The notes under the pieces were generated by a model, which searched no databases, had not been told where the DNA came from, and saw only the letters and a program-made list of their open reading frames with translations. This document shows positions 1 through 64,000 of a stretch of 64,000 nt of DNA, piece after piece; the first letter of the stretch is position 1, and every line of letters starts with the position of its first letter. The stretch lies in NCBI GenBank assembly GCA_964416095.1, contig CAYQCY010000002.1, positions 24,671 through 88,670 of the forward strand, read 5' to 3'. Position numbers and translations under genes: made by a program. The stretch comes from an uncultured Gemmatimonadaceae bacterium (lineage in GTDB: Bacteria; Gemmatimonadota; Gemmatimonadetes; Longimicrobiales; RSA9).

Positions 1-2
1 GC

Positions 3-2081
3 GTGCTGGTGGGCATCGCCGGGCTCCGTTCCGCCGAATGCGGGTGCCTGTCCGCCCTCCCCGACGGCGCTCGCGTCGGCGTGTTCGGGGTCATGGCCGG
101 CGCTCCCCTTCCGGACGCATCCGTGCCGTTTCTGCTGCGGGGATTCACGGAGGTTCCCACTGCCCGCTGCCACGAGTACGTTCGCGCCCGGCTCTCGGAC
201 CGGGCCGTAGCCGCCGGCGTCGAGGTGCGTGCCACGGGGCTGTGGCTGCAGACACCCGACCGGGGTCCCTGGCCACGGCCCACGCTCCGGACCGGGACGC
301 TCGTTCTCGAGGACATCGTACCCACCGGCGAACGGGGCGACCTGTTGCTGCGCACGCGGGGCGGGCTCCAACTGCGCATGCGCCGGCTCTTCGGGCACAG
401 GGCGCCGCTGGCCGAGGCGTTGCTCCTGGCCCGGAAGGAGGGGCTGGATCCGGAGCGCAGGGAGCGGTTCGCGCGGGCCGGGCTGAGTCACGTGCTGGCC
501 ATCTCCGGGCTCCACGTGGCGATCATCTTCGGCTTGGCCGTGAGTCTCGGAGCGATGACCGGAGTCGGCCGCACCGCCGTGTACGTCGTGGCAGGCCTGT
601 TGACGCTGGGATACGTGGCGTTCCTGGGTGCTCCCCACTCCGCCGTCCGGGCGACGCTCATGATCCTTCTCTTCGTCGTCGCCCGCATCCTCCAGCGCCC
701 CGCCGATCCCTTCGCCCTCCTGGCCGCCGCCGCAGCGGCGATCCTGGTCCTGGATCCCTTCGGCATCCTGGATGTGGGCTTTCAGCTCAGCTTCGCCGGC
801 GCCGTCGGCATCGTTGCCCTGAGGGGCTCGTTGCGGACGCGCCTGGCCCGACTGCCCGGCCCGATCCGGGACGGGCTCGTCACCGGCGTAGCTGCGACCC
901 TCGCGACGGCGCCGGTGGCGGCGTTCCATTTCGGTCGGGTCGCGCCCATCGGCGTCCTGTCCAACCTGGTGGCGATCCCGCTCCTGGGTCTGGCCGTGCC
1001 GGCAACGGCCCTGGCGGTCATGACGGATGTGGTCAGCCATGGGCCGGGACAGTTCCTGGCGGGTGGTGCCGGCGTCCTGCTCGGGCTCCTGGACGCCACG
1101 GCGGGCGTCGCGGGTGCCGTTCCTTTCGGCCACGCCTATGTGCCCCGGGGCACGGCCCTGGCCCTGGGCCTGGCCGGGTTGACGGCGGTCGCGGTGGCTC
1201 GCGGGACCCGCTTCACGCCGCGACGGATGGCCGTGGCCCTGCTTCTGGCGGCCTGGCTGGTCACGGGCCAGCGGGCGGCGCCGGGACGGAACGGATCCGT
1301 GGAGGTCCACGCCATCGACGTAGGGCAGGGCGATGCCATCGCCGTCCGATCACCACGGGGGCGCTGGATTCTGGTGGATGCGGGGCCCCGATCCGAAGAC
1401 TGGGACGCCGGCCGTGCGCGGGTCGTGCCGTACCTCCTGGAACGGGGCGTAGATCGGCTGGAGGCCCTCGTCCTGACCCACCCGGACGGCGACCACGTGG
1501 GCGGCGCGGCCGCCGTCCTCGAGGCGCTGTCGGTGGGCGCCGTCCTCGACCCGGGCCGCGCCACCGGCAAGCCGCTGTACCTGGAGCTGCTGGGGACGGC
1601 AAAGACCCGGGAGACGCGGTGGTTCGCCGCCCGGGCCGGACGCCGCCTGGAGCTGGACGGCGTCACCGTCCAGCTGCTCTATCCCGAAGCCGGCTCGCTT
1701 GACGCAAGTGAAAGCGCGAACGACATTTCGGTAGTGGTACGGCTGGAGTATGGCGCATTCTCCGCGCTGCTGATGGGGGACGCGCCGGCGGCCGTCGAGC
1801 AGTATCTTGTCGCCAGGCACGGGACGGCGCTGGAGGCCGAGCTGGTGAAGGTGGGACACCACGGGAGCGGGACGTCCACCACGGCGGCGCTGCTGGATGC
1901 CGCTACGCCGAGCGTGGCGCTCATACCCGTGGGGCGCCGGAACCGCTATGGCCATCCCCATCCCGGAGTCCTGGACCGCCTGCAGCGACGGTCGATCCGG
2001 ATCCTGCGGACGGACCGGAACGGATCCGTCGTGGTCCGGGGCTTGCTGGACGGTACGATCGAGGTCGAGACGACACGCTGA
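3..2081 (+). CDS. comEC: ComEC/Rec2 DNA-internalization competence protein (5' end outside window)
   Basis: ORF open to the window edge. Polytopic membrane region with LSHVLAISGLHVAII competence motif. C-terminal metallo-beta-lactamase motifs HAIDVGQGDA, LTHPDGDHVGG, KVGHHGS. Confidence 0.88.
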   Translation: MLVGIAGLRSAECGCLSALPDGARVGVFGVMAGAPLPDASVPFLLRGFTEVPTARCHEYVRARLSDRAVAAGVEVRATGLWLQTPDRGPWPRPTLRTGTLVLEDIVPTGERGDLLLRTRGGLQLRMRRLFGHRAPLAEALLLARKEGLDPERRERFARAGLSHVLAISGLHVAIIFGLAVSLGAMTGVGRTAVYVVAGLLTLGYVAFLGAPHSAVRATLMILLFVVARILQRPADPFALLAAAAAAILVLDPFGILDVGFQLSFAGAVGIVALRGSLRTRLARLPGPIRDGLVTGVAATLATAPVAAFHFGRVAPIGVLSNLVAIPLLGLAVPATALAVMTDVVSHGPGQFLAGGAGVLLGLLDATAGVAGAVPFGHAYVPRGTALALGLAGLTAVAVARGTRFTPRRMAVALLLAAWLVTGQRAAPGRNGSVEVHAIDVGQGDAIAVRSPRGRWILVDAGPRSEDWDAGRARVVPYLLERGVDRLEALVLTHPDGDHVGGAAAVLEALSVGAVLDPGRATGKPLYLELLGTAKTRETRWFAARAGRRLELDGVTVQLLYPEAGSLDASESANDISVVVRLEYGAFSALLMGDAPAAVEQYLVARHGTALEAELVKVGHHGSGTSTTAALLDAATPSVALIPVGRRNRYGHPHPGVLDRLQRRSIRILRTDRNGSVVVRGLLDGTIEVETTR

Positions 2082-2120
2082 GCCCGCGGAGCGAAGTGCG
2101 GGTATCGCCCACGGTGAACC

Positions 2121-2537
2121 ATGGGCACACAGCAGGGCAGCATGGGTGGGTCCGGCGATGGACGGGACGGTCGCGAAGACGACGAGCCCCCGGCATCGAT
2201 CGCACATCATCGGCCGACGCCATTGCCCGGCGTGCGGCTCGTTCGATCACGCGCCCTCACGAGCCTCGCCGGCTGGTTGTCGGGCATGGGCGGCCCCGCC
2301 GCCGCGGTGACCCTCGGTCGGACCATCGTGCTCCGGCCCGGGGTCCGGCTTACCGACCGGCTCGTGCAGCATGAGCTGGCGCATGTGCGGCAGTGGCGGC
2401 AGCATCCCATCAGCTTTCCTCTCCGATACCTTGTCGGCCATCTCCGGTACGGCTATCACGCGAATCCATACGAGGTCGAAGCCCGGGCGTCGGAACACCC
2501 GGATCAGCGACGGGGATCCCTGGAGGTGAACGCATGA
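2121..2537 (+). CDS. small HExxH protein, DUF4157-like putative Zn-metallopeptidase core
   Basis: 138-aa ORF. GRTIVLRPG...LVQHELAHVRQW resembles the DUF4157 HExxHxxQ core. Its stop overlaps the fbp start (ATGA at 2534-2537). Start codon uncertain. Confidence 0.5.
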   Translation: MGTQQGSMGGSGDGRDGREDDEPPASIAHHRPTPLPGVRLVRSRALTSLAGWLSGMGGPAAAVTLGRTIVLRPGVRLTDRLVQHELAHVRQWRQHPISFPLRYLVGHLRYGYHANPYEVEARASEHPDQRRGSLEVNA

Positions 2538-3562
2538 CGAACACCCCGGTCATCACCATCGAGCGGCACATCATCGAGCAGGAGCGCAAGTATCCCGAAG
2601 CGACGGGCGCGTTCAGCGACATCCTGTACGACATCGCGCTGGCCGCCAAGATCATCTCCCGGGAGGTGAGCCAGGCCGGGCTTGTAGACATCCTGGGCGC
2701 CACGGACAAGACCAACGTCCACGGCGAGGTGGTGAAGAAGCTGGACGAGTACGCCGACGACGTCATCTACCGGGCCCTGGACCACACCGGTCACCTGTGC
2801 TGCATGGCGTCGGAGGAGCGCGAAGGGATCATCCCCATCCCGGACCGGTTCCCCGCGGGAAACTACGCCCTGCTGTACGACCCCCTGGACGGGTCCTCCA
2901 ACATCGACGCCAACGTCTCCATCGGGACGATCTTTTCGGTGCACCGCAAGATCTCCGACGGTGACCGCGGCACGATGGCGGACTGCCTGCAGTCGGGCCG
3001 GAAACAGGTGGCGGCGGGCTACATCGTGTACGGCTCGGCCACCATGCTGGTGTACACGGACGGACAGGGCGTGCACGGGTTCACCCTGGATCCGTCCATC
3101 GGCGAGTTCCTGCTGAGTCACCACGACATCCGGCTGCCCGACCCGCCGAAACGCATCTACAGCGTGAACGAAGGCTACTACGACCGTTGGACCCGCGGAC
3201 AGAAGGAGTTCATCAAGCGGCTCAAGGGCGTGGGCCAGGAACACGAGGCCTCGTTCTCGCTCCGCTACATCGGGTCCATGGTGGCCGACTTTCACCGGAC
3301 GCTGCTGTACGGCGGCATCTTCATGTACCCCGGCGAGATGAACCGGCCCGAGGGGAAGCTCAGACTGCTCTATGAAGGTGCGCCGTTGGGCTACGTCATG
3401 GAGCAGGCCGGTGGGCGGGCCATCGACGGCGAGCGGGACATCCTGGACATCGATCCCGAGTCCCTGCACCAGAAGACACCCATCTACATGGGCTCCAAGG
3501 AGTTCGTGGACATGGCCCAGGAGTACCTGGCCTTGGACCGGGAGCCGGCCCCGGCCGACTGA
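2534..3562 (+). CDS. fbp: fructose-1,6-bisphosphatase class 1
   Basis: MTNTPVITIERHIIEQERKYPEATGAFSDIL N-terminus and YDPLDGSSNID metal-binding motif. Internal ATG at 2534 chosen over the track's 2393 start. Confidence 0.93.
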   Translation: MTNTPVITIERHIIEQERKYPEATGAFSDILYDIALAAKIISREVSQAGLVDILGATDKTNVHGEVVKKLDEYADDVIYRALDHTGHLCCMASEEREGIIPIPDRFPAGNYALLYDPLDGSSNIDANVSIGTIFSVHRKISDGDRGTMADCLQSGRKQVAAGYIVYGSATMLVYTDGQGVHGFTLDPSIGEFLLSHHDIRLPDPPKRIYSVNEGYYDRWTRGQKEFIKRLKGVGQEHEASFSLRYIGSMVADFHRTLLYGGIFMYPGEMNRPEGKLRLLYEGAPLGYVMEQAGGRAIDGERDILDIDPESLHQKTPIYMGSKEFVDMAQEYLALDREPAPAD

Positions 3563-3587
3563 CCCGGGCTGCGTCGGCGGTGTCCGG

Positions 3588-3621
3588 CGGGGCGGAAGCT
3601 CAGTCTGCGGCTTCCGCCCCG
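3588..3621. terminator. bidirectional hairpin between convergent fbp and add
   Basis: Arms GGGGCGGAAGC (3589-3599) and GCTTCCGCCCC (3610-3620), 10-nt loop. It overlaps the add stop codon. No U-tract. Confidence 0.5.
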
Positions 3622-4657
3622 TCGTCGTATTCGATGGTGAGCCGCCGGATCTCGGCGTCCACGTCCGTCAGGAGCTCGAGCCGTTCCTGGTGGGGCAGGA
3701 AGGCGCTCTCGAAGCCCATGCGCGCCACGCGCGTGAGGTCGTCCCAGGTGAAGCTCAGGTGGTGGTGGGCACGCCAGTACTCGTCGGTGACGGTGGTGCC
3801 GCTCATGAGGCGGTTGTCCGTGTTGAGCGTCACCACGATCCCCTCGTCGTAGTAGAGGCGAACGGGGTGTTCGGCGAAGGAGGGAACCGCCTGGGTCTGG
3901 ACGTTGCTGGTGAGGCAGATCTCGAGAGGGACCCGGAAGTCGTTCACGTACTGCATGAGGTCCTCGTCCTCGAAAAGCCGGGTCCCGTGGCCGATGCGCC
4001 GGGCGTTGCAGTGGTGCAGCGCTTCATGGATGGACTCGGGGCCGTACGCCTCGCCGGCGTGGATCGTGGCGGCGACGTTGGCGTTGCCCACCGTGTAGAA
4101 CGCCTCCCTGTGCTTGCGCGCCGGGTAATTGTACTCGGCCCCGGCGAGATCGAAGGCGACGACGCCCCGGTTCTTGAAGGCTACGGTCAGATCGGCCAGG
4201 TCCCTGGACGTCTCCGGGCTCATGTTCCGGATGCCGCAGATGATGACGCCGGTCCGGATCCCGTACACTTCTTCGGCCCGGCGCAGGCCCCGCAGGGGCG
4301 CCTCGACGGCCGCTTCCAGGTCCAGGCCCTCCAGGACGTTGAGGACCGGTGAGTAGCGGACCTCCATGTACCGGACGTTCTCCCTCGCGGCGTCTTCGGC
4401 CAGCTCGAACGCGATGCGCTCCAGGGCCGGCGCCGTCTGCATGACGGACAGCGTGATGTCGAACCGTTCCAGGTAGTCCACCAGGTCCCGGGCGTTCCGG
4501 ACGTGCATGAGGCCCGCGAGAGCCTGGGGGTCCGTGGAAGGGATCTTCTTGCCGTACTCCTTCGCCAGCTCGATCAGGGTTTCGGGTCGGACCGATCCGT
4601 CCAGGTGGACGTGGAGATCCGTCTTGGGCAGGCGCTCGAGGCGCTCGCGGGTGACGG

Positions 4658-4664
<7 letters not shown>
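3600..4664 (-). CDS. add: adenosine deaminase
   Basis: LPKTDLHVHLDGSVRPETLIELAKEYG and full-length deaminase-like sequence. ATG at 4664 overlaps the upstream gene's stop (4658). The track ORF extends to 5078, which looks like a spurious Arg/Pro-rich extension. Confidence 0.9.
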
Positions 4665-7908
<3,244 letters not shown>

Positions 7909-7912
<4 letters not shown>

Positions 7913-10623
7913 GCACCGGCGCCCACCTCCTCCGCTTCCTCTTCCGGCTTCCCGGCGTATTCATCGTCCGGCTCACGCTCCACGCCCTTCTCTTCGAGAG
8001 CGGCGTGCGCCGCCGCCAGTCGGGCCACCGGCACCCGGAACGGTGAGCACGAGACGTAGTCCAGGCCGGTACGGTGGAAGAACGCCACCGATCGAGGCTC
8101 GCCGCCGTGCTCCCCGCAGATGCCCACCTTCAGGGTCGGCTTGGCTTCGCGCCCTTCCCGGGTCGCCAGCTCCACCAGCCTGCCGACGCCGGCCTCATCC
8201 AGGACCTGGAAGGGGTCGTGCTCGAGGATCCCCTCCTCCACGTACCGCGGCAGGAAGTCGCCCGCGTCGTCGCGGGATATGCCGAAGGTGGTCTGGGTCA
8301 GGTCGTTCGTGCCGAAGGAGAAGAAATCCGCTTCCTCGGCGATGCGCCCGGCCATGAGCGCCGCCCGGGGCAGCTCGATCATGGTGCCCACGAGGAAGGA
8401 GACCTCGTAGCCCTGCTCCTGGAACACCTGCGCGGCCGCGTCGCGGATGAGGCACGCCTGGGTCTCCAGCTCCGCCGCGTCACTGACCAGGGGGACCATG
8501 ATCTCCGGCTGCACGTCCACGCCATCCCGGGAGGCCGCCACGGCCGCCTCGAAGAGGGCCCGGGCCTGCATCTGCGTGATCTCCGGGAGCGACATGCCCA
8601 GCCGGGCGCCCCGGTGTCCGAGCATGGGGTTCGCCTCCCGGTGCCGCTCCACCTCGTGGCGGACCGCATCCGTTTCCACGCCGGCCCGCTCCGCGAGCTC
8701 CCGCACCTCGTCCTCGCCCAGGGGCAGGAACTCGTGCAGCGGGGGGTCCAGGAGCCGGATGGTGACCGGGAGCCCGTCCATGGCCCGGAAGATCCCCTCG
8801 AAGTCGGCACGCTGCATGGGCAGGAGCTGCTCGAGGGCCCGCTTCCGCGCCCCCTCGCTTTCCAGCACGATCATCTCCCGGATCGCCCAGATGCGGTCGC
8901 CCTCGAAGAACATGTGCTCCGTGCGGCACAGACCGATTCCCTGCGCTCCGAACTCCCGGGCGGTCTTTGCGTCCTCCGGCGTGTCGGCGTTGGTGCGGAC
9001 CCCGAGGCGCCGGTGCTTGTCCGTCCATTCCATGAGCCGCTCGAACTCGGCGGACATGGTCGGCTCCACGAGAGGGACCCGATCCTTCATGATCCGGCCC
9101 GTCGCCCCGTCGATGGTGATGCAGTCCCCGCGCCGGACCTCCACGCCATCCGCCGTGAACATGCCTTCTTCGTAGTCCACCCGCACGCCGCCGGCGCCCA
9201 CCACGCAGGGCTTGCCCATGCCCCGGGCGACCACCGCCGCGTGGGAGGTCATACCGCCCCGCGTCGTCAGGATGCCCCTGGCCGCGACCATACCGGAGAA
9301 GTCGTCCGGCGAGGTCTCCTTGCGCACCAGGATGACGTCTCTGCCTCGGCTCGCTTCCTCCTCCGCCTCGGAGGCCGCGAAGACCACGCGCCCCGACGCG
9401 GCGCCCGGCGAGGCGGGCAGCCCCTCGCTGATGATCTCGTACTCGGCTTCCGGGTCCAGGCGGGGATGCAGGAGCTGCACGACCTGCTCCGGCTGGGTCC
9501 GGAGCAAGGCCGTGGTCTCGTCGATCAGGCCTTCGTCGACCATGTCCACCGCGATCTTCACGGCGGCGGCGGCCGTCCGCTTCCCGGTTCGCGTCTGGAG
9601 CAGGAAGAGACGGCCACGCTCCACGGTGAACTCCAGGTCCTGCACGTCGCGGTAGTGCTGCTCCAGCGTATTCTGGACCTGCAGCAGCTCCGTGTACGCC
9701 TCGGGCAGGAGGTTCTCCATCTCCTCGATAGAGACGGGGTCCCGGATCCCCGCCACCACGTCCTCGCCCTGGGCGTTCAGGAGGAACTCGCCGAAGAACT
9801 TCTTCTCCCCGGTGCCCGGGTGACGTGTGAACGCCACGCCCGTGCCCGAATCATCGCCCATGTTGCCGTAGGCCATGGCCATCACCGTCACGGCGGTGCC
9901 CAGGTCGGCCGAAATCCCGTTCACGCGCCGATAGTCGATGGCGCGCTGGTTGTTCCAGGAATCGAAGACGGCCCGGATGGCGCCCCACAACTGGTCGATG
10001 GGGTCCTGGGGGAAGGGTTCGCCGGACTGGTGCTCCACGAGCTTCTTGAAAGCGACGACGAGCCGTTCCAGCGCCTCCGCCGAGAGCTCCGTCTCGTGCT
10101 CGACCTGGTTCTTGGCCTTCTTGTCCCGGAGCAGCCGCTCGAACTTGTCCGCGTCGATGCCGAGGACGACATCGCCGTACATCTGCACGAGGCGGCGATA
10201 GGAGTCGAAGGCGAAGCGGCGGTCGTTCGCCGCGCGGGCGAGCCCTTCCACCGTCTCGTCGTTCAGGCCCAGGTTCAGGATCGTGTCCATCATGCCGGGC
10301 ATGGAGATGGCGGCTCCGCTGCGGACGGAGACGAGGAGAGGGTCTCTGCCGTCGCCGAAGGAGCGCCCGATGTTCTTCTCGAGGCGCTTCATGGCGGAGT
10401 GGACCTCGTCCTCAAGCCCTCCCGGCAGGTCCCCGGTCTTCATGTAGCGGCGGCACGCGTCGGTGGTGATCGTGAATCCCGGGGGCACCGGTACGCCGAT
10501 CCTGGTCATCTCGGCCAGGTTGGCGCCTTTGCCACCCAGGAGGCGCTTGTCCTCCTTGCCGCCTTCGGCGTCGCCGTCAGCGAAGTAGTAGACGAATTTT
10601 TCGGACCTGCTCGATGTCCCCAC
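7909..10623 (-). CDS. ppdK: pyruvate, phosphate dikinase
   Basis: GGKGANLAEM, the phosphohistidine region TRGGMTSHAAVVARGMGKPCV, and GLCRTEHMF. 904 aa, GTG start. Confidence 0.95.
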
Positions 10624-10653
10624 GATGCCTCCTCTAGCCTCGAAGCCGGCCGT

Positions 10654-12033
10654 TCAACTCGACGAAACGACGGGAAACCCCTCTTCCAGGTCCACCAGCG
10701 GCGCCTGGTAGTCGCCGGAGAAGCACGCGTCGCAGAACGGCCCGTACTCCGCGACCGCCGCCTTCATGCCGTCCAGCGACAGGTAGCCCAGGGATTCGAC
10801 GTCCAGGGCGGTCCGGATCTCCTCGACCGTCCTGGAGGAGCCCATGAGCTCTTCCTTGGTCGGCATGTCGATGCCGTAGTAGCAGGGGTGGCGCACCGGC
10901 GGACTCGCGATTCGCAGATGCACTTCCCGTGCCCCGTTCTCACGGATCATCCGGACCAGGCCCATGCTCGTGGTGCCGCGGACCAGGGAGTCGTCCACTA
11001 CGACGACACGCCTCCCTTCCAGCAGCTCCCGCACCGGGTTGTACTTGATCCGTACCCGGAGGTCCCGGCCGGCCTGCGTGGGATGGATGAACGTGCGCCC
11101 CACGTAGTGGTTCCGGATCAGGCCCAGCTCGTACGGGATGCCGGATTCCTCGGCGTAGCCCAGCGCGGCGGAGTTGGACGAGTCCGGCACGCTGATCACG
11201 CAATCCGCTTCCGCCTGCTGTTCCCGGGCAAGCTGCCGGCCGAACGCCCTGCGGGCCCGGTCCACGCTCACGCCCCAGAGCCGCGAGTCGGGTCGGGCGA
11301 AGTAGACCAGCTCGAAGATGCACGGCGCCCGGCGGTGCTCCGGGCCCACGCTGGGCAGAGCGGTCACCTGGCCATCCTCGATCTTGATCATCTCGCCGGG
11401 GTCCAGGTCCCGCATGAGCTCGGCGTGAAGGATGTCCAGGGCGCAGGTCTCGCTGGCAACCACGTACCCGTCGTCCCGCCGCCCCAGCACGAGCGGCCGG
11501 AACCCCCACGGGTCCCGGGCCGCGTACAGCACGTCGCCGATGGTGATGATGACGGAGAAGGCTCCCTGGAGCCGGGACAGTGCCTCGGCGATCTGCTCCT
11601 CCGCCGTGGGACAGCGGGACCGGGCGATGAGGTGGACCATCACCTCCGTGTCGATGGTGGCCTGGAACAGGGCACCTTCCTCCACGAGCTCCCGCCGGAG
11701 AACCTGTGCGTTCGTCAGATTGCCGTTGTGGACCAGGGCCATGTCGCCGTTCCGGTAGCGAGCGACCAGCGGTTGCGCGTTCTCCAGTCCGGCACCGCCC
11801 GCCGTGGAATAGCGCGTATGGCCCAGGGCCGTACGCCCCGGCAGGGAGCCGAGCGTCGCGTCATCGAAGACCTCGGAGACGCTGCCGCGGTCCTTCCGCA
11901 CGGCGATGGACCCATCGGACCGGACCGCGCTGATGCCGGCGGCCTCCTGGCCCCGGTGCTGCAGGGCGTACAGCCCCATGAACGCTGCTTCCGCGGCGGG
12001 CTCGATCCCCGTCACGCCCACGATTCCACACAT
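10654..12033 (-). CDS. purF: amidophosphoribosyltransferase
   Basis: N-terminal catalytic Cys (MCGIVGV), glutamine amidotransferase class II and PRTase regions. Confidence 0.95.
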   Translation of the reverse strand: MCGIVGVTGIEPAAEAAFMGLYALQHRGQEAAGISAVRSDGSIAVRKDRGSVSEVFDDATLGSLPGRTALGHTRYSTAGGAGLENAQPLVARYRNGDMALVHNGNLTNAQVLRRELVEEGALFQATIDTEVMVHLIARSRCPTAEEQIAEALSRLQGAFSVIITIGDVLYAARDPWGFRPLVLGRRDDGYVVASETCALDILHAELMRDLDPGEMIKIEDGQVTALPSVGPEHRRAPCIFELVYFARPDSRLWGVSVDRARRAFGRQLAREQQAEADCVISVPDSSNSAALGYAEESGIPYELGLIRNHYVGRTFIHPTQAGRDLRVRIKYNPVRELLEGRRVVVVDDSLVRGTTSMGLVRMIRENGAREVHLRIASPPVRHPCYYGIDMPTKEELMGSSRTVEEIRTALDVESLGYLSLDGMKAAVAEYGPFCDACFSGDYQAPLVDLEEGFPVVSSS

Positions 12034-12091
12034 CGTCGTCTAATCTTCCGAAACGGGTTTTCGGAGTCTCTCGTTTGGCCGGCTCGCCGAT

Positions 12092-12238
12092 TCAGGCACC
12101 CTGGACCAGCCTCGCGACCACCGCCGCAGCCACGAGGAAGTAGCCGGACAGCCACCAGCGCCAGCTCCGGCGCCACACGCCGGCGCCGAAGGCGAGGAGG
12201 CCGAGCACGCCCAGGATGATGACCGCCGGCGACCCCAC
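12092..12238 (-). CDS. hypothetical 48-aa two-helix membrane peptide (below ORF-track cutoff)
   Basis: Hand translation from GTG 12238: VGSPAVIILGVLGLLAFGAGVWRRSWRWWLSGYFLVAAAVVARLVQGA*. It starts 1 nt after the purC stop codon (12240-12242). GC-rich third positions. Two hydrophobic segments split by an RRSWRWW loop. Confidence 0.35.
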   Translation of the reverse strand: MGSPAVIILGVLGLLAFGAGVWRRSWRWWLSGYFLVAAAVVARLVQGA

Positions 12239-12239
12239 G

Positions 12240-13181
12240 TCACGCCTCCTGCCCACCCACAGGGAACCCATCCAGCTCGTACCCGGTGAGGAGCCGGAAG
12301 ATGCGCAGGTAGCGCTCCGTCGTGGCAGCCACCACCTCCGGCGGCAGCTCCGGGGCCGGCGGGGTCTTGTCCCAGGCGCCTTCCCGCGTCAGCCCTTCCA
12401 GGTAGTCCCGCACGGGCTGCTTGTCCAGGGAGGGCTGGGACCGGCCCACCTCGTAGTGCTCCTTAGGCCAGAACCGGGAAGAGTCCGGGGTCATGACCTC
12501 GTCGATGAGCAGGACGGTCCCGTCCGCCAGGCGGCCGAACTCGTACTTCGTGTCCGCCAGGATGATGCCCGCGTCGTCGGCGATGTCCCGACCGCGGCGG
12601 TACAGCGCCAGACTCGTGCTCTCGAGATGCTCCGCCAGCTCGGGCCCGATGCGCCGCCGGACCGTCTCGAACGTGATGTTCTCGTCGTGCCCGGACTCGG
12701 CCTTCGTGGCCGGCGAGAAGATGGGCTCCTCCAGCCGGGCACCCTCCTCCAGGCCTTCGGGCAGGGGCTCTCCGGCCAGCGTCCGGCTGTGCCGGTACTC
12801 GGCCCAGGCCGACCCGGCGATGTAGCCGCGCACCACGCACTCGACGGGAATCGTCTCGGCCCTCCGCACGAGCATGGCCCGACCACCCCAGATGGACCGG
12901 GTATCCGCCAGGCCCGGGACCGCCCCGGTGATCGTGTCCGGGTCGGCCGAGATCAGGTGGTTCGGTGTCAGGTCCGCCAACCGGGCAAGCCACCACGCCG
13001 TGATCTGGGTGAGCACCTCGCCCTTGCAAGGGATGGCCGGCGACAGCACGACGTCGAAGGCGCTGATCCGGTCGGTGGCGACCAGCAGCAGCCGGTCCTG
13101 ACCGACGTCGTAGATGTCCCGGACCTTGCCTCGGGTGAGGAGGGGGAAGGGAAGCTCGGTTTCGGCGATGGCGTCGGGCAC
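12240..13181 (-). CDS. purC: phosphoribosylaminoimidazole-succinocarboxamide synthase
   Basis: LPFPLLTRGKVRDIYDVGQDRLLLVATDRISAFDVVL. GTG 13181 lies directly after the purB stop (13183-13185). The track's longer ORF overlaps purB. Confidence 0.9.
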   Translation of the reverse strand: MPDAIAETELPFPLLTRGKVRDIYDVGQDRLLLVATDRISAFDVVLSPAIPCKGEVLTQITAWWLARLADLTPNHLISADPDTITGAVPGLADTRSIWGGRAMLVRRAETIPVECVVRGYIAGSAWAEYRHSRTLAGEPLPEGLEEGARLEEPIFSPATKAESGHDENITFETVRRRIGPELAEHLESTSLALYRRGRDIADDAGIILADTKYEFGRLADGTVLLIDEVMTPDSSRFWPKEHYEVGRSQPSLDKQPVRDYLEGLTREGAWDKTPPAPELPPEVVAATTERYLRIFRLLTGYELDGFPVGGQEA

Positions 13182-13182
13182 G

Positions 13183-14619
13183 TCAGACTCGCGGCTCGGG
13201 AGGGGGTTCGGTGGGCTCGTAGCGGTCGAGGACGGGCCGGACCCAGCGTTCCAGGAACGCATCCACCTGCTCGGGCGCCCGCCCGATGTGCCGGTCCGGC
13301 GCCAGGATCTGGCGGATCTCGTCCAGGCCCAGGGGGAAGGCGTCGTCGGCGGCGATGCGCTCCGGCAGGTCGTTCTCCCCACCTTCGGTCTTCAAGCGCT
13401 CGGACGCGGCGACGGAGTGCTGCCGGATGCGCTCGTGCAGGTCCTGGCGGTCGCCGCCCGCCCGGGTCGCGTGCATCAGGATGGACTCGGTGGCCAGGAA
13501 CGGCAGCTCCTGCTCGAGTCGGCGCCGGATGACGGCGGGCCGGACGACGAGCCCGGCGGCCACGTTGTGGTACAGAAGGAGCACGGCGTCCGCCGTGAGG
13601 TATGCCTCGGGTATGACGATCCGGCGGTTCGCCGAGTCGTCCAGGGTACGCTCGAGCCACTGGGTCGCCGCGGTGAACCCGGCGTCCACGGTCAGGGCCA
13701 GCGCGTGCCGGGCCAGGGCGGTCATCCGCTCGGCCCGCATGGGGTTCCGCTTGTACGGCATGCTCGAGGAACCGATCTGCTCCTCCTCGAACGGCTCCTC
13801 AAGCTCCCGCAGGTGCTGGAGCAGACGGACATCGTGGGCGAACTTGGAGGCCGACGCCGCGATCCCGCCCAGGGCCGCGAGCATGGCGTAGTCCAGCTTG
13901 CGGGGGTACGTCTGCCCCGACACGCCGTACAGCCGGTCGAAGCCCATACGCTCGGCCACCCTGCGGTTCAGCTCCCCGACCTTGTCGTGGTCGCCGTCGA
14001 AGAGCTGGAGGAAGGAGGCCTCGGTGCCGGTGGCGCCGCGAACGCCCCGGAACCGCAACGCGGCGAGTCGATGCTCCACGTCTTCCAGGTCCAGGAGCAG
14101 GTCCTGCAGCCACAACGTGGCGCGCTTGCCCACGGTCGTGGGCTGGGCGGGCTGGAAATGGGTGAAGCCCAGCGTCGGCAACGCCCGGTGCTCCTCGGCG
14201 AAGCGTGCCAGCGCCGCGATGCACGCCAGGAGACGGTCCCGGACCAGCTCCATGGCGTCCCGGTGCTGGATCAGCTCCGTGTTGTCCGTGACGTACGCGC
14301 TGGTGGCGCCGAAGTGGATGACGCCCCGGGCCTGCGGTGCCACCTGGCCGAAATGGTGGACGTGGGCCATCACATCGTGGCGCAGCTTGTGCTCCAGCTC
14401 CGCCACCCGCGCCAGATCGATGTCGTCCAGGTGCGCGCGCATGGCGGCCAGCGCCTCGTCGGCGATCTCCAGACCCAGCTCCTTCTGGGTCTCGGCCAGT
14501 GCGAGCCAGAGGCGGCGCCAGGTCCCGAACTTGAAGGCCGGCGAGAAGATCCGGCTCATGGCGTCCGATGCGTACCGTTCGATCAGGGGGTTTTGATACG
14601 ACGTCGGGGCTTCACTCAT
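13183..14619 (-). CDS. purB: adenylosuccinate lyase
   Basis: 478 aa with the lyase signature [15 protein letters not shown]. Confidence 0.95.
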
Positions 14620-14658
14620 CGCGTCCGCTTCCTGTCGCTGGGTCCGCCATGTCGCCCC

Positions 14659-16131
14659 TCACCGGATGTAGAAGGATACGCTGCCCACGCGCCGGTTGCG
14701 CTCGTAGTACAGGACCACCGTGCCGCGTCCCGACAGTCGGCCGAGAAGCTCGGCCGCTTCCTCCGCCGAACGGGTGCGCTGCCGATTGATTTGTAGGATC
14801 ACATCCCCTTCCCGCAACCCCAGGTCGCGGGCCGCGCCCGAGAGGGAGACGATGAGGGCGCCGCTCTCCGCCGCCACGCCGCGCTCCGCCCGGATCGCCG
14901 GCGTCAGGGTCACCAGCTCGAAGTCCTCCAGCGCCTGGATCCGCTCCGCCGTCAGGGACGGCAGGTCCTCCGGTACAAGCCGTACAGTGCCCCGGTCCGT
15001 GCGCACCACGAGGGGCTCTCCCGGCCGTGCCTGCAGGACGGCGGCCTCCCAGTCCAGCGGCGTCCGTACCGGCTCGCCGTCCACGGAGCGGATGATGGAT
15101 CCGGCGCGCAGACCCGCCTCCGAGCCCGGTGAGGGCTTCGCCACCCGCGCCACCTGGATGCTCCTGCTGCGGCCGAACCGGTTCGCCTCCGCAGGCTCCA
15201 CCTCCACACCGAGCCAGGCCCGCCGGACCATGCCGTCCCGGGCCAGGTCCGCGGCGACCCGGCGCGCCCGGTCGATGGGGATGGCGAACCCCAGCCCCTC
15301 GCTCCCCCCGGTCCGGGACAGGATCGAGGAGTTCACGCCCACCACCTCGCCGCGGGCGTTCACCAGGGGGCCGCCCGAGTTGCCGGGGTTGATGGACGCG
15401 TCCGTCTGGATCATGTCCAGGTAGTAGCCCGACTCATCCTGACCGCTGGGGATGATGTTGCGGCCCAGGGCGCTCACCACGCCGGCCGTGACCGTGGGCT
15501 CCGGGTTGGAGAGGAGGTACCCCAACGGATTGCCGATGGCCACTACCCACTCGCCGATCATCAGATCGCTGGACGTGCCGAGATCCACCGTGGGCAGGGG
15601 TTCGGGTCCGGGCTCGCCGATGCGCAGCACGGCCAGGTCGTTGACGTCGTCCGTGCCCACCAGTTCGGCGGCGAAATCGCGACCGTCGGCCAGCGTGACC
15701 ACGATCTCCTGGGCGCCGCGCACCACGTGCTCGTTCGTGAGGATGAGCCCGCTGGCATCGTAGATGAAGCCCGAGCCCAACCCCTGCACCACGCGCTCGT
15801 AGCCGCGAGGCACGAAGAAGCTCTCCCACAGGGACCGGGGCTGGACCGTCTGGCGACGGGTCACGTTGACGCTTACGACCGCCGGCGCCGCCCGCTCCGC
15901 CGCCCTGACGATGGCCGTGCGGCGGGAGGCGTCCAGCACCGTCTGCACCGTGTCCGGCCGCGGGAGAGCGGCCGGTGAGGCCGTGTCCCCCCCGGTCCGC
16001 TCCACCGGGGCAGAGGACGGGGGCGGCGCGGCGTAGGCCGTTCCCTCCGGGCCCGGCGCCTCGTCGCAGGCCGAGCAGGCCAGCATGGCCGCGAGGCCGA
16101 GAACGAGCCAGGGACGGGTCATGGCCCCCAT
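14659..16131 (-). CDS. htrA: HtrA/DegP-family periplasmic serine protease with PDZ domains
   Basis: Catalytic triad context TNEHVV / DLAVL / GNSGGPLVN, with C-terminal PDZ-like regions. Signal peptide MGAMTRPWLVLGLAAMLACSAC. Start at 16131 or 16122. Confidence 0.9.
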   Translation of the reverse strand: MGAMTRPWLVLGLAAMLACSACDEAPGPEGTAYAAPPPSSAPVERTGGDTASPAALPRPDTVQTVLDASRRTAIVRAAERAAPAVVSVNVTRRQTVQPRSLWESFFVPRGYERVVQGLGSGFIYDASGLILTNEHVVRGAQEIVVTLADGRDFAAELVGTDDVNDLAVLRIGEPGPEPLPTVDLGTSSDLMIGEWVVAIGNPLGYLLSNPEPTVTAGVVSALGRNIIPSGQDESGYYLDMIQTDASINPGNSGGPLVNARGEVVGVNSSILSRTGGSEGLGFAIPIDRARRVAADLARDGMVRRAWLGVEVEPAEANRFGRSRSIQVARVAKPSPGSEAGLRAGSIIRSVDGEPVRTPLDWEAAVLQARPGEPLVVRTDRGTVRLVPEDLPSLTAERIQALEDFELVTLTPAIRAERGVAAESGALIVSLSGAARDLGLREGDVILQINRQRTRSAEEAAELLGRLSGRGTVVLYYERNRRVGSVSFYIR

Positions 16132-16165
16132 CTCGTGCCTGCAGCCTCCCCGCGGCCCGTCACGT

Positions 16166-16945
16166 TCATGCTTCCAGCTCCTTTCCGCTCCCGGCGTAGC
16201 GCACGTGATCCAGGAACAGGCCCTCCGGCGGCGCCGGCGGCGACGTGGTGAGCCCGTTCGTCTCCGACAGCAGGGCGGCCAGCTCGGACAGGGGTCTGCC
16301 GCCCCGCGCCACGTCCACCATCGTGCCCACCAGGTACCGGACCATGTGGTGCAGGAAGCGGTTCGCCGTGATGCGAAACGTGTACCCGACGTCGTCCCAC
16401 GGACGCCACACGGCCTCGTGCACCACACATCGGTGGCCCCGTTCCTCCTGGCCGGACTTGGCGAACGCGCGGAAGGAGTGCGTTCCCACGAACAGCGCCG
16501 CCGCCTCCATCAGGACATCTCCGTCCAGCGCGTCCCGGACGGGCCAGCACCAGCGCCGCCGGAAGGGCGACCAGGCGATGTCCGCGGTGCCGACGCGATA
16601 GACGTAGGAACGAGCCACCGCGTCCCGCAGGGCATGGAACGAGCCCGATACCTCCTCGGCCGCCGCCACCCAGATGTCGGGCGGGAGGATCGCGTTCAGG
16701 GAGCGTCGGGCGTCCGTTGCCGTCCATCTGTCGGGCATGGCTGCCGAGACCACCTGGCCCGTGGCATGCACGCCGCGGTCGGTGCGCCCCGCCGCGATGG
16801 TTCCCACCGGACGGTCGGCCAGGCGTGAAAGGGCGGCTTCCAACTCGGACTGTACCGTCCGGACGCCGGGCTGGACCTGCCAGCCGTGGAACCCGCTGCC
16901 GTCGTAATGGAGCGTGAACTTGATCCGCCGTTCGGACGCCGTCAC
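16166..16945 (-). CDS. truA: tRNA pseudouridine(38-40) synthase
   Basis: KFTLHYDGSGFHGWQVQP and GRTDRGVHATGQV. GTG 16945 chosen (259 aa). The track ORF runs on upstream as an artefact. Confidence 0.85.
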   Translation of the reverse strand: MTASERRIKFTLHYDGSGFHGWQVQPGVRTVQSELEAALSRLADRPVGTIAAGRTDRGVHATGQVVSAAMPDRWTATDARRSLNAILPPDIWVAAAEEVSGSFHALRDAVARSYVYRVGTADIAWSPFRRRWCWPVRDALDGDVLMEAAALFVGTHSFRAFAKSGQEERGHRCVVHEAVWRPWDDVGYTFRITANRFLHHMVRYLVGTMVDVARGGRPLSELAALLSETNGLTTSPPAPPEGLFLDHVRYAGSGKELEA

Positions 16946-16953
16946 GGAGCCGA

Positions 16954-16981
16954 AAGCTACGCTCGGGCATGCGGGTGTCAA
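16954..16981 (-). promoter_or_regulatory. sigma70-like promoter of truA (TTGACA-N16-TAGCTT), probably leaderless
   Basis: Minus strand: TTGACA (16981-16976), 16-nt spacer, TAGCTT (16959-16954). The -10 element ends 8 nt before GTG 16945. Confidence 0.4.
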
Positions 16982-17446
16982 GCGAGTCCCGGCGGACGAA
17001 CAGGCGCCTCTCGCCTGGCCATCCGGCCGCATCGCCGCCCGCGGCGCCAGGACTTTCCCCAAAATGGCTGGGGCTTCTCCGTATCCCGTTGTGGTGCAAG
17101 AGATGGCGTCGATCGGAAAGTGGGAATTCAACGCGGACGCGCTGAATCGTTGCGCAAAGACGCAGGACGCTCGCGGCCTGCCGTTGCGTACCCGCCGCAG
17201 CCCGACCTTCGAGGCCTCTCGTCGGACGGCGACCTGACGCGCAACCCTTCGCGACCGCGGCTTCCGCGCAGCCGCCTCCATCCGCGTCCCCGCGTTGTCC
17301 CGACCGCGAAGGTGGCCCTGCCGCGGGGCCTGGCGATCGACCGGGTCCTCGCCGCGCTGCGAGCGGGAGCCCGACGGCGGCCTGATGTACCCGCCCGCAT
17401 CAGCGGGGAACCGGAAAAATGGGGAAAGTCCGCCCGTGGCCGCACG

Positions 17447-17476
17447 TTGACACTTGCCGACCGGGGCCGGTAGCTT
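17447..17476 (+). promoter_or_regulatory. sigma70-like promoter of trpD (TTGACA-N18-TAGCTT)
   Basis: TTGACA 17447-17452 and TAGCTT 17471-17476, about 28 nt upstream of ATG 17505. Confidence 0.4.
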
Positions 17477-17504
17477 TCGCCGCTCGATCCCGGACCGATG
17501 CGCC

Positions 17505-18581
17505 ATGTCTGAAGCCCACGAAACCGACGCGCCCACCCTCAAGGCGCTCATCGCGACCATCGCGGCCGGTGCCGACCTGAGCGTCCAGGACGCCGAGGCG
17601 GCGTTCGACGACGTCATGCAAGGCCGCGCTACGCCGGTCCAGATGGCAGGGCTGCTCGTGGGCCTCCGGGCCAAGGGCGAAGCCGCGGATGAAGTCGCCG
17701 GCGGCGTCCGCGCACTCCGCAGCGCCATGATCGCCGTGGAGGTCGACCCGGGCGGTGCCCCCGTGGTCGACACCTGCGGCACCGGCGGCGGTAGCCTCAC
17801 CACCTTCAACATCTCCACCGCCGCGGCGCTCCTGGCCGCCGGCGCCGGCGCCCGCATCGCCAAGCACGGGAACCGGTCCTTCACCTCGCGCTGCGGCAGC
17901 GCCGATGTTCTCGAAGAGCTCGGCGTGGTCATCGAGCTGCCGCCCGATGGCATGGCGGAGGTGCTCCGCGAGGCGGGCATCGTCTTCATGTTCGCCCCGC
18001 TCCTGCACCCCGCCATGCGCCACGTCGCGCCGGTGAGGAGAGAGCTCGGCATGCCCACCATCATGAACGTACTCGGGCCCCTCACCAATCCGGCCGGCGC
18101 CCGGCGGCAGGTCGTGGGCGTGGCCGACCCCGTGCTCCTCGAGCTCGTGGCTCGCGCCCTCCGTACTCTCGGTCACGAGCACGCGCTGGTCGTCCACGGC
18201 GAGCCCGGCATGGACGAGCTGAGCCCCCTGGGGCCCACCGAGATCATCGAGGTGGCCAACGGCGAGCTCCGCCATCAGCGCCTGGACCCGGGAGAGACCT
18301 TCGGGTGGGACGAGTTCCATGCCGAAGGCCTGGCGGGGCAGGAACGACGGCACAACGCCCGGGTCATCCACGACGTGCTGGCTGGCACGCTCCTGGGTGT
18401 CGCCCGGGCCGCCGTCACGCTCAACGCCGGGGCCGCCCTCTACGTTGCGGGAGAGGTCACCAGCCTGGAAGCGGGGGTGGCACGGGCGGAGGAGGCGGTG
18501 GACGCCGGCGTCGGCCTGGAGGCGCTGGACCGGCTCCGCACGGCGTCCCAAAAGGCCGCCAGCCGGGTGAGGGGACGCTAA
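17505..18581 (+). CDS. trpD: anthranilate phosphoribosyltransferase
   Basis: MSEAHETDAPTLKALI..., VVDTCGTGGGSL, KHGNRSFTSRCGSADVLE. Confidence 0.93.
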   Translation: MSEAHETDAPTLKALIATIAAGADLSVQDAEAAFDDVMQGRATPVQMAGLLVGLRAKGEAADEVAGGVRALRSAMIAVEVDPGGAPVVDTCGTGGGSLTTFNISTAAALLAAGAGARIAKHGNRSFTSRCGSADVLEELGVVIELPPDGMAEVLREAGIVFMFAPLLHPAMRHVAPVRRELGMPTIMNVLGPLTNPAGARRQVVGVADPVLLELVARALRTLGHEHALVVHGEPGMDELSPLGPTEIIEVANGELRHQRLDPGETFGWDEFHAEGLAGQERRHNARVIHDVLAGTLLGVARAAVTLNAGAALYVAGEVTSLEAGVARAEEAVDAGVGLEALDRLRTASQKAASRVRGR

Positions 18582-18727
18582 CGTTCCGACGGGGCGGACT
18601 CTGGCCTGCCCGTCACCACGCCGCGGAGCGTGAAGGGGCCACGAATCGGCGCCGGCGCCTCCCGCAGCACGACGACACGCGTACCGCGCTCCGTCTTCGT
18701 CCCCACCAGAAACGGTTTCGCCTTCAT
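18578..18727 (-). CDS. hypothetical 49-aa protein translationally coupled to lexA (below ORF-track cutoff)
   Basis: Hand translation: MKAKPFLVGTKTERGTRVVVLREAPAPIRGPFTLRGVVTGRPESAPSER*. Its ATG overlaps the lexA stop (ATGA at 18724-18727). About 80% G/C at third positions. It fills the trpD/lexA convergent gap. Confidence 0.3.
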   Translation of the reverse strand: MKAKPFLVGTKTERGTRVVVLREAPAPIRGPFTLRGVVTGRPESAPSER

Positions 18728-19335
18728 CCATACCTCCGCAGCACGCCCACCACGATGCCCTGGACCAGGACCCGGTCGGCCGAATAGTACATGGGCTCCA
18801 TGGCCGGGTTCGCCGGCTGCAACCGGATGCGACCGTCCGGCTCCCGGTACAGCTTCTTTACGGTGGCGGACTCGCCGTCCACCAGCGCCACGACCATCTC
18901 GCCGTTCTCCGCCGACGGACGGGCGTTCACCACGATGTAGTCGCCGTCCCGGATCTGCTCGTCGATCATGGAATCGCCGCTGACCCGCAGCACGTAATGG
19001 CTTCCGCGCCGCCGCAGGAAGTCGTCCGGCACCGCCACCATCTCGTCATCCCGGATCGCCTCGATGGGCATCCCCGCCGCAACCGCGCCCATGAGCGGCA
19101 GCTCCACCGCCGAGACGCGGGACCCCGTCGGGATCAGTTCCAGCGACCGGCTCTCGTTGTAGCTCTTTCGGATGAACCCCTTTTGCCGCAGATTCTCGAG
19201 GTGTTCGTGTACCGTGGCAAGCGAGGAATAGCCGAAGTGCCGCGCGATCTCCTCGAAGCTCGGCGAATAGCCGTTCTCCTCCACGAACTCCCGGACGAAG
19301 TCCAGTATCTGTTTCTGCCGTTTCGTCAGCGGCAT
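18724..19335 (-). CDS. lexA: LexA repressor
   Basis: MPLTKRQKQILDFVREFVEENGYSPSFEEIARHFG wHTH. Ala-Gly cleavage site (AVAAGMPI), catalytic Ser (VSGDSMID) and Lys (ATVKKL). ATG 19335 preceded by GGAGGG. Confidence 0.93.
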   Translation of the reverse strand: MPLTKRQKQILDFVREFVEENGYSPSFEEIARHFGYSSLATVHEHLENLRQKGFIRKSYNESRSLELIPTGSRVSAVELPLMGAVAAGMPIEAIRDDEMVAVPDDFLRRRGSHYVLRVSGDSMIDEQIRDGDYIVVNARPSAENGEMVVALVDGESATVKKLYREPDGRIRLQPANPAMEPMYYSADRVLVQGIVVGVLRRYG

Positions 19336-19358
19336 GGTTGCCCTCCAGGTCTGCAAGG

Positions 19359-19384
19359 CGGTGCCGAACAGGCACCGAACGAAC
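19359..19384. promoter_or_regulatory. candidate LexA operator (SOS box)
   Basis: Plus strand has GAAC-N7-GAAC-GAAC (19366-19384), which reads GTTC-N7-GTTC on the lexA strand. It overlaps a perfect palindrome CGGTGCC-N5-GGCACCG (19359-19377). The site lies between the lexA -10 element and RBS. Confidence 0.45.
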
Positions 19385-19410
19385 ATACCCGAATGGAAAC
19401 CGAAACGCAA
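19382..19410 (-). promoter_or_regulatory. sigma70-like promoter of lexA (TTGCGT-N17-TATGTT)
   Basis: Minus strand: TTGCGT (19410-19405), 17-nt spacer, TATGTT (19387-19382). The operator candidate is immediately downstream. Confidence 0.4.
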
Positions 19411-19412
19411 GG

Positions 19413-20207
19413 ATGAACGTGCTGGACGGCATCATGGCGCGGAAGCGGGTGGAGGCGGCGTCGCTGGCGCGGTGGGAGTCTGCGTTGCGCGACCAGGCGG
19501 CGGAGGCACCGGGTCCGCGGTCGCTGGTGGGGGCGTTGCGGCGGGACGGCGAGGTGTCGGTGCTGGCGGAGGTGAAGCGAAAGTCGCCGTCGGCGGGGTG
19601 GATCCGGGAGGGTGCGGATGCGGCGGGGACGGCGGCGGTCTACGAGGCCGGGGGTGCGGCGGGGGTGAGCGTGCTGACGGACGAGGAGGGGTTCGGCGGC
19701 ACGCTGGACGATCTGCGGGCGGTGCGCGGCGCGGTGTCGGTGCCCGTGCTGCGGAAGGACTTCATCGTGGCGCCGGCCCAGGTCTGGGAGGCGCGGTCCG
19801 CGGGCGCGGATGCGGTGCTGCTCATCGTGGCGGTGCTGGATGCGGAGAAGCTGGAGGAGCTGCTGGCGGCGGTGAGAGACGCGGGCATGGAGGCGCTGGT
19901 GGAGGTGCACGCGGCGGATGAGCTGGAGCGGGCGCTGGCAGCGGGAGCGTCGCTCATCGGCGTGAACAACCGCGACCTGAGCACGTTCGAGGTGGATCTC
20001 ACGGTGGCGGAGCGGCTGGCGGCGGAGGTGCCGGACGAGGTCGTGCTGGTGGGGGAGAGCGGGATCCAGGGGCCGGAGGATGTGGAACGGCTCGGTGCGG
20101 CCGGGGTGGATGCGGTACTGGTGGGCGAGTCGCTGATGCGGGCCGCGGACGCGCTGACGGCGACGGAGGCGTTGACGGGCCGACGCAAGGCGCGTCGTCG
20201 ACCGTGA
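19413..20207 (+). CDS. trpC: indole-3-glycerol phosphate synthase
   Basis: MNVLDGIMARKR..., VLAEVKRKSPSAG, GVNNRDL. ATG 19413 preceded by AAGGA. Confidence 0.93.
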   Translation: MNVLDGIMARKRVEAASLARWESALRDQAAEAPGPRSLVGALRRDGEVSVLAEVKRKSPSAGWIREGADAAGTAAVYEAGGAAGVSVLTDEEGFGGTLDDLRAVRGAVSVPVLRKDFIVAPAQVWEARSAGADAVLLIVAVLDAEKLEELLAAVRDAGMEALVEVHAADELERALAAGASLIGVNNRDLSTFEVDLTVAERLAAEVPDEVVLVGESGIQGPEDVERLGAAGVDAVLVGESLMRAADALTATEALTGRRKARRRP

Positions 20208-20926
20208 TGCGGAAGGCCGCCGGCTTCGTCCGCGGCCGTGATCTGCACGGACAGGACGAGAGAGAAGGAGTGGCGAAGGTCAAGATCTGCGGGCTCTGTC
20301 GACCGGAGGACGCGGCCCACGCGGTGGCGGCGGGCGCCACCCACGTGGGTGTCGTTCTGGTGCCGGGTAGCCGTCGGGGGCAGGAGGTGGAGCGGGCCGC
20401 CGAGATCTACGCGGCGGCGACGGGCGCCGTTCGCGTGGGCGTCTTCGCGGATGAGGACCCGGACCGACTCGTCGAGCTGGGTGAGGTGCTGGGCCTGGAC
20501 GTGCTCCAGCTCCACGGCGACGAGAGCCCGGGCACCGCGCGCCGGGTCCGGGACGGGGGGCCGTGGGCGGTGTGGAAGGCCATCCGTCCGCGGAACCGGG
20601 CCGAATACGATGCCGGCGTGATCAGCTTCGCGGCAGCCGCCGACGGTGTCCTGGTGGACGGCTTCAGCGCGGGTGCGCGAGGCGGCACGGGAGCCCGGGC
20701 CCCGTGGTCGGAGCTGGCGGGCGCGGGCGAGGCCGTGCCGGAGGGTCTCATCCTCATCCTGGCGGGCGGGTTGACGCCGGCGAACGTGGCGGAGGCCGTG
20801 GCGCGGGTGCGCCCGGCGCTTGTGGACGTGAGCTCGGGGGTGGAGTCGGAGCTGTGCCGCAAGGATCCGGGTCGTGTGGAACGGTTCATCGTCGCCGCCC
20901 GCCAGGCGACGGACGCAGTGACGTGA
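20204..20926 (+). CDS. trpF: phosphoribosylanthranilate isomerase
   Basis: VKICGLCRPEDA..., ILAGGLTPANV, VDVSSGVE. Start is either GTG/ATG 20204-20209 overlapping the trpC stop, or GTG 20270. Confidence 0.85.
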   Translation: MMRKAAGFVRGRDLHGQDEREGVAKVKICGLCRPEDAAHAVAAGATHVGVVLVPGSRRGQEVERAAEIYAAATGAVRVGVFADEDPDRLVELGEVLGLDVLQLHGDESPGTARRVRDGGPWAVWKAIRPRNRAEYDAGVISFAAAADGVLVDGFSAGARGGTGARAPWSELAGAGEAVPEGLILILAGGLTPANVAEAVARVRPALVDVSSGVESELCRKDPGRVERFIVAARQATDAVT

Positions 20927-20951
20927 AGGGTTCGGGAGGAGTCTGTAGGAC

Positions 20952-22133
20952 ATGGAAGCGAAGACGGTGACGGGTCGGTTCGGGGACTACGGTGGCCGGT
21001 ATGTGCCGGAGACGCTCACGGGCGCTCTCGACGAGTTGACCTCCGCGTACGAGGCCGTCCGGTCCGATGCGGCGTTCTGGGATGAGCTGAACGGGCTGCT
21101 CCGGGACTACGTGGGCCGGCCCACGCCCCTGTATCGGGCACGGCGGCTCGGGGATGCGGCCGGGGTGGAGCGCCTGTATCTGAAGCGGGAGGACCTGAAC
21201 CACACCGGCGCCCACAAGATCAACAACACGCTGGGCCAGGTCCTGCTGGCCCGGCGCATGGACAAGCGCAGGATCATCGCGGAGACCGGGGCGGGCCAGC
21301 ACGGAGTGGCGACGGCCACGGTGTGCGCCCTCTTCGGGCTGGACTGCGTGGTCTACATGGGCGCGGAGGACGTGCGCCGGCAGGCGCTGAACGTCTACCG
21401 GATGGAGCTCCTGGGCGCGGAGGTGCGGACGGTGGAGTCGGGGACCCGCACGCTGAAGGACGCGACGAACGAGGCCATCCGCGACTGGGTGACGAATGTG
21501 CGGGACACGCACTACATTATCGGCTCGGTGGTGGGGCCCGACCCGTATCCCCGGCTGGTGCGGGATTTCCAGGCCGTCATCGGACGTGAGACCCGGGACC
21601 AGTTCCAGCGGATCGAGGGCCGGTCGCCGGCGGCGGTGGTGGCCTGTGTAGGTGGCGGCTCCAACGCCATGGGCATATTCCACGAGTTCGTGCCGGACGA
21701 GAGCGTGGAGCTGGTGGGCGTGGAAGCGGCCGGAGAGGGGCTGGACACGGGACGCCACGCCGCGTCCCTGGTGGCGGGGGTGCCGGGCGTGCTACACGGG
21801 TCCCTGAGCTACCTGCTCCAGGACGAGGCCGGGCAGGTGGCGCCGGCCCACTCCGTGTCCGCGGGGCTGGACTACCCGGGCGTGGGCCCGGAGCACGCGT
21901 ACTTGCGCGACACGGGGCGTGCCGAGTACGTCAGTGTGTCGGACGGGGAGGCGCTGGACGCCTTCCACCGGATGTCCGAGCTGGAGGGGATCATCCCGGC
22001 CCTCGAGAGCGCCCATGCGGTTGCCTGGGTGCTGAGCGAGGGGCGCCGCTGGCAGGATGACCCCGTCGTGATCTCGCTCAGCGGTCGCGGCGACAAGGAT
22101 GTCGCTGAAGTCGCCGCGCTGGGCCAGGACTGA
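20952..22133 (+). CDS. trpB: tryptophan synthase beta chain
   Basis: [16 protein letters not shown] (PLP lysine) and [19 protein letters not shown] upstream. Confidence 0.95.
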
Positions 22134-22146
22134 ACGAGCGAAGTCG

Positions 22147-23916
22147 ATGGCGGACGGACCCGGCGAGACCATGGATGAGCTCGACCTGACGCTCCCGCCC
22201 CGGGAGCTCGAGGTCTCGGATGTCGAGACGCTGCTCTCGACGTTGGGGAAGGCCGTCCGTGCGTTCCAGATCTACAAGGCCAACAACCCGGTGCTGCAGC
22301 GCTTCATCGAGGCGCTGCGGGACGGGTTCGAAGGACTCTGGGACAAGACGGACCGCCTGGAGCTCCGCGTGGTGGAGAAAGGCCTGCGTTGGGGGGACCG
22401 GACCTTCTCCATGGGCGAGGGCCGCGAGAACCTCGCCTTCCTCTTCTACAAGGACGGCATCCGCTACCTGACCTTCCTGCCCGGCTTCGAGGACGAGATG
22501 CCCGCCTTCCTCGAGGTCGTGCACCGGGCGCGGCAACTGGACCATGATGCCGAGGACGACCTCATCACGCTCCTCTGGGAGCAGGACTTCGCATCGTTCC
22601 AGTACGGCTACATGGACCAGCTCGTGGAGGGGCTCACGCTGCCGGAGGCGGAGGGGAGAGAGCCGGAGCAGGTGACGCCGACCACGGTGCAAACGGACGC
22701 CGTGGACCGCGGTGCGGAACGGGCGGACTCCGGCCAGCCCGTGTCCCTGGTGGACGACGAGGAGCCCGTACAGCCCCTGGGCACCGTGTCCCGGGATGAC
22801 TTCGAGGACACGCTCTACTTCCTGGATCCGTCCGAGCTGGCGACACTCGAGAAGGAAGTGTCGTTGGAGATGGAGCGTGACCTCCACACGGCTGTCCTCC
22901 GCGCCCTGTTCGACCGGGTCGAGGACCCGGATGAGAAACGTCAGCGCGAGGTCCTGGACATCCTCGACCAGTTGCTCCCCATCTTCCTGAGCCGTGGCCA
23001 CCTGTCCTCCGCCGCCCACGTCCTCAAGGAGCTCGATGCCCTGAAGGCCGGCGATGTGCTGGGCGGCGAGTTGAGCGGGCGCGTGGAGCAGCTCTTCGAG
23101 ACGCTCAGCCAGCCCTCGATCCTGGAACAGTTCGTGGAGATCCTCGAGCATGGCCAGATGGAGCTGGACGCAGCCGATCTCGGCCTCTTCTTCGCGCGGC
23201 TCCGGCCCAAAGCCTTGCCCGTCCTCATCCGGTCGGCCCAGCTCACGGAGGTGGAGAGCGTCCGTACCCGGCTCCATGCGGCCATCGACGGGCTGGCCCA
23301 GTCACACCCGAACGAGGTGATGGCCCTCTTCCGGGCCGAGGACCCCGCCATCCTCCGGGGCGCCGCGGCGCTGGCGGGCCGAACCGGAATGAACCAGGCC
23401 ACCCCCGCGCTGAAGGCGTTGTTGAACAGCCACGAGGATGCGGACGTGCGCCTTGCCGTGGCCCGGGCCCTCATCGCCATCCGGTCCACGGCGACGCTGA
23501 CCGTGCTCATCGACGCCCTGGAAGACGATGAGCGCGAGGTCCGGGTCGCCGCGGCCCGCGGCCTTGCCGCCGCACGCTTCGCCTCGGCCAAGGAACGGCT
23601 CGCGGCGCTCATCGACAGCAAGCAGGTGCGTGAGGCGGACCTCACCGAGATGATCGCCTTCTTCGAGGCGTACGGCATCATCGGCGGTGCGTCCGCCGTC
23701 GCCACCCTCGACGAGATGCTCAACTACAAAGGGATGCTGGGTCGCCGGAATCCGGCGGAACAGCGGGCCTGCGCCGCCCTGGCCCTGGGCAAGATCGGGA
23801 CGCCGGAGGCCCGGAAGGCCCTGCAAGACGCCGGCGGAGACGAAGATCCCGTGGTCCGGAACGCCGTGAACCGGGCACTCCGCGGAGAAGACGCCGACAC
23901 CGCGGGAAGCGCGTGA
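22147..23916 (+). CDS. HEAT-repeat protein with uncharacterised N-terminal domain
   Basis: ATG 22147 lies 13 nt after the trpB stop. C-terminal HEAT/PBS-lyase-like repeats (DADVRLAVARALIAI, DDEREVRVAAARGLA, EDPVVRNAVNRAL). The N-terminal ~130 aa is similar to the N-terminus of the next protein. Confidence 0.75.
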   Translation: MADGPGETMDELDLTLPPRELEVSDVETLLSTLGKAVRAFQIYKANNPVLQRFIEALRDGFEGLWDKTDRLELRVVEKGLRWGDRTFSMGEGRENLAFLFYKDGIRYLTFLPGFEDEMPAFLEVVHRARQLDHDAEDDLITLLWEQDFASFQYGYMDQLVEGLTLPEAEGREPEQVTPTTVQTDAVDRGAERADSGQPVSLVDDEEPVQPLGTVSRDDFEDTLYFLDPSELATLEKEVSLEMERDLHTAVLRALFDRVEDPDEKRQREVLDILDQLLPIFLSRGHLSSAAHVLKELDALKAGDVLGGELSGRVEQLFETLSQPSILEQFVEILEHGQMELDAADLGLFFARLRPKALPVLIRSAQLTEVESVRTRLHAAIDGLAQSHPNEVMALFRAEDPAILRGAAALAGRTGMNQATPALKALLNSHEDADVRLAVARALIAIRSTATLTVLIDALEDDEREVRVAAARGLAAARFASAKERLAALIDSKQVREADLTEMIAFFEAYGIIGGASAVATLDEMLNYKGMLGRRNPAEQRACAALALGKIGTPEARKALQDAGGDEDPVVRNAVNRALRGEDADTAGSA

Positions 23917-25367
23917 TGACGACGACGAACGGCGCACCCCTGGTCGACAGCGGCGGGGCCCTGCAGCGGCACGGCCAGACCCTTCTGTACGCCTTCTACT
24001 CGGCACTCCAGGCGATGAAGCTCTACCCCCTCGAGAACGCCACCGTTCAGAAGGCCATCGACGAGCTCCACAAGATCGCGTCGCGCATCGCCGAGCGTGA
24101 GCAGGTGGTGGACGTCAGCTTCGTGGGCGACTTCGTCTTCCTGAACGACGTGCGCCTGCGCCTGGACCTGTCGAGCTACGCGGCGTACTCCCTCGTTTCC
24201 AACTCATTCTCCCGCAATGGCATAGGGGATCTCGAGATCCACCAGGGGGTGGAGCGGTCCGAGTGGCCGCCGTTCCTGTCGCTGCTGATGGAGAAGGTCG
24301 GCGAGGACGAGGAGGACCCGTTCCGGCGGTTCATGAACCGGCTGGCAAGGACGGCGGTGGAGCACATCCGAGTGGGTCCGGAACCGGAGCGGCGTGACCC
24401 CGGGGTGGAGAAGGAGGGGTCGAAGGAGGCGGCGAAGCGGGCGTACGCCCAGACGGTGCAGGTTGCGCACGACGTGCTGACGGACGTGCGTTTGGGCCGG
24501 GCGGTCAACGTGCGGCGGGTGAAGCGGGCGGTCCAGTCCATCGTGGATCAGGTGCTGAACAACGAGACGTCGATCGTGGGGATGACGACGCTACGGGATT
24601 ACGACGAGTACACGTTCACGCACTCGGTGAACGTGTGCATTTTCAGCGTCGTGCTGGGCCAGAAGCTGGGCCTGGACAAGCTGCAGCTGTACGAGCTGGG
24701 TCTCGGGGCACTCTTCCACGACATCGGCAAGATGCGGATCGACCCGGAGATCACGAACAAGCCGGAGGCGTTGTCGGACGAGGAGTTCGAGATGATGAAG
24801 CAGCACCCTACGGAGGGGCTGCTGGCGCTCTTCAACATGCACGGGTTCGGGCACGTTCCGTTCCGGGCCATGCTCATGGCGTACGAGCATCACATGAAGA
24901 CGGACCTGACGGGCTACCCGCCGAACAAGCGGGAGCGGAAGCCGACGCTGTTCAGCCGGATCGTGGCGGTGGCGGACGGGTTTGACGCGGCTACATCGCA
25001 GCGGGCGTACCAGACGGCGTGGCGGCCGGAGGATGCGTTGCGGGAGATGAAGGACAACCCGCGTCGAGGCTTCGACCAGCTACTGGTCAAGGCCATGATC
25101 AACGTCACGGGAATCTACCCGGTGGGGCAGGTCGTGATCCTGGACACGTACGAGCTGGGCGTGGTCGTGGCGCCGAACCCGGACCCGAAGAAGCTGAACC
25201 AGCCGGTGGTGAAGATCATCATCGACTCCATGGGGATCCCGCTGCCGGAGCCGCAGACGGTGGACCTCGGGGAGGTAGACCCGGAGACCGGCGAGGCCCG
25301 TCGCACGGTCATCAAGACGACCGATCCGGAGCGGTATGGCATCAAGGTCAGCGACTACTTCGTCTGA
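23913..25367 (+). CDS. HD-GYP-like domain protein (degenerate GYP motif) with uncharacterised N-terminal domain
   Basis: HSVNVCIFSVVLG...LGALFHDIGK...YEHHMKTDLTGYPP...VAVADGFDAATSQRAY. Start is GTG 23913 or ATG 23916, overlapping the upstream TGA. Confidence 0.82.
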   Translation: MMTTTNGAPLVDSGGALQRHGQTLLYAFYSALQAMKLYPLENATVQKAIDELHKIASRIAEREQVVDVSFVGDFVFLNDVRLRLDLSSYAAYSLVSNSFSRNGIGDLEIHQGVERSEWPPFLSLLMEKVGEDEEDPFRRFMNRLARTAVEHIRVGPEPERRDPGVEKEGSKEAAKRAYAQTVQVAHDVLTDVRLGRAVNVRRVKRAVQSIVDQVLNNETSIVGMTTLRDYDEYTFTHSVNVCIFSVVLGQKLGLDKLQLYELGLGALFHDIGKMRIDPEITNKPEALSDEEFEMMKQHPTEGLLALFNMHGFGHVPFRAMLMAYEHHMKTDLTGYPPNKRERKPTLFSRIVAVADGFDAATSQRAYQTAWRPEDALREMKDNPRRGFDQLLVKAMINVTGIYPVGQVVILDTYELGVVVAPNPDPKKLNQPVVKIIIDSMGIPLPEPQTVDLGEVDPETGEARRTVIKTTDPERYGIKVSDYFV

Positions 25368-26154
25368 TTCGGATCCCCTGGCCGCCCGGTTCGCAGGCTG
25401 GGCCGGGGCCGGGCGGCGTGCATTGATCCCCTACCTGACGGCGGGCTTTCCGACACCGGACCGGACGGTCCCGCTCCTCCGGGCGCTGGCCGGCGCCGGC
25501 GCCGACGTGATCGAGCTCGGGGTTCCCTTCAGCGATCCGCTGGCGGACGGTCCTACGATCCAGCGCGCGTCCCAGTTGGCCATCCAGGCCGGTGGCTGCC
25601 TCGCAGGTGCGCTGGACGCGTTGCGAGCCTTCCGGGCGGATGCGGATACCGCCGTGGTGCTGTTCAGCTACCTGAACCCGGTACTCCGGTACGGCGTGGA
25701 CCGGTTCCTGGAGGATGCGGTGGGGGCGGGGGCGGACGGCGTGCTGCTGACGGACCTGCCGTTGGGATCGGATCCGGACCTGGAGTCGAAGTTCGAGGGC
25801 GCGTCGATCTCGCTGGTCCGGCTCATTGCCCCTACGACGTCCTGGAGCCGGGCGCTGGACATTGCGCGCCACGCGCAGGGCTTCGTCTATTTCATCTCCC
25901 GGACGGGAGTCACGGGAACGCGGCGGGAGCTCCCGCCGGAGCTCACGGAGGCTGTGGGCCATCTCCGTGGCGCCGCGGCTGTGCCGGTGGCGGTGGGGTT
26001 CGGCATCTCCACGCCGGAGCATGCGGCCCGGGTGGCGACGGTCGCCGACGGTGTCGTGGTGGGGAGCGCCCTGATCGAGGCTATCGAGCGGGACGGAGAG
26101 GATGGCGCGACCCGGTTCCTGTCCGAACTGCGCGCGGCCATGGACGCGGTCTGA
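25336..26154 (+). CDS. trpA: tryptophan synthase alpha chain
   Basis: LIPYLTAGFP..., ELGVPFSDPLADGPTIQ, YFISRTGVTG. ATG 25336 overlaps the upstream ORF by 32 nt, so the true start could be later. Confidence 0.9.
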   Translation: MASRSATTSSDSDPLAARFAGWAGAGRRALIPYLTAGFPTPDRTVPLLRALAGAGADVIELGVPFSDPLADGPTIQRASQLAIQAGGCLAGALDALRAFRADADTAVVLFSYLNPVLRYGVDRFLEDAVGAGADGVLLTDLPLGSDPDLESKFEGASISLVRLIAPTTSWSRALDIARHAQGFVYFISRTGVTGTRRELPPELTEAVGHLRGAAAVPVAVGFGISTPEHAARVATVADGVVVGSALIEAIERDGEDGATRFLSELRAAMDAV

Positions 26155-26176
26155 GCCGGGTCCGACGCCTCTTTGG

Positions 26177-27874
26177 CTAGGCCCTGAGCCTCCGTTCGAG
26201 GGCCTCGTCGGGCTCGACGAACACGGTCTCGACCCGGTCCGGGGCGACCAGGCCCGGGGGCGCGTTCCGGGGCTTCCTGACGTATTTCCGGCGGGTCCAG
26301 TCCACGGGCACCGTCCCCGACGTGCGGGCCTTGCTGTGCCACGCGGCCAGCGCCGCGGCCTCGTGGAGGTCCCGCTTGGGCGGGTTCTGCTCCCGGTTCG
26401 GCCAGCGCAGCACGACGTGGGCACCGGCCGCGTCCCGGGCGTGGAGCCAGATGTCGTCCGGGGACGAATGGTGGAAGGTCAGGGCATCGTTGGCCTTGCG
26501 GCCGCGCCCTACCCGGACCTCGAGGCCGCCGGAGGTGCGGTACGTGCGGTAGGGGAGCCTCTTCCCCTGACTTCGTGGGCCTTTGTCCCGGTCCGCCTCG
26601 AGATCGGCCAGGAGCTGGCGTAGCCCGTCGTGGTCGGGCGTGCCGCCCTCGACGCCTTCGAGGAGCGCCTCGAGTCGCTGCAGCCTCGCTTCGGTGGCGG
26701 CCACCACGGCCGGAAGCTTCTCCGCCGCCCGTTCCCGCTTGGCCGCCTGCTCGTACATGAGCTCCGCGTTGTGCGCCGGGCTCTTGCCCGGATCCAGCGA
26801 CACCTCGACCGTCTCTCCCGAGAAGTCCTCCAGCTCGACCCGTTCCCGGCCCCTCTCCACCTGGTTCAGGCGCGCAAGGAGCAGGTCGGCCCGGGAGCGC
26901 AGGGTCAGAGCCGCGTCCGGAGCCGCCCGCAGCTCGGCACGAAGGGCTTCGAGCCTGCGCTCGAGGGACGCCCTGTGCTCTTCAAGGCGGTCCAGGGCTT
27001 CGGGGGTGACCGCCGCCTCCGCCTCGGGATGCGTCACGGCCGCCATGGCGTCCAGGATGGTATCCACGGGCTCGTCGGCCACGCCCGGCAGGGGCACGGG
27101 GTAGGCGGTGGGCCCGCGCGGCAGGTCCAGCACGCGGGGCGCCGGATCCGGTGCCGACGGCGGCGCCAGCGTCCGGTAGCGCTCGAGTGCATCGGGCAGC
27201 GCCCGGTCCGCGTCGGCTCGGGACGCGTCCGGATCCCCCGCGCGTCCGAGGATGGCGCCGGCGTTCAGCGGGCTCGTCCACGCCACGGACCGTACCAGGG
27301 CTCGCCGTCGGTCCCGGGGTGCCTCATGGCCCAGCAGGCGGTTCCAGGTCCCGGCCGTGAGCACCTCGTCGTGCCCGGCCCGGGGTCCGCCCGGCGGCTG
27401 GGGCGCAGTGTACACGGCACCCGGCACGAGCCGGCGCCCGCCGGCCTCCCGGGACCAGAGAACCGCCGCGATGCGCCCACCGCCGTCCAGCGCCAGGGCG
27501 TTCCACTGATTCGTCAAGAGCTCCACGGTGAGGCGGTGGATCCGGCTCCTGCCCGCCCCGGAGAGCACGAAGGACAGGACCCGTTCATCACGAACCGCCT
27601 CCACGGCCGCGATGCGTCCCTGGCGGGGCAGCCGGATACGGCCCGCGGCGGCCGTGGCCTCGGGGTCGCGGACGGGCGGCCGGTCCAGGCGCTGCAGGCG
27701 GCCGCGGGCGGGGTGCAGCTCCCAGACCAGCACGACCCCGTCCAGCTCCAGGACGATCCGGCGTGCGGATGCATCCATCTCGAGGCCGCGAATGCGGCGT
27801 CGTACCAGCGTTTCGTCCAGCTCCCGGGCGAGGTGGTGGACCAGGAGCGAATCGTACAGGATCGGGTTTGACAC
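26177..27874 (-). CDS. NFACT-family protein (FbpA/RqcH-like: NFACT-N, coiled coil, NFACT-R/DUF814)
   Basis: N-terminus VSNPILYDSLLVHHLARELDETL, long Ala/Arg/Glu coiled coil, C-terminus GLEVRVGRGRKANDALTFHHSSPDDIWLHARDAAGAHVVL. GTG 27874 chosen. The track's longer start would overlap panB. Confidence 0.78.
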   Translation of the reverse strand: MSNPILYDSLLVHHLARELDETLVRRRIRGLEMDASARRIVLELDGVVLVWELHPARGRLQRLDRPPVRDPEATAAAGRIRLPRQGRIAAVEAVRDERVLSFVLSGAGRSRIHRLTVELLTNQWNALALDGGGRIAAVLWSREAGGRRLVPGAVYTAPQPPGGPRAGHDEVLTAGTWNRLLGHEAPRDRRRALVRSVAWTSPLNAGAILGRAGDPDASRADADRALPDALERYRTLAPPSAPDPAPRVLDLPRGPTAYPVPLPGVADEPVDTILDAMAAVTHPEAEAAVTPEALDRLEEHRASLERRLEALRAELRAAPDAALTLRSRADLLLARLNQVERGRERVELEDFSGETVEVSLDPGKSPAHNAELMYEQAAKRERAAEKLPAVVAATEARLQRLEALLEGVEGGTPDHDGLRQLLADLEADRDKGPRSQGKRLPYRTYRTSGGLEVRVGRGRKANDALTFHHSSPDDIWLHARDAAGAHVVLRWPNREQNPPKRDLHEAAALAAWHSKARTSGTVPVDWTRRKYVRKPRNAPPGLVAPDRVETVFVEPDEALERRLRA

Positions 27875-27896
27875 GTCCCGAAGATGCGTATAGCTT
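27868..27896 (+). promoter_or_regulatory. sigma70-like promoter of panB (TTGACA-N17-TAGCTT)
   Basis: TTGACA 27868-27873 and TAGCTT 27891-27896, about 70 nt upstream of ATG 27966. Confidence 0.4.
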
Positions 27897-27965
27897 CGCA
27901 CCACCGTCAACTGCAGGAATGGTGCGTATTTACGCGCTTTTCCCGACCCCGACCCTGGCTGACAG

Positions 27966-28790
27966 ATGAGCACCGGCGCCGACGGTGTGCGTCCCGTGAG
28001 GACGCGCGAGCTTCTGGAGATGAAGCGGCGTGGCGACGCCATCGTCGCCCTCACGGCGTACGACTACCTGTTCGCGCGCCTCGTCGACGCCGCCGGCGTG
28101 GACATCGTGCTGGTGGGCGACTCGCTGGGCCAGGTGGTGCTGGGCCACGATTCCACGATCCCGGTGACGCTGGACACCATGATCCATCACACGCGGGCCG
28201 TGCGGCGCGGCGTGAAGCGAGGGCTCGTGGTGCTGGACATGCCCTTCATGACCTACGGCGTCTCGGAGGAGGAGACGCTGCGGAACGCGGCCCGGGCGAT
28301 GCAGGTGGGCGGTGCGCAGGCCGTGAAGCTGGAGGGGGGCGGGGCCGAGATCTGCCGCCATGTCGAGCGCCTGGTCCACGCCGGCATCCCGGTCATGGGC
28401 CATATCGGGCTGACGCCGCAGTCCGTCCACGCACTGGGCGGCTACCGGGTCCAGGGCCGGGAGTCTGCGGAAGCCGACCGGCTGCGCAGCGAAGCGCGAG
28501 ACCTGGCCGAGGCCGGCTGCTTCGCCGTCGTCCTCGAGCTCGTCCCGGCGACGCTCGCGGGGGAGATCACCCGGGCCATCGAGATTCCCACCATCGGGAT
28601 CGGCGCCGGACCGGATGTGGACGGCCAGGTCCTCGTGCTCCACGACATGCTCGGGCTGAACGAGGCGTTCGCGCCGAAGTTCCTCAAGCGGTTCGCCGAC
28701 CTGGCGGGGGCGGCCCGGGAAGGCATCGAGGACTACGTGCAGGCCGTGCGCGAGCGGACGTACCCGTCCTCCGAGCATTCCCACGAGTGA
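27966..28790 (+). CDS. panB: 3-methyl-2-oxobutanoate hydroxymethyltransferase
   Basis: LTAYDYLFARLVDAAGVDIVLVGDSLG and VKLEGG. Confidence 0.95.
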   Translation: MSTGADGVRPVRTRELLEMKRRGDAIVALTAYDYLFARLVDAAGVDIVLVGDSLGQVVLGHDSTIPVTLDTMIHHTRAVRRGVKRGLVVLDMPFMTYGVSEEETLRNAARAMQVGGAQAVKLEGGGAEICRHVERLVHAGIPVMGHIGLTPQSVHALGGYRVQGRESAEADRLRSEARDLAEAGCFAVVLELVPATLAGEITRAIEIPTIGIGAGPDVDGQVLVLHDMLGLNEAFAPKFLKRFADLAGAAREGIEDYVQAVRERTYPSSEHSHE

Positions 28791-29620
28791 AGATCGTCGA
28801 GACGAAGGCGGCGGTCCGCAGCGAGCTGGCGCACCGGCGCTCGTCGCGTATCGCGCTGGTCCCCACGATGGGGTACCTGCACGAGGGGCACCTCTCCCTC
28901 GTGGACCGGGCCCGGGAAGTGGCCGATCACGTGGTGGTTTCCATCTTCGTCAACCCGCTCCAGTTCGGCGCCGGCGAGGACCTGGCCACCTACCCCCGGG
29001 ATCCGGACCGGGATGCGGCCCTGGCGCGGGAACGGGGCGTGGACCTGGTCTTCGCGCCGTCGGCCGAGGAGATGTACTCCGGGGAGTCGGCCGTGCGCAT
29101 CGTGCCGGTCCGCATGGCGGATCGCCTGTGCGGCGCCTTCCGGCCGGGCCATTTCGAGGGCGTGCTCACCGTGGTGGCCAAGCTGTTCAACGTGGTTCAG
29201 CCCGATGTGGCCGTGTTCGGGCAGAAGGACTACCAGCAGGCGGTCCTGATCCGGGCCATGGTCCGGGACCTGGACCTGCCGGTGGAGATCGACGTGGCGC
29301 GCATCGTGCGGGAGCCCGACGGGCTCGCCATGAGCTCCAGGAACGAGTACCTGGACGCCGCGGCACGGCGCCGGGCCACCCGGCTGTGGCAGGGGCTGCG
29401 GGCCGCGGCCGACGCCTTCCGGTCCGGCGAGCGGGACCCCGCCCGGCTGTGTGGATGGGTCGAGGATGCGCTGGGCGGAGCGGACATCGAGCCCCAGTAC
29501 GTGGAGCTGGTGGACCCCGAGACGTTGGAGCCCCTGGAACTCGCCCGGCCCGGTGGCGTACTTGCCGTCGCGGCCGTGGTCGACGGCACGCGCCTCATCG
29601 ACAACATCGTGCTGGAGTGA
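28787..29620 (+). CDS. panC: pantoate-beta-alanine ligase
   Basis: GTG 28787 overlaps the panB stop (GTGA). ALVPTMGYLHEGHLSLV and FVNPLQFG. Confidence 0.93.
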   Translation: MKIVETKAAVRSELAHRRSSRIALVPTMGYLHEGHLSLVDRAREVADHVVVSIFVNPLQFGAGEDLATYPRDPDRDAALARERGVDLVFAPSAEEMYSGESAVRIVPVRMADRLCGAFRPGHFEGVLTVVAKLFNVVQPDVAVFGQKDYQQAVLIRAMVRDLDLPVEIDVARIVREPDGLAMSSRNEYLDAAARRRATRLWQGLRAAADAFRSGERDPARLCGWVEDALGGADIEPQYVELVDPETLEPLELARPGGVLAVAAVVDGTRLIDNIVLE

Positions 29621-29626
29621 AGGGGT

Positions 29627-30013
29627 ATGGAGCGCACGCTCTGCAAGTCCAAGATCCACCGGGCGACGGTAACCGACGCCGACCTGGACTACGAGGGCTC
29701 GATCACGCTGGACCCGGTCCTCATGAACGCGGCGGACCTGGTGGAGTACGAACGGGTCCAGGTGTTGAACATCAACAACGGCAGCCGGTTCGAGACCTAC
29801 GTAATGAAGGGTGAGGCACGGTCCGGCGATGTGGTCCTGAACGGCGCGGCCGCGCGCCTGGTCCAGCCCGGCGACCGGGTCATCATCATCAGCTACGCCG
29901 CGTACGACGAGGCCGAGGTGGAGGACCACCGGCCCCGCCTCGTCTTCGTGGACGACGCCAACGCCATCCGCTCCATCGGTCCGGACGGCGACCTCCGGGT
30001 GCGCGAGGCCTGA
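29627..30013 (+). CDS. panD: aspartate 1-decarboxylase
   Basis: MERTLCKSKIHRATVTDADLDYEGSITLD, with the Gly-Ser self-processing site. Confidence 0.95.
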   Translation: MERTLCKSKIHRATVTDADLDYEGSITLDPVLMNAADLVEYERVQVLNINNGSRFETYVMKGEARSGDVVLNGAAARLVQPGDRVIIISYAAYDEAEVEDHRPRLVFVDDANAIRSIGPDGDLRVREA

Positions 30014-30015
30014 GG

Positions 30016-30594
30016 ATGCCCACCGCCACCGCGGTCCTCGAGGACGCCGCCGAAGGCCGGTTGCCGACCTGGGCCCGGGCGGGTTCGGGCCGCCGGGCCC
30101 ACATGGCCCGCGTGGCCGGCCTCCTGGACGAGTGGGCGGCGGCCCTGGACAGCGATCCGGACGACCGGATCCGGGCCCGGGCCGCCGCGTGGCTCCACGA
30201 CGCGCTGCGTGACGCGGATCCGGAATCCCTGCGACGCACCGTCGAGGAGGGATTGCGCGACCTGCCCGGCAAACTGATCCACGGGCCGGCGGTCGCCGCC
30301 CGGCTCCGGGCCGAGGGCGTCGAGGACGAGGGCCTGCTCCACGCCATCACCTACCACACCCTCGGCCATCCCGATTTCGACACGGTCGGCCGATTGCTCT
30401 ACATCGCCGACTTCCTGGAGCCCGGCCGCAGCTTTCGCCCCCTCTGGCGTGCCGTCCTGCGGAGCCGTATGCCCCACGCCGCGGACGAGGTGATCCGGGA
30501 CGTCGCGGCCGCCCGTGTCCGGCACCTCCTGGAGCGCGGCATGACCATCCGACCGGAAACCCTGGCGTTCTGGAACGCCATCACGCACCCATGA
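30016..30594 (+). CDS. HD-domain phosphohydrolase, YqeK-like
   Basis: AAWLHDALRD, LHAITYHTLGHPDF, LLYIADFLEPGR. Confidence 0.7.
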   Translation: MPTATAVLEDAAEGRLPTWARAGSGRRAHMARVAGLLDEWAAALDSDPDDRIRARAAAWLHDALRDADPESLRRTVEEGLRDLPGKLIHGPAVAARLRAEGVEDEGLLHAITYHTLGHPDFDTVGRLLYIADFLEPGRSFRPLWRAVLRSRMPHAADEVIRDVAAARVRHLLERGMTIRPETLAFWNAITHP

Positions 30595-31019
30595 GCCGAC
30601 CGGCCACCCGCCGCCGAACGGGCCGCATCCGGACGGCCCTCCTCTTCGTCGCGCTGGGTGTGTCCGCGGCCTTCGTCGTCTCGGCGCTGGCCACCTACTT
30701 CGGGGACCGCGGCCCCGGCGCACCCGATGCCCTGAACCCCGCGGAGACCACCGTCCGTGTCGAGGTCCTCAACGGTGCGGGTATCACGGGACTCGCCCGC
30801 AACGCCACGACCCTGCTGCGGCAGCGAGGGTTCGACGTCGTCTTCTACGGCAACGCCGACACCTTCGGCCGGGACTCATCCGTCGTCCTCGCCCGCACCC
30901 ACGATCCGGCCGCCGCCGAGGCCGTCGCCCGCGCCCTCGGCATCGGCGCCGTCCGCATGGCGCCGGATTCGAGCGTGGTTCTCGATGCGACGGTGGTTTT
31001 GGGGAGAGACTGGCGATGA
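30591..31019 (+). CDS. LytR_C (LytR/CpsA/Psr C-terminal) domain membrane-anchored protein
   Basis: ATGA overlap with the upstream gene. N-terminal TM helix, then VRVEVLNGAGITGLARNATTLLRQRGFDVV. Confidence 0.7.
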   Translation: MSRPATRRRTGRIRTALLFVALGVSAAFVVSALATYFGDRGPGAPDALNPAETTVRVEVLNGAGITGLARNATTLLRQRGFDVVFYGNADTFGRDSSVVLARTHDPAAAEAVARALGIGAVRMAPDSSVVLDATVVLGRDWR

Positions 31020-31020
31020 A

Positions 31021-31171
31021 GCGAGGTGGGTGCGGCGAGGTGGGTGCTGCGAGGTGTGAACCGCGAGGAGGGTGAGTCGATGGGGTGAAGCGAGGGGGAT
31101 ACGGCGAGGGGGATACGGCGAGGGGGATACGGCGAGGGGATGAGGCGAGGGGATGAGGCGAGGGGGTTAGG
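31021..31171. repeat. G-rich 13/14-bp minisatellite (about 10 units)
   Basis: GCGAGGTGGGTGCG, GCGAGGTGGGTGCT, GCGAGGTGTGAACC, one 27-nt unit, GCGAGGGGGATACG x3 (31090-31131), GCGAGGGGATGAG x2 (31132-31157), GCGAGGGGGTTAGG. It spans the whole convergent gap. Confidence 0.9.
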
Positions 31172-32303
31172 GTGCCTGGCTGAGGTGGTGGAAGGGAGGG
31201 GGTGGTGACAGCTCGCTCTCGGCGCGGAGCTGGCCGCAGGCGGCGGCGATGTCCTGGCCCCGGTTCTCGCGCACGGTCACGTTCACGTCGTGACGCTCCA
31301 GAGCGCGGGCGAAACGGGTGAGGCGGTCGGGCGGTGTGGCGCTCCAGCCCGTGCCGGGGACGTCGTTGAAGGGTATGAGGTTCAGGTGGGCCTCGAATTC
31401 GAGGACGATGTCGGCGAGGTCCGGAACCAGGGCGGGATCGTCGTTCACGCCGTCGATCATGACGTACTCGAAGGTGATGCGCCGGCCCCCGGCCGCATCG
31501 AACTGACGGAGCGCCTCCAGCAGCTCGGGCAGGGGATACTTCTTCTCGATGGGGACCAGTCTCTCCCGCAGCTCGTGGGTCGGCGCGTGGAGCGAGATGG
31601 CGAGCCGGAACTGCTCCGGCCGGTTTGCCATCTCGAGGATGCCCGGGACCACGCCTACGGTGGAGACCGTGATGCGCCGCGCACCGAGCCGGTAGCCGTG
31701 GTTCAGCAGCATGAGCGCCGGCATGACGGCCCGGCGATTGGCCAGCGGCTCGCCCATGCCCATGAAGACCACATTCGTGATGATGCCCAGCTCCTGCTCG
31801 GCGGCGTACCGGCGCGCACCCCGGAACTGGGCCACGATCTCCGCGGTGGACAGGTGACGCCGGTAGCCCGCCCACCCGGTGGCGCAGAAGACACAGCCCT
31901 GCGCGCACCCCGCCTGGGACGAGATACACAGCGTGAGCCGGTCGTCCGCCGGGATGAGGACGGATTCGATGAGCTCGCCGTCGTGGAGGCGCCAGAGGTG
32001 CTTCACCGTGCCGTCCCGGGAGACGGCGGTCCGCGCGAGCTCCGGTGCCGTGAGGTCGAACGCTTCCGCCAGCGCCGCCCGCTCCGCGGCGGGCAGGTCC
32101 GTCATCTCCTCGAAGGCACGGGCGTCCTTCTCGTAGATCCACGGCAGCAGCTGGCGTATGCGGTAGTCCTGCTGCCCCCGCTCTTCGAAATGGCGTCGCA
32201 GGCGGGCCTCCATCTCGTCCGGCTGCAACCCGATGGCGTCCACCCGTTTCGTCTCTCTGGCGTCCACGTCCGCTCCGTCTCCGGTGTCTGGGTCCCGCCC
32301 CAT
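31167..32303 (-). CDS. rlmN: 23S rRNA/tRNA adenine-C2 methyltransferase, radical SAM
   Basis: CISSQAGCAQGCVFCATG radical-SAM cluster motif, with GMGEPLAN and RLNLIPFN-type regions. Confidence 0.93.
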   Translation of the reverse strand: MGRDPDTGDGADVDARETKRVDAIGLQPDEMEARLRRHFEERGQQDYRIRQLLPWIYEKDARAFEEMTDLPAAERAALAEAFDLTAPELARTAVSRDGTVKHLWRLHDGELIESVLIPADDRLTLCISSQAGCAQGCVFCATGWAGYRRHLSTAEIVAQFRGARRYAAEQELGIITNVVFMGMGEPLANRRAVMPALMLLNHGYRLGARRITVSTVGVVPGILEMANRPEQFRLAISLHAPTHELRERLVPIEKKYPLPELLEALRQFDAAGGRRITFEYVMIDGVNDDPALVPDLADIVLEFEAHLNLIPFNDVPGTGWSATPPDRLTRFARALERHDVNVTVRENRGQDIAAACGQLRAESELSPPPPFHHLSQAP

Positions 32304-32342
32304 TGTAGTCCGAAGCTGCGGAAACGTTCGTCGGCGTTTCGC

Positions 32343-32371
32343 TTGATGGGGTGTCAGGGGCCGGTTAATTT
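32343..32371 (+). promoter_or_regulatory. sigma70-like promoter of ptsN (TTGATG-N17-TAATTT)
   Basis: AT-rich island in the divergent rlmN/ptsN spacer. TTGATG 32343-32348 and TAATTT 32366-32371. Confidence 0.35.
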
Positions 32372-32413
32372 ATCAAACTTCTGCGCTTTGGCGAAACTCG
32401 AGCCGGGACGTAC

Positions 32414-32872
32414 GTGCTGCTCACAGAGCTGTTGTCACCGGAGCGTGTCCGCATACCGTTCGAAGCGACGGAGCGGGACGCCGTGGTCCGGGAGCTGGTG
32501 AACCTGCTGGCCGCGGACGGGGGCGTGACGGATGCGGACCAGGTCTACCGGGCGGTCATGGAACGGGAGGCGGTGCTGTCCACCGGGATCGGGCACGGCG
32601 TCGCCATTCCGCACGGGAAGTCGCGTGCAGCAACGGAGCTGAGCATGGCGGTAGGCGTGACCTCGACGCCGGTGCCGTTCGATGCGCTGGATGGAGAGCC
32701 GGTCCGGCTCGTGTTCCTGCTGGTGGGCCCGGAATCGGCGGCGGGTCCGCACATCAAGGCGTTGAGCCGGATCTCGCGGCTGGTGAGGGAGCCGTCGATC
32801 CGGGAGCGTCTGCTCTCGGCCGAGAGCGCCGAGGGCTTCCTGGACGCCCTTCGTGAGGCCGAGGGCGCGTGA
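32414..32872 (+). CDS. ptsN: PTS EIIA-Ntr type nitrogen-regulatory protein
   Basis: GTG start. STGIGHGVAIPHGK phospho-His motif. 152 aa. Confidence 0.85.
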   Translation: MLLTELLSPERVRIPFEATERDAVVRELVNLLAADGGVTDADQVYRAVMEREAVLSTGIGHGVAIPHGKSRAATELSMAVGVTSTPVPFDALDGEPVRLVFLLVGPESAAGPHIKALSRISRLVREPSIRERLLSAESAEGFLDALREAEGA

Positions 32873-33252
32873 AGCGGGTCTTCCTGGCGTACCTTCCTGC
32901 CGTGGCGTGGGCGGCCTTCGTGCTGGTCGTGGGCGGGCTGCCAGCGGTGCGGGCGCCGTCGTTCTTCGACTTCCCGGGAGCGGACAAGGTGGCTCACTTC
33001 GGCCTGTACGGGGTGCTGGGCGCCCTGCTGCTGGTGGGGCGGCACCTGGCCCGGTCGCGGCACCCGGGCGCGTGGCCGCTTCTCGTGGTGGCGATCATGG
33101 CTGCGGGGGACGAGGCCCGGCAGGGGGCCGTTCCCGGTCGCAGCCCGGAGGTGACGGACTGGGTGACGGATGTGCTCGGGGCGGGCGCGGGGTTCTTGGT
33201 AGCGGGGACACTACTGGGGTCGAAGGAGCGGGGTCGACGCGATGAGTCTTGA
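32869..33252 (+). CDS. VanZ-family membrane protein
   Basis: GTGA overlap with ptsN. Four hydrophobic helices. DKVAHFGLYGVLG and DWVTDVLGAGAGF. Confidence 0.7.
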   Translation: MKRVFLAYLPAVAWAAFVLVVGGLPAVRAPSFFDFPGADKVAHFGLYGVLGALLLVGRHLARSRHPGAWPLLVVAIMAAGDEARQGAVPGRSPEVTDWVTDVLGAGAGFLVAGTLLGSKERGRRDES

Positions 33253-35137
33253 GCTGGCGACGTCGTACCGGAGCACGCTGGCCGGTACGTTGCGGATCGA
33301 GGACGAGGGCACGGAGGTCCGCCTGGCGGGGTGGGTGCATCGGCGCCGGGACCTGGGCGGCCTGATCTTCCTGGATCTGCGGGATCGGTCCGGGCTGGTC
33401 CAGCTCTCGCTGGGTCCGGACTGGACGGAGGGTGAGGCGCTGGAGCGCGCCCGCGAGCTGTCCGCCGAGACGGTGATCCAGGTGGAGGGGGTGGTGCAGC
33501 CCCGTCCGGAGGGCCAGGCGAACGACGAGCTCGCGACGGGTGCGGTGGAGGTGCACGTGCGCCGTCTGTCGGTGTTGTCCCGGTCGGAGCCGCCGCCCAT
33601 CCCGGTGTACCGGAACCCGGGCGAGGAGCTGCCGTCGGAGGACCTGCGCCTCCGGTACCGCTACCTGGATCTGCGACGCGAGGCGCTGCGGGACGCCCTG
33701 GGGGTGCGGCATCGGGCCATGCAGTCGGTGCGGCGGTACCTGACGAGCCAGGGCTTCTGGGAGATCGAGACGCCGCTCCTCACCCGACGAACGCCCGAGG
33801 GCGCGAGGGACTACCTGGTCCCCAGCCGGGTCCATCCCGGCGAGTTCTACGCGCTGCCCCAGTCGCCGCAGCTCTACAAGCAGCTCCTCATGGTGGCGGG
33901 GTACGACCGGTACTTCCAGCTCCCCAAATGCCTGCGGGACGAGGACCTGCGGGCGGACCGTCAGCCCGAGTTCACCCAGATCGATGCCGAGATGGCGTTC
34001 GTGGACGAGGAGGATGTCTTCGCCGTCGGCGATGGCATGATGGCGGTGGTGTGGAAAGAGACCCTGGGTGTCGGGCTGGAAACGCCGTTCGTGCGCATGC
34101 CGTACGCGGAGGCGCTGGAGAGGTACGGCACCGACAAGCCGGACCTCCGCTTCGGCATGCCGTTCGTGGATGTGACGGAGCCACTCCAGTCCTCGGACTT
34201 CCGTCTGTTCAGCCAGACGGCCGGCACGGGGCAGCGCATCCGGGGTATCGTGGTCGAAGGCGGCGCCGACGCCCTCTCGCGCAAGGACCTGGACGCGCTG
34301 GCGGGTGTGGCGCAGGAGGCGGGCGCGCCCGGTGCCCTGTGGGTCAAGCGGACGGGCGACGGCTTCTCGGGCCCGTTCGCGAAGGCGCTCGTCGGCGGCC
34401 TCGATGAGAGGTTCCTGGACCGGACCGGGATGGCGGCGGGCGATCTGTTCGTGGCGGTGATCGGTCACTTCCGGACGGTGTCCACGGTGGCGGAGAGCCA
34501 CGAGGGCGCCACGGACGCCGAACGGATCGGCGGCGCGGAGACGGCCCTGGACGCCCTGCGCCGCCACCTGGGCGAGGCGCTGGGGCTCCGTGACCCGGCG
34601 AAGCACGTCTTCGCGTGGGTCACCGAGTTCCCCCTCTTCGAATGGGACGTGGAGGCGGACCGGCTCGTGGCGGCCCACCACCCCTTCACCTCGCCGCACC
34701 CGGGCGACGTGGACGCGTTGACGGCGATCACGGCGGGCGGCCCGGTGGACGGGGAAGGGGGCCGGGCTCTGTTCGACGCCGGCATCCGTTCCCGGGCGTA
34801 CGACCTGGTGTACAACGGCCACGAGCTGGCGAGCGGTTCCATCCGGATCCACGACTCGGAGCTCCAGCGCCATGTGTTCCGGGCGCTGGGCATGAGCGAG
34901 GAAGCGGCGGAGGCGCGGTTCGGCTTCCTGCTCGAGGCGTTCCGGTACGGGCCGCCGCCCCACGGCGGCTTCGCCTTCGGCTTCGACCGCATGGTGATGC
35001 TCCTCGTGGGCGCGGGGAACCTGCGGGATGTCATCGCATTTCCGAAGACGACGGCGGCCAGGGCCCGGTTCGAGGGCGCCCCGGCGCCCGTGGACGACGC
35101 GGAGCTGAAGGAGCTCCACGTCAGAATAGTGGATTAA
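33242..35137 (+). CDS. aspS: aspartate-tRNA ligase (class II)
   Basis: GWVHRRRDLGGLIFLDLRDRSG, FYALPQSPQLYKQLLM, GGFAFGFDRMVMLL. Confidence 0.95.
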   Translation: MSLELATSYRSTLAGTLRIEDEGTEVRLAGWVHRRRDLGGLIFLDLRDRSGLVQLSLGPDWTEGEALERARELSAETVIQVEGVVQPRPEGQANDELATGAVEVHVRRLSVLSRSEPPPIPVYRNPGEELPSEDLRLRYRYLDLRREALRDALGVRHRAMQSVRRYLTSQGFWEIETPLLTRRTPEGARDYLVPSRVHPGEFYALPQSPQLYKQLLMVAGYDRYFQLPKCLRDEDLRADRQPEFTQIDAEMAFVDEEDVFAVGDGMMAVVWKETLGVGLETPFVRMPYAEALERYGTDKPDLRFGMPFVDVTEPLQSSDFRLFSQTAGTGQRIRGIVVEGGADALSRKDLDALAGVAQEAGAPGALWVKRTGDGFSGPFAKALVGGLDERFLDRTGMAAGDLFVAVIGHFRTVSTVAESHEGATDAERIGGAETALDALRRHLGEALGLRDPAKHVFAWVTEFPLFEWDVEADRLVAAHHPFTSPHPGDVDALTAITAGGPVDGEGGRALFDAGIRSRAYDLVYNGHELASGSIRIHDSELQRHVFRALGMSEEAAEARFGFLLEAFRYGPPPHGGFAFGFDRMVMLLVGAGNLRDVIAFPKTTAARARFEGAPAPVDDAELKELHVRIVD

Positions 35138-35149
35138 CGCGAGGACAGG

Positions 35150-36136
35150 GTGGAAGGAACGGTCATCCAGCACAGGCTCCCGGCAGAGGGCGCGGATTAC
35201 CTCCTGCTGGCCGGGGTCAACGACGCGAACCTGCAGGAGCTGGCTCGGCGCTCGGGCTGTCGGGTCATCCTGCGGGGTGACTACCTGATCCTGTCCGGGG
35301 AGCTGGACGCGGTGGAGGGCACGATCCCGGTGGCGCAGCAGCTCATCGACATGGCCCGCATGGGCACGCCCTTCGGTGTGGACGACGTGCGTCGCTTGAG
35401 CGAGGAGCTGGCCGGGACATCGAAGCCGCTGGCGGAAGCGGACCGTGACGAGTTCCGGATCCTGCTGTCGGGCATGCGGAAGGTGATCACGCCGCGATCG
35501 GACGGCCAGCGTGCCTACCTGGAGGCCATCGCCGCGGACGACATCGTCATCAGCATAGGCCCCGCAGGGACCGGCAAGACATACCTGGCCGTGGCCATGG
35601 CGGTGGATGCCCTTCTGAAGAACCGGGTCAAGCGCATCATCCTTGCCCGACCCGCCGTCGAGGCGGGGGAGAACCTGGGCTTCCTGCCGGGCGACCTACA
35701 GGAGAAGGTGGACCCGTATCTGCGGCCGCTGTACGATGCGCTGGAAGACATGATGCCCCACGACCGGGTCCGGCGGGCGCTGGAAGCCAGGACCATCGAG
35801 ATCGCGCCCCTGGCCTACATGCGGGGTCGCACCCTGAGCGACGCCTTCGTCATCCTGGACGAGGCGCAGAATGCGACGACGGCCCAGATGAAGATGTTCC
35901 TGACGCGTCTGGGCCTGAACTCCCGGACCGTGATCACCGGGGACAAGACGCAGATCGACCTGCCGCGCCGGGAGGAGTCCGGACTGCTGGAGATCGAACG
36001 GATCCTGCGGGAGATCGAGGGGATCCGCTTCATCTACCTTGACGCGTCGGACGTGGTGCGACACCGCCTCGTGAAGGACATCATCGACGCCTACGAAGCG
36101 GCGGGATCCCCGGAGGAGGCCACCCAGGATGGCTGA
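35150..36136 (+). CDS. phoH: PhoH-family ATPase
   Basis: GTG start. Walker A GPAGTGKTYLAVA, with FVILDEAQN. Confidence 0.92.
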   Translation: MEGTVIQHRLPAEGADYLLLAGVNDANLQELARRSGCRVILRGDYLILSGELDAVEGTIPVAQQLIDMARMGTPFGVDDVRRLSEELAGTSKPLAEADRDEFRILLSGMRKVITPRSDGQRAYLEAIAADDIVISIGPAGTGKTYLAVAMAVDALLKNRVKRIILARPAVEAGENLGFLPGDLQEKVDPYLRPLYDALEDMMPHDRVRRALEARTIEIAPLAYMRGRTLSDAFVILDEAQNATTAQMKMFLTRLGLNSRTVITGDKTQIDLPRREESGLLEIERILREIEGIRFIYLDASDVVRHRLVKDIIDAYEAAGSPEEATQDG

Positions 36137-38390
36137 GCCGGTACGGTCGCTGAAGGACGCTCTCGCCTTGGTGAGCCGCAGCCCCGAGCGGGTTTGGCCG
36201 GACGGGGTCGTGCATCACGGCGCCCGGGTCGCGCTGCTGCTGGCGCTGGCGCTGGTGGTGCAGTTGCTGTTCCCGGCCGCCCCGATCCCCGACCTGCCCG
36301 CCCTGGAGCGGGGCATGGTGGCGGAAGAGGACATCATCGCCCAGGCCGACTTCCCGATCTACAAGACGGAAGCCGAGCTGGAGCGGGACCGCCAGGACCA
36401 GGCGGCCAGCGTCGCGCCCATCTTCGTGTACGACTCCACGGCGGTGGACACGGTCATCGCCAGGATCGACCGGTTCCTGGGCTTGGTGGATTCGGTGGTG
36501 GACCTGGACGCCGACTCCCTCGTCATCCGGGACGAGGTGCGGGCCATCCTGAACGCGTACGGCCAGCCGCGACCCACGCCGGAGGCCATCGACCTGCTCC
36601 TGGACGAACGGCGTCGCCGGGCCCTGGAGCGGTCCCTCAAGTCGGCGGTGCGGGACGAGCTGCCGCAGGGCGTGGCCGCCAGCGGCGATCTCGAGGACGC
36701 CGCCGCGCCCCAGATCCGGATCCGGCGGCCGGGCAACGAGCGCATCGTGCCGACCGACTCGGTGCGTATCGGCGCGGACTTCCTGAACCGGGCGGCCCGG
36801 TTCCACCTGGACGCGAGCCGTCAACCGGAGATGGCGGAGTTCCAGCGCCTTCTTCTCATCCGGTTCTTCGAGCCCAGCTACCGCTTCGACCGGGCGGCCA
36901 CGGAAGCGGAGCGGGAACGTGCGCGCCAGGCGGTTCCGCTCGTCAAGGGCCGGGTCCTGCGCGGCGAGCGCATCGTGACCGCCCACGAGCTGGTCGGCGA
37001 GGAGGAGATGGAGCGGTTCCGGGCGTATCAGCAGCACCTGGCGCGGACCGGGCAGCTCGACGGCGGGGCCGTGGGCCTCCGGGCCGTCGGCGCCTTCCTG
37101 TTCAATCTCACCGTCCTCTTCCTGTTCGGGCTTCTCCTCTTCTTCTTCCGGCGCGAGGTCTATGCGGACATGCGCCAGGTCTCGGTCCTCGGCTTCCTGG
37201 TCCTGGCCGTGGTGGGCGGCGCGGCGATCATCGCCGGGACCGCCGCGCCCAGCGTGCTGATCCCCATCGCCTTCGCGTCCCTCGTGGCGGCTGCCCTGTG
37301 GGACGGGCGTCTGGCGCTGAACCTGTCCCTGATCCTGGCCGTGCTGCTGGCTGGACAGGCGCCTTTCCTCGGGGTCTCGGTCCTGACCACCCTGGTGGTG
37401 GCGGGTGCGGCGGCGTCGCTGAGCGTACGGGTCGTGCGTCGACGCGCCCAGACGTGGGGGTTCATCGTCATCATCCTCGGAGCGTATCTCCTGAGCTCCG
37501 TGATCCTCGGCATGCTGCGGTCGTGGACGGTGGACGAGGTCTTCTGGACGACGGCGTGGGGCGCGCTGAACGCCGTGGGCAGCGGCTTCGCGGCCATGGG
37601 CTTCCTGCCGCTGTTCGAGGCATGGACCCGCATCACCACGGACCAGACGCTGCTGGAGCTGGCGGACGCGAATCGGCCCCTGTTGCGGCGGCTCTCCCGC
37701 GAGGCGCCGGGCACGTACGCCCATTCCATCAACGTGGCGAACCTGGCCGAGGCGGCGGCGAGCGCCATCGACGCCAACGCGCTGCTCACCCGGGTCGGCG
37801 TGTACTACCACGATGTGGGCAAGATCGCGAAGCCCCAGTACTTCATCGAGAACCAGCCGGGCAATCGGAATCCCCACGACAAGCTGAAGCCGGCCACGTC
37901 GGCGGTGGTCGTGCGGGGCCACGTCCTCGAGGGCCTGCGCCTGGCGGAGCAAGCGAAGCTGCCGGCCTCCGTCACGGCGTTCATCGCGGAGCACCACGGG
38001 ACCCAGCCCATCAGCTTCTTCTTCGACAAGGCCCAGGAGCTCGACCCGGACGCCGAGCTGGACGAGGCCGAGTTCCGCTACCCCGGTCCTCGACCCCGAT
38101 CCAAGGAGACGGCGGTGGCCATGCTCGCCGACAGCGTCGAATCGGCGGCCCGGGCCCTGCCGGACCCCACGCCGGACCGGATCCGGGAGCTGGTGGACCG
38201 TATCGTGAAGGTCAAGATGGACCTGCGCCAGCTGGACGACACGCCTCTGACCCTGGCGGAGCTCGGCGCCATCAAGGACCAGTTCGTGAGCGTGCTCACC
38301 GGGATGTACCACCAGCGAATCGACTATCCCGCTCCCCGGGAAGACGAGAGCCCCACCCCGGAGACGGCCCCGGTCGGCGGAACTCCATGA
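36129..38390 (+). CDS. 7TM-receptor HD phosphohydrolase (YqfF/PgpH family)
   Basis: Extracytoplasmic N-domain, seven TM helices, HDIG region AHSINVANLAE...YYHDVGK...AEHHG. Overlaps the phoH stop. Confidence 0.88.
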   Translation: MAEPVRSLKDALALVSRSPERVWPDGVVHHGARVALLLALALVVQLLFPAAPIPDLPALERGMVAEEDIIAQADFPIYKTEAELERDRQDQAASVAPIFVYDSTAVDTVIARIDRFLGLVDSVVDLDADSLVIRDEVRAILNAYGQPRPTPEAIDLLLDERRRRALERSLKSAVRDELPQGVAASGDLEDAAAPQIRIRRPGNERIVPTDSVRIGADFLNRAARFHLDASRQPEMAEFQRLLLIRFFEPSYRFDRAATEAERERARQAVPLVKGRVLRGERIVTAHELVGEEEMERFRAYQQHLARTGQLDGGAVGLRAVGAFLFNLTVLFLFGLLLFFFRREVYADMRQVSVLGFLVLAVVGGAAIIAGTAAPSVLIPIAFASLVAAALWDGRLALNLSLILAVLLAGQAPFLGVSVLTTLVVAGAAASLSVRVVRRRAQTWGFIVIILGAYLLSSVILGMLRSWTVDEVFWTTAWGALNAVGSGFAAMGFLPLFEAWTRITTDQTLLELADANRPLLRRLSREAPGTYAHSINVANLAEAAASAIDANALLTRVGVYYHDVGKIAKPQYFIENQPGNRNPHDKLKPATSAVVVRGHVLEGLRLAEQAKLPASVTAFIAEHHGTQPISFFFDKAQELDPDAELDEAEFRYPGPRPRSKETAVAMLADSVESAARALPDPTPDRIRELVDRIVKVKMDLRQLDDTPLTLAELGAIKDQFVSVLTGMYHQRIDYPAPREDESPTPETAPVGGTP

Positions 38391-38812
38391 CCCTCCGGGT
38401 GCAGGTGAACGCCCTCGTGGATGCGCCCCGGGCGCTGGTCGAGCCGGCCGTCCTGGCGACGCTCCGCGATGCCGGCCTCGGCGAGGCCAGCGTGTCGGTG
38501 ACTCTCCTGGATGACGCCGCCATCGCCGACCTGAACGACGCGTACCTGGGCCGGACAGGGCCCACGGACGTCATCGCCTTCGCGCTCCACGACGACGAGC
38601 CGCCGCTGGGCGACATCTACATCGGCGTGGACCGGGCCGGCGCCGAGGCGGAGGAGCGACGCATACCCCTCGCCCACGAGCTGGCCCGCCTGGCGATCCA
38701 CGGCACCCTCCACGTGCTCGGGCACGAGCACCCGGACGAGGAGCGGGAGTCCAGCGACATGTGGCGGCTTCAGGAGCGGCTGCTCCAGGCCGTGCTGGAG
38801 GAGTCCGGATGA
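38387..38812 (+). CDS. ybeY: rRNA maturation endoribonuclease YbeY
   Basis: ATGA overlap at 38387-38390. Zn motif HGTLHVLGHEH. Confidence 0.9.
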   Translation: MTLRVQVNALVDAPRALVEPAVLATLRDAGLGEASVSVTLLDDAAIADLNDAYLGRTGPTDVIAFALHDDEPPLGDIYIGVDRAGAEAEERRIPLAHELARLAIHGTLHVLGHEHPDEERESSDMWRLQERLLQAVLEESG

Positions 38813-39438
38813 ACACGCCGGGGCTGCGCACCCTGCGCCGCTGGCTCCTGGCCGGCCTCGTGGTCACGGCCCCCGTGGGCGTGACCGTCATCGTGCTGCT
38901 CTGGCTGTTCCGCACCCTCGACGGCATCCTCGGCGAGTTCCTGTTCAGCGTTCTCGGCTTCCGCGTCCCCGGGCTCGGCCTCCTCCTGCTGGTCCTGATC
39001 CTGCTGGCGGCCGGCTGGGCCACCGAGCGCGCCGTCGGGTCCCGGGTCCTCGGCTGGTGGCACGAGTGGCTCGAGCGCCTGCCGCTCATCAGCAGGCTGT
39101 ACGGTGCGTCCAGCCGCATCGTGCGCACCGTGTTCGGGAGCGGGAAGCGCTTCTTTAGCGGGGTCGTGTTGGTCCAGTACCCATCACCGGGGCGCTGGAG
39201 CATCGGCTTCGTCACCTCGGACACGCCGTCGCTGCTGACGGAGCAGGTCGAGGACGCGACGACGGTGTTCGTCCCGACGGCGCCGAACCCCACCTCCGGG
39301 TTCCTGGTCATCGTTCCCCGTCGGGACACGATCCCGCTTCCCATGTCCGTGGAGGACGGGTTCACCTTCATCCTCTCGGTGGGCGCCGTCGCGCCGGCTC
39401 CCGCCGGTGCCCCCCTGGAGCCGGAGCCCGGGTCGTGA
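38809..39438 (+). CDS. DUF502-family membrane protein
   Basis: ATGA overlap with ybeY. Two N-terminal TM helices. VFVPTAPNPTSGFLVIVPR signature. Confidence 0.75.
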   Translation: MNTPGLRTLRRWLLAGLVVTAPVGVTVIVLLWLFRTLDGILGEFLFSVLGFRVPGLGLLLLVLILLAAGWATERAVGSRVLGWWHEWLERLPLISRLYGASSRIVRTVFGSGKRFFSGVVLVQYPSPGRWSIGFVTSDTPSLLTEQVEDATTVFVPTAPNPTSGFLVIVPRRDTIPLPMSVEDGFTFILSVGAVAPAPAGAPLEPEPGS

Positions 39439-40808
39439 CGGACATCGCGCCGCAGGTCACGGACGAGTTCAAGGAGCGGCTCCTGAAGCTGGAAGGCCTG
39501 CTGGAACGCGGCGAAGACGACGCCATCGCCGAGCTGCTGGCGCCCCTCCACCCCAGCGACATCGCGGACCTCATCGAGCAGCTCGAGGAGGAGGAACGGG
39601 TCCGGACCCTGGACCTGCTCCCGGCCGAGCTCGCGTCCGAGACGCTGGCCGAGATGGAGAGCGAGGAGCACCCGGAAGAGATCCTCGCCGCCCTGGAGCC
39701 GGACCGCATCAGCGAGCTCATCTCCGAGCTGGCGGACGACGACGCCGCCGACCTCATCGGCGAGCTGTCGCCGGCGGAGCAGACGCGCGTCCTGGCCACG
39801 CTGGCTCCCGTGGACGCCGGCGAGCTGCGCCAGCTGCTCGAGTACCCGGAGGAGTCGGCCGGCGGCATCATGACCACCGAGCTGATCGTCCTCTCGGTTC
39901 ACCTCACGGCGGACCAGGCGATCCAGCAGGTGCGGGAGCAGGCGCGAGAGATGGGGCCGGACTTCTACAGCATCTTCGTGGTGGACTTGCTCCGGCGGCT
40001 GCTGGGGGTGGTGGCGATCCAGGACCTGGTCCTGGCCGACCCCGACACGCCGCTCCGCGAGTTCGTCCAGGAGCCGGCGGCCACGATCCCGGTGGACATG
40101 GACCAGGAAGACGTGGGCCTGCTCATCGCGCGCTACAACGTTCCTTCGTTGCCGGTGGTCGGGCCGGAGAACGTGCTCCTGGGCCGGGTCACCTTCGACG
40201 ACGTCATCGACATCATCGAGGCCGAGCGCACCGAGGACATCCTGCGGCTCGCCGGCTCCGACCCGGAGGAGGAGGTGCGGGGTGGTGCGCTGGAGGCCGT
40301 CCGCGCCCGGCTCCCCTGGCTCCTCCTCAACCTGGCCACCGCCGGTGTGGCGGGCGTCATCGTGGGCCTGTTCGAACACACCATCGAGCAGTTGGCGATT
40401 CTCGCCGCGATCATGCCCGTCATCGCTGCGCTGGGCGGGAACGCCGGGACCCAGTCCCTGGCCGTGACGCTGCGGCGCATCGCCCTGGCCCGTGGCACGC
40501 CGGAACGCCACTGGGACGTGGCCTTCAAGGAGCTGTTCGTCGGGTTCGTGAACGGCGCCGTCATGGGGGTCGTCATCGGCCTGGCCAGCTTCGCCCTCCC
40601 CAACGTCCCGCCCCTTTTCGGCCTAGTCGTCATGCTGGCCATGTGGGGCAACCTGATCGTCGCTTCCTTCGCCGGCGCCCTCGTGCCCCTGACGTTGGAG
40701 GGCATGGGGCTCGACCCCGCCGTGGCCTCCTCCGTCTTCATCACGGCTATGACGGACATCGCCGGCTTCTTCCTGCTCCTGTACCTGGCCAGCACGGTCC
40801 TGCTATGA
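39435..40808 (+). CDS. mgtE: magnesium transporter MgtE
   Basis: GTGA overlap. MgtE-N acidic domain, CBS pair and C-terminal five-TM region (AIMPVIAALGGNAGTQS). Confidence 0.93.
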   Translation: MTDIAPQVTDEFKERLLKLEGLLERGEDDAIAELLAPLHPSDIADLIEQLEEEERVRTLDLLPAELASETLAEMESEEHPEEILAALEPDRISELISELADDDAADLIGELSPAEQTRVLATLAPVDAGELRQLLEYPEESAGGIMTTELIVLSVHLTADQAIQQVREQAREMGPDFYSIFVVDLLRRLLGVVAIQDLVLADPDTPLREFVQEPAATIPVDMDQEDVGLLIARYNVPSLPVVGPENVLLGRVTFDDVIDIIEAERTEDILRLAGSDPEEEVRGGALEAVRARLPWLLLNLATAGVAGVIVGLFEHTIEQLAILAAIMPVIAALGGNAGTQSLAVTLRRIALARGTPERHWDVAFKELFVGFVNGAVMGVVIGLASFALPNVPPLFGLVVMLAMWGNLIVASFAGALVPLTLEGMGLDPAVASSVFITAMTDIAGFFLLLYLASTVLL

Positions 40809-42487
40809 AGCGGTTCCGCCGCACGCTGCGCATCCTGCTGCGCCTCACCCCCTACGTCGTGGCGTTCCTGCGGGACCGACGCCGCTGGGTCCTGTTCGGT
40901 CGGCCCCGCAGCCTGACGCGGTCCCGGCACGAGCGGCGCGCCGAGCGCCTCACCGCCGCCATCGCGGCCCTCGGGCCCACCTTCATCAAGCTGGCCCAGG
41001 TGTTCAGCGCCCGGGCGGACATCCTGCCCGAGCCCTACCTGACGGCCGTGGGACGCCTCCAGGACCGGGTCCCGCCGGATCGTCCGGCGGCCATCCGGGC
41101 GGTGCTGGAAACTGAGCTGGAACGTCCCGTGGACGACGCCTTTCAGGACTTCCAGGACGAGCCCGTGGCAGCCGCGAGCCTGGGGCAGGTGCACCGCGCG
41201 ACGCTGGACGGACGCCCGGTCGCCGTCAAGGTGCTCCGGCCCGGCGTGGAGGAGCTGGTGGCCATCGACCTCGAGATCTCCTACCGGATCCTGTTCCTCC
41301 TGAACATCCTCTTCCCGAACCATCACGTGAAGGCCCTGACCACCGTGGTGCGGGAGTTCGCCGTCAAGGTCCGCATCGAGATGGACTTCCGGAAGGAGGC
41401 CGAGCATATCGCCCGCTTCCGGAAGAATTTCGGGGCAGATGCCCGGGTCCGGGCGCCGGAGGTGTACGAGAGCCTGACCCGCCGTCGCGTCCTGGTCATG
41501 GAGTGGGTGGACGGCGACAAGATCGATGCCCTGGAAGAGCGCTTCGCCGACGGCGAGCTGTCCCACCAGGGGCTCATGAGCACCCTGGCCGAGGCGTACC
41601 TGCGCATGCTGCTCGTGGACGGCTTCCTCCATGCCGACCCCCACCCCGGGAACCTGCTGGTGGACCGCGACGGCGCCATCGTGTTCCTGGACTGGGGGAT
41701 GGTCGTGTCCCTCCGGCCCGCTACCCGCAAGCGCATCATCCGTCTCGCCGTCGCCACCGCCAGGGAAGACCTGGACGGCATGATCAACGGCATGTACCAA
41801 ATCGGCATGATCGATCCGGACATCTCCCGGGCCGAGATCCGCGACGCAGCCGCCGAGATCATGTCGGTCATCGGACGGGCCCAGGAGCTCGGCGTGGACC
41901 GTGTCCAGGAGATCCTCCAGGAGATCATGGACGCCTTCTACACCTGGCCCCTCGTGCTGCCCCGGGAGCTCGTCTATTTCTTCCGCGCCACGGCGCTGCT
42001 GGAGGGGATCGGCTTCCGCTACGATCCGGGCTTCAACGGCATCGACATCGGGAGGCCCGTCGTCCAGCGGATGAAGGGTGAGCTCATGCGGGCCGTCGGC
42101 CGCGAGCCCGCCCAGGTCGCCATGAGCCTCGTGGACGAGGCGCGCTCCGTCCTCGGCAACGTCCGCGATGTGATGGAGCGGGCCGAGCGCGAGGAGCTCC
42201 GCGTCCGGGTACACCCCAGGGACATGCTCCGTGTCGAGCGGTTCCTCACGCTCCAGGCACGACGCATCCTGCTCAGCATCTTCGCCCTCACCATCGCCCT
42301 CATCGCGTCCATCACCTTCATCGTGCTCCGCAACGCCTGGGTCCTCGGCGCGGGGCTCGCCGTCGCCCTCATCATGTTCCTGGTCGTGCTCGTCCTGCCC
42401 ACCCACCTCCTCGAGAGCCCGCTTCGCCACGCCAGGGGGCTCCGACCCGGCGCACGGGACGAGGAGCGCTGGACCCGCGGCGTTTGA
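40805..42487 (+). CDS. ubiB: ABC1/UbiB-family atypical kinase
   Basis: ATGA overlap with mgtE. LGPTFIKLAQVFSARADILPEPY, AAASLGQVHRA, HADPHPGNLLV. C-terminal TM helices. Confidence 0.88.
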   Translation: MKRFRRTLRILLRLTPYVVAFLRDRRRWVLFGRPRSLTRSRHERRAERLTAAIAALGPTFIKLAQVFSARADILPEPYLTAVGRLQDRVPPDRPAAIRAVLETELERPVDDAFQDFQDEPVAAASLGQVHRATLDGRPVAVKVLRPGVEELVAIDLEISYRILFLLNILFPNHHVKALTTVVREFAVKVRIEMDFRKEAEHIARFRKNFGADARVRAPEVYESLTRRRVLVMEWVDGDKIDALEERFADGELSHQGLMSTLAEAYLRMLLVDGFLHADPHPGNLLVDRDGAIVFLDWGMVVSLRPATRKRIIRLAVATAREDLDGMINGMYQIGMIDPDISRAEIRDAAAEIMSVIGRAQELGVDRVQEILQEIMDAFYTWPLVLPRELVYFFRATALLEGIGFRYDPGFNGIDIGRPVVQRMKGELMRAVGREPAQVAMSLVDEARSVLGNVRDVMERAEREELRVRVHPRDMLRVERFLTLQARRILLSIFALTIALIASITFIVLRNAWVLGAGLAVALIMFLVVLVLPTHLLESPLRHARGLRPGARDEERWTRGV

Positions 42488-42521
42488 CACGGTTCCCGGC
42501 CTGGAGGAAGATTCTCACGCC

Positions 42522-43640
42522 ATGACGGGCATCCACCAACTCTCCGAGGAACGGCTCGCGCTGCTCCAGAGCTTCTCCCGGGAGGAGCGTACCGCGCTGG
42601 CACGCGTCATCTCCGTCGTCGAGAACGAGCGGTCCGGGCACCAGGCCGTCCTCCACGAGCTGCACGGTCGCCTCGGTCACACCCACAGGATCGGCATCAC
42701 CGGACCGCCCGGCGCCGGCAAGTCCACCCTCACCGCCGAGCTCATCCGCCGGCTCCGGGCGCGGGACCAGTCCGTCGGCGTCGTAGCCGTCGACCCCACC
42801 TCGCCCTTCACCGGCGGCGCCCTCCTCGGCGACCGCATCCGCATGAACGACGTGGCCCACGACCCCCACGTCTTCGTCCGGTCCATGGCCACGCGGGGAT
42901 CCCTCGGCGGGCTCGCCATCACCACCAAGGAGGTCACCGACGTCATGGACGCCTTCGGCTTCGACCGCGTCCTCGTGGAGACCGTCGGCGTCGGCCAATC
43001 CGAGCTCGACATCGCCGCCGCCGCCGACACCACCGTCGTCGTCCTGGTCCCCGAGTCCGGCGACTCCATTCAGACCATGAAGGCAGGACTCATGGAGGCC
43101 GCCGACCTCTTCGTCGTCAACAAGGCCGACCGGCCCGGCGCCGAACGCCTGGCCCAGGAGGTCCAGTTGATGCTGCAGATCCGGTTGGGCGATGCCGGGC
43201 CCGCCCGGACCGGCCATCACGGCATCGACGTGCGCCGCGCCCGGAAAGCGGGGCAGGGGCAGGCCCAGGCCCAGGGGGGGCACGGCGAGGGCGGCCGCAA
43301 CGCCGGCAAGCCGGCCGAGGCCGCGAACGCGCAGGACGCCGCGACCTGGACCATCCCCGTCATCCAGACCATCGCCGACACGGGCGAAGGCGTCGACGAG
43401 CTCCTCGAGGCCCTCGACCGACACCTGACGTGGCTCCAGACGTCCGGCGAGCTGTCCCGCAGGCGGAAGCAACGCCTCGCCGAACGCGTGCGTGACGTCG
43501 TCCGCCGACAGCTCCTGGCCCTGGCCTGGTCCGAGCACGACGGACGCGCCATCCTGCAGGAGGCCCTCCCGGCCCTCGAGGCCGGCGACACCACCCCGTA
43601 CGAGGTCGCGAGCCGGATCGTCAATCGTATCCGGGGGTAG
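42522..43640 (+). CDS. meaB: methylmalonyl-CoA mutase-associated G-protein chaperone (MeaB/ArgK)
   Basis: RBS GGAGGAAG 11 nt upstream. GITGPPGAGKST, VDPTSPFTGGALLGDR, VVNKAD. Contains a Gly/Gln/Ala-rich insert near residue 230. Confidence 0.9.
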   Translation: MTGIHQLSEERLALLQSFSREERTALARVISVVENERSGHQAVLHELHGRLGHTHRIGITGPPGAGKSTLTAELIRRLRARDQSVGVVAVDPTSPFTGGALLGDRIRMNDVAHDPHVFVRSMATRGSLGGLAITTKEVTDVMDAFGFDRVLVETVGVGQSELDIAAAADTTVVVLVPESGDSIQTMKAGLMEAADLFVVNKADRPGAERLAQEVQLMLQIRLGDAGPARTGHHGIDVRRARKAGQGQAQAQGGHGEGGRNAGKPAEAANAQDAATWTIPVIQTIADTGEGVDELLEALDRHLTWLQTSGELSRRRKQRLAERVRDVVRRQLLALAWSEHDGRAILQEALPALEAGDTTPYEVASRIVNRIRG

Positions 43641-43671
43641 ACCGATCCGTATCCACAGGGAACGACTTGCC

Positions 43672-45405
43672 ATGAGCGTCAAGGAACACGACACCCCGAC
43701 CGGCCACGACCGGGCCCGCCTCGAAGAACGGATCCGCCGCCGCGAGGCCGAGCTCCAGGAGCTGCGCCGTCGCCTGACCGAGTGGGACGCCGCCTACGAC
43801 CAGGTCCCCAAGCGCGACGTGACCTTCGACACCATCTCAGGTAACGAGGTCCAACCTCTTTACACACCAGTAGATAGAGGATCTGACTGGGACTACTTCG
43901 AGAAGTTGGGCGTGCCGGGCGCGTTCCCGTACACGCGGGGGCCGTACACGACGATGTACCGGACGCGGCTGTGGACGATGCGGCAGTTCGCGGGGATGGG
44001 GACGTCGGAGGAGACGAACCGGCGGTACCACTACCTGCTGGAGCATGGACAGACGGGTCTGAGCGTGGCGTTCGACTTCCCGACGCTCATGGGGTACGAC
44101 TCGGACCACCCGCGCTCGCTGGGCGAGGTGGGGAAGTGCGGGGTGGCGATCTCGAGCCTGGCGGACATGGAGACGTTGTTCGAGGGGATCCCCCTGGACG
44201 AGGTCTCGGTGTCCATGACGATCAACGGCCCCGCGATCATCCTGTTCGCGTTCTACGTGGTGGCGGCGGAGCGTCAGGGTGTGTCGCCGGAGGCGGTGCG
44301 TGGGACGGTGCAGAACGACATCCTGAAGGAGTACATGGCGCAGCACGCGTGGATCTACCCACCGGAGCCGGCGCTGAAGCTCATCGTGGACATGTTCGAG
44401 TGGTGTTCGGAGCGTGCGCCCAAATACAATCCTATCAGCATCAGCGGCTACCACATCCGGGAGGCGGGCTCGACGGCGGGGCAGGAGCTGGCGTACACGT
44501 TGAGGAACGGGTTCGAGTACGTGGAGCGGGGGATGGCGCGGGGCTTGGAGGTGGACGAGTTTGCGCCGCGGCTGTCGTTCTTCTTCGACGTGCACAACGA
44601 GTTTTTCGAGGAGGTGGCGAAGTTCCGGGCGGCGCGTCGGATCTGGGCGAAGCGGATGCGGGAGGTGTACGGGGCGGAGAAGGAGGAGTCGTGGCGGCTG
44701 CGGACGCACGCCCAGACGGCGGGCGTATCGCTGGTGGCGCAGCAGCCGGAGAACAACATCGTGCGGGTCGCGTACCAGGGGCTGGCGGCGGTGCTGGGCG
44801 GGACGCAGTCGCTGCACACGAACTCCATGGACGAGACGCTGGCGCTGCCCGCGGAGAAGGCGGTGCGGATCGCGCTCAGGACGCAGCAGATCCTGGCGTA
44901 CGAGACGGGTGTTGCGAACACGATCGACCCGCTGGCCGGGTCGTACTACGTGGAGGCGCTGACGGACCGGCTGGAGGCGGAGGCAGAGGCGATCTTCCAG
45001 GAGGTCGAGGAGATCGGCGGGGTCGTGCCGGGGATTGAGGCGGGGTATTTCCAGCGCGAGATCGCGCGGAGCGCCGAGCGGCAGCAGCGGGAGATCGAGC
45101 AGCGGGAACGGCTGGTGGTGGGAGTGAACGACTTCCTGGGCGGGAACGAGGACTCGGACATCGAGATCCTGAAGATCGATGAGCGCTCGGAGCGGCGGCA
45201 GCTCGAGCGCATGGAGGCCCTGCGGTCCCGGCGGGACGAGGGCCGGGTCGAGGCTACGCTCGACGGGTTGAAGAAGGCGGCGCGGGCTGAGGAGAACGTG
45301 ATGGAGCCGCTGCTGGAGTGCGTGCGGGCCGAGGCCACCCTGTTCGAGATCCGGCACGCCCTGGAGGAGGTGTACGGAAGCTTCCGGGAGCCGGTCTTCT
45401 TCTGA
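43672..45405 (+). CDS. methylmalonyl-CoA mutase family, large (substrate-binding barrel) subunit without B12 domain
   Basis: PLYTPVD..., FPYTRGPYTTMYRTRLWTMRQFAGMG, NPISISGYHIREAG. 577 aa, ending before the cobalamin-binding domain. Confidence 0.93.
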   Translation: MSVKEHDTPTGHDRARLEERIRRREAELQELRRRLTEWDAAYDQVPKRDVTFDTISGNEVQPLYTPVDRGSDWDYFEKLGVPGAFPYTRGPYTTMYRTRLWTMRQFAGMGTSEETNRRYHYLLEHGQTGLSVAFDFPTLMGYDSDHPRSLGEVGKCGVAISSLADMETLFEGIPLDEVSVSMTINGPAIILFAFYVVAAERQGVSPEAVRGTVQNDILKEYMAQHAWIYPPEPALKLIVDMFEWCSERAPKYNPISISGYHIREAGSTAGQELAYTLRNGFEYVERGMARGLEVDEFAPRLSFFFDVHNEFFEEVAKFRAARRIWAKRMREVYGAEKEESWRLRTHAQTAGVSLVAQQPENNIVRVAYQGLAAVLGGTQSLHTNSMDETLALPAEKAVRIALRTQQILAYETGVANTIDPLAGSYYVEALTDRLEAEAEAIFQEVEEIGGVVPGIEAGYFQREIARSAERQQREIEQRERLVVGVNDFLGGNEDSDIEILKIDERSERRQLERMEALRSRRDEGRVEATLDGLKKAARAEENVMEPLLECVRAEATLFEIRHALEEVYGSFREPVFF

Positions 45406-46106
45406 TGTCGTCCATCCGCGTGGTGTTCCTCGATGCTGGAGGAACGCTGCTCCACCCCGACCGGGCGTTCCTCGTGGATCTTCTCTCGGAGCACGGTGCC
45501 CGGCTGCCCGACCTGGGCACGGTGGAGCGGGCGGCGCGCGCCCGCATTCGCGCCATCCTGACCGGGAACGAGCAGGGCACGGACGGGAGCCGGGTCCGGG
45601 TGTTCTGGGAGGCCTTCGTCCGGGCCGCCGGTTGCCGGGACGACGCGGTGGAGGCCGCCACCGACGCCATCCTCGAGCACGACCGCCGGGGCGGGCTCTG
45701 GACGCACCTGGAGGAGGACACGCCGGGGACGCTCCGGGCGCTTCGGGACGCCGGGTTCCGGCTGGCGGTGATCTCGAACGCCGACGGTCGTGTGGCGTCG
45801 TTCCTGGAACGCGCCGGTCTCGGCCCGTACCTGGACTTCGTCGTGGACTCGGCCGTGGTCGGCGTGGAGAAGCCTGACCCCCGCATCTTCGAGATCGCCC
45901 TGGAACGGGCCGGCGTGGGCCCGTCGGAGGCGGTGCACGTGGGCGACATCTACGAGGTGGACGTGGCAGGGGCCCGGGCCGCGGGGCTGGAGGGCATCCT
46001 CCTGGACCGGACCGGGAACGCGCCTGACGCGGACTGCCGGTGCCTTTCCGCGCTGGCGGAGCTTCCCGCCCTGCTCGGGACCGACTCGGGCACCCGCGGA
46101 GACTGA
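45405..46106 (+). CDS. HAD-superfamily hydrolase
   Basis: The ATG shares one base with the upstream TGA. VVFLDAGGTLL motif I, VISNADG, HVGDIYEVDVAGARAAG. Confidence 0.8.
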   Translation: MSSIRVVFLDAGGTLLHPDRAFLVDLLSEHGARLPDLGTVERAARARIRAILTGNEQGTDGSRVRVFWEAFVRAAGCRDDAVEAATDAILEHDRRGGLWTHLEEDTPGTLRALRDAGFRLAVISNADGRVASFLERAGLGPYLDFVVDSAVVGVEKPDPRIFEIALERAGVGPSEAVHVGDIYEVDVAGARAAGLEGILLDRTGNAPDADCRCLSALAELPALLGTDSGTRGD

Positions 46107-47456
46107 ATGGAAGAGCACGCCCTGGGCACGCTCACAGCCGTCGACATCCTGTGGCGAGTGGGGGTCGCCCTGCTGCTCGTGTTCGCGAACGCTTTCTTCG
46201 TGGCGTCGGAGTTCGCGCTGGTGGGCGCACGCCGGACGCGCATCGAGGCGCTGGCCTCACGGGGCAACCGGCTGGCCCGGATGGCAGACCACGCCATCGG
46301 CCACCTGGACCACTACCTGTCGGCTACCCAGCTCGGCATCACGCTGGCGTCCCTGGGCCTGGGCTGGGTCGGGGAGCAAACGCTGGCGGCGATCCTCATC
46401 CAGTGGTTCGGCGCCTTCCCTGCGCCCTGGGACGCCATCGCGACTCACGGGGTGGCCGGGACCGTCGCCTTCCTCTTCATCACCGTGCTGCACATCGTGC
46501 TGGGCGAGCTGGCGCCGAAGTCCCTCGCCATCCTGTTCCCGGAGACGGTGAGCATCTGGACGGCGGGCCCCCTCATCGGCTTCACCCGCATCCTGTCGCC
46601 GTTCATCTACACGCTGAACGGCCTGGCGAATCTGCTCCTGCGCGTCATGGGGCTGCGTGCGCCCCACGAGGCGGAGCGGGTGCACCGGCCCGAGGAGATC
46701 GAGATGCTGGTGCACCAGAGCTACGAGTCGGGGCTTCTGGGGAAGGAGCCGGTGGACATGATCCGGGGCGTCTTCGACCTGTCCGAGACCATGGCCGGCG
46801 AGGTCATGACGCCCCGCACGGAGGTCGTGGCCGTACCGGTGAGCGCGACCCTGGACGAGGCGGCCCGGACGATCCTGGACGCGGGCCATTCGCGTCTGCC
46901 CGTGTACGAGGATACGCTGGACCGCGTCGTCGGCATCGTGCTGGCCCGGGACGTGTGGCGTGCCCGCAGGGAGGGAGGCGCCGACCTGGAATCGCTGGTC
47001 CGGCCTGCGACGTACGTGCCCGACACCAAGAGCGTCGAGGAGCTGCTCCGGAACATGCAGCGGGACCGGGTTCACCTGGCCATCGTGGTGGACGAGTTCG
47101 GCGGCACCGCCGGCCTGGTGACGCTGGAAGACCTGGTCGAGGAGATCGTCGGCGAGATCCGGGACGAGCACGAGGACGAGCTCGACGAGATCATGGAGAC
47201 GGGGACCGGTGCCGCGCTGGTAGCCGGGTCCGCTCCGGTCTCGGAGCTGAACGACCGGTTCGAGCTGGACTTGCCCGAGGAGGACTACACCACCGTGGCG
47301 GGCTACGTCATGGGACGGTTGGGTCGCCTTGCCCGACGCGGCGACGAGGTCGCCTTCGAGGGCGGCCAGCTCCGGGTCATCGCCGTGGCCGGGCGCCGCA
47401 TCACCCGCCTCGCCCTGGTCGTCGAGGCCCGTGCCGAGGAAGGCGACGCCGACTGA
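46107..47456 (+). CDS. CNNM/DUF21-CBS-CorC_HlyC family protein (hemolysin/Mg-Co efflux-like)
   Basis: N-terminal four-TM DUF21, CBS pair, C-terminal CorC_HlyC (GRLGRLARRGDEVAFEGGQLRV). Confidence 0.88.
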   Translation: MEEHALGTLTAVDILWRVGVALLLVFANAFFVASEFALVGARRTRIEALASRGNRLARMADHAIGHLDHYLSATQLGITLASLGLGWVGEQTLAAILIQWFGAFPAPWDAIATHGVAGTVAFLFITVLHIVLGELAPKSLAILFPETVSIWTAGPLIGFTRILSPFIYTLNGLANLLLRVMGLRAPHEAERVHRPEEIEMLVHQSYESGLLGKEPVDMIRGVFDLSETMAGEVMTPRTEVVAVPVSATLDEAARTILDAGHSRLPVYEDTLDRVVGIVLARDVWRARREGGADLESLVRPATYVPDTKSVEELLRNMQRDRVHLAIVVDEFGGTAGLVTLEDLVEEIVGEIRDEHEDELDEIMETGTGAALVAGSAPVSELNDRFELDLPEEDYTTVAGYVMGRLGRLARRGDEVAFEGGQLRVIAVAGRRITRLALVVEARAEEGDAD

Positions 47457-47459
47457 GCC

Positions 47460-48239
47460 ATGTGGTGGCGCCACCACTTCGACGACGTCTACTTCCGCCT
47501 CCACGAGCCCCTGTTCCAGGAAGCTGCGAGCCGCCGGGAGGCCGGCGCCATCCTCGAGCTCCTGGGTCTGCCCCATCCGGCCACGATCCTCGACGTACCC
47601 TGCGGCTGGGGACGCCACGCCAACCTGCTGGCGGAGGCGGGGCACGACGTGGTGGGGGCCGACCTCTCGCCGGGCTTCGTGCGGCGGGCCTGGCAGGCCG
47701 GCCGGGCGGGGAGCGCCGGTGACGTAGAGGCACCGGGACCTGCCGCCCCGCGATGGCCTGCCTGCTACACGGCCGCGGAGCTGCGCTTCCTCCCCTTCAC
47801 CGACGATGCCTTCGACGGCGTGGTCAACGTCTTCACGAGCCTGGGCCTCTTCCTGGACGATGCCGAGGACATCCGGGCGCTGGCCGAGGTCCGCCGCGTG
47901 CTCCGGCCGGCCGGGCGGTTCCTGCTCGAGTCGATGCACCGGGACGACGTGGTGGCCGGCTACGCCGAGCGCGACGCCTGGGAACTGCCCGACGGGACCG
48001 AGGTCCGGGTGCGGCGCAGGTTCGACCCCGTGACCGGCATCAGCCGGGAAGTCCTGAAGTGGCGCCGCGGAACCGAGGAGGGCGTGAAGCGGCACGCCCT
48101 GCGCCTGCGGACGGCGACGGAGATCGCCCGTCTCCTGGACGCGGCCGGGCTGCGGCCCGTTGCCTGGCACGGCGATTGGGACGGGTCGCCGTTCCGGCGG
48201 GACTCGGAGCGGTTGATCGTGCTGGCGGAGCCGTACTGA
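47460..48239 (+). CDS. class I SAM-dependent methyltransferase
   Basis: ILDVPCGWGRHANLLAEAGHDVVGADLS (motif I and post-I) and VLRPAGRFLLE. Confidence 0.8.
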   Translation: MWWRHHFDDVYFRLHEPLFQEAASRREAGAILELLGLPHPATILDVPCGWGRHANLLAEAGHDVVGADLSPGFVRRAWQAGRAGSAGDVEAPGPAAPRWPACYTAAELRFLPFTDDAFDGVVNVFTSLGLFLDDAEDIRALAEVRRVLRPAGRFLLESMHRDDVVAGYAERDAWELPDGTEVRVRRRFDPVTGISREVLKWRRGTEEGVKRHALRLRTATEIARLLDAAGLRPVAWHGDWDGSPFRRDSERLIVLAEPY

Positions 48240-48244
48240 GCGCA

Positions 48245-48268
48245 GGGCTCGGGTCGGGGCGGGCAGGG
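48245..48268 (+). other. G-quadruplex-type motif in convergent intergenic gap
   Basis: GGGCTCGGGTCGGGGCGGGCAGGG: five G3-4 runs with 1-3 nt loops, 6 nt after the methyltransferase stop. Confidence 0.5.
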
Positions 48269-48298
48269 CCGGCCGCGCCGGGCGCTCCGGGACCGTCG

Positions 48299-48835
48299 TC
48301 AGCCTTCGTCGTCCTCCTCCGCCGTGAACACCGGTCGTATCCCCGGCTTGCGGAGCAGCGCCTCTTCGGCGGCGAGGACGTAGGGCAGGCTGTCGCCGAC
48401 GCGGCGCCGGGCCGTGTGCAGATCGAACGCGGCGACGACGGTGGCGTCCGAGCGCACGTACGCGTTGGCCAGCAGCTCCACGACGGCGCGCCGCCGTTCC
48501 TCGCGGTCGAGGGCGCCAAACGGCCGGGAGAGAGCGGCCAGCGCCGCCTCGGCCCGGTCCCGGGTGGCGGCCGCCGCCTGCCCGCCGCCCAGGACCGCCA
48601 CGGCGGCTCCCGCCAGCGCCGCCGCCAGGAGGATCGCTTCCAGCGCCACGCCGATGCTTTGCGGCAGGGTCACCCCGAGCCAGTCCAGGACCGCGGGGAG
48701 GCCGAGGAACAGGGCCACGGCAGTGATCGCCACCAGACAGCCGCCCCCGCCGCGTCCCGGCCGGGGGCGGGAGACGGCATCACCGTAGGCCTGGCGGATC
48801 GCCTGGATGTCGTCGGGATCGAGGGAGTACGGCAT
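48299..48835 (-). CDS. hypothetical membrane protein (two TM helices plus cytoplasmic C-terminal domain)
   Basis: ATG 48835: MPYSLDPDDIQAIRQAYGD...CLVAITAVALFLGLPAVL...ALEAILLAAALAGAAVAVLG. No recognisable family. The track's longer start gives a Pro/Arg-rich extension. Confidence 0.5.
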   Translation of the reverse strand: MPYSLDPDDIQAIRQAYGDAVSRPRPGRGGGGCLVAITAVALFLGLPAVLDWLGVTLPQSIGVALEAILLAAALAGAAVAVLGGGQAAAATRDRAEAALAALSRPFGALDREERRRAVVELLANAYVRSDATVVAAFDLHTARRRVGDSLPYVLAAEEALLRKPGIRPVFTAEEDDEG

Positions 48836-49026
48836 CGGTGCGCCGGGGTGCGGGTCTCCGGCATCCAGAGTAATGGCTGCCGTCGAGGGCGGCCAGGATC
48901 CGCGCCGGTACTGGCGCGGTGCCGGCGTTTCGTGCCAAGATGCCGGGGACGGCCGTGTGGCCCGGCCGCCCGGGTCCGGCGGGGCCACGCGGGACCGTCC
49001 TGCGCCCGGACAACGGAGGAGCCGAG

Positions 49027-50277
49027 ATGCCCGATCGTCGTGGGTTCCTGAAATCCGCCGCGGCCCTGGCCGCCCTGGTCCCTGCGCGACAGGCCTTCGG
49101 CCGCGAGCTGGCGGTGTTGGAGCGCCGCGTGCGCCAGGAGGGGTTCCCCGGGATCCGGGACGCGTACCTGCTCGCGGACGACGTGCTCTACCTGAACCAC
49201 GGCTCCATCGGCACGATCCCCCGGGCCGTGCACGAGGCCCGGGAGCGGTACCTGTCCGTGTGCGAGACGAACCCGTGGCTCTACATGTGGGGGCCGGCAT
49301 GGGAGGAGCCCCTCGCCGAGGTCCGGCGCAAGGCGGCGGCGTACCTGGGCTGCATGGCCGAGGAGCTGGCCTTCACCCACAACACCACCGAGGCCTTCAA
49401 TACCCTCGCCCAGGGGCTGGAGCTGGACCCCGGTGACGAGGTGCTGTTCAGCTCCCTGAACCACCCGGGCGCCAGCATCTGCTGGCAGCACCACGGCCCG
49501 CGCAGGGGCTACGTCGTGCGCCGGTTCGAGTTTCCCATCGCGGACGTGCCCGGGCTGACACCGGACGACATCGTGGAGATCTACACGGGCCGCATCACCG
49601 ACCGCACGCGGGTCCTGGTCTTCCCGCATGTCGACAACATCGTGGGCGTCCGGTACCCCGTCCGGCGCCTCGCCGCGGCGGCCCGGGCCCGGGGCGTGCG
49701 CTACGTTGCCGTGGACGGCGCCCAGGCCGTCGGCATGATCCCGGTGGACGTGGCAAGCATGGACGTGGACTTCTACGCCACGAGCCCCCACAAGTGGCTC
49801 CAGGCGCCGAAGGGCCTGGGCCTCCTCTACGTCCGGGCATCGGCGCGGCGGCGGCTGTCGCCCATGTGGGTGACCTGGGGCCAAAGGCGCTGGCGGGGCA
49901 CCGCGCGCGTCTACGAGGACTACGGCACCCGCAACCTGCCCGAGGTCCTGACCCTGGGCGACGCCCTGGACTTCCAGATGCGACTGGAGGCCGGCGGCAA
50001 GGCCGATCGGCTGCAGGCCCACTGGCGCCGTCTGCGGGAGGCGGTCGAGGCATCGCCGCGCCTGGCATGGCGCTCGCCGGCGCGTTGGGAAAGGGGCGCC
50101 TCCCTGGTGGCCGTGGAGCCGCTGCGCCGCTCCGCCGGCGAGGTGTTCGAGCGGCTGTACGCGGACCACGGCGTCGTCTTCCGCGCGTTCGGCGAGCCGA
50201 CGAATACGATGCGGATCTCACCCAACGTGGTCACGTCCGAGGCCGAGCTGGACCGCTTCCTCGAGCTGGTGGCCTGA
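49027..50277 (+). CDS. class V aminotransferase-fold PLP enzyme with twin-arginine signal peptide
   Basis: RBS GGAGGAG. MPDRRGFLKSAAALAALVPARQAFG (Tat motif). LNHGSIG and SPHKWLQAPKG (PLP lysine). Confidence 0.85.
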   Translation: MPDRRGFLKSAAALAALVPARQAFGRELAVLERRVRQEGFPGIRDAYLLADDVLYLNHGSIGTIPRAVHEARERYLSVCETNPWLYMWGPAWEEPLAEVRRKAAAYLGCMAEELAFTHNTTEAFNTLAQGLELDPGDEVLFSSLNHPGASICWQHHGPRRGYVVRRFEFPIADVPGLTPDDIVEIYTGRITDRTRVLVFPHVDNIVGVRYPVRRLAAAARARGVRYVAVDGAQAVGMIPVDVASMDVDFYATSPHKWLQAPKGLGLLYVRASARRRLSPMWVTWGQRRWRGTARVYEDYGTRNLPEVLTLGDALDFQMRLEAGGKADRLQAHWRRLREAVEASPRLAWRSPARWERGASLVAVEPLRRSAGEVFERLYADHGVVFRAFGEPTNTMRISPNVVTSEAELDRFLELVA

Positions 50278-50326
50278 CGCCCGGATGGTGGCCTCGCCCG
50301 GAAACCCCTTAGGCCTGCCCCTGCCC

Positions 50327-50348
50327 GCGGCAAGCGGGCGCTTGCCGC
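50327..50348 (+). terminator. hairpin after the aminotransferase gene
   Basis: GCGGCAAGC-GGGC-GCTTGCCGC: 9-bp stem, 4-nt loop, 50 nt after the stop. No U-tract. Confidence 0.4.
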
Positions 50349-50428
50349 CAAAACAGGTCATCCCTACCTTTTGCGGACCCGACGCGGCGGCTTAGCCGCG
50401 CTCCAAGCATCGATGTGCGGACCGTGTG

Positions 50429-50842
50429 ATGAGCGAACGTAAGATCCGGGTGCTCGTGGCGAAGCCCGGCCTGGACGGACACGACCGGGGCGCGAAAGTG
50501 GTGGCCAGCGCCCTGCGGGACGCCGGCTTCGAGGTGATCTACACGGGGCTGCACCAGACCCCGGAGATGATCGCCAGCGCCGCCGTCCAGGAAGACGTGG
50601 ACGTGGTGGCTCTTTCCATTCTGTCGGGCGCCCACATGACCCTCTTCCCCCGGGTGTTGGAGCTGCTCAGGGAGCAGGGCGCGGACCACGTCCTCCTGAC
50701 GGGCGGCGGCATCATTCCTGAAGAGGACATCGAAGCGCTCCAGGCCCAGGGCGTGGGCCGGCTCTTCGGACCCGGCACTCCGACCTCGGAGCCTGTCCGG
50801 TACATCCGCGACTGGTTCGACGAGCATGGCCGGGACGCCTAG
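50429..50842 (+). CDS. methylmalonyl-CoA mutase small subunit (cobalamin-binding domain)
   Basis: [20 protein letters not shown] (DxHxxG B12 motif) and [12 protein letters not shown] 50429; GTG 50426 is also possible. Confidence 0.9.
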
Positions 50843-52547
50843 GCCGGGCGAGCCGGATCCCGTCGCCCCCGAGGCGGACACGGCGGACCCCGACGAGGCC
50901 GCGCATGCCGCCGCCGGGGAGAAGCCGGGCGCGGGGACCGGGGAACGGCTCCGTCGTCTGACGGAGGAGCTGCACGCGCTGGAGACGAAGCTCCGGGAGG
51001 GCGGCGGACCGGCGAAGATCCAGCGTCAGCACGACCAGGGCAAGCTCACGGCGCGGGAACGCATCGCGCTCCTGTTGGACCCGAACACCCGGTTCTACGA
51101 GGTGGGGCTGTTGGTGGCCCACGACCGGTACGACGGGCAGGCGCCGTCCGCCGGCGTGGTGACGGGCCTCGGCGAGGTGCACGGCCGTCCCGTCGTCGTG
51201 GTGGCGAACGATGCCACGGTGAAGGCGGGGTCCTGGTGGCCGGAGACGATCACGAAGATGCTGCGGGCCCAGGAGATCGCCATGCGCTGCCGGGTCCCCA
51301 TCATCTACCTGGTGGACTCCGCCGGGGTGAACCTGCCGTACCAGGGCGGCGTCTTCCCGGGCCAGTACGGCGCGGCCCGGATCTTCTACTACAACTCCAT
51401 CATGCGGCGCTACCTGCATGTGCCGCAGATCGCCGCGGTCATGGGTCCCTGCATCGCGGGCGGTGCCTACCTGCCCGCCCTGTCGGACGTGATGCTCATG
51501 GTCGAGGGTACGAGCTTCATGGGGCTGGGCGGGCCGAACCTGGTCAAGGGTGCCACGGGCGCCACCGTGGACGCGGAGGAGCTGGGCGGCGCGTGGGCGC
51601 ACAACGCCCTGAGCGGCGTGGCCCACTACCGGGTTCCCGATGACCGGGCCTGCGTGGACAAGATCCGGGAGCTCATCGAGGAGCTGCCGTACACGCCGCC
51701 CACTGCGGCGCTGGCCGAGCCGGCGCCGCCGGAGCGGGACCCGGAGGAGCTGTACGAGATCGTGCCCGACGACCACCGCCAGCTCTACGAGATGCGGACG
51801 GTGCTGGATGCGCTCCTGGATGGGGGTCGGTTCGACGAGTTCCAGGCCGACCATGCGCCGGAGCTGCTCTGCGGCACGGCACGCATCGAAGGGATCGCGG
51901 TGGGGGTGCTGACCAACGCGCGGGGCATGCTGAAGGATCCCCACGGCGGCGCGCCCAAGTTCGGCGGCATCATCTACTCGGACAGCGCGGAGAAGGCCGC
52001 CTACTTCATCGAGACGATGGACCGGCGCCGGACGCCCATCGTGTTCGTGCAGGACGTGAGCGGGTTCATGGTGGGCGTCGAGGCGGAGCACTCGGGCATC
52101 ATCCGGGCCGGCGCCCGGTTCGTGGAGGCCATGTCCGCCGCCAGCGTGCCCATCGTCGTGCTGACGTTGAACCATGCGTCGGGCGCGGGTTACTACGCCA
52201 TGGCCGGGCAGGGGTTCGACCCGGACTTCATCTTCACACTGCCGACGGGGAGGATGGGGGTCATGGAGGGGGAGAGCGCGGTGGTGGCCCTGTTCGGGCC
52301 GCAGCTCGAGGAGCTGAAGGCGCAGGGCCGGGAGCCGTCCGAGGAGCTGGCCGCCAAGATCGAGGCCGTGCGCCAGGACTACGAGCACCAGCTCGACGCC
52401 CGCTACGCCGCCGCCCGGGGCTTCGTGGACGCCGTCGTGGCGCCCGAGGACATGCGCGAGACCATCGCCTTCGCGCTGCGCGCCGGGCTCCACAACCCCG
52501 AGGCCCACCTGGGGCCCTTCGGGCTCGAGATCCGGGCGGGCCGGTGA
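50826..52547 (+). CDS. acyl-CoA carboxylase carboxyltransferase (beta) subunit, propionyl/methylmalonyl-CoA type
   Basis: Overlaps the upstream gene by 17 nt. [14 protein letters not shown] and two carboxyltransferase halves ([26 protein letters not shown]). Confidence 0.92.
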
Positions 52548-53923
52548 GTGGGGGATCGATCCGGCCGCCCCGGCCGCCCAGACAACAGCATACGATGGTG
52601 CGGCGCCTCGTGGCGCCGTTCCAGGAGTTCTTCGAGGCCGAATCCTCCTCGGGCATCATCCTCCTGGCGTGCGCGGTGGTCGCCCTGGTCTGGGCCAACT
52701 CGCCGTGGCGCGACAGCTACTTCCACTTGTGGGAGACCGAGGTGGTGGTGGGTGGTGGCTCGCTGCGGCTGGCCAAGTCGCTGCACCACTGGATCAACGA
52801 CGGCCTCATGGTCGTCTTCTTCTTCCTCGTGGGCCTCGAGATCAAGCGGGAGGTCCTGGTCGGCGAGCTGGCCTCGCTGCGCCAGTCCGCACTGCCCATC
52901 GCCGCGGCCCTGGGCGGGATGGTGGTGCCCGCGGCGATCTACGCGGCGCTCAACGTCGGCACTGCCGAGCTGCGGGGCTGGGGCATCCCCATGGCCACGG
53001 ACATCGCCTTCGCCCTGGGCGTGCTGGCCCTCCTGGGCGACCGGGTGCCTTCGGCGCTCAAGGTCTTCCTGGCCGCGCTGGCCATCGTGGACGACCTGGG
53101 CGCCGTCCTGGTCATCGCCATCTTCTACTCCGCGGGCATCGACTGGGCCAGCCTCGGATGGGCCCTGGCGATCCTGATCGTCCTCATCGGCGCGAACCGG
53201 GGAGGCATCCGCCGGCCCTCCGTTTACGTATGGCTCGGTGTCGCCATGTGGGTTTTCTTCCTCAAGTCCGGCGTTCACGCCACCATCGCCGGCGTGCTGC
53301 TGGCCGCCGTCATCCCGGCCCGCACCCGGATCGACGTGGACAGCTTCATCCACCGCGCCGGCCAGTATCTGGGCGAGTTCGAGAAGGCCGGCCTTCGACC
53401 CGCCGACCCGGCCCGGCTCAGCGAGGCGCAGGAGCTGGCGCTGGAAGGCCTCGAGGAGGCGGCCGAGGGCGTGCAGTCGCCGCTCCTGAAGATCGAGTAT
53501 GCGCTGGTCCCCTGGGTGGCCTACGGGATCATGCCGCTCTTCGCCCTGGCCAATGCCGGCGTGACCTTCGGCGGTGACGTCCTGGGCCAGGCCGCCTCGC
53601 CGATCGTGCTCGGCGTCGCGCTGGGGCTGCTCGTCGGCAAGCCCATCGGCATCGGCGCTTTCTCATGGTTCGCCGTGCGCATGGGTTGGGCTGCCTTGCC
53701 TCGGGGCATGACCCCGCGCCACATCACCGGCGCCGGGCTCCTGGCCGGGATCGGGTTCACCATGTCCCTCTTCATCGCCGACCTGGCGTTCGCCGGATCG
53801 CTGAACCTGGAGCTGGCGAAGGTGGGCGTGCTGGCGGCGTCCCTCATCGCCGGCCTGGCCGGCTGGGCGCTGCTGGCCCGTGCGCCCGTGCCCGTCGGCG
53901 ACCCGACCGCGCCGGGAAGGTGA
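52544..53923 (+). CDS. nhaA: Na+/H+ antiporter NhaA
   Basis: FFEAESSSGIILLACAVVALVWANSPW, INDGLMVVFFFLVGLEIKRE, ALAIVDDLGAV. GTG 52544 overlaps the upstream stop; alternative ATG at 52595. Confidence 0.92.
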   Translation: MSGGSIRPPRPPRQQHTMVRRLVAPFQEFFEAESSSGIILLACAVVALVWANSPWRDSYFHLWETEVVVGGGSLRLAKSLHHWINDGLMVVFFFLVGLEIKREVLVGELASLRQSALPIAAALGGMVVPAAIYAALNVGTAELRGWGIPMATDIAFALGVLALLGDRVPSALKVFLAALAIVDDLGAVLVIAIFYSAGIDWASLGWALAILIVLIGANRGGIRRPSVYVWLGVAMWVFFLKSGVHATIAGVLLAAVIPARTRIDVDSFIHRAGQYLGEFEKAGLRPADPARLSEAQELALEGLEEAAEGVQSPLLKIEYALVPWVAYGIMPLFALANAGVTFGGDVLGQAASPIVLGVALGLLVGKPIGIGAFSWFAVRMGWAALPRGMTPRHITGAGLLAGIGFTMSLFIADLAFAGSLNLELAKVGVLAASLIAGLAGWALLARAPVPVGDPTAPGR

Positions 53924-53941
53924 TCGCGCCGCGCATCAAGG

Positions 53942-53977
53942 CGAATTCGAATTCGAATTCGACATCGAACTCGGATG
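53942..53977. repeat. hexamer tandem repeat (CGAAYT)n including (GAATTC)x3
   Basis: CGAATT x3, CGACAT, CGAACT, CGGATG. The (GAATTC)3 core is an 18-nt perfect palindrome. Located in the nhaA/atuA-like spacer. Confidence 0.9.
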
Positions 53978-54010
53978 TTGGACGGGTAGGATGACGTCTC
54001 GGGTACCGAC

Positions 54011-55393
54011 ATGACCGACCAGGCGCGACCGATTCGCATCGCTTCCGGCCAGGGCTTCTGGGGCGATCGGCTCGACGCCCCGGCGGTTCAGGTCCGGGGT
54101 GGTCCCATCGACTACCTCATGCTGGACTACCTGGCCGAGGTCACCATGTCGATCCTGCAGAAGCAGAAGTCCCGGGATCCGTCCCAGGGCTATGCCCGGG
54201 ACTTCGTGCCCATGCTGGCGGACATCCTGCCCGATGTGGTGAAGCATGGGATCCGCGTCGTCTCCAACGCCGGTGGCGTGAACCTGCCGGCGTGCCGGGA
54301 TGCGCTCCTGGAGGCGGCCCGGGAGGTGGGGCAGGGAGGGAAGGCGAGGATCGGCGTCGTCATGGGCGACGATGTCCTGGACCGGCTCCCGGACCTCATC
54401 GACGAGGGCCACGAGCTGCGGCACATGGAGACGGGCGAGCCCCTGGCGCCGGTGCTGGACCGGGTCGCCTCGGCCAACGCGTACATCGGCGCCGCGCCCA
54501 TCGTCGAGGCGCTGGCGGAGGGCGCTACCGTGGTGGTGACCGGGCGGTCCACAGACACGGCGCTGACGTACGCACCCATGATGCACACCTTCGGCTGGGC
54601 GCCGGAGGACCACGACCGTATCGCGGCCGGCGTCGTGGCCGGGCACATCAACGAGTGCGGCGCCCAGGCGTCCGGGGGCAACTGCCTCATCGACTGGGAG
54701 AGCTTGCCGGACATGGCCGGCATCGGCTACCCGATCATCGAAGCGCACCCGGATGGCAGCTTCGTGGTGACGAAGCACGAGGAGACCGGCGGCCGCATCA
54801 CGCCCGCCATCGTGAAGGAACAGCTCCTCTACGAGATGGGCGACCCCGCGGAGTACATCACGCCTGACGCCGTGGCCGACTTCACGACCATCCGCCTCCA
54901 GGAGGCCGGGCCGGACCGGGTCCGGGTCCACGGCGTGAAGGGCAGGCCGGCCACGGACCGGCTCAAGGTCTCCATCGCGTACCACGACGGCTGGAAGGCC
55001 GTGGGCACCCTGGTCTACGTCTGGCCCGACGCCGTGAAGAAGGCCCGGGCCGCCGACCGCCAGCTCCGGGAGCGTCTGGACCGGCTCGGCCTCGCCTTCG
55101 ACGAGATCCGCACCGAGTTCGTGGGCTGGAACGCCGCCCACGGGCACCTGGCGGGGCCACCGCCCGACGACCTGCCCGAGGTGCAGCTCAGGGTCGCGGT
55201 CCGGGCCCGGGAGCGGGCGCCCGTGGAACGGTTCTCCCGGGAGATCGCGCCGCTGATCCTGAGCGGCCCGCCCTCCGTCACGGGCTTCGCCGGCGGCCGG
55301 CCCCGGGTCCAGGAGATCATGGCGTTCTGGCCCGCCCTCATCGACCGGCGCGCCGTCGAGGACCACCTGACCGTCACCGTCACTCCGGCTTGA
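54011..55393 (+). CDS. DUF1446 / AtuA-family (acyclic terpene utilisation-like) protein
   Basis: [42 protein letters not shown]. 460 aa. Confidence 0.82.
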
Positions 55394-55400
55394 ACTGCAG

Positions 55401-55440
55401 GCGGGAGGCGGAAGGCGGAAGGCGGAAGGCGGAAGGCTGA
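55401..55440. repeat. heptamer tandem array (GCGGAAG)x4 with degenerate flanking units
   Basis: GCGGGAG, GCGGAAG x4 (55408-55435), GCTGA. Begins 7 nt after the AtuA-like stop. Confidence 0.9.
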
Positions 55441-55494
55441 TACGGCGAGTTTGATGCGGCGAGGGCCTGGTGATTCTGGTGGCGCCGGGAGCGT

Positions 55495-55522
55495 CCGCGG
55501 TCGGCGGTCCGCGGTCGGCGGT
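55495..55522. repeat. heptamer/14-mer tandem array (CCGCGGT CGGCGGT)x2
   Basis: Two perfect 14-mers, followed by the degenerate unit CACCGAC. Confidence 0.88.
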
Positions 55523-55558
55523 CACCGACCGCGCGAACCCGGCTTCCGCCGCGAACGT

Positions 55559-55586
55559 CACCGATCACCGATCACCGATCACCGAT
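55559..55586. repeat. heptamer tandem array (CACCGAT)x4
   Basis: Four perfect units, ending 6 nt before ATG 55593. Confidence 0.92.
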
Positions 55587-55592
55587 CCAGAT

Positions 55593-55949
55593 ATGCCTAG
55601 AATCCAGCTTCTCCGCCTCGCCCATGCCCGGTCCGGCGACAAGGGCGATACCGTGAACGTGGGCGTCATCGCCCTGGACCCCTCGTACTATGAGGTCCTG
55701 GCGGACCAGGTCACGCCGGAGCGCGTCAAGTCGCATTTCGGAGAGCTGGTGCACGGCGAGGTGGAGCGGTTCGAGCTGCCGAACCTGCACGCCTTGAACT
55801 TCCTGCTTCATCATGCGTTGGGCGGCGGTGGGACGGTCTCCTTGATGACCGACGCCCAGGGCAAGACGTTCAGCACAGCGATGCTGCGCATGGAGGTGGA
55901 CGTTCCCGACGGGCTGGCCGCGCGTCTGGACGCAGGCACGGCGGAATAG
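55593..55949 (+). CDS. DUF4387-like small protein usually paired with AtuA-family genes
   Basis: MPRIQLLRLAHARSGDKGDTVNVGVIALDP...LHALNFLLHHALGGGGTVSLMTDAQGKTF. Internal ATG chosen; the frame stays open back to 55470. Confidence 0.72.
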   Translation: MPRIQLLRLAHARSGDKGDTVNVGVIALDPSYYEVLADQVTPERVKSHFGELVHGEVERFELPNLHALNFLLHHALGGGGTVSLMTDAQGKTFSTAMLRMEVDVPDGLAARLDAGTAE

Positions 55950-56007
55950 GACCGGACGTCGACCCCCGCCGCGCACACGCCCGGACGGGGGACGATTCCG
56001 GCGCACA

Positions 56008-56025
56008 CGACCTCGACCTCGAACG
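56008..56025. repeat. short hexamer repeat (CGACCT)x2-CGAACG
   Basis: In the spacer upstream of the enoyl-CoA hydratase gene. Same CGANNT phase family as 53942-53977. Confidence 0.6.
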
Positions 56026-56039
56026 AGCCCTTGCCAATC

Positions 56040-56813
56040 ATGTCCTACGAAAGAATCCTCTACGACACGGACGGCGGTGTGGTGACCCTCACGCTGAACC
56101 GCCCGGACAAGCGGAACGCGCTGGACGGGCGGACCGTGGGTGAGCTGGCCGACGGGCTGGCGCAGGCGATGAAGGACGATGATGCCCGCGTCGTGCTGCT
56201 CCGGGGTGCGGGCCCGGACTTCTGTGCCGGCGCCGACCTGGCGGAGCTGGAGAAGGTCGCGAAAGGGGCCGGCGTCCTGGAGAACCTGCAGGACGCATCG
56301 GCGCTGGGCGACCTCCTCGTCGCCATGCGTCGCCACCCGCTGCCCATCGTGGCCGCGGTGCACGGCCACGCCATCGCGGGCGGCGCGGGCCTGGCCACGG
56401 CGTGCGACCTGGTCCTGGCGCGGGACGACGCCGTCTTCGGCTACCCCGAGGTGCACCTGGGCTTCGTGCCCGCCATGGTCATGGCGCTGCTCCGGAGGTC
56501 GGTCGGGGAGAAAGCAGCGTTCGAGCTCGTGACGCGGGGTGAGCGGATCGGCGCGGAGCGGGCCCACCGACTGGGGCTCGTGAACCGCATCTTCCCCCAC
56601 GACGACTTCGCGGAAGGCGTCGCGGCGTACGCCGCGGACTTCGCCGCGCTGTCCCCCTCCGCCGTGCGCCTCATCAAGCGGCTGCTCTACGGCATGGACG
56701 GCCTCTCCTTCGAGGACGCCGTCGGGCGCGGAGCCGAGGTGAACGTGCTGGCCCGCATGAGCGAGGACACCCGGGAGGGCGTCCGGCGCTTCCTGGACAG
56801 GAAGAAGGGCTAG
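56040..56813 (+). CDS. enoyl-CoA hydratase/isomerase (crotonase) family
   Basis: MSYERILYDTDGGVVTLTLNRPDKRNAL, GAGPDFCAGADL, AAVHGHAIAGG. The track start is TTG 56031. Confidence 0.9.
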   Translation: MSYERILYDTDGGVVTLTLNRPDKRNALDGRTVGELADGLAQAMKDDDARVVLLRGAGPDFCAGADLAELEKVAKGAGVLENLQDASALGDLLVAMRRHPLPIVAAVHGHAIAGGAGLATACDLVLARDDAVFGYPEVHLGFVPAMVMALLRRSVGEKAAFELVTRGERIGAERAHRLGLVNRIFPHDDFAEGVAAYAADFAALSPSAVRLIKRLLYGMDGLSFEDAVGRGAEVNVLARMSEDTREGVRRFLDRKKG

Positions 56814-56992
56814 TGTTCCTTCCCCGCCGGTCCCGGCGCGAGGGGCCCGACCCCCACCTCGAAGGCAAGATCGTCCTGTTCACCGTAGGCGCGGGCCTCG
56901 CCCTTCTGGGCATGTACCTGGAGAACCGCTGGGTCGTGGGCGCCGCCATCGGCCTCCTGGCCGTGGGCCTTCTTCTCCGCTTCCGCCGCTGA
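56813..56992 (+). CDS. hypothetical 59-aa two-helix membrane peptide (below ORF-track cutoff)
   Basis: Hand translation from GTG 56813, which overlaps the upstream TAG by 1 nt: VFLPRRSRREGPDPHLEGKIVLFTVGAGLALLGMYLENRWVVGAAIGLLAVGLLLRFRR*. Confidence 0.35.
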   Translation: MFLPRRSRREGPDPHLEGKIVLFTVGAGLALLGMYLENRWVVGAAIGLLAVGLLLRFRR

Positions 56993-56995
56993 GCT

Positions 56996-57049
56996 GCAGG
57001 CGGGAGGCGCAAGGCGAGTGGCGCCTGTCGCCTTCCGCCTTCCGCCTGC
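56996..57049. terminator. long hairpin (22-bp stem) between convergent genes
   Basis: Arms 56996-57017 and 57028-57049 pair with one mismatch and one G-U, 10-nt loop. Both arms are built from GCGGAAG-type heptamers. Confidence 0.6.
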
Positions 57050-57053
57050 TGTT

Positions 57054-57443
57054 CTAGTACAGAGGGCGGTCGGTCTTGCGCCACTCGATCTCCGGCTGGT
57101 GCTTGAAGCGGATGACGGGGTCCGGTCCGTCGTGGTAGTAGAAGTCGAAGGCGTAGACGTGCCCCGTCCCCAGGCGGTAGCGCAGCTCGAAGAGCGTCGT
57201 GTCGTCCGTGCGCGTGGTGTCGATGGCTTGTAGCCGGTGGACCGTGACTTTGCCGCGCCCGATGGCGAACATGACGACATCCTTGTCCAACTGAAAACCG
57301 CGCCCCTGGTACCTTCCCTCGTCGGTGACCCAGACGCCCCGGACCGGTTCGGGGATGCCGTCGAGGTCCCCCGCCGATCCGCAGCCCATGCCCAGCAGCG
57401 CGAGAACCACCACGCCGCGCATCACGATCGTTCTACGGTTCAC
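57054..57443 (-). CDS. hypothetical lipoprotein
   Basis: Signal peptide with lipobox (VVVLALLGMGCGS). No recognisable family. GTG 57443 overlaps the upstream stop by 11 nt; alternative ATG at 57422. Confidence 0.6.
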   Translation of the reverse strand: MNRRTIVMRGVVVLALLGMGCGSAGDLDGIPEPVRGVWVTDEGRYQGRGFQLDKDVVMFAIGRGKVTVHRLQAIDTTRTDDTTLFELRYRLGTGHVYAFDFYYHDGPDPVIRFKHQPEIEWRKTDRPLY

Positions 57444-59523
57444 GGGCCGGCCGGGGAGACGAGCCGAGGTGTTCCGCGTGGACGATGTCGAGGAAGACCT
57501 CGGTCACGACCGGGTCGAACCGGCTGCCCGCCGAAGCCGCGATGTCGTCGAGGGCCATGTCGGGGGGGAGGCCCGCCCGGTAGGGTCGGTGAGAGGTGAG
57601 GGCGTCGTAGACGTCGGCGACGGCCAGGATGCGTGCCAGCAGCGGGATGTCCTCGCCGGCCAGCCCGTCGGGGTAGCCGGCGCCGTCGTAGCGCTCGTGG
57701 TGGTGGAGGATGATGGGAACGATGTCGGCCAGCGCCGGGATCGGCTCCAGGATCCGCGCACCGACCCGGGTGTGGGCGTGCATGAGGAGGACCTCTTCCC
57801 GTGTCAGGCTGCCGGGCTTGTCCAGGACATGGCCGGGAATGCCGATCTTGCCGATGTCGTGGAGGAGCCCGCCGCGGCGCAGGGTCTCGAGCTCGTTCTC
57901 GCTCAGCTCCATGGCGACCCCGATCCGCTGGGCCAGGGCGGTGACGCGCTCCGAATGCCCGGCCGTCCACGAGGACTTGGCGTCGATGGCCCGGGCCAGG
58001 GCGGTGAGTGCGCCCCAGGTCAGGTGCTCGAGCTCGTCGATGAGGTCGGCGTTGGCCAGCGCCACGGAGACCTGGTCGGCGATCTGGCGCATGCGGCTCA
58101 GGTCGTCCGAGGAATACTCCACAGGCGTGACGTGGCCCAGGATGATGTAGCCCGCCGGCTCCCCTCGTAGCCAGAGCGGCACCACGAGCGCCCGGGCGAG
58201 CCCCGCTCCGTCGGCGCCCAGCGTCGCGGCGAGCTCGTCGTGTCCCGCCATGTCCACGACGACGTGGTCCGCATCCGTGCTCAGACGGGCCAACGTATCG
58301 GTGTCCACCAAGGTGGCGGCGCCCGGCCCCCCGCCCACCGATCGGTACAACCGGCCACGGTCGTCCCCGTCCTGGAGGACGATGGCGGCGTGGTCGCTGG
58401 GCAGCACCCCGTGGATTCGCTCCAGCACGGTGGTCACGATGCGTTCCCGGTCCAGCTCGGCCAGGATGGACCGGTCGATCTCGCCGATGGCTTCCAGCGC
58501 GCTGAACTGGGCGCCCAGGTTCCTGGCCATGGCGTTGAACGAGTCCGCGAGATCCTCGAACTCGTCCCCGCTCTTCACGTGGACGCGGGCGTCGAACTCC
58601 CGTTTCGCGATCCGCCGCGTCGCCCCGCCCAGCTCGACCAGCGGCTCCAGCGTGCGTCGGACCTGGATGTTGCTGAGGAGCGCCACCAGCGACAGGCCGA
58701 AGACGACGAAGGCCAGGAACGGCGTCCGGAAACTGGCCAGGGAGGCGAGCACGGTGGCACGATCCTCCGCGATGACCACGGCCCACGACGGAGACAGGAA
58801 GGCGGCCTGCAGGAAGACCTCCCAGGCACCGCCCAGGTACTCGTTGCCGTGGGCGTCCGTCCACTCGAGCCGCATGGCCCCGCGCTGGCTCTCCCGCGCG
58901 TCCCGGAGCCGGCGCCGGGCCTCCTCCACGTCCGGCAGGTCGCAGCGCAAGGGCCGGAGCTCGGGATCGAAGACGCAGAACCCGGCCGTGGTGGACAGCC
59001 CGGCGTAGCCCCGTGCGCTGGACCACAGGAAGGTGGGGTCGACGCGACCCCAGAGGACCCCGGCCCCCGGGTCGCCGGGCACGGTTGCCACCCCGAGGAG
59101 CACGTCGAGGGAGTCCGGCCCCGCTTCCCGCACCCGGAGGACGGCCGCATTCGCATCCATGTGCGAACGCTCGGCGGGCGTCGTCGGCACGGCGCGCAGC
59201 GGGCCGCCGAGGAGGCTGCGCCGACCCCCGGCATCGAAGCGGCTTACAGCCGTGAGGCCGGCCAGCTCGCCCTCGGCGACGGTCCCCTGTCCGGCATTCC
59301 GCAGCAGCGCGAGCTGGGACTGGAGGAAGAGCAGCCGCTCGTACACGGCCATGCCGGCGGACTTGCCCAGGTCCTCGAGCCGGTCGCGGCTCTGCTCCAC
59401 CAGCTCGGCCCGGACCTGCCGGTACGACACGACGCTCAGCGCAGCCGCGGGCAGCAGCGCCGAGAGGATGAAGAGAAGGAGGATGCGACGCGCTACGCGC
59501 GTGCGGAGAAACCCTACTTCCAT
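57433..59523 (-). CDS. membrane sensor: periplasmic domain, HAMP, GAF, HD-GYP (c-di-GMP phosphodiesterase type)
   Basis: Two TM helices flank a ~230-aa extracytoplasmic region. HAMP (LEPLVELGGATRRIAKREFDARV), GAF-like region, HSERVTALAQ...LLHDIGK...HHHERYDGAGYPDGL...AVADVYDALTSHRPYR. Confidence 0.88.
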   Translation of the reverse strand: MEVGFLRTRVARRILLLFILSALLPAAALSVVSYRQVRAELVEQSRDRLEDLGKSAGMAVYERLLFLQSQLALLRNAGQGTVAEGELAGLTAVSRFDAGGRRSLLGGPLRAVPTTPAERSHMDANAAVLRVREAGPDSLDVLLGVATVPGDPGAGVLWGRVDPTFLWSSARGYAGLSTTAGFCVFDPELRPLRCDLPDVEEARRRLRDARESQRGAMRLEWTDAHGNEYLGGAWEVFLQAAFLSPSWAVVIAEDRATVLASLASFRTPFLAFVVFGLSLVALLSNIQVRRTLEPLVELGGATRRIAKREFDARVHVKSGDEFEDLADSFNAMARNLGAQFSALEAIGEIDRSILAELDRERIVTTVLERIHGVLPSDHAAIVLQDGDDRGRLYRSVGGGPGAATLVDTDTLARLSTDADHVVVDMAGHDELAATLGADGAGLARALVVPLWLRGEPAGYIILGHVTPVEYSSDDLSRMRQIADQVSVALANADLIDELEHLTWGALTALARAIDAKSSWTAGHSERVTALAQRIGVAMELSENELETLRRGGLLHDIGKIGIPGHVLDKPGSLTREEVLLMHAHTRVGARILEPIPALADIVPIILHHHERYDGAGYPDGLAGEDIPLLARILAVADVYDALTSHRPYRAGLPPDMALDDIAASAGSRFDPVVTEVFLDIVHAEHLGSSPRPAREP

Positions 59524-59535
59524 GAGCTTCCGGTC

Positions 59536-60042
59536 TCAGAACTCGACGGCCGGGCCGATGAAGCCCCCGTTGTTCGCCCGGACGATGTCGTCGGCGCTGG
59601 CGGCGGCCGTCAGGGGCGCCACCGTCGCGCCGTCGGGTCCCATGCTGTACAGGTCGAAGTCGGAGTTGATGGGGACCAGGAACCGGTCCTTGCGGGCCTT
59701 GCCACGGATCCCATCCTTGCCGCCCGTGCCGTGGATCCGCAGGTACTCGTACGGGTTGCCCCACGGGTCCAGCAGCTTGTCCCGCCCGATCTCCGTGAGG
59801 GTGTCGGGGAACCGGCCCTCCTCCGCTTCGTACAGGTAGAGGTCCTTCTCCAGCGCCTTGATGTCTCCGATGGCCCGGGTGTTCTCCGCCATTCGCCGCG
59901 CCGCCTGGACCTCCGGCGTCGCCAGCATGGCCAGGGCGCCGAGCATGATGGTCACGATGAGCAGCTCCACCAGCGTGAAGCCGTCCACACCGGCCCGGCC
60001 CCGGATGCGAAGAAGCCTGCGGCTCCACCTCCGGAGTTGCAT
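59536..60042 (-). CDS. GspG-like type II secretion pseudopilin (prepilin-type N-terminal methylation motif)
   Basis: Leader, then G/FTLVELLIVTIMLGALA cleavage-methylation motif. LLDPWGNPYEY is GspG-like. ATG 60042. 12-nt gap to the HD-GYP gene. Confidence 0.8.
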   Translation of the reverse strand: MQLRRWSRRLLRIRGRAGVDGFTLVELLIVTIMLGALAMLATPEVQAARRMAENTRAIGDIKALEKDLYLYEAEEGRFPDTLTEIGRDKLLDPWGNPYEYLRIHGTGGKDGIRGKARKDRFLVPINSDFDLYSMGPDGATVAPLTAAASADDIVRANNGGFIGPAVEF

Positions 60043-60363
60043 GACGTACTCCGACAGAGATGTCCTCAGCGTCGCCAACGGGGTCGGAACCTCGCGCGGG
60101 GTGTGTACGAGCAACCGGGGATTTGAACGATCTGTTCCGGCAGACTGAAAATCAAGGTTCTTGTGTTGCGCCGTGACGCCGGCCATCGGACCAAGAGCAC
60201 CTCGGGGCACGCGATGGCCGGTTCGTCGGCTGCCGAAGGACGCGTCGATCATCATGGTTCCATCCATCCATTGCTTGACGGAGCCGGAATCTCACAACGC
60301 TGCCGGCCCCGATTGTCCCACGCGGCCATTCCTCCGCCCGGGGACCGGGCCGAGGATGGGGGC

Positions 60364-62289
60364 GTGTCCACGCTTCAGCCGTCCACGACCGCCGCCGCGC
60401 GGGAGATCCTCTTCCGCCACTGGGGCTACGACCGGTTCCGCGCCGGCCAGGCCCGGGCCATCGAGGCCGTGCTCGCCGGTCGCGACGTCGTCGTGCTCAT
60501 GCCGACCGGGGGAGGGAAGAGCCTCTGCTTTCAGGTCCCGTCCCAGATCCTGGACGGGGTCACGCTGGTGGTGAGCCCGCTCATCTCCCTGATGAAGGAC
60601 CAGGTGGATGGGCTGGAGCGCCGGGGAGTCCGGGCCGCCTTCATCAACTCGACGCTGCGGGCGGTGGAGATGACGGAGCGCCTGGACGCGGTGGCGGCCG
60701 GCCGGGTACGCCTCCTGTACGTGGCCCCCGAGCGGTTTCAGAGCGCGGCGTTCCAGGAGCGGCTGCGGGCACTGCGTGTGGCGCTCCTGGCGGTGGACGA
60801 GGCCCACTGCATCTCGACCTGGGGCCACGACTTCCGGCCCAGCTACCTCCGTCTGGGGCATGTCCGGGACGGCCTGGGCTGCCCGACGATCGCCCTCACC
60901 GCCACGGCGACGCCGGCCGTGAGGGAGGACATCGCGAGGCAACTTCGCCTCCGCGAGCCCCTCGTCGTGGCCAAGGGGTTCGACCGGCCCAACCTGCGCT
61001 GGCACGTGCTGGCCGCCCGGAACGACGGCGAGAAGGACGGGCTGCTGCGGCGATTGCTCGAGCCGTATCGCGCCCGTCTGACGGGTGGGAGCTACAGCAT
61101 CACCTCGTCCCGGGAAGCACCGAATCCGAGTTCGAGCTCGAGTTCGAACTCGAGCGCGCGCGTCGCCATGGTTGCCGGTGGTACCGGAGCCGCCTCGGGT
61201 GCGGAGACCGCAATGCGTGCCCCGTCCGGCGTCGCCATCGTCTACGCGTCCACACGACGGGCCGTGGACTCGGTGGCGGACCTGCTGATCCGGTCGGGCA
61301 TCCCGGCGGCGGGCTACCATGCCGGAGTGAAGGGTGGGGAGCGCCGGCGGCTGCAGGACGACTTCATGGGCGGCCGGATCCGGGTCGTGGTGGCCACGAA
61401 CGCCTTCGGCATGGGGATCGACAAGCCGGACGTGCGGCTGGTGGTGCACTATCACACGCCGGCTTCCCTGGAGGACTACTACCAGGAGGCGGGACGGGCC
61501 GGGCGGGACGGCGGCCCGGCGGACTGCGTGCTCCTGTTCTCGTACGGCGATCGCTTCACCCACGAGTTCCTCATCGACCGGTCCATCCCGCGGCGCCAGG
61601 CCGTCGAGCGGGTCTACGCCCTGCTCCGGGAGGGCGCGGATGCCGGCCGGTTCGTCGAGCTGGAAGGGAGGCTCCGAGCGAGGGCGGAGCGGGCGGCCGA
61701 TGGAAAGGACCGCCTGGAGTCCGTGCTCCGCGTCCTGGAGGGCGCCGGGGTGGTACGGGGTGTCTACCGGCCCGGCTTCCGCCCCTGGGTGCGGCTCATC
61801 GCCACGCCCGAGCGGATCCGCCGGGAGCTGGCGGGCCGCGACGGTGAGCTCGCCCTGCTCCGGGCACTCTGGCAGGCTGCGGGACCGGACGAGCTCTACA
61901 GGGGCCGGGAGTTCGCGCCGGGCTGGCTCGAGGGTCTGGTCGGTGACGGCGACGGCTGGAAGACCCGGCTCGAAGGACTGGCGGTCGCCGGCTTCCTGGA
62001 GTGGCGTCCGCCGGCGCCCCGCAAGGTCCCGGAGCTGCTGGTGGATGTGGAGCCCCGCCGGCTGCCCGTGGACTGGGCCGCCCTGGAGCGCCGCCGGGCC
62101 GTGGAGCTGGACAAGCTCCGGGCCATGCAGGCCTACGCCTACCAGCGCCGCTGCCGCCGGGCCTACGTGCTCCGCTACTTCGGCGACCTGGACAGCCGGC
62201 CCGAGTGCGCAGGCTGCGACCGGTGCGCGCGCCGTGAGGAACGGATCCTGCCCGGGTGGCCGGCGCCCCGGCGTCGCGTGCGGCACTGA
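60364..62289 (+). CDS. recQ: ATP-dependent DNA helicase RecQ
   Basis: GTG 60364. FGYDRFRAGQ, MPTGGGKSLCFQVP, AVDEAHCISTWGHDFRPSY, VATNAFGMGIDKPDVR, Zn-finger CRRAYVLRYFGD...CAGCDRC. Contains a ~50-aa low-complexity insert. Confidence 0.92.
   Translation: MSTLQPSTTAAAREILFRHWGYDRFRAGQARAIEAVLAGRDVVVLMPTGGGKSLCFQVPSQILDGVTLVVSPLISLMKDQVDGLERRGVRAAFINSTLRAVEMTERLDAVAAGRVRLLYVAPERFQSAAFQERLRALRVALLAVDEAHCISTWGHDFRPSYLRLGHVRDGLGCPTIALTATATPAVREDIARQLRLREPLVVAKGFDRPNLRWHVLAARNDGEKDGLLRRLLEPYRARLTGGSYSITSSREAPNPSSSSSSNSSARVAMVAGGTGAASGAETAMRAPSGVAIVYASTRRAVDSVADLLIRSGIPAAGYHAGVKGGERRRLQDDFMGGRIRVVVATNAFGMGIDKPDVRLVVHYHTPASLEDYYQEAGRAGRDGGPADCVLLFSYGDRFTHEFLIDRSIPRRQAVERVYALLREGADAGRFVELEGRLRARAERAADGKDRLESVLRVLEGAGVVRGVYRPGFRPWVRLIATPERIRRELAGRDGELALLRALWQAAGPDELYRGREFAPGWLEGLVGDGDGWKTRLEGLAVAGFLEWRPPAPRKVPELLVDVEPRRLPVDWAALERRRAVELDKLRAMQAYAYQRRCRRAYVLRYFGDLDSRPECAGCDRCARREERILPGWPAPRRRVRH
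61121..61156. repeat. in-frame hexamer repeat (CGARYT)x6 inside recQ
   Basis: CGAATC CGAGTT CGAGCT CGAGTT CGAACT CGAGCG, encoding PNPSSSSSSNSSA. Confidence 0.85.
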
Positions 62290-62376
62290 GGCGGTGGTGG
62301 GGGGCGCTGGCCGGCTTTCGCCGGACCCGCCGCGTGTCTATCTTGAGGGCGGCGCTGACGGCGACGGAGCGGGAGG

Positions 62377-63600
62377 ATGCAGCCTTACCTGACGGACGAG
62401 CACGAGCGGTTCAGGGCGGAGGTTCGCGACTTCGCAGAGACCGAGGTGGCGCCCGTCATCCGGGAGCTGGACCGGGAAGCCCGCTTCCCGTGGGACAACG
62501 TCCGGGCCATGGCGGAGCGGGGCTGGTTCGGCATCGACGTGTCCGAGTCCCTGGGCGGGCTGGGCCGGGACTACCTCAGCTACGTCGTGGCGGTGGAGGA
62601 GCTGGCGCGGGTGGATGCGAGCCACTCCATCACCGTGAGCGCCCATACCACGCTGGGGTTGTACCCGATCATCGAGTTCGGAACACAACAGCAGAAGGAA
62701 CGGTATATCCCCCTGCTCGCGCGGGGCCAGGTGCTCGGTGGGTTCGGCCTCACGGAGGCCGGCGCCGGCTCGGACGCGGGCGCGACACGCACGGTGGCCG
62801 TCCGGGAGGACGGCGGCTACCGGCTGAACGGAAACAAGATCTTCATCACGCACGCCGGCGTGGGCGAAGTCTTCGTGGTGACGGCGGTGACGGACCGGGA
62901 GAAGGGCACCCGGGGCATCACGAGCTTCATCGTGACGAAGGAGACGACGGACCGGGAAGAAGCGGACCGTGTCGGCGTGGGTCATGCGCCCGAGCTGGAC
63001 ATCATGGACGGTGTCCGGGCGGGCAAGAAGGAAGACAAGATGGGCTGGCGTGCCTCGGACACCAGGGAGCTGGTGCTCGAGGACGTCTTCGTTCCAGAAG
63101 GAAACAGGCTCGGCGAGGAAGGCGAGGGCTTCAAGAACTTCATGAGGACCCTCGATGCCGGTCGGGTCGGCATCGGAGCGCTGTCCCTGGGCCTGGCCCA
63201 GGGCGCCTTCGAGCAGGCCCTGCGCTTCACGGACAGGCGCCGACAGTTCGGCCGACCGGTGCGGGACTTCCAGGGCGTCCAGTTCTCTCTGGCCGACATG
63301 GCCACGGAGATCGAGGCCGCCCGACACCTCGTCTACCACGCCGCCTGGCTCAGACAGAACGGCAGGAGTTACGGGAAAGCCGCCTCCATGGCAAAGCTCT
63401 TCGGCAGCGATGTGGCCATGCGGACCACGACGCGCGCCGTGCAGCTCATGGGAGGATACGGCTACACGACGGACTACCCCGTCGAGCGCATGATGCGGGA
63501 CGCGAAGGTCGGTCAGATCGGTGAAGGCACCAACGAGATCCAGCGTCTGGTCATCGCCCGTCGGATTTTCGATGAGCTGCTCGAAGGGGTCGAATCATGA
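62377..63600 (+). CDS. acyl-CoA dehydrogenase
   Basis: MQPYLTDEHERFRAEVRDFAE..., GFGLTEAGAGSDAG, QLMGGYGYTTDYPVERMMRDAKVGQIGEGTNEIQR. Confidence 0.93.
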   Translation: MQPYLTDEHERFRAEVRDFAETEVAPVIRELDREARFPWDNVRAMAERGWFGIDVSESLGGLGRDYLSYVVAVEELARVDASHSITVSAHTTLGLYPIIEFGTQQQKERYIPLLARGQVLGGFGLTEAGAGSDAGATRTVAVREDGGYRLNGNKIFITHAGVGEVFVVTAVTDREKGTRGITSFIVTKETTDREEADRVGVGHAPELDIMDGVRAGKKEDKMGWRASDTRELVLEDVFVPEGNRLGEEGEGFKNFMRTLDAGRVGIGALSLGLAQGAFEQALRFTDRRRQFGRPVRDFQGVQFSLADMATEIEAARHLVYHAAWLRQNGRSYGKAASMAKLFGSDVAMRTTTRAVQLMGGYGYTTDYPVERMMRDAKVGQIGEGTNEIQRLVIARRIFDELLEGVES

Positions 63601-63606
63601 GAAGGC

Positions 63607-64000
63607 ATGAAGCGAGAAATCCTGATTTCGTCCACGCCGCAGGAAGCGCGCGTGGCTATCCTCGAGGACGATGTCCTCGTGGAGTTCCTGGTCGAGCGGG
63701 CCGACGCGCAGCGAAGCGTCGGTGACATCTACCTGGGGCAGGTCCAGGCGGTCCTGCCCGGCATCCAGGCCGCCTTCGTCGACATCGGATCGGAGAAGGC
63801 CGCCTTTCTCCACGCCTCCGACCTATCCGGGGACGAGGACGACGACGAGGAAGACGGCAACGATCGGAACGGGGGCAACGGGCGGCATCCCCTGATCCAG
63901 GATGTCGTCCAGAAGGGTCAGCAGCTCCTCGTCCAGGTGACCAAGGAGCCCATCGGCACCAAGGGCCCCCGGGTCACGACGCAGGTCTCCCTCCCGGGCC
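63607..64000 (+). CDS. ribonuclease E/G family (5' part, continues beyond window)
   Basis: Hand translation: MKREILISSTPQEARVAILEDDVLVEFLVERADAQRSVGDIYLGQVQAVLPGIQAAFVDIGSEKAAFLH...LLVQVTKEPIGTKGPRVT (S1 domain). Not in the ORF track because it is open at the 3' edge. Confidence 0.85.
   Translation, partial: MKREILISSTPQEARVAILEDDVLVEFLVERADAQRSVGDIYLGQVQAVLPGIQAAFVDIGSEKAAFLHASDLSGDEDDDEEDGNDRNGGNGRHPLIQDVVQKGQQLLVQVTKEPIGTKGPRVTTQVSLPG

Follow-up and report, generated by a model that had tools for sequence, protein, structure and literature searches.

A HEAT-repeat and HD-GYP gene pair separates trpB from trpA across the Longimicrobiales

Kagan et al. (2008; PMC2395257), with reference to Xie et al. 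(2003), record genes lying between trpB and trpA in Burkholderia, in Flavobacterium and on a contig from the Sargasso Sea. The trp region of an uncultured Gemmatimonadaceae bacterium, which we analysed in a stretch of 64,000 nucleotides (the window), resembles those loci in that unrelated same-strand genes of unknown function separate the two, and in that the insert is lineage-specific and vertically inherited. It differs from the Burkholderia and Flavobacterium inserts, as those are described, in its length of 3.2 kb, in comprising two genes, for a putative signalling enzyme and a dedicated partner, in its tight overlap with trpA and in its independent existence in other lineages. The initial annotation of the window knew of no description of such an arrangement; we found no paper describing a HEAT/HD-GYP pair between trpB and trpA, although the occurrence of genes at this position was already on record. 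The genes of the region are arranged as follows, in window coordinates.

17505-18581, plus strand: trpD, anthranilate phosphoribosyltransferase (Pfam Glycos_transf_3, 288.6 bits, and Glycos_trans_3N)
18724-19335, minus strand: lexA (Pfam LexA_DNA_bind and Peptidase_S24), start CAT at 19333-19335, divergent from trpC
19365-19411: CCGAA-repeat block, four repeats with ACGCAAG at the end, 2 nt upstream of the trpC ATG
19413-20207, plus strand: trpC, indole-3-glycerol-phosphate synthase (Pfam IGPS, 276.4 bits)
20204-20926 (maximal ORF), plus strand: trpF, PRA isomerase (Pfam PRAI, 127 bits, from ORF residue 26); the real start is probably about 20 codons inside the maximal ORF
20952-22133, plus strand: trpB, tryptophan synthase beta (TIGR00263, 616.7 bits, cut-off 392)
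22147-23916, plus strand: HEAT-repeat protein, 589 aa (Pfam HEAT_2, 67.8 bits, cut-off 27.7)
23913-25367, plus strand: HD-GYP protein (Pfam HD_5, 68.6 bits, cut-off 27.2)
25336-26154, plus strand: trpA, tryptophan synthase alpha (TIGR00262, 231.7 bits, cut-off 102)
26177-27871, minus strand: NFACT-family gene, convergent (Pfam NFACT_N and NFACT-R_1), start codon uncertain

Both TrpB and TrpA are equivalog-level assignments. The insert splits trpC-trpF-trpB from trpA on a single strand, and every coordinate of the initial annotation that was checked proved correct, as did its identification of the two inserted genes, for which the Pfam matches are joined by HD and HH...GYP motifs. That annotation had also reported trpD as detached: minus-strand lexA separates it from the other trp genes here, and trpD is likewise upstream of lexA in related loci. 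Motif scans, a weak test, detected neither a TrpE nor a TrpG signature anywhere in the window, in line with the reported absence of trpE and trpG. The NFACT gene marks the end of the unit, 22 nt beyond trpA. G+C content is 0.63-0.70 in the insert versus 0.70-0.74 in its flanks.

Read directly from the sequence, the junctions are as first described. Between the end of the trpB TGA at 22133 and the HEAT ATG at 22147 there is a gap of 13 nt; this start is supported by homologues, whose N-termini read 'M(A/P)DGP'. The sequence at 23913-23919 is GTGATGA, in which the HEAT stop TGA (23914-23916) overlaps the HD-GYP start, either GTG at 23913 (484 aa) or ATG at 23916 (483 aa). The HD-GYP stop ends at 25367, giving a 32-nt overlap with trpA from its ATG at 25336, the sole in-frame ATG, GTG or TTG upstream of the conserved TrpA N-terminus. 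Genes from trpC through to trpA share one strand with short or overlapping junctions and no intervening signal: a consensus scan of 18500-26600, which has little power at 70% G+C, agreed with the initial annotation in that nothing resembling a promoter or a terminator was found at the junctions. Its sole terminator-like match, with 2.1 expected by chance, was a stem of 5 bp within the HEAT ORF. Rfam and tRNA searches covering the full window revealed no leader, riboswitch or T-box. The overlapping junctions suggest that trpCFB, the HEAT and HD-GYP genes and trpA are co-transcribed.

The initial annotation had allowed for a strain-specific insertion, but the neighbourhood in relatives is conserved across the order, a lineage of soil bacteria. 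In a sample of 80 species-level Gemmatimonadota/Longimicrobiales genomes, counting loci with room, trpB was upstream of the pair in 54/60 loci and trpA downstream in 65/71, and HEAT preceded HD in all 66. Dozens of independent assemblies, some of them complete chromosomes, show the same arrangement at HD identities of 56-69%, as do metagenome contigs whose identity falls as low as 46%; MAGs of Longimicrobium sp. (loci L045 and L069) are among the genomes that have it. The database also contains a HEAT protein 100% identical over 589 aa. In a scan seeded with TrpA, the HD gene was directly upstream of trpA in 6/6 contigs with TrpA of at least 51% identity, and 49 contigs with more distant TrpA had the canonical trpB-trpA order. 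Conservation of the HD protein matches that of TrpA itself (median identity 59% vs 58%). The insert is thus conserved order-wide and is neither strain-specific nor recent.

Junction architecture recurs along with gene order. Among related loci, the HEAT/HD junction had a median of -4 nt and was at most 20 nt in 70/71, and the HD/trpA junction, with the same median, was at most 20 nt in 55/71; because this architecture is repeated in dozens of independent genomes, it is more than chance, and the description of the insert as a real, tightly packed, operon-like unit of signalling type holds. The loosest junction is that between trpB and HEAT (median 27 nt, range -4 to 197 nt), with spacers of 120-250 nt in some lineages and, in two loci (L070 and L072), a very stable hairpin of -51 and -53 kcal/mol, respectively; these long spacers and hairpins indicate that read-through from trpB is not universal. 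The neighbours on either side are retained too: lexA was present in 49/49 related loci with room and the NFACT gene in 56/63. As these genes of unrelated function are kept no less often than the trp genes, adjacency alone is no argument for function.

We next considered the proteins themselves. In the HEAT-repeat protein an N-domain (residues ~20-156) is followed by a disordered linker (~158-214); a helical middle part then leads to the HEAT repeats at the C-terminus (~390-585). Its HEAT_2 match consists of three stretches confined to residues ~390-580; in the AF2 model (pLDDT 84) stacked helix pairs at 390-586 have pLDDT >90, and Foldseek matched the protein to alphaRep and PP2A-A type HEAT proteins, so that profile, model and fold comparison all identify tandem helical-hairpin repeats. 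The match to PP2A A-subunits invites comparison with PP2A, in which a HEAT solenoid is likewise paired with a metal-dependent phosphohydrolase; the catalytic folds are unrelated, however, and the HEAT matches generic, making this an analogy only. In a PADLOC defence-system scan the HEAT protein had only a generic HEAT-ARM match of 19.9 bits, and the HD-GYP protein had none.

The HD-GYP protein (AF2 model pLDDT 91.6) has an N-domain (~10-156), a two-helix linker (163-226), the HD-GYP domain (~230-400) and a C-terminal beta-rich region (~400-484). Pfam HD_5 and HD (44.8 bits) place it in the HD superfamily, with the HD dyad present, and its best solved matches are PmGH (4mcw), Bd1817 (3tm8), DvhD (9rbz), PA4781 (4r8z) and V-cGAP3 (5z7c), the first four at a Foldseek probability of 1.00. 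The full set of metal-binding His and Asp residues, H237, H269, D270, H298, H326, H327 and D358, aligns with residues of PmGH and, together with G334-Y335-P336, is invariant or nearly so among 60 sequences down to 28% identity. The region corresponding to HHExxDGxGYP reads EHHMKTDLTGYP, a variant form of the signature in which HH and GYP are kept, Glu is replaced by Met and DG by DL; Tyr233 occupies the position of PmGH Glu185, the extra Glu of the trinuclear site, and V-cGAP3 also has Tyr there. We infer that the protein hydrolyses a cyclic dinucleotide. With HHM for HHE and Tyr for Glu185, its activity or metal stoichiometry may differ from those of characterised enzymes.

HD-GYP enzymes usually carry REC, GAF or PAS domains as N-terminal modules. 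Like PmGH, PA4781, V-cGAP3 and DvhD, our protein combines the HD-GYP fold, the HD, HH and GYP motifs and the His/Asp ligands with an N-terminal domain, putatively regulatory, joined by long helices; unlike them, it has an N-domain with no Pfam match or solved sequence relative, an extra C-terminal beta-rich domain, and a co-operonic HEAT partner bearing the same N-domain. Among near-whole-chain matches Bd1817 from Bdellovibrio, whose motif is a degenerate HDG"Y"P, had the top target-normalised TM-score (TMt 0.62; the isolated DvhD HD-GYP domain scored 0.73). Bd1817 is similarly a stand-alone HD-GYP-type protein with an uncharacterised N-domain; the two sequences resemble each other only weakly (E 1e-8) and only in the catalytic domain, and our protein differs in retaining GYP and all of the ligands. 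The match to DUF3391 (PF11871) was below threshold (17.8 bits vs a cut-off of 27.8; residues 165-202 against profile positions 98-135), with a weak match in 9/60 family members and none for the N-domain alone.

The two proteins begin with homologous N-domains of ~140 aa: with diverse sequences and the domains cut out, hhalign gave a probability of 98.5% (E 1.9e-15), and an earlier hhalign run on full-length, Longimicrobiales-only profiles had given just 20%. The order of predicted secondary-structure elements is the same in both. Isolated N-terminal, middle and C-terminal pieces matched nothing meaningful in Pfam (E up to 10) or in PDB sequence searches. Taken from their sequences, the pair may constitute a two-subunit cyclic-dinucleotide phosphodiesterase.

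The pair also occurs without trp genes. Around distant HD homologues (29-45% identity), from candidate division TA06 (one locus) and metagenome contigs, a HEAT gene abuts upstream in 8/8 informative loci and trp genes are nearby in none of the eight; full-length HEAT proteins there have 567-618 aa, and HEAT/HD junctions vary between an overlap of 8 nt and a gap of 8 nt. One outgroup fragment is labelled 'Deltaproteobacteria bacterium SM23_61'. Within the Longimicrobiales, the trp genes are gone from the locus and the pair is kept in at least three to four lineages; trpD, C, F, B and A are lost there with the remaining synteny, htrA-truA-lexA-HEAT-HD-NFACT-panB, intact, and in a single-protein NJ tree without support values these loci nest within trp-bearing clades. 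One such trp-less lineage is represented by a complete chromosome, OZ245038.1 (locus L044). The HEAT/HD-GYP pair is an autonomous cassette, and since it occurs without trp genes in other bacteria, shared expression rather than shared chemistry is the most likely basis of its association with them.

We favour, with moderate confidence, an ancient insertion of this cassette into the trp operon, where it is co-expressed and translationally coupled with trpA without a demonstrated biochemical tie to tryptophan. The autonomous two-gene cassette would have entered a trpDCFBA-type operon at the trpB/trpA boundary no later than in the common ancestor of the Longimicrobiales, and would have been retained since. 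In the window, the packing would make the HEAT gene, the HD-GYP gene and trpA translationally coupled; all three are most likely transcribed with trpCFB, from a region common with the divergent lexA promoter, and trpA would depend on expression through the cassette. Given this packing and probable joint transcription, the tie to tryptophan would consist in shared transcription and an inherited gene order rather than in biochemical function, and a biochemical link is probably absent. As to the products, the HD-GYP subunit would hydrolyse c-di-GMP, or 3'3'-cGAMP or pGpG, the HEAT subunit would be a non-catalytic scaffold or regulator, and the two may associate, or be controlled, through their shared N-domain.

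Rather unlikely, in our judgement, is that HEAT, HD-GYP and trpA form a transcription unit of their own, with a promoter that lies in the spacer or in 3'-terminal trpB sequence, and with trpA, driven by this promoter, expressed separately from trpCFB. The loose trpB/HEAT junction would allow for this, and in L070 and L072 the strong hairpin after the trpB stop is followed by sequences resembling TTGCAG...TAAACT, but these hairpins have no U-run and failed the terminator scan. Where the trp genes are missing from the locus, the pair is evidently expressed alone, from the spacer after the lexA block; many loci, however, have trpB/HEAT gaps of -4 to 30 nt, and that in the window is just 13 nt with nothing promoter-like found. 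It is also quite unlikely that the HD-GYP protein has no enzymatic activity and, like the inactive Bd1817, has degenerated into a scaffold or nucleotide-binding protein, the pair being structural rather than signalling: the near-invariance of its metal ligands and GYP across the 60 sequences argues against this, and V-cGAP3, deposited as a 3'3'-cGAMP-specific phosphodiesterase, has the same Tyr where PmGH has the Glu completing its trinuclear site, although this Tyr, the change of HHE to HHM and the place of Bd1817 among the closest solved folds would all fit a loss of activity. Recent horizontal transfer into this one strain, or a misassembly, might explain why the insert is slightly below its flanks in G+C, but is practically excluded, having already been refuted by the independent assemblies, complete chromosomes and divergent metagenome contigs that share the arrangement.

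The initial annotation implied a functional tie to tryptophan synthase, and long retention inside the trp cluster is indeed also expected under a real functional link. The cassette would then couple cyclic-dinucleotide turnover to tryptophan supply, or modulate tryptophan synthase directly, for example through an N-domain that senses indole, IGP, serine or tryptophan or a HEAT scaffold that binds TrpA or TrpB, and selection would keep it inside the operon. Its placement between trpB and trpA has been kept order-wide while protein identities fell to 36-59%, trpA appears translationally coupled to the HD-GYP gene and not to trpB, and the uncharacterised N-domain could be a ligand sensor. The tie is nevertheless weakened by the distant loci, all of which have the pair without trp genes, and by the survival of the pair after trp deletion within the order; moreover, synteny extends over the whole region and takes in unrelated genes on the opposite strand, and we found no paper tying HD-GYP proteins to tryptophan synthase. 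That the position reflects function we consider improbable. That the pair represents an unrecognised, widespread class of two-subunit cyclic-dinucleotide phosphodiesterases and that its fixation between trpB and trpA is adaptive is, as a combined claim, very unlikely; if true, tryptophan-biosynthetic demand would set second-messenger turnover, or the shared domain would sense a metabolite of the pathway, and amino-acid supply would feed directly into lifestyle signalling.

On the favoured reading of an ancient cassette insertion, a biosynthetic operon would have permanently absorbed a foreign cassette, leaving trpA coupled to an HD-GYP gene and not to its enzymatic partner trpB. The locus cautions against inferring function from adjacency, the trp link being most likely regulatory hitch-hiking. 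The split trpB/trpA provides a clean order-wide genomic marker for the Longimicrobiales, and a HEAT and HD-GYP pair conserved in several bacterial lineages is a candidate new regulatory architecture in cyclic-dinucleotide signalling.

The spacer between lexA and trpC was compared with other lexA-to-next-gene spacers. An alphaproteobacterial-type LexA box (GAAC-N7-GAAC) occurred in only 7/52 and was dropped in favour of the CCGAA-repeat block, which is kept across the spacers compared, more than 50 in number. On the lexA strand the block reads TTGCGT-17 nt-TATGTT. It is a candidate lexA promoter/operator, and any promoter of the trpC operon must also lie in this region.

The trpB and trpA genes of the window are separated by 3.2 kb holding two genes. 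The initial annotation described this as a two-gene, signalling-type insert, and we found each ORF at the coordinates it gave; the two intervening ORFs have domain matches to HEAT_2 and HD_5/HD. The genes concerned are:

17505-18581: trpD, expected Pfam domains present
minus strand, between trpD and trpC: lexA
19413-20207: trpC, expected Pfam domain present
20204-20926: ORF of trpF, expected Pfam domain present
20952-22133: trpB, NCBIfam equivalog TIGR00263 (617 bits; cut-off 392)
22147-23916: HEAT-repeat gene (589 aa), HEAT_2 match confined to the C-terminal third
23913-25367: HD-GYP gene (483/484 aa), HD_5/HD matches, HD and HH...GYP motifs
25336-26154: trpA, NCBIfam equivalog TIGR00262 (232 bits; cut-off 102)

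The junctions read directly as originally described: 13 nt separate the trpB TGA (ending at 22133) from the HEAT ATG (22147), GTGATGA at 23913-23919 joins the HEAT stop to the HD-GYP start (a GTGATG/TGA overlap), and the first 32 nt of trpA lie within the HD-GYP gene, because the ATG at 25336 is the sole in-frame ATG/GTG/TTG preceding the conserved TrpA N-terminus. The HEAT and HD-GYP start sites are backed by 100% identical proteins of 589 and 483 aa in the databases. Agreeing with the signals and genes reported as absent, a consensus scan, which has little power in DNA of about 70% G+C, detected neither promoter nor terminator at any junction, and simple motif scans, a weak test, found neither TrpE nor TrpG in the window; the window also contains no Rfam family or tRNA.

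The nearest homologues of both inserted proteins are from Gemmatimonadota MAGs, mostly labelled Longimicrobiales. A survey seeded with the HD-GYP alignment, one genome per species, returned 80 loci (HD-GYP identity to the window 56-69%), all labelled Gemmatimonadota-lineage MAGs except one 'uncultured bacterium', and tblastn mapping gave nearly all of them the order trpD - lexA(-) - trpC - trpF - trpB - HEAT - HD - trpA - NFACT(-) - panB - panC. Among loci with sufficient flanking DNA, the HEAT gene lies directly upstream of the HD-GYP gene in 66/66, trpB upstream of HEAT in 54/60 and trpA downstream of the HD-GYP gene in 65/71, with lexA (49/49) and the NFACT-family gene (56/63) nearby. HEAT, HD-GYP and trpA form a conserved overlapping string: the HEAT/HD junction has a median of -4 nt (20 nt or less in 70/71), as does the HD/trpA junction (55/71; recurrent classes of -32, -23 and -4 nt); the trpB/HEAT junction is the loosest (median 27 nt, range -4 to 197 nt, 20 nt or less in 20/57). 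As this survey used the insert itself as seed, we added a TrpA-seeded metagenome scan, in which the HD-GYP gene lies directly upstream of trpA in all six contigs with room upstream and TrpA at least 51% identical, two of them retaining the full trpB-HEAT-HD-trpA order at only 46-49% HD-GYP identity; 49 contigs with more distant TrpA have canonical trpB-trpA adjacency. Together, these surveys show that the split is ancient and fixed in the clade; it is not the strain-specific insertion that the initial annotation had named as a refuting case.

Insertion at trpB/trpA is itself a known phenomenon: the passage of PMC2395257 citing Xie et al. 2003 records genes of unknown function inside trp operons, which in Burkholderia, Flavobacterium and a Sargasso Sea contig include ones separating trpB from trpA, and five unrelated metagenome contigs from our TrpA-seeded scan (L100, L108, L111, L116 and L151; TrpA 44-48% identical) have trpB-trpA gaps of about 0.4-0.85 kb, suggestive of further, smaller insertions or of long spacers. 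The Longimicrobiales insert differs from the recorded cases in its identity and two-gene signalling nature, in its tight coupling to trpA and in demonstrably existing outside trp operons. Full-text literature searches, whose incomplete coverage makes them no proof of novelty, found no report of HEAT plus HD-GYP pairs, of HD-GYP proteins linked with tryptophan synthase or of trp gene order in Gemmatimonadota, matching the earlier impression that the arrangement is undescribed.

Does the arrangement tie a signalling module to tryptophan synthase? In median identity the HD-GYP protein (59%) matches TrpA (58%) and exceeds TrpC and TrpF; the HEAT protein (42%) is about level with TrpF (45%) and the NFACT protein (43%). 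Conserved adjacency says little about a functional link in this case, since the neighbourhood is generally syntenic: an htrA-like protease, truA, the NFACT gene, panB and panC (window 14659-17100, minus strand, and 26177-29620) keep their places across the order. The pair also occurs alone. An exhaustive search of cluster representatives traced full-length HD-GYP relatives (about 480 aa) with identity as low as about 29%; nine distant relatives of 29-45% identity, one in a cluster labelled candidate division TA06 and another in a cluster including a fragment labelled deltaproteobacterial MAG, were examined in context. A HEAT-repeat gene (567-618 aa where full-length) abuts the HD-GYP gene in 8/8 loci with a visible upstream gene, the two genes overlapping by up to 8 nt or lying up to 8 nt apart, and no trp gene is near the pair at any distant locus examined. 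Within the order, loci L041, L044 and L067 read htrA-truA-lexA-HEAT-HD-NFACT-panB without trp genes, trpF alone remains in L006 and L026, trpA is missing from L047, and L015 has the pair in a different context. In a single-protein neighbour-joining tree of the HD-GYP protein, rooted on the distant pairs and without support values, trp-depleted loci are scattered at separate places within trp-bearing clades, which implies that trp genes left the locus independently at least three or four times while the pair stayed. The pair is an autonomous cassette that pre-dates its trp association or exists independently of it. In L006 and L026, where trpD, trpC, trpB and trpA are lost from the locus, the trpF-like gene (2854-3534 and 3498-4166; 47-50% identity) lies between lexA and HEAT.

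The initial interpretation holds in part: the insert is real, ancient and operon-like, but a biochemical link to tryptophan synthesis is unlikely, given the pairs without trp genes and their retention where trp genes have left the locus. In Longimicrobiales the cassette would be transcribed together with the trp genes, with trpA translation coupled to the 3' end of the HD-GYP gene; the tie to tryptophan synthase would be an inherited accident of insertion, kept by the general synteny of the region and by the need for any excision of the pair to restore trpA expression. The upstream boundary of this transcription is less certain than the rest of the proposal. In a Longimicrobium-like subclade, the trpB/HEAT spacers of L070 (~4085-4330) and L072 (~1420-1680) carry very stable hairpins directly 3' of the trpB stop (-51 and -53 kcal/mol; z -5.9 and -8.1), followed by promoter-like sequences resembling TTGCAG/TTGTGC ... 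TAAACT, neither feature being called by simple scans; a terminator or stabiliser followed by an internal promoter is possible, and in this subclade HEAT-HD-trpA may form a unit of its own.

The conserved pair, with the uncharacterised domain that its proteins share, is the more valuable lead, and the putative HD-GYP enzyme has an unusual partner dedicated to it. The AF2 model of the HD-GYP protein is confident (pLDDT 91.6) and comprises:

~10-156: N-terminal alpha/beta domain
163-226: two long helices
~230-400: HD-GYP domain
~400-484: C-terminal beta-rich domain

Its best solved relatives are the HD-GYP-type proteins PmGH (4mcw), V-cGAP3 (5z7c), PA4781 (4r8z), DvhD (9rbz) and Bd1817 (3tm8). 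Judged from 60 sequences down to 28% identity, the active site is conserved in a variant form of the signature, with H237, H269, D270, H298, H326, H327, GYP 334-336 and D358 invariant or nearly so. There are two notable departures: the family's HHE is HHM here, and Glu185 of PmGH is replaced by Tyr233, as it is by Tyr in V-cGAP3. An active enzyme is plausible, though its activity or metal stoichiometry may differ from that of characterised enzymes. A second, unrelated HD-GYP protein (57433-59523, minus strand; HAMP, GAF and HD-GYP domains, canonical HHERYDGAGYP) means that the genome has more than one HD-GYP enzyme.

The model of the HEAT protein (pLDDT 84) starts with the N-terminal domain, which a disordered linker joins to a helical middle part; HEAT repeats structurally resembling alphaRep and PP2A-A proteins follow. 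Predicted secondary-structure elements come in the same order in the N-terminal domains of both proteins, and profiles of diverse sequences mark these domains as paralogous (129 columns aligned, hhalign probability 98.5%, E 1.9e-15), against only 20% probability with shallow full-length profiles. We found no Pfam family or solved sequence relative for this domain; DUF3391 was rejected, its weak match lying below cut-off and covering the linker helix only. That two strictly co-operonic proteins both carry it suggests pairing through this domain, or a response through it to a common signal. The cassette would be a two-subunit cyclic-dinucleotide phosphodiesterase, with HD-GYP as catalytic and HEAT as regulatory or scaffold subunit.

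The lexA/trpC divergent spacer (19365-19411) contains a block of ~50 nt conserved in the >50 Longimicrobiales loci compared, of pattern CCGAA-N6-CCGAA-N7..9-TACCCGAA-N6-CCGAAACGCAAG. On the lexA strand it reads as a promoter-like TTGCGT-17 nt-TATGTT overlapped by four TTCGG repeats of 11-nt period, a candidate LexA operator for Longimicrobiales. The block ends 2 nt ahead of the trpC ATG, so lexA and the trp/HEAT/HD operon may be under common control; the same CCGAA block stands upstream of HEAT-HD in trp-less loci. Downstream of the block, the lexA/trpC spacers of L065 and L061 are lengthened by short tandem repeats with units resembling CGTCGGGCCNTA and CCCCTCTTCCGCA, respectively.
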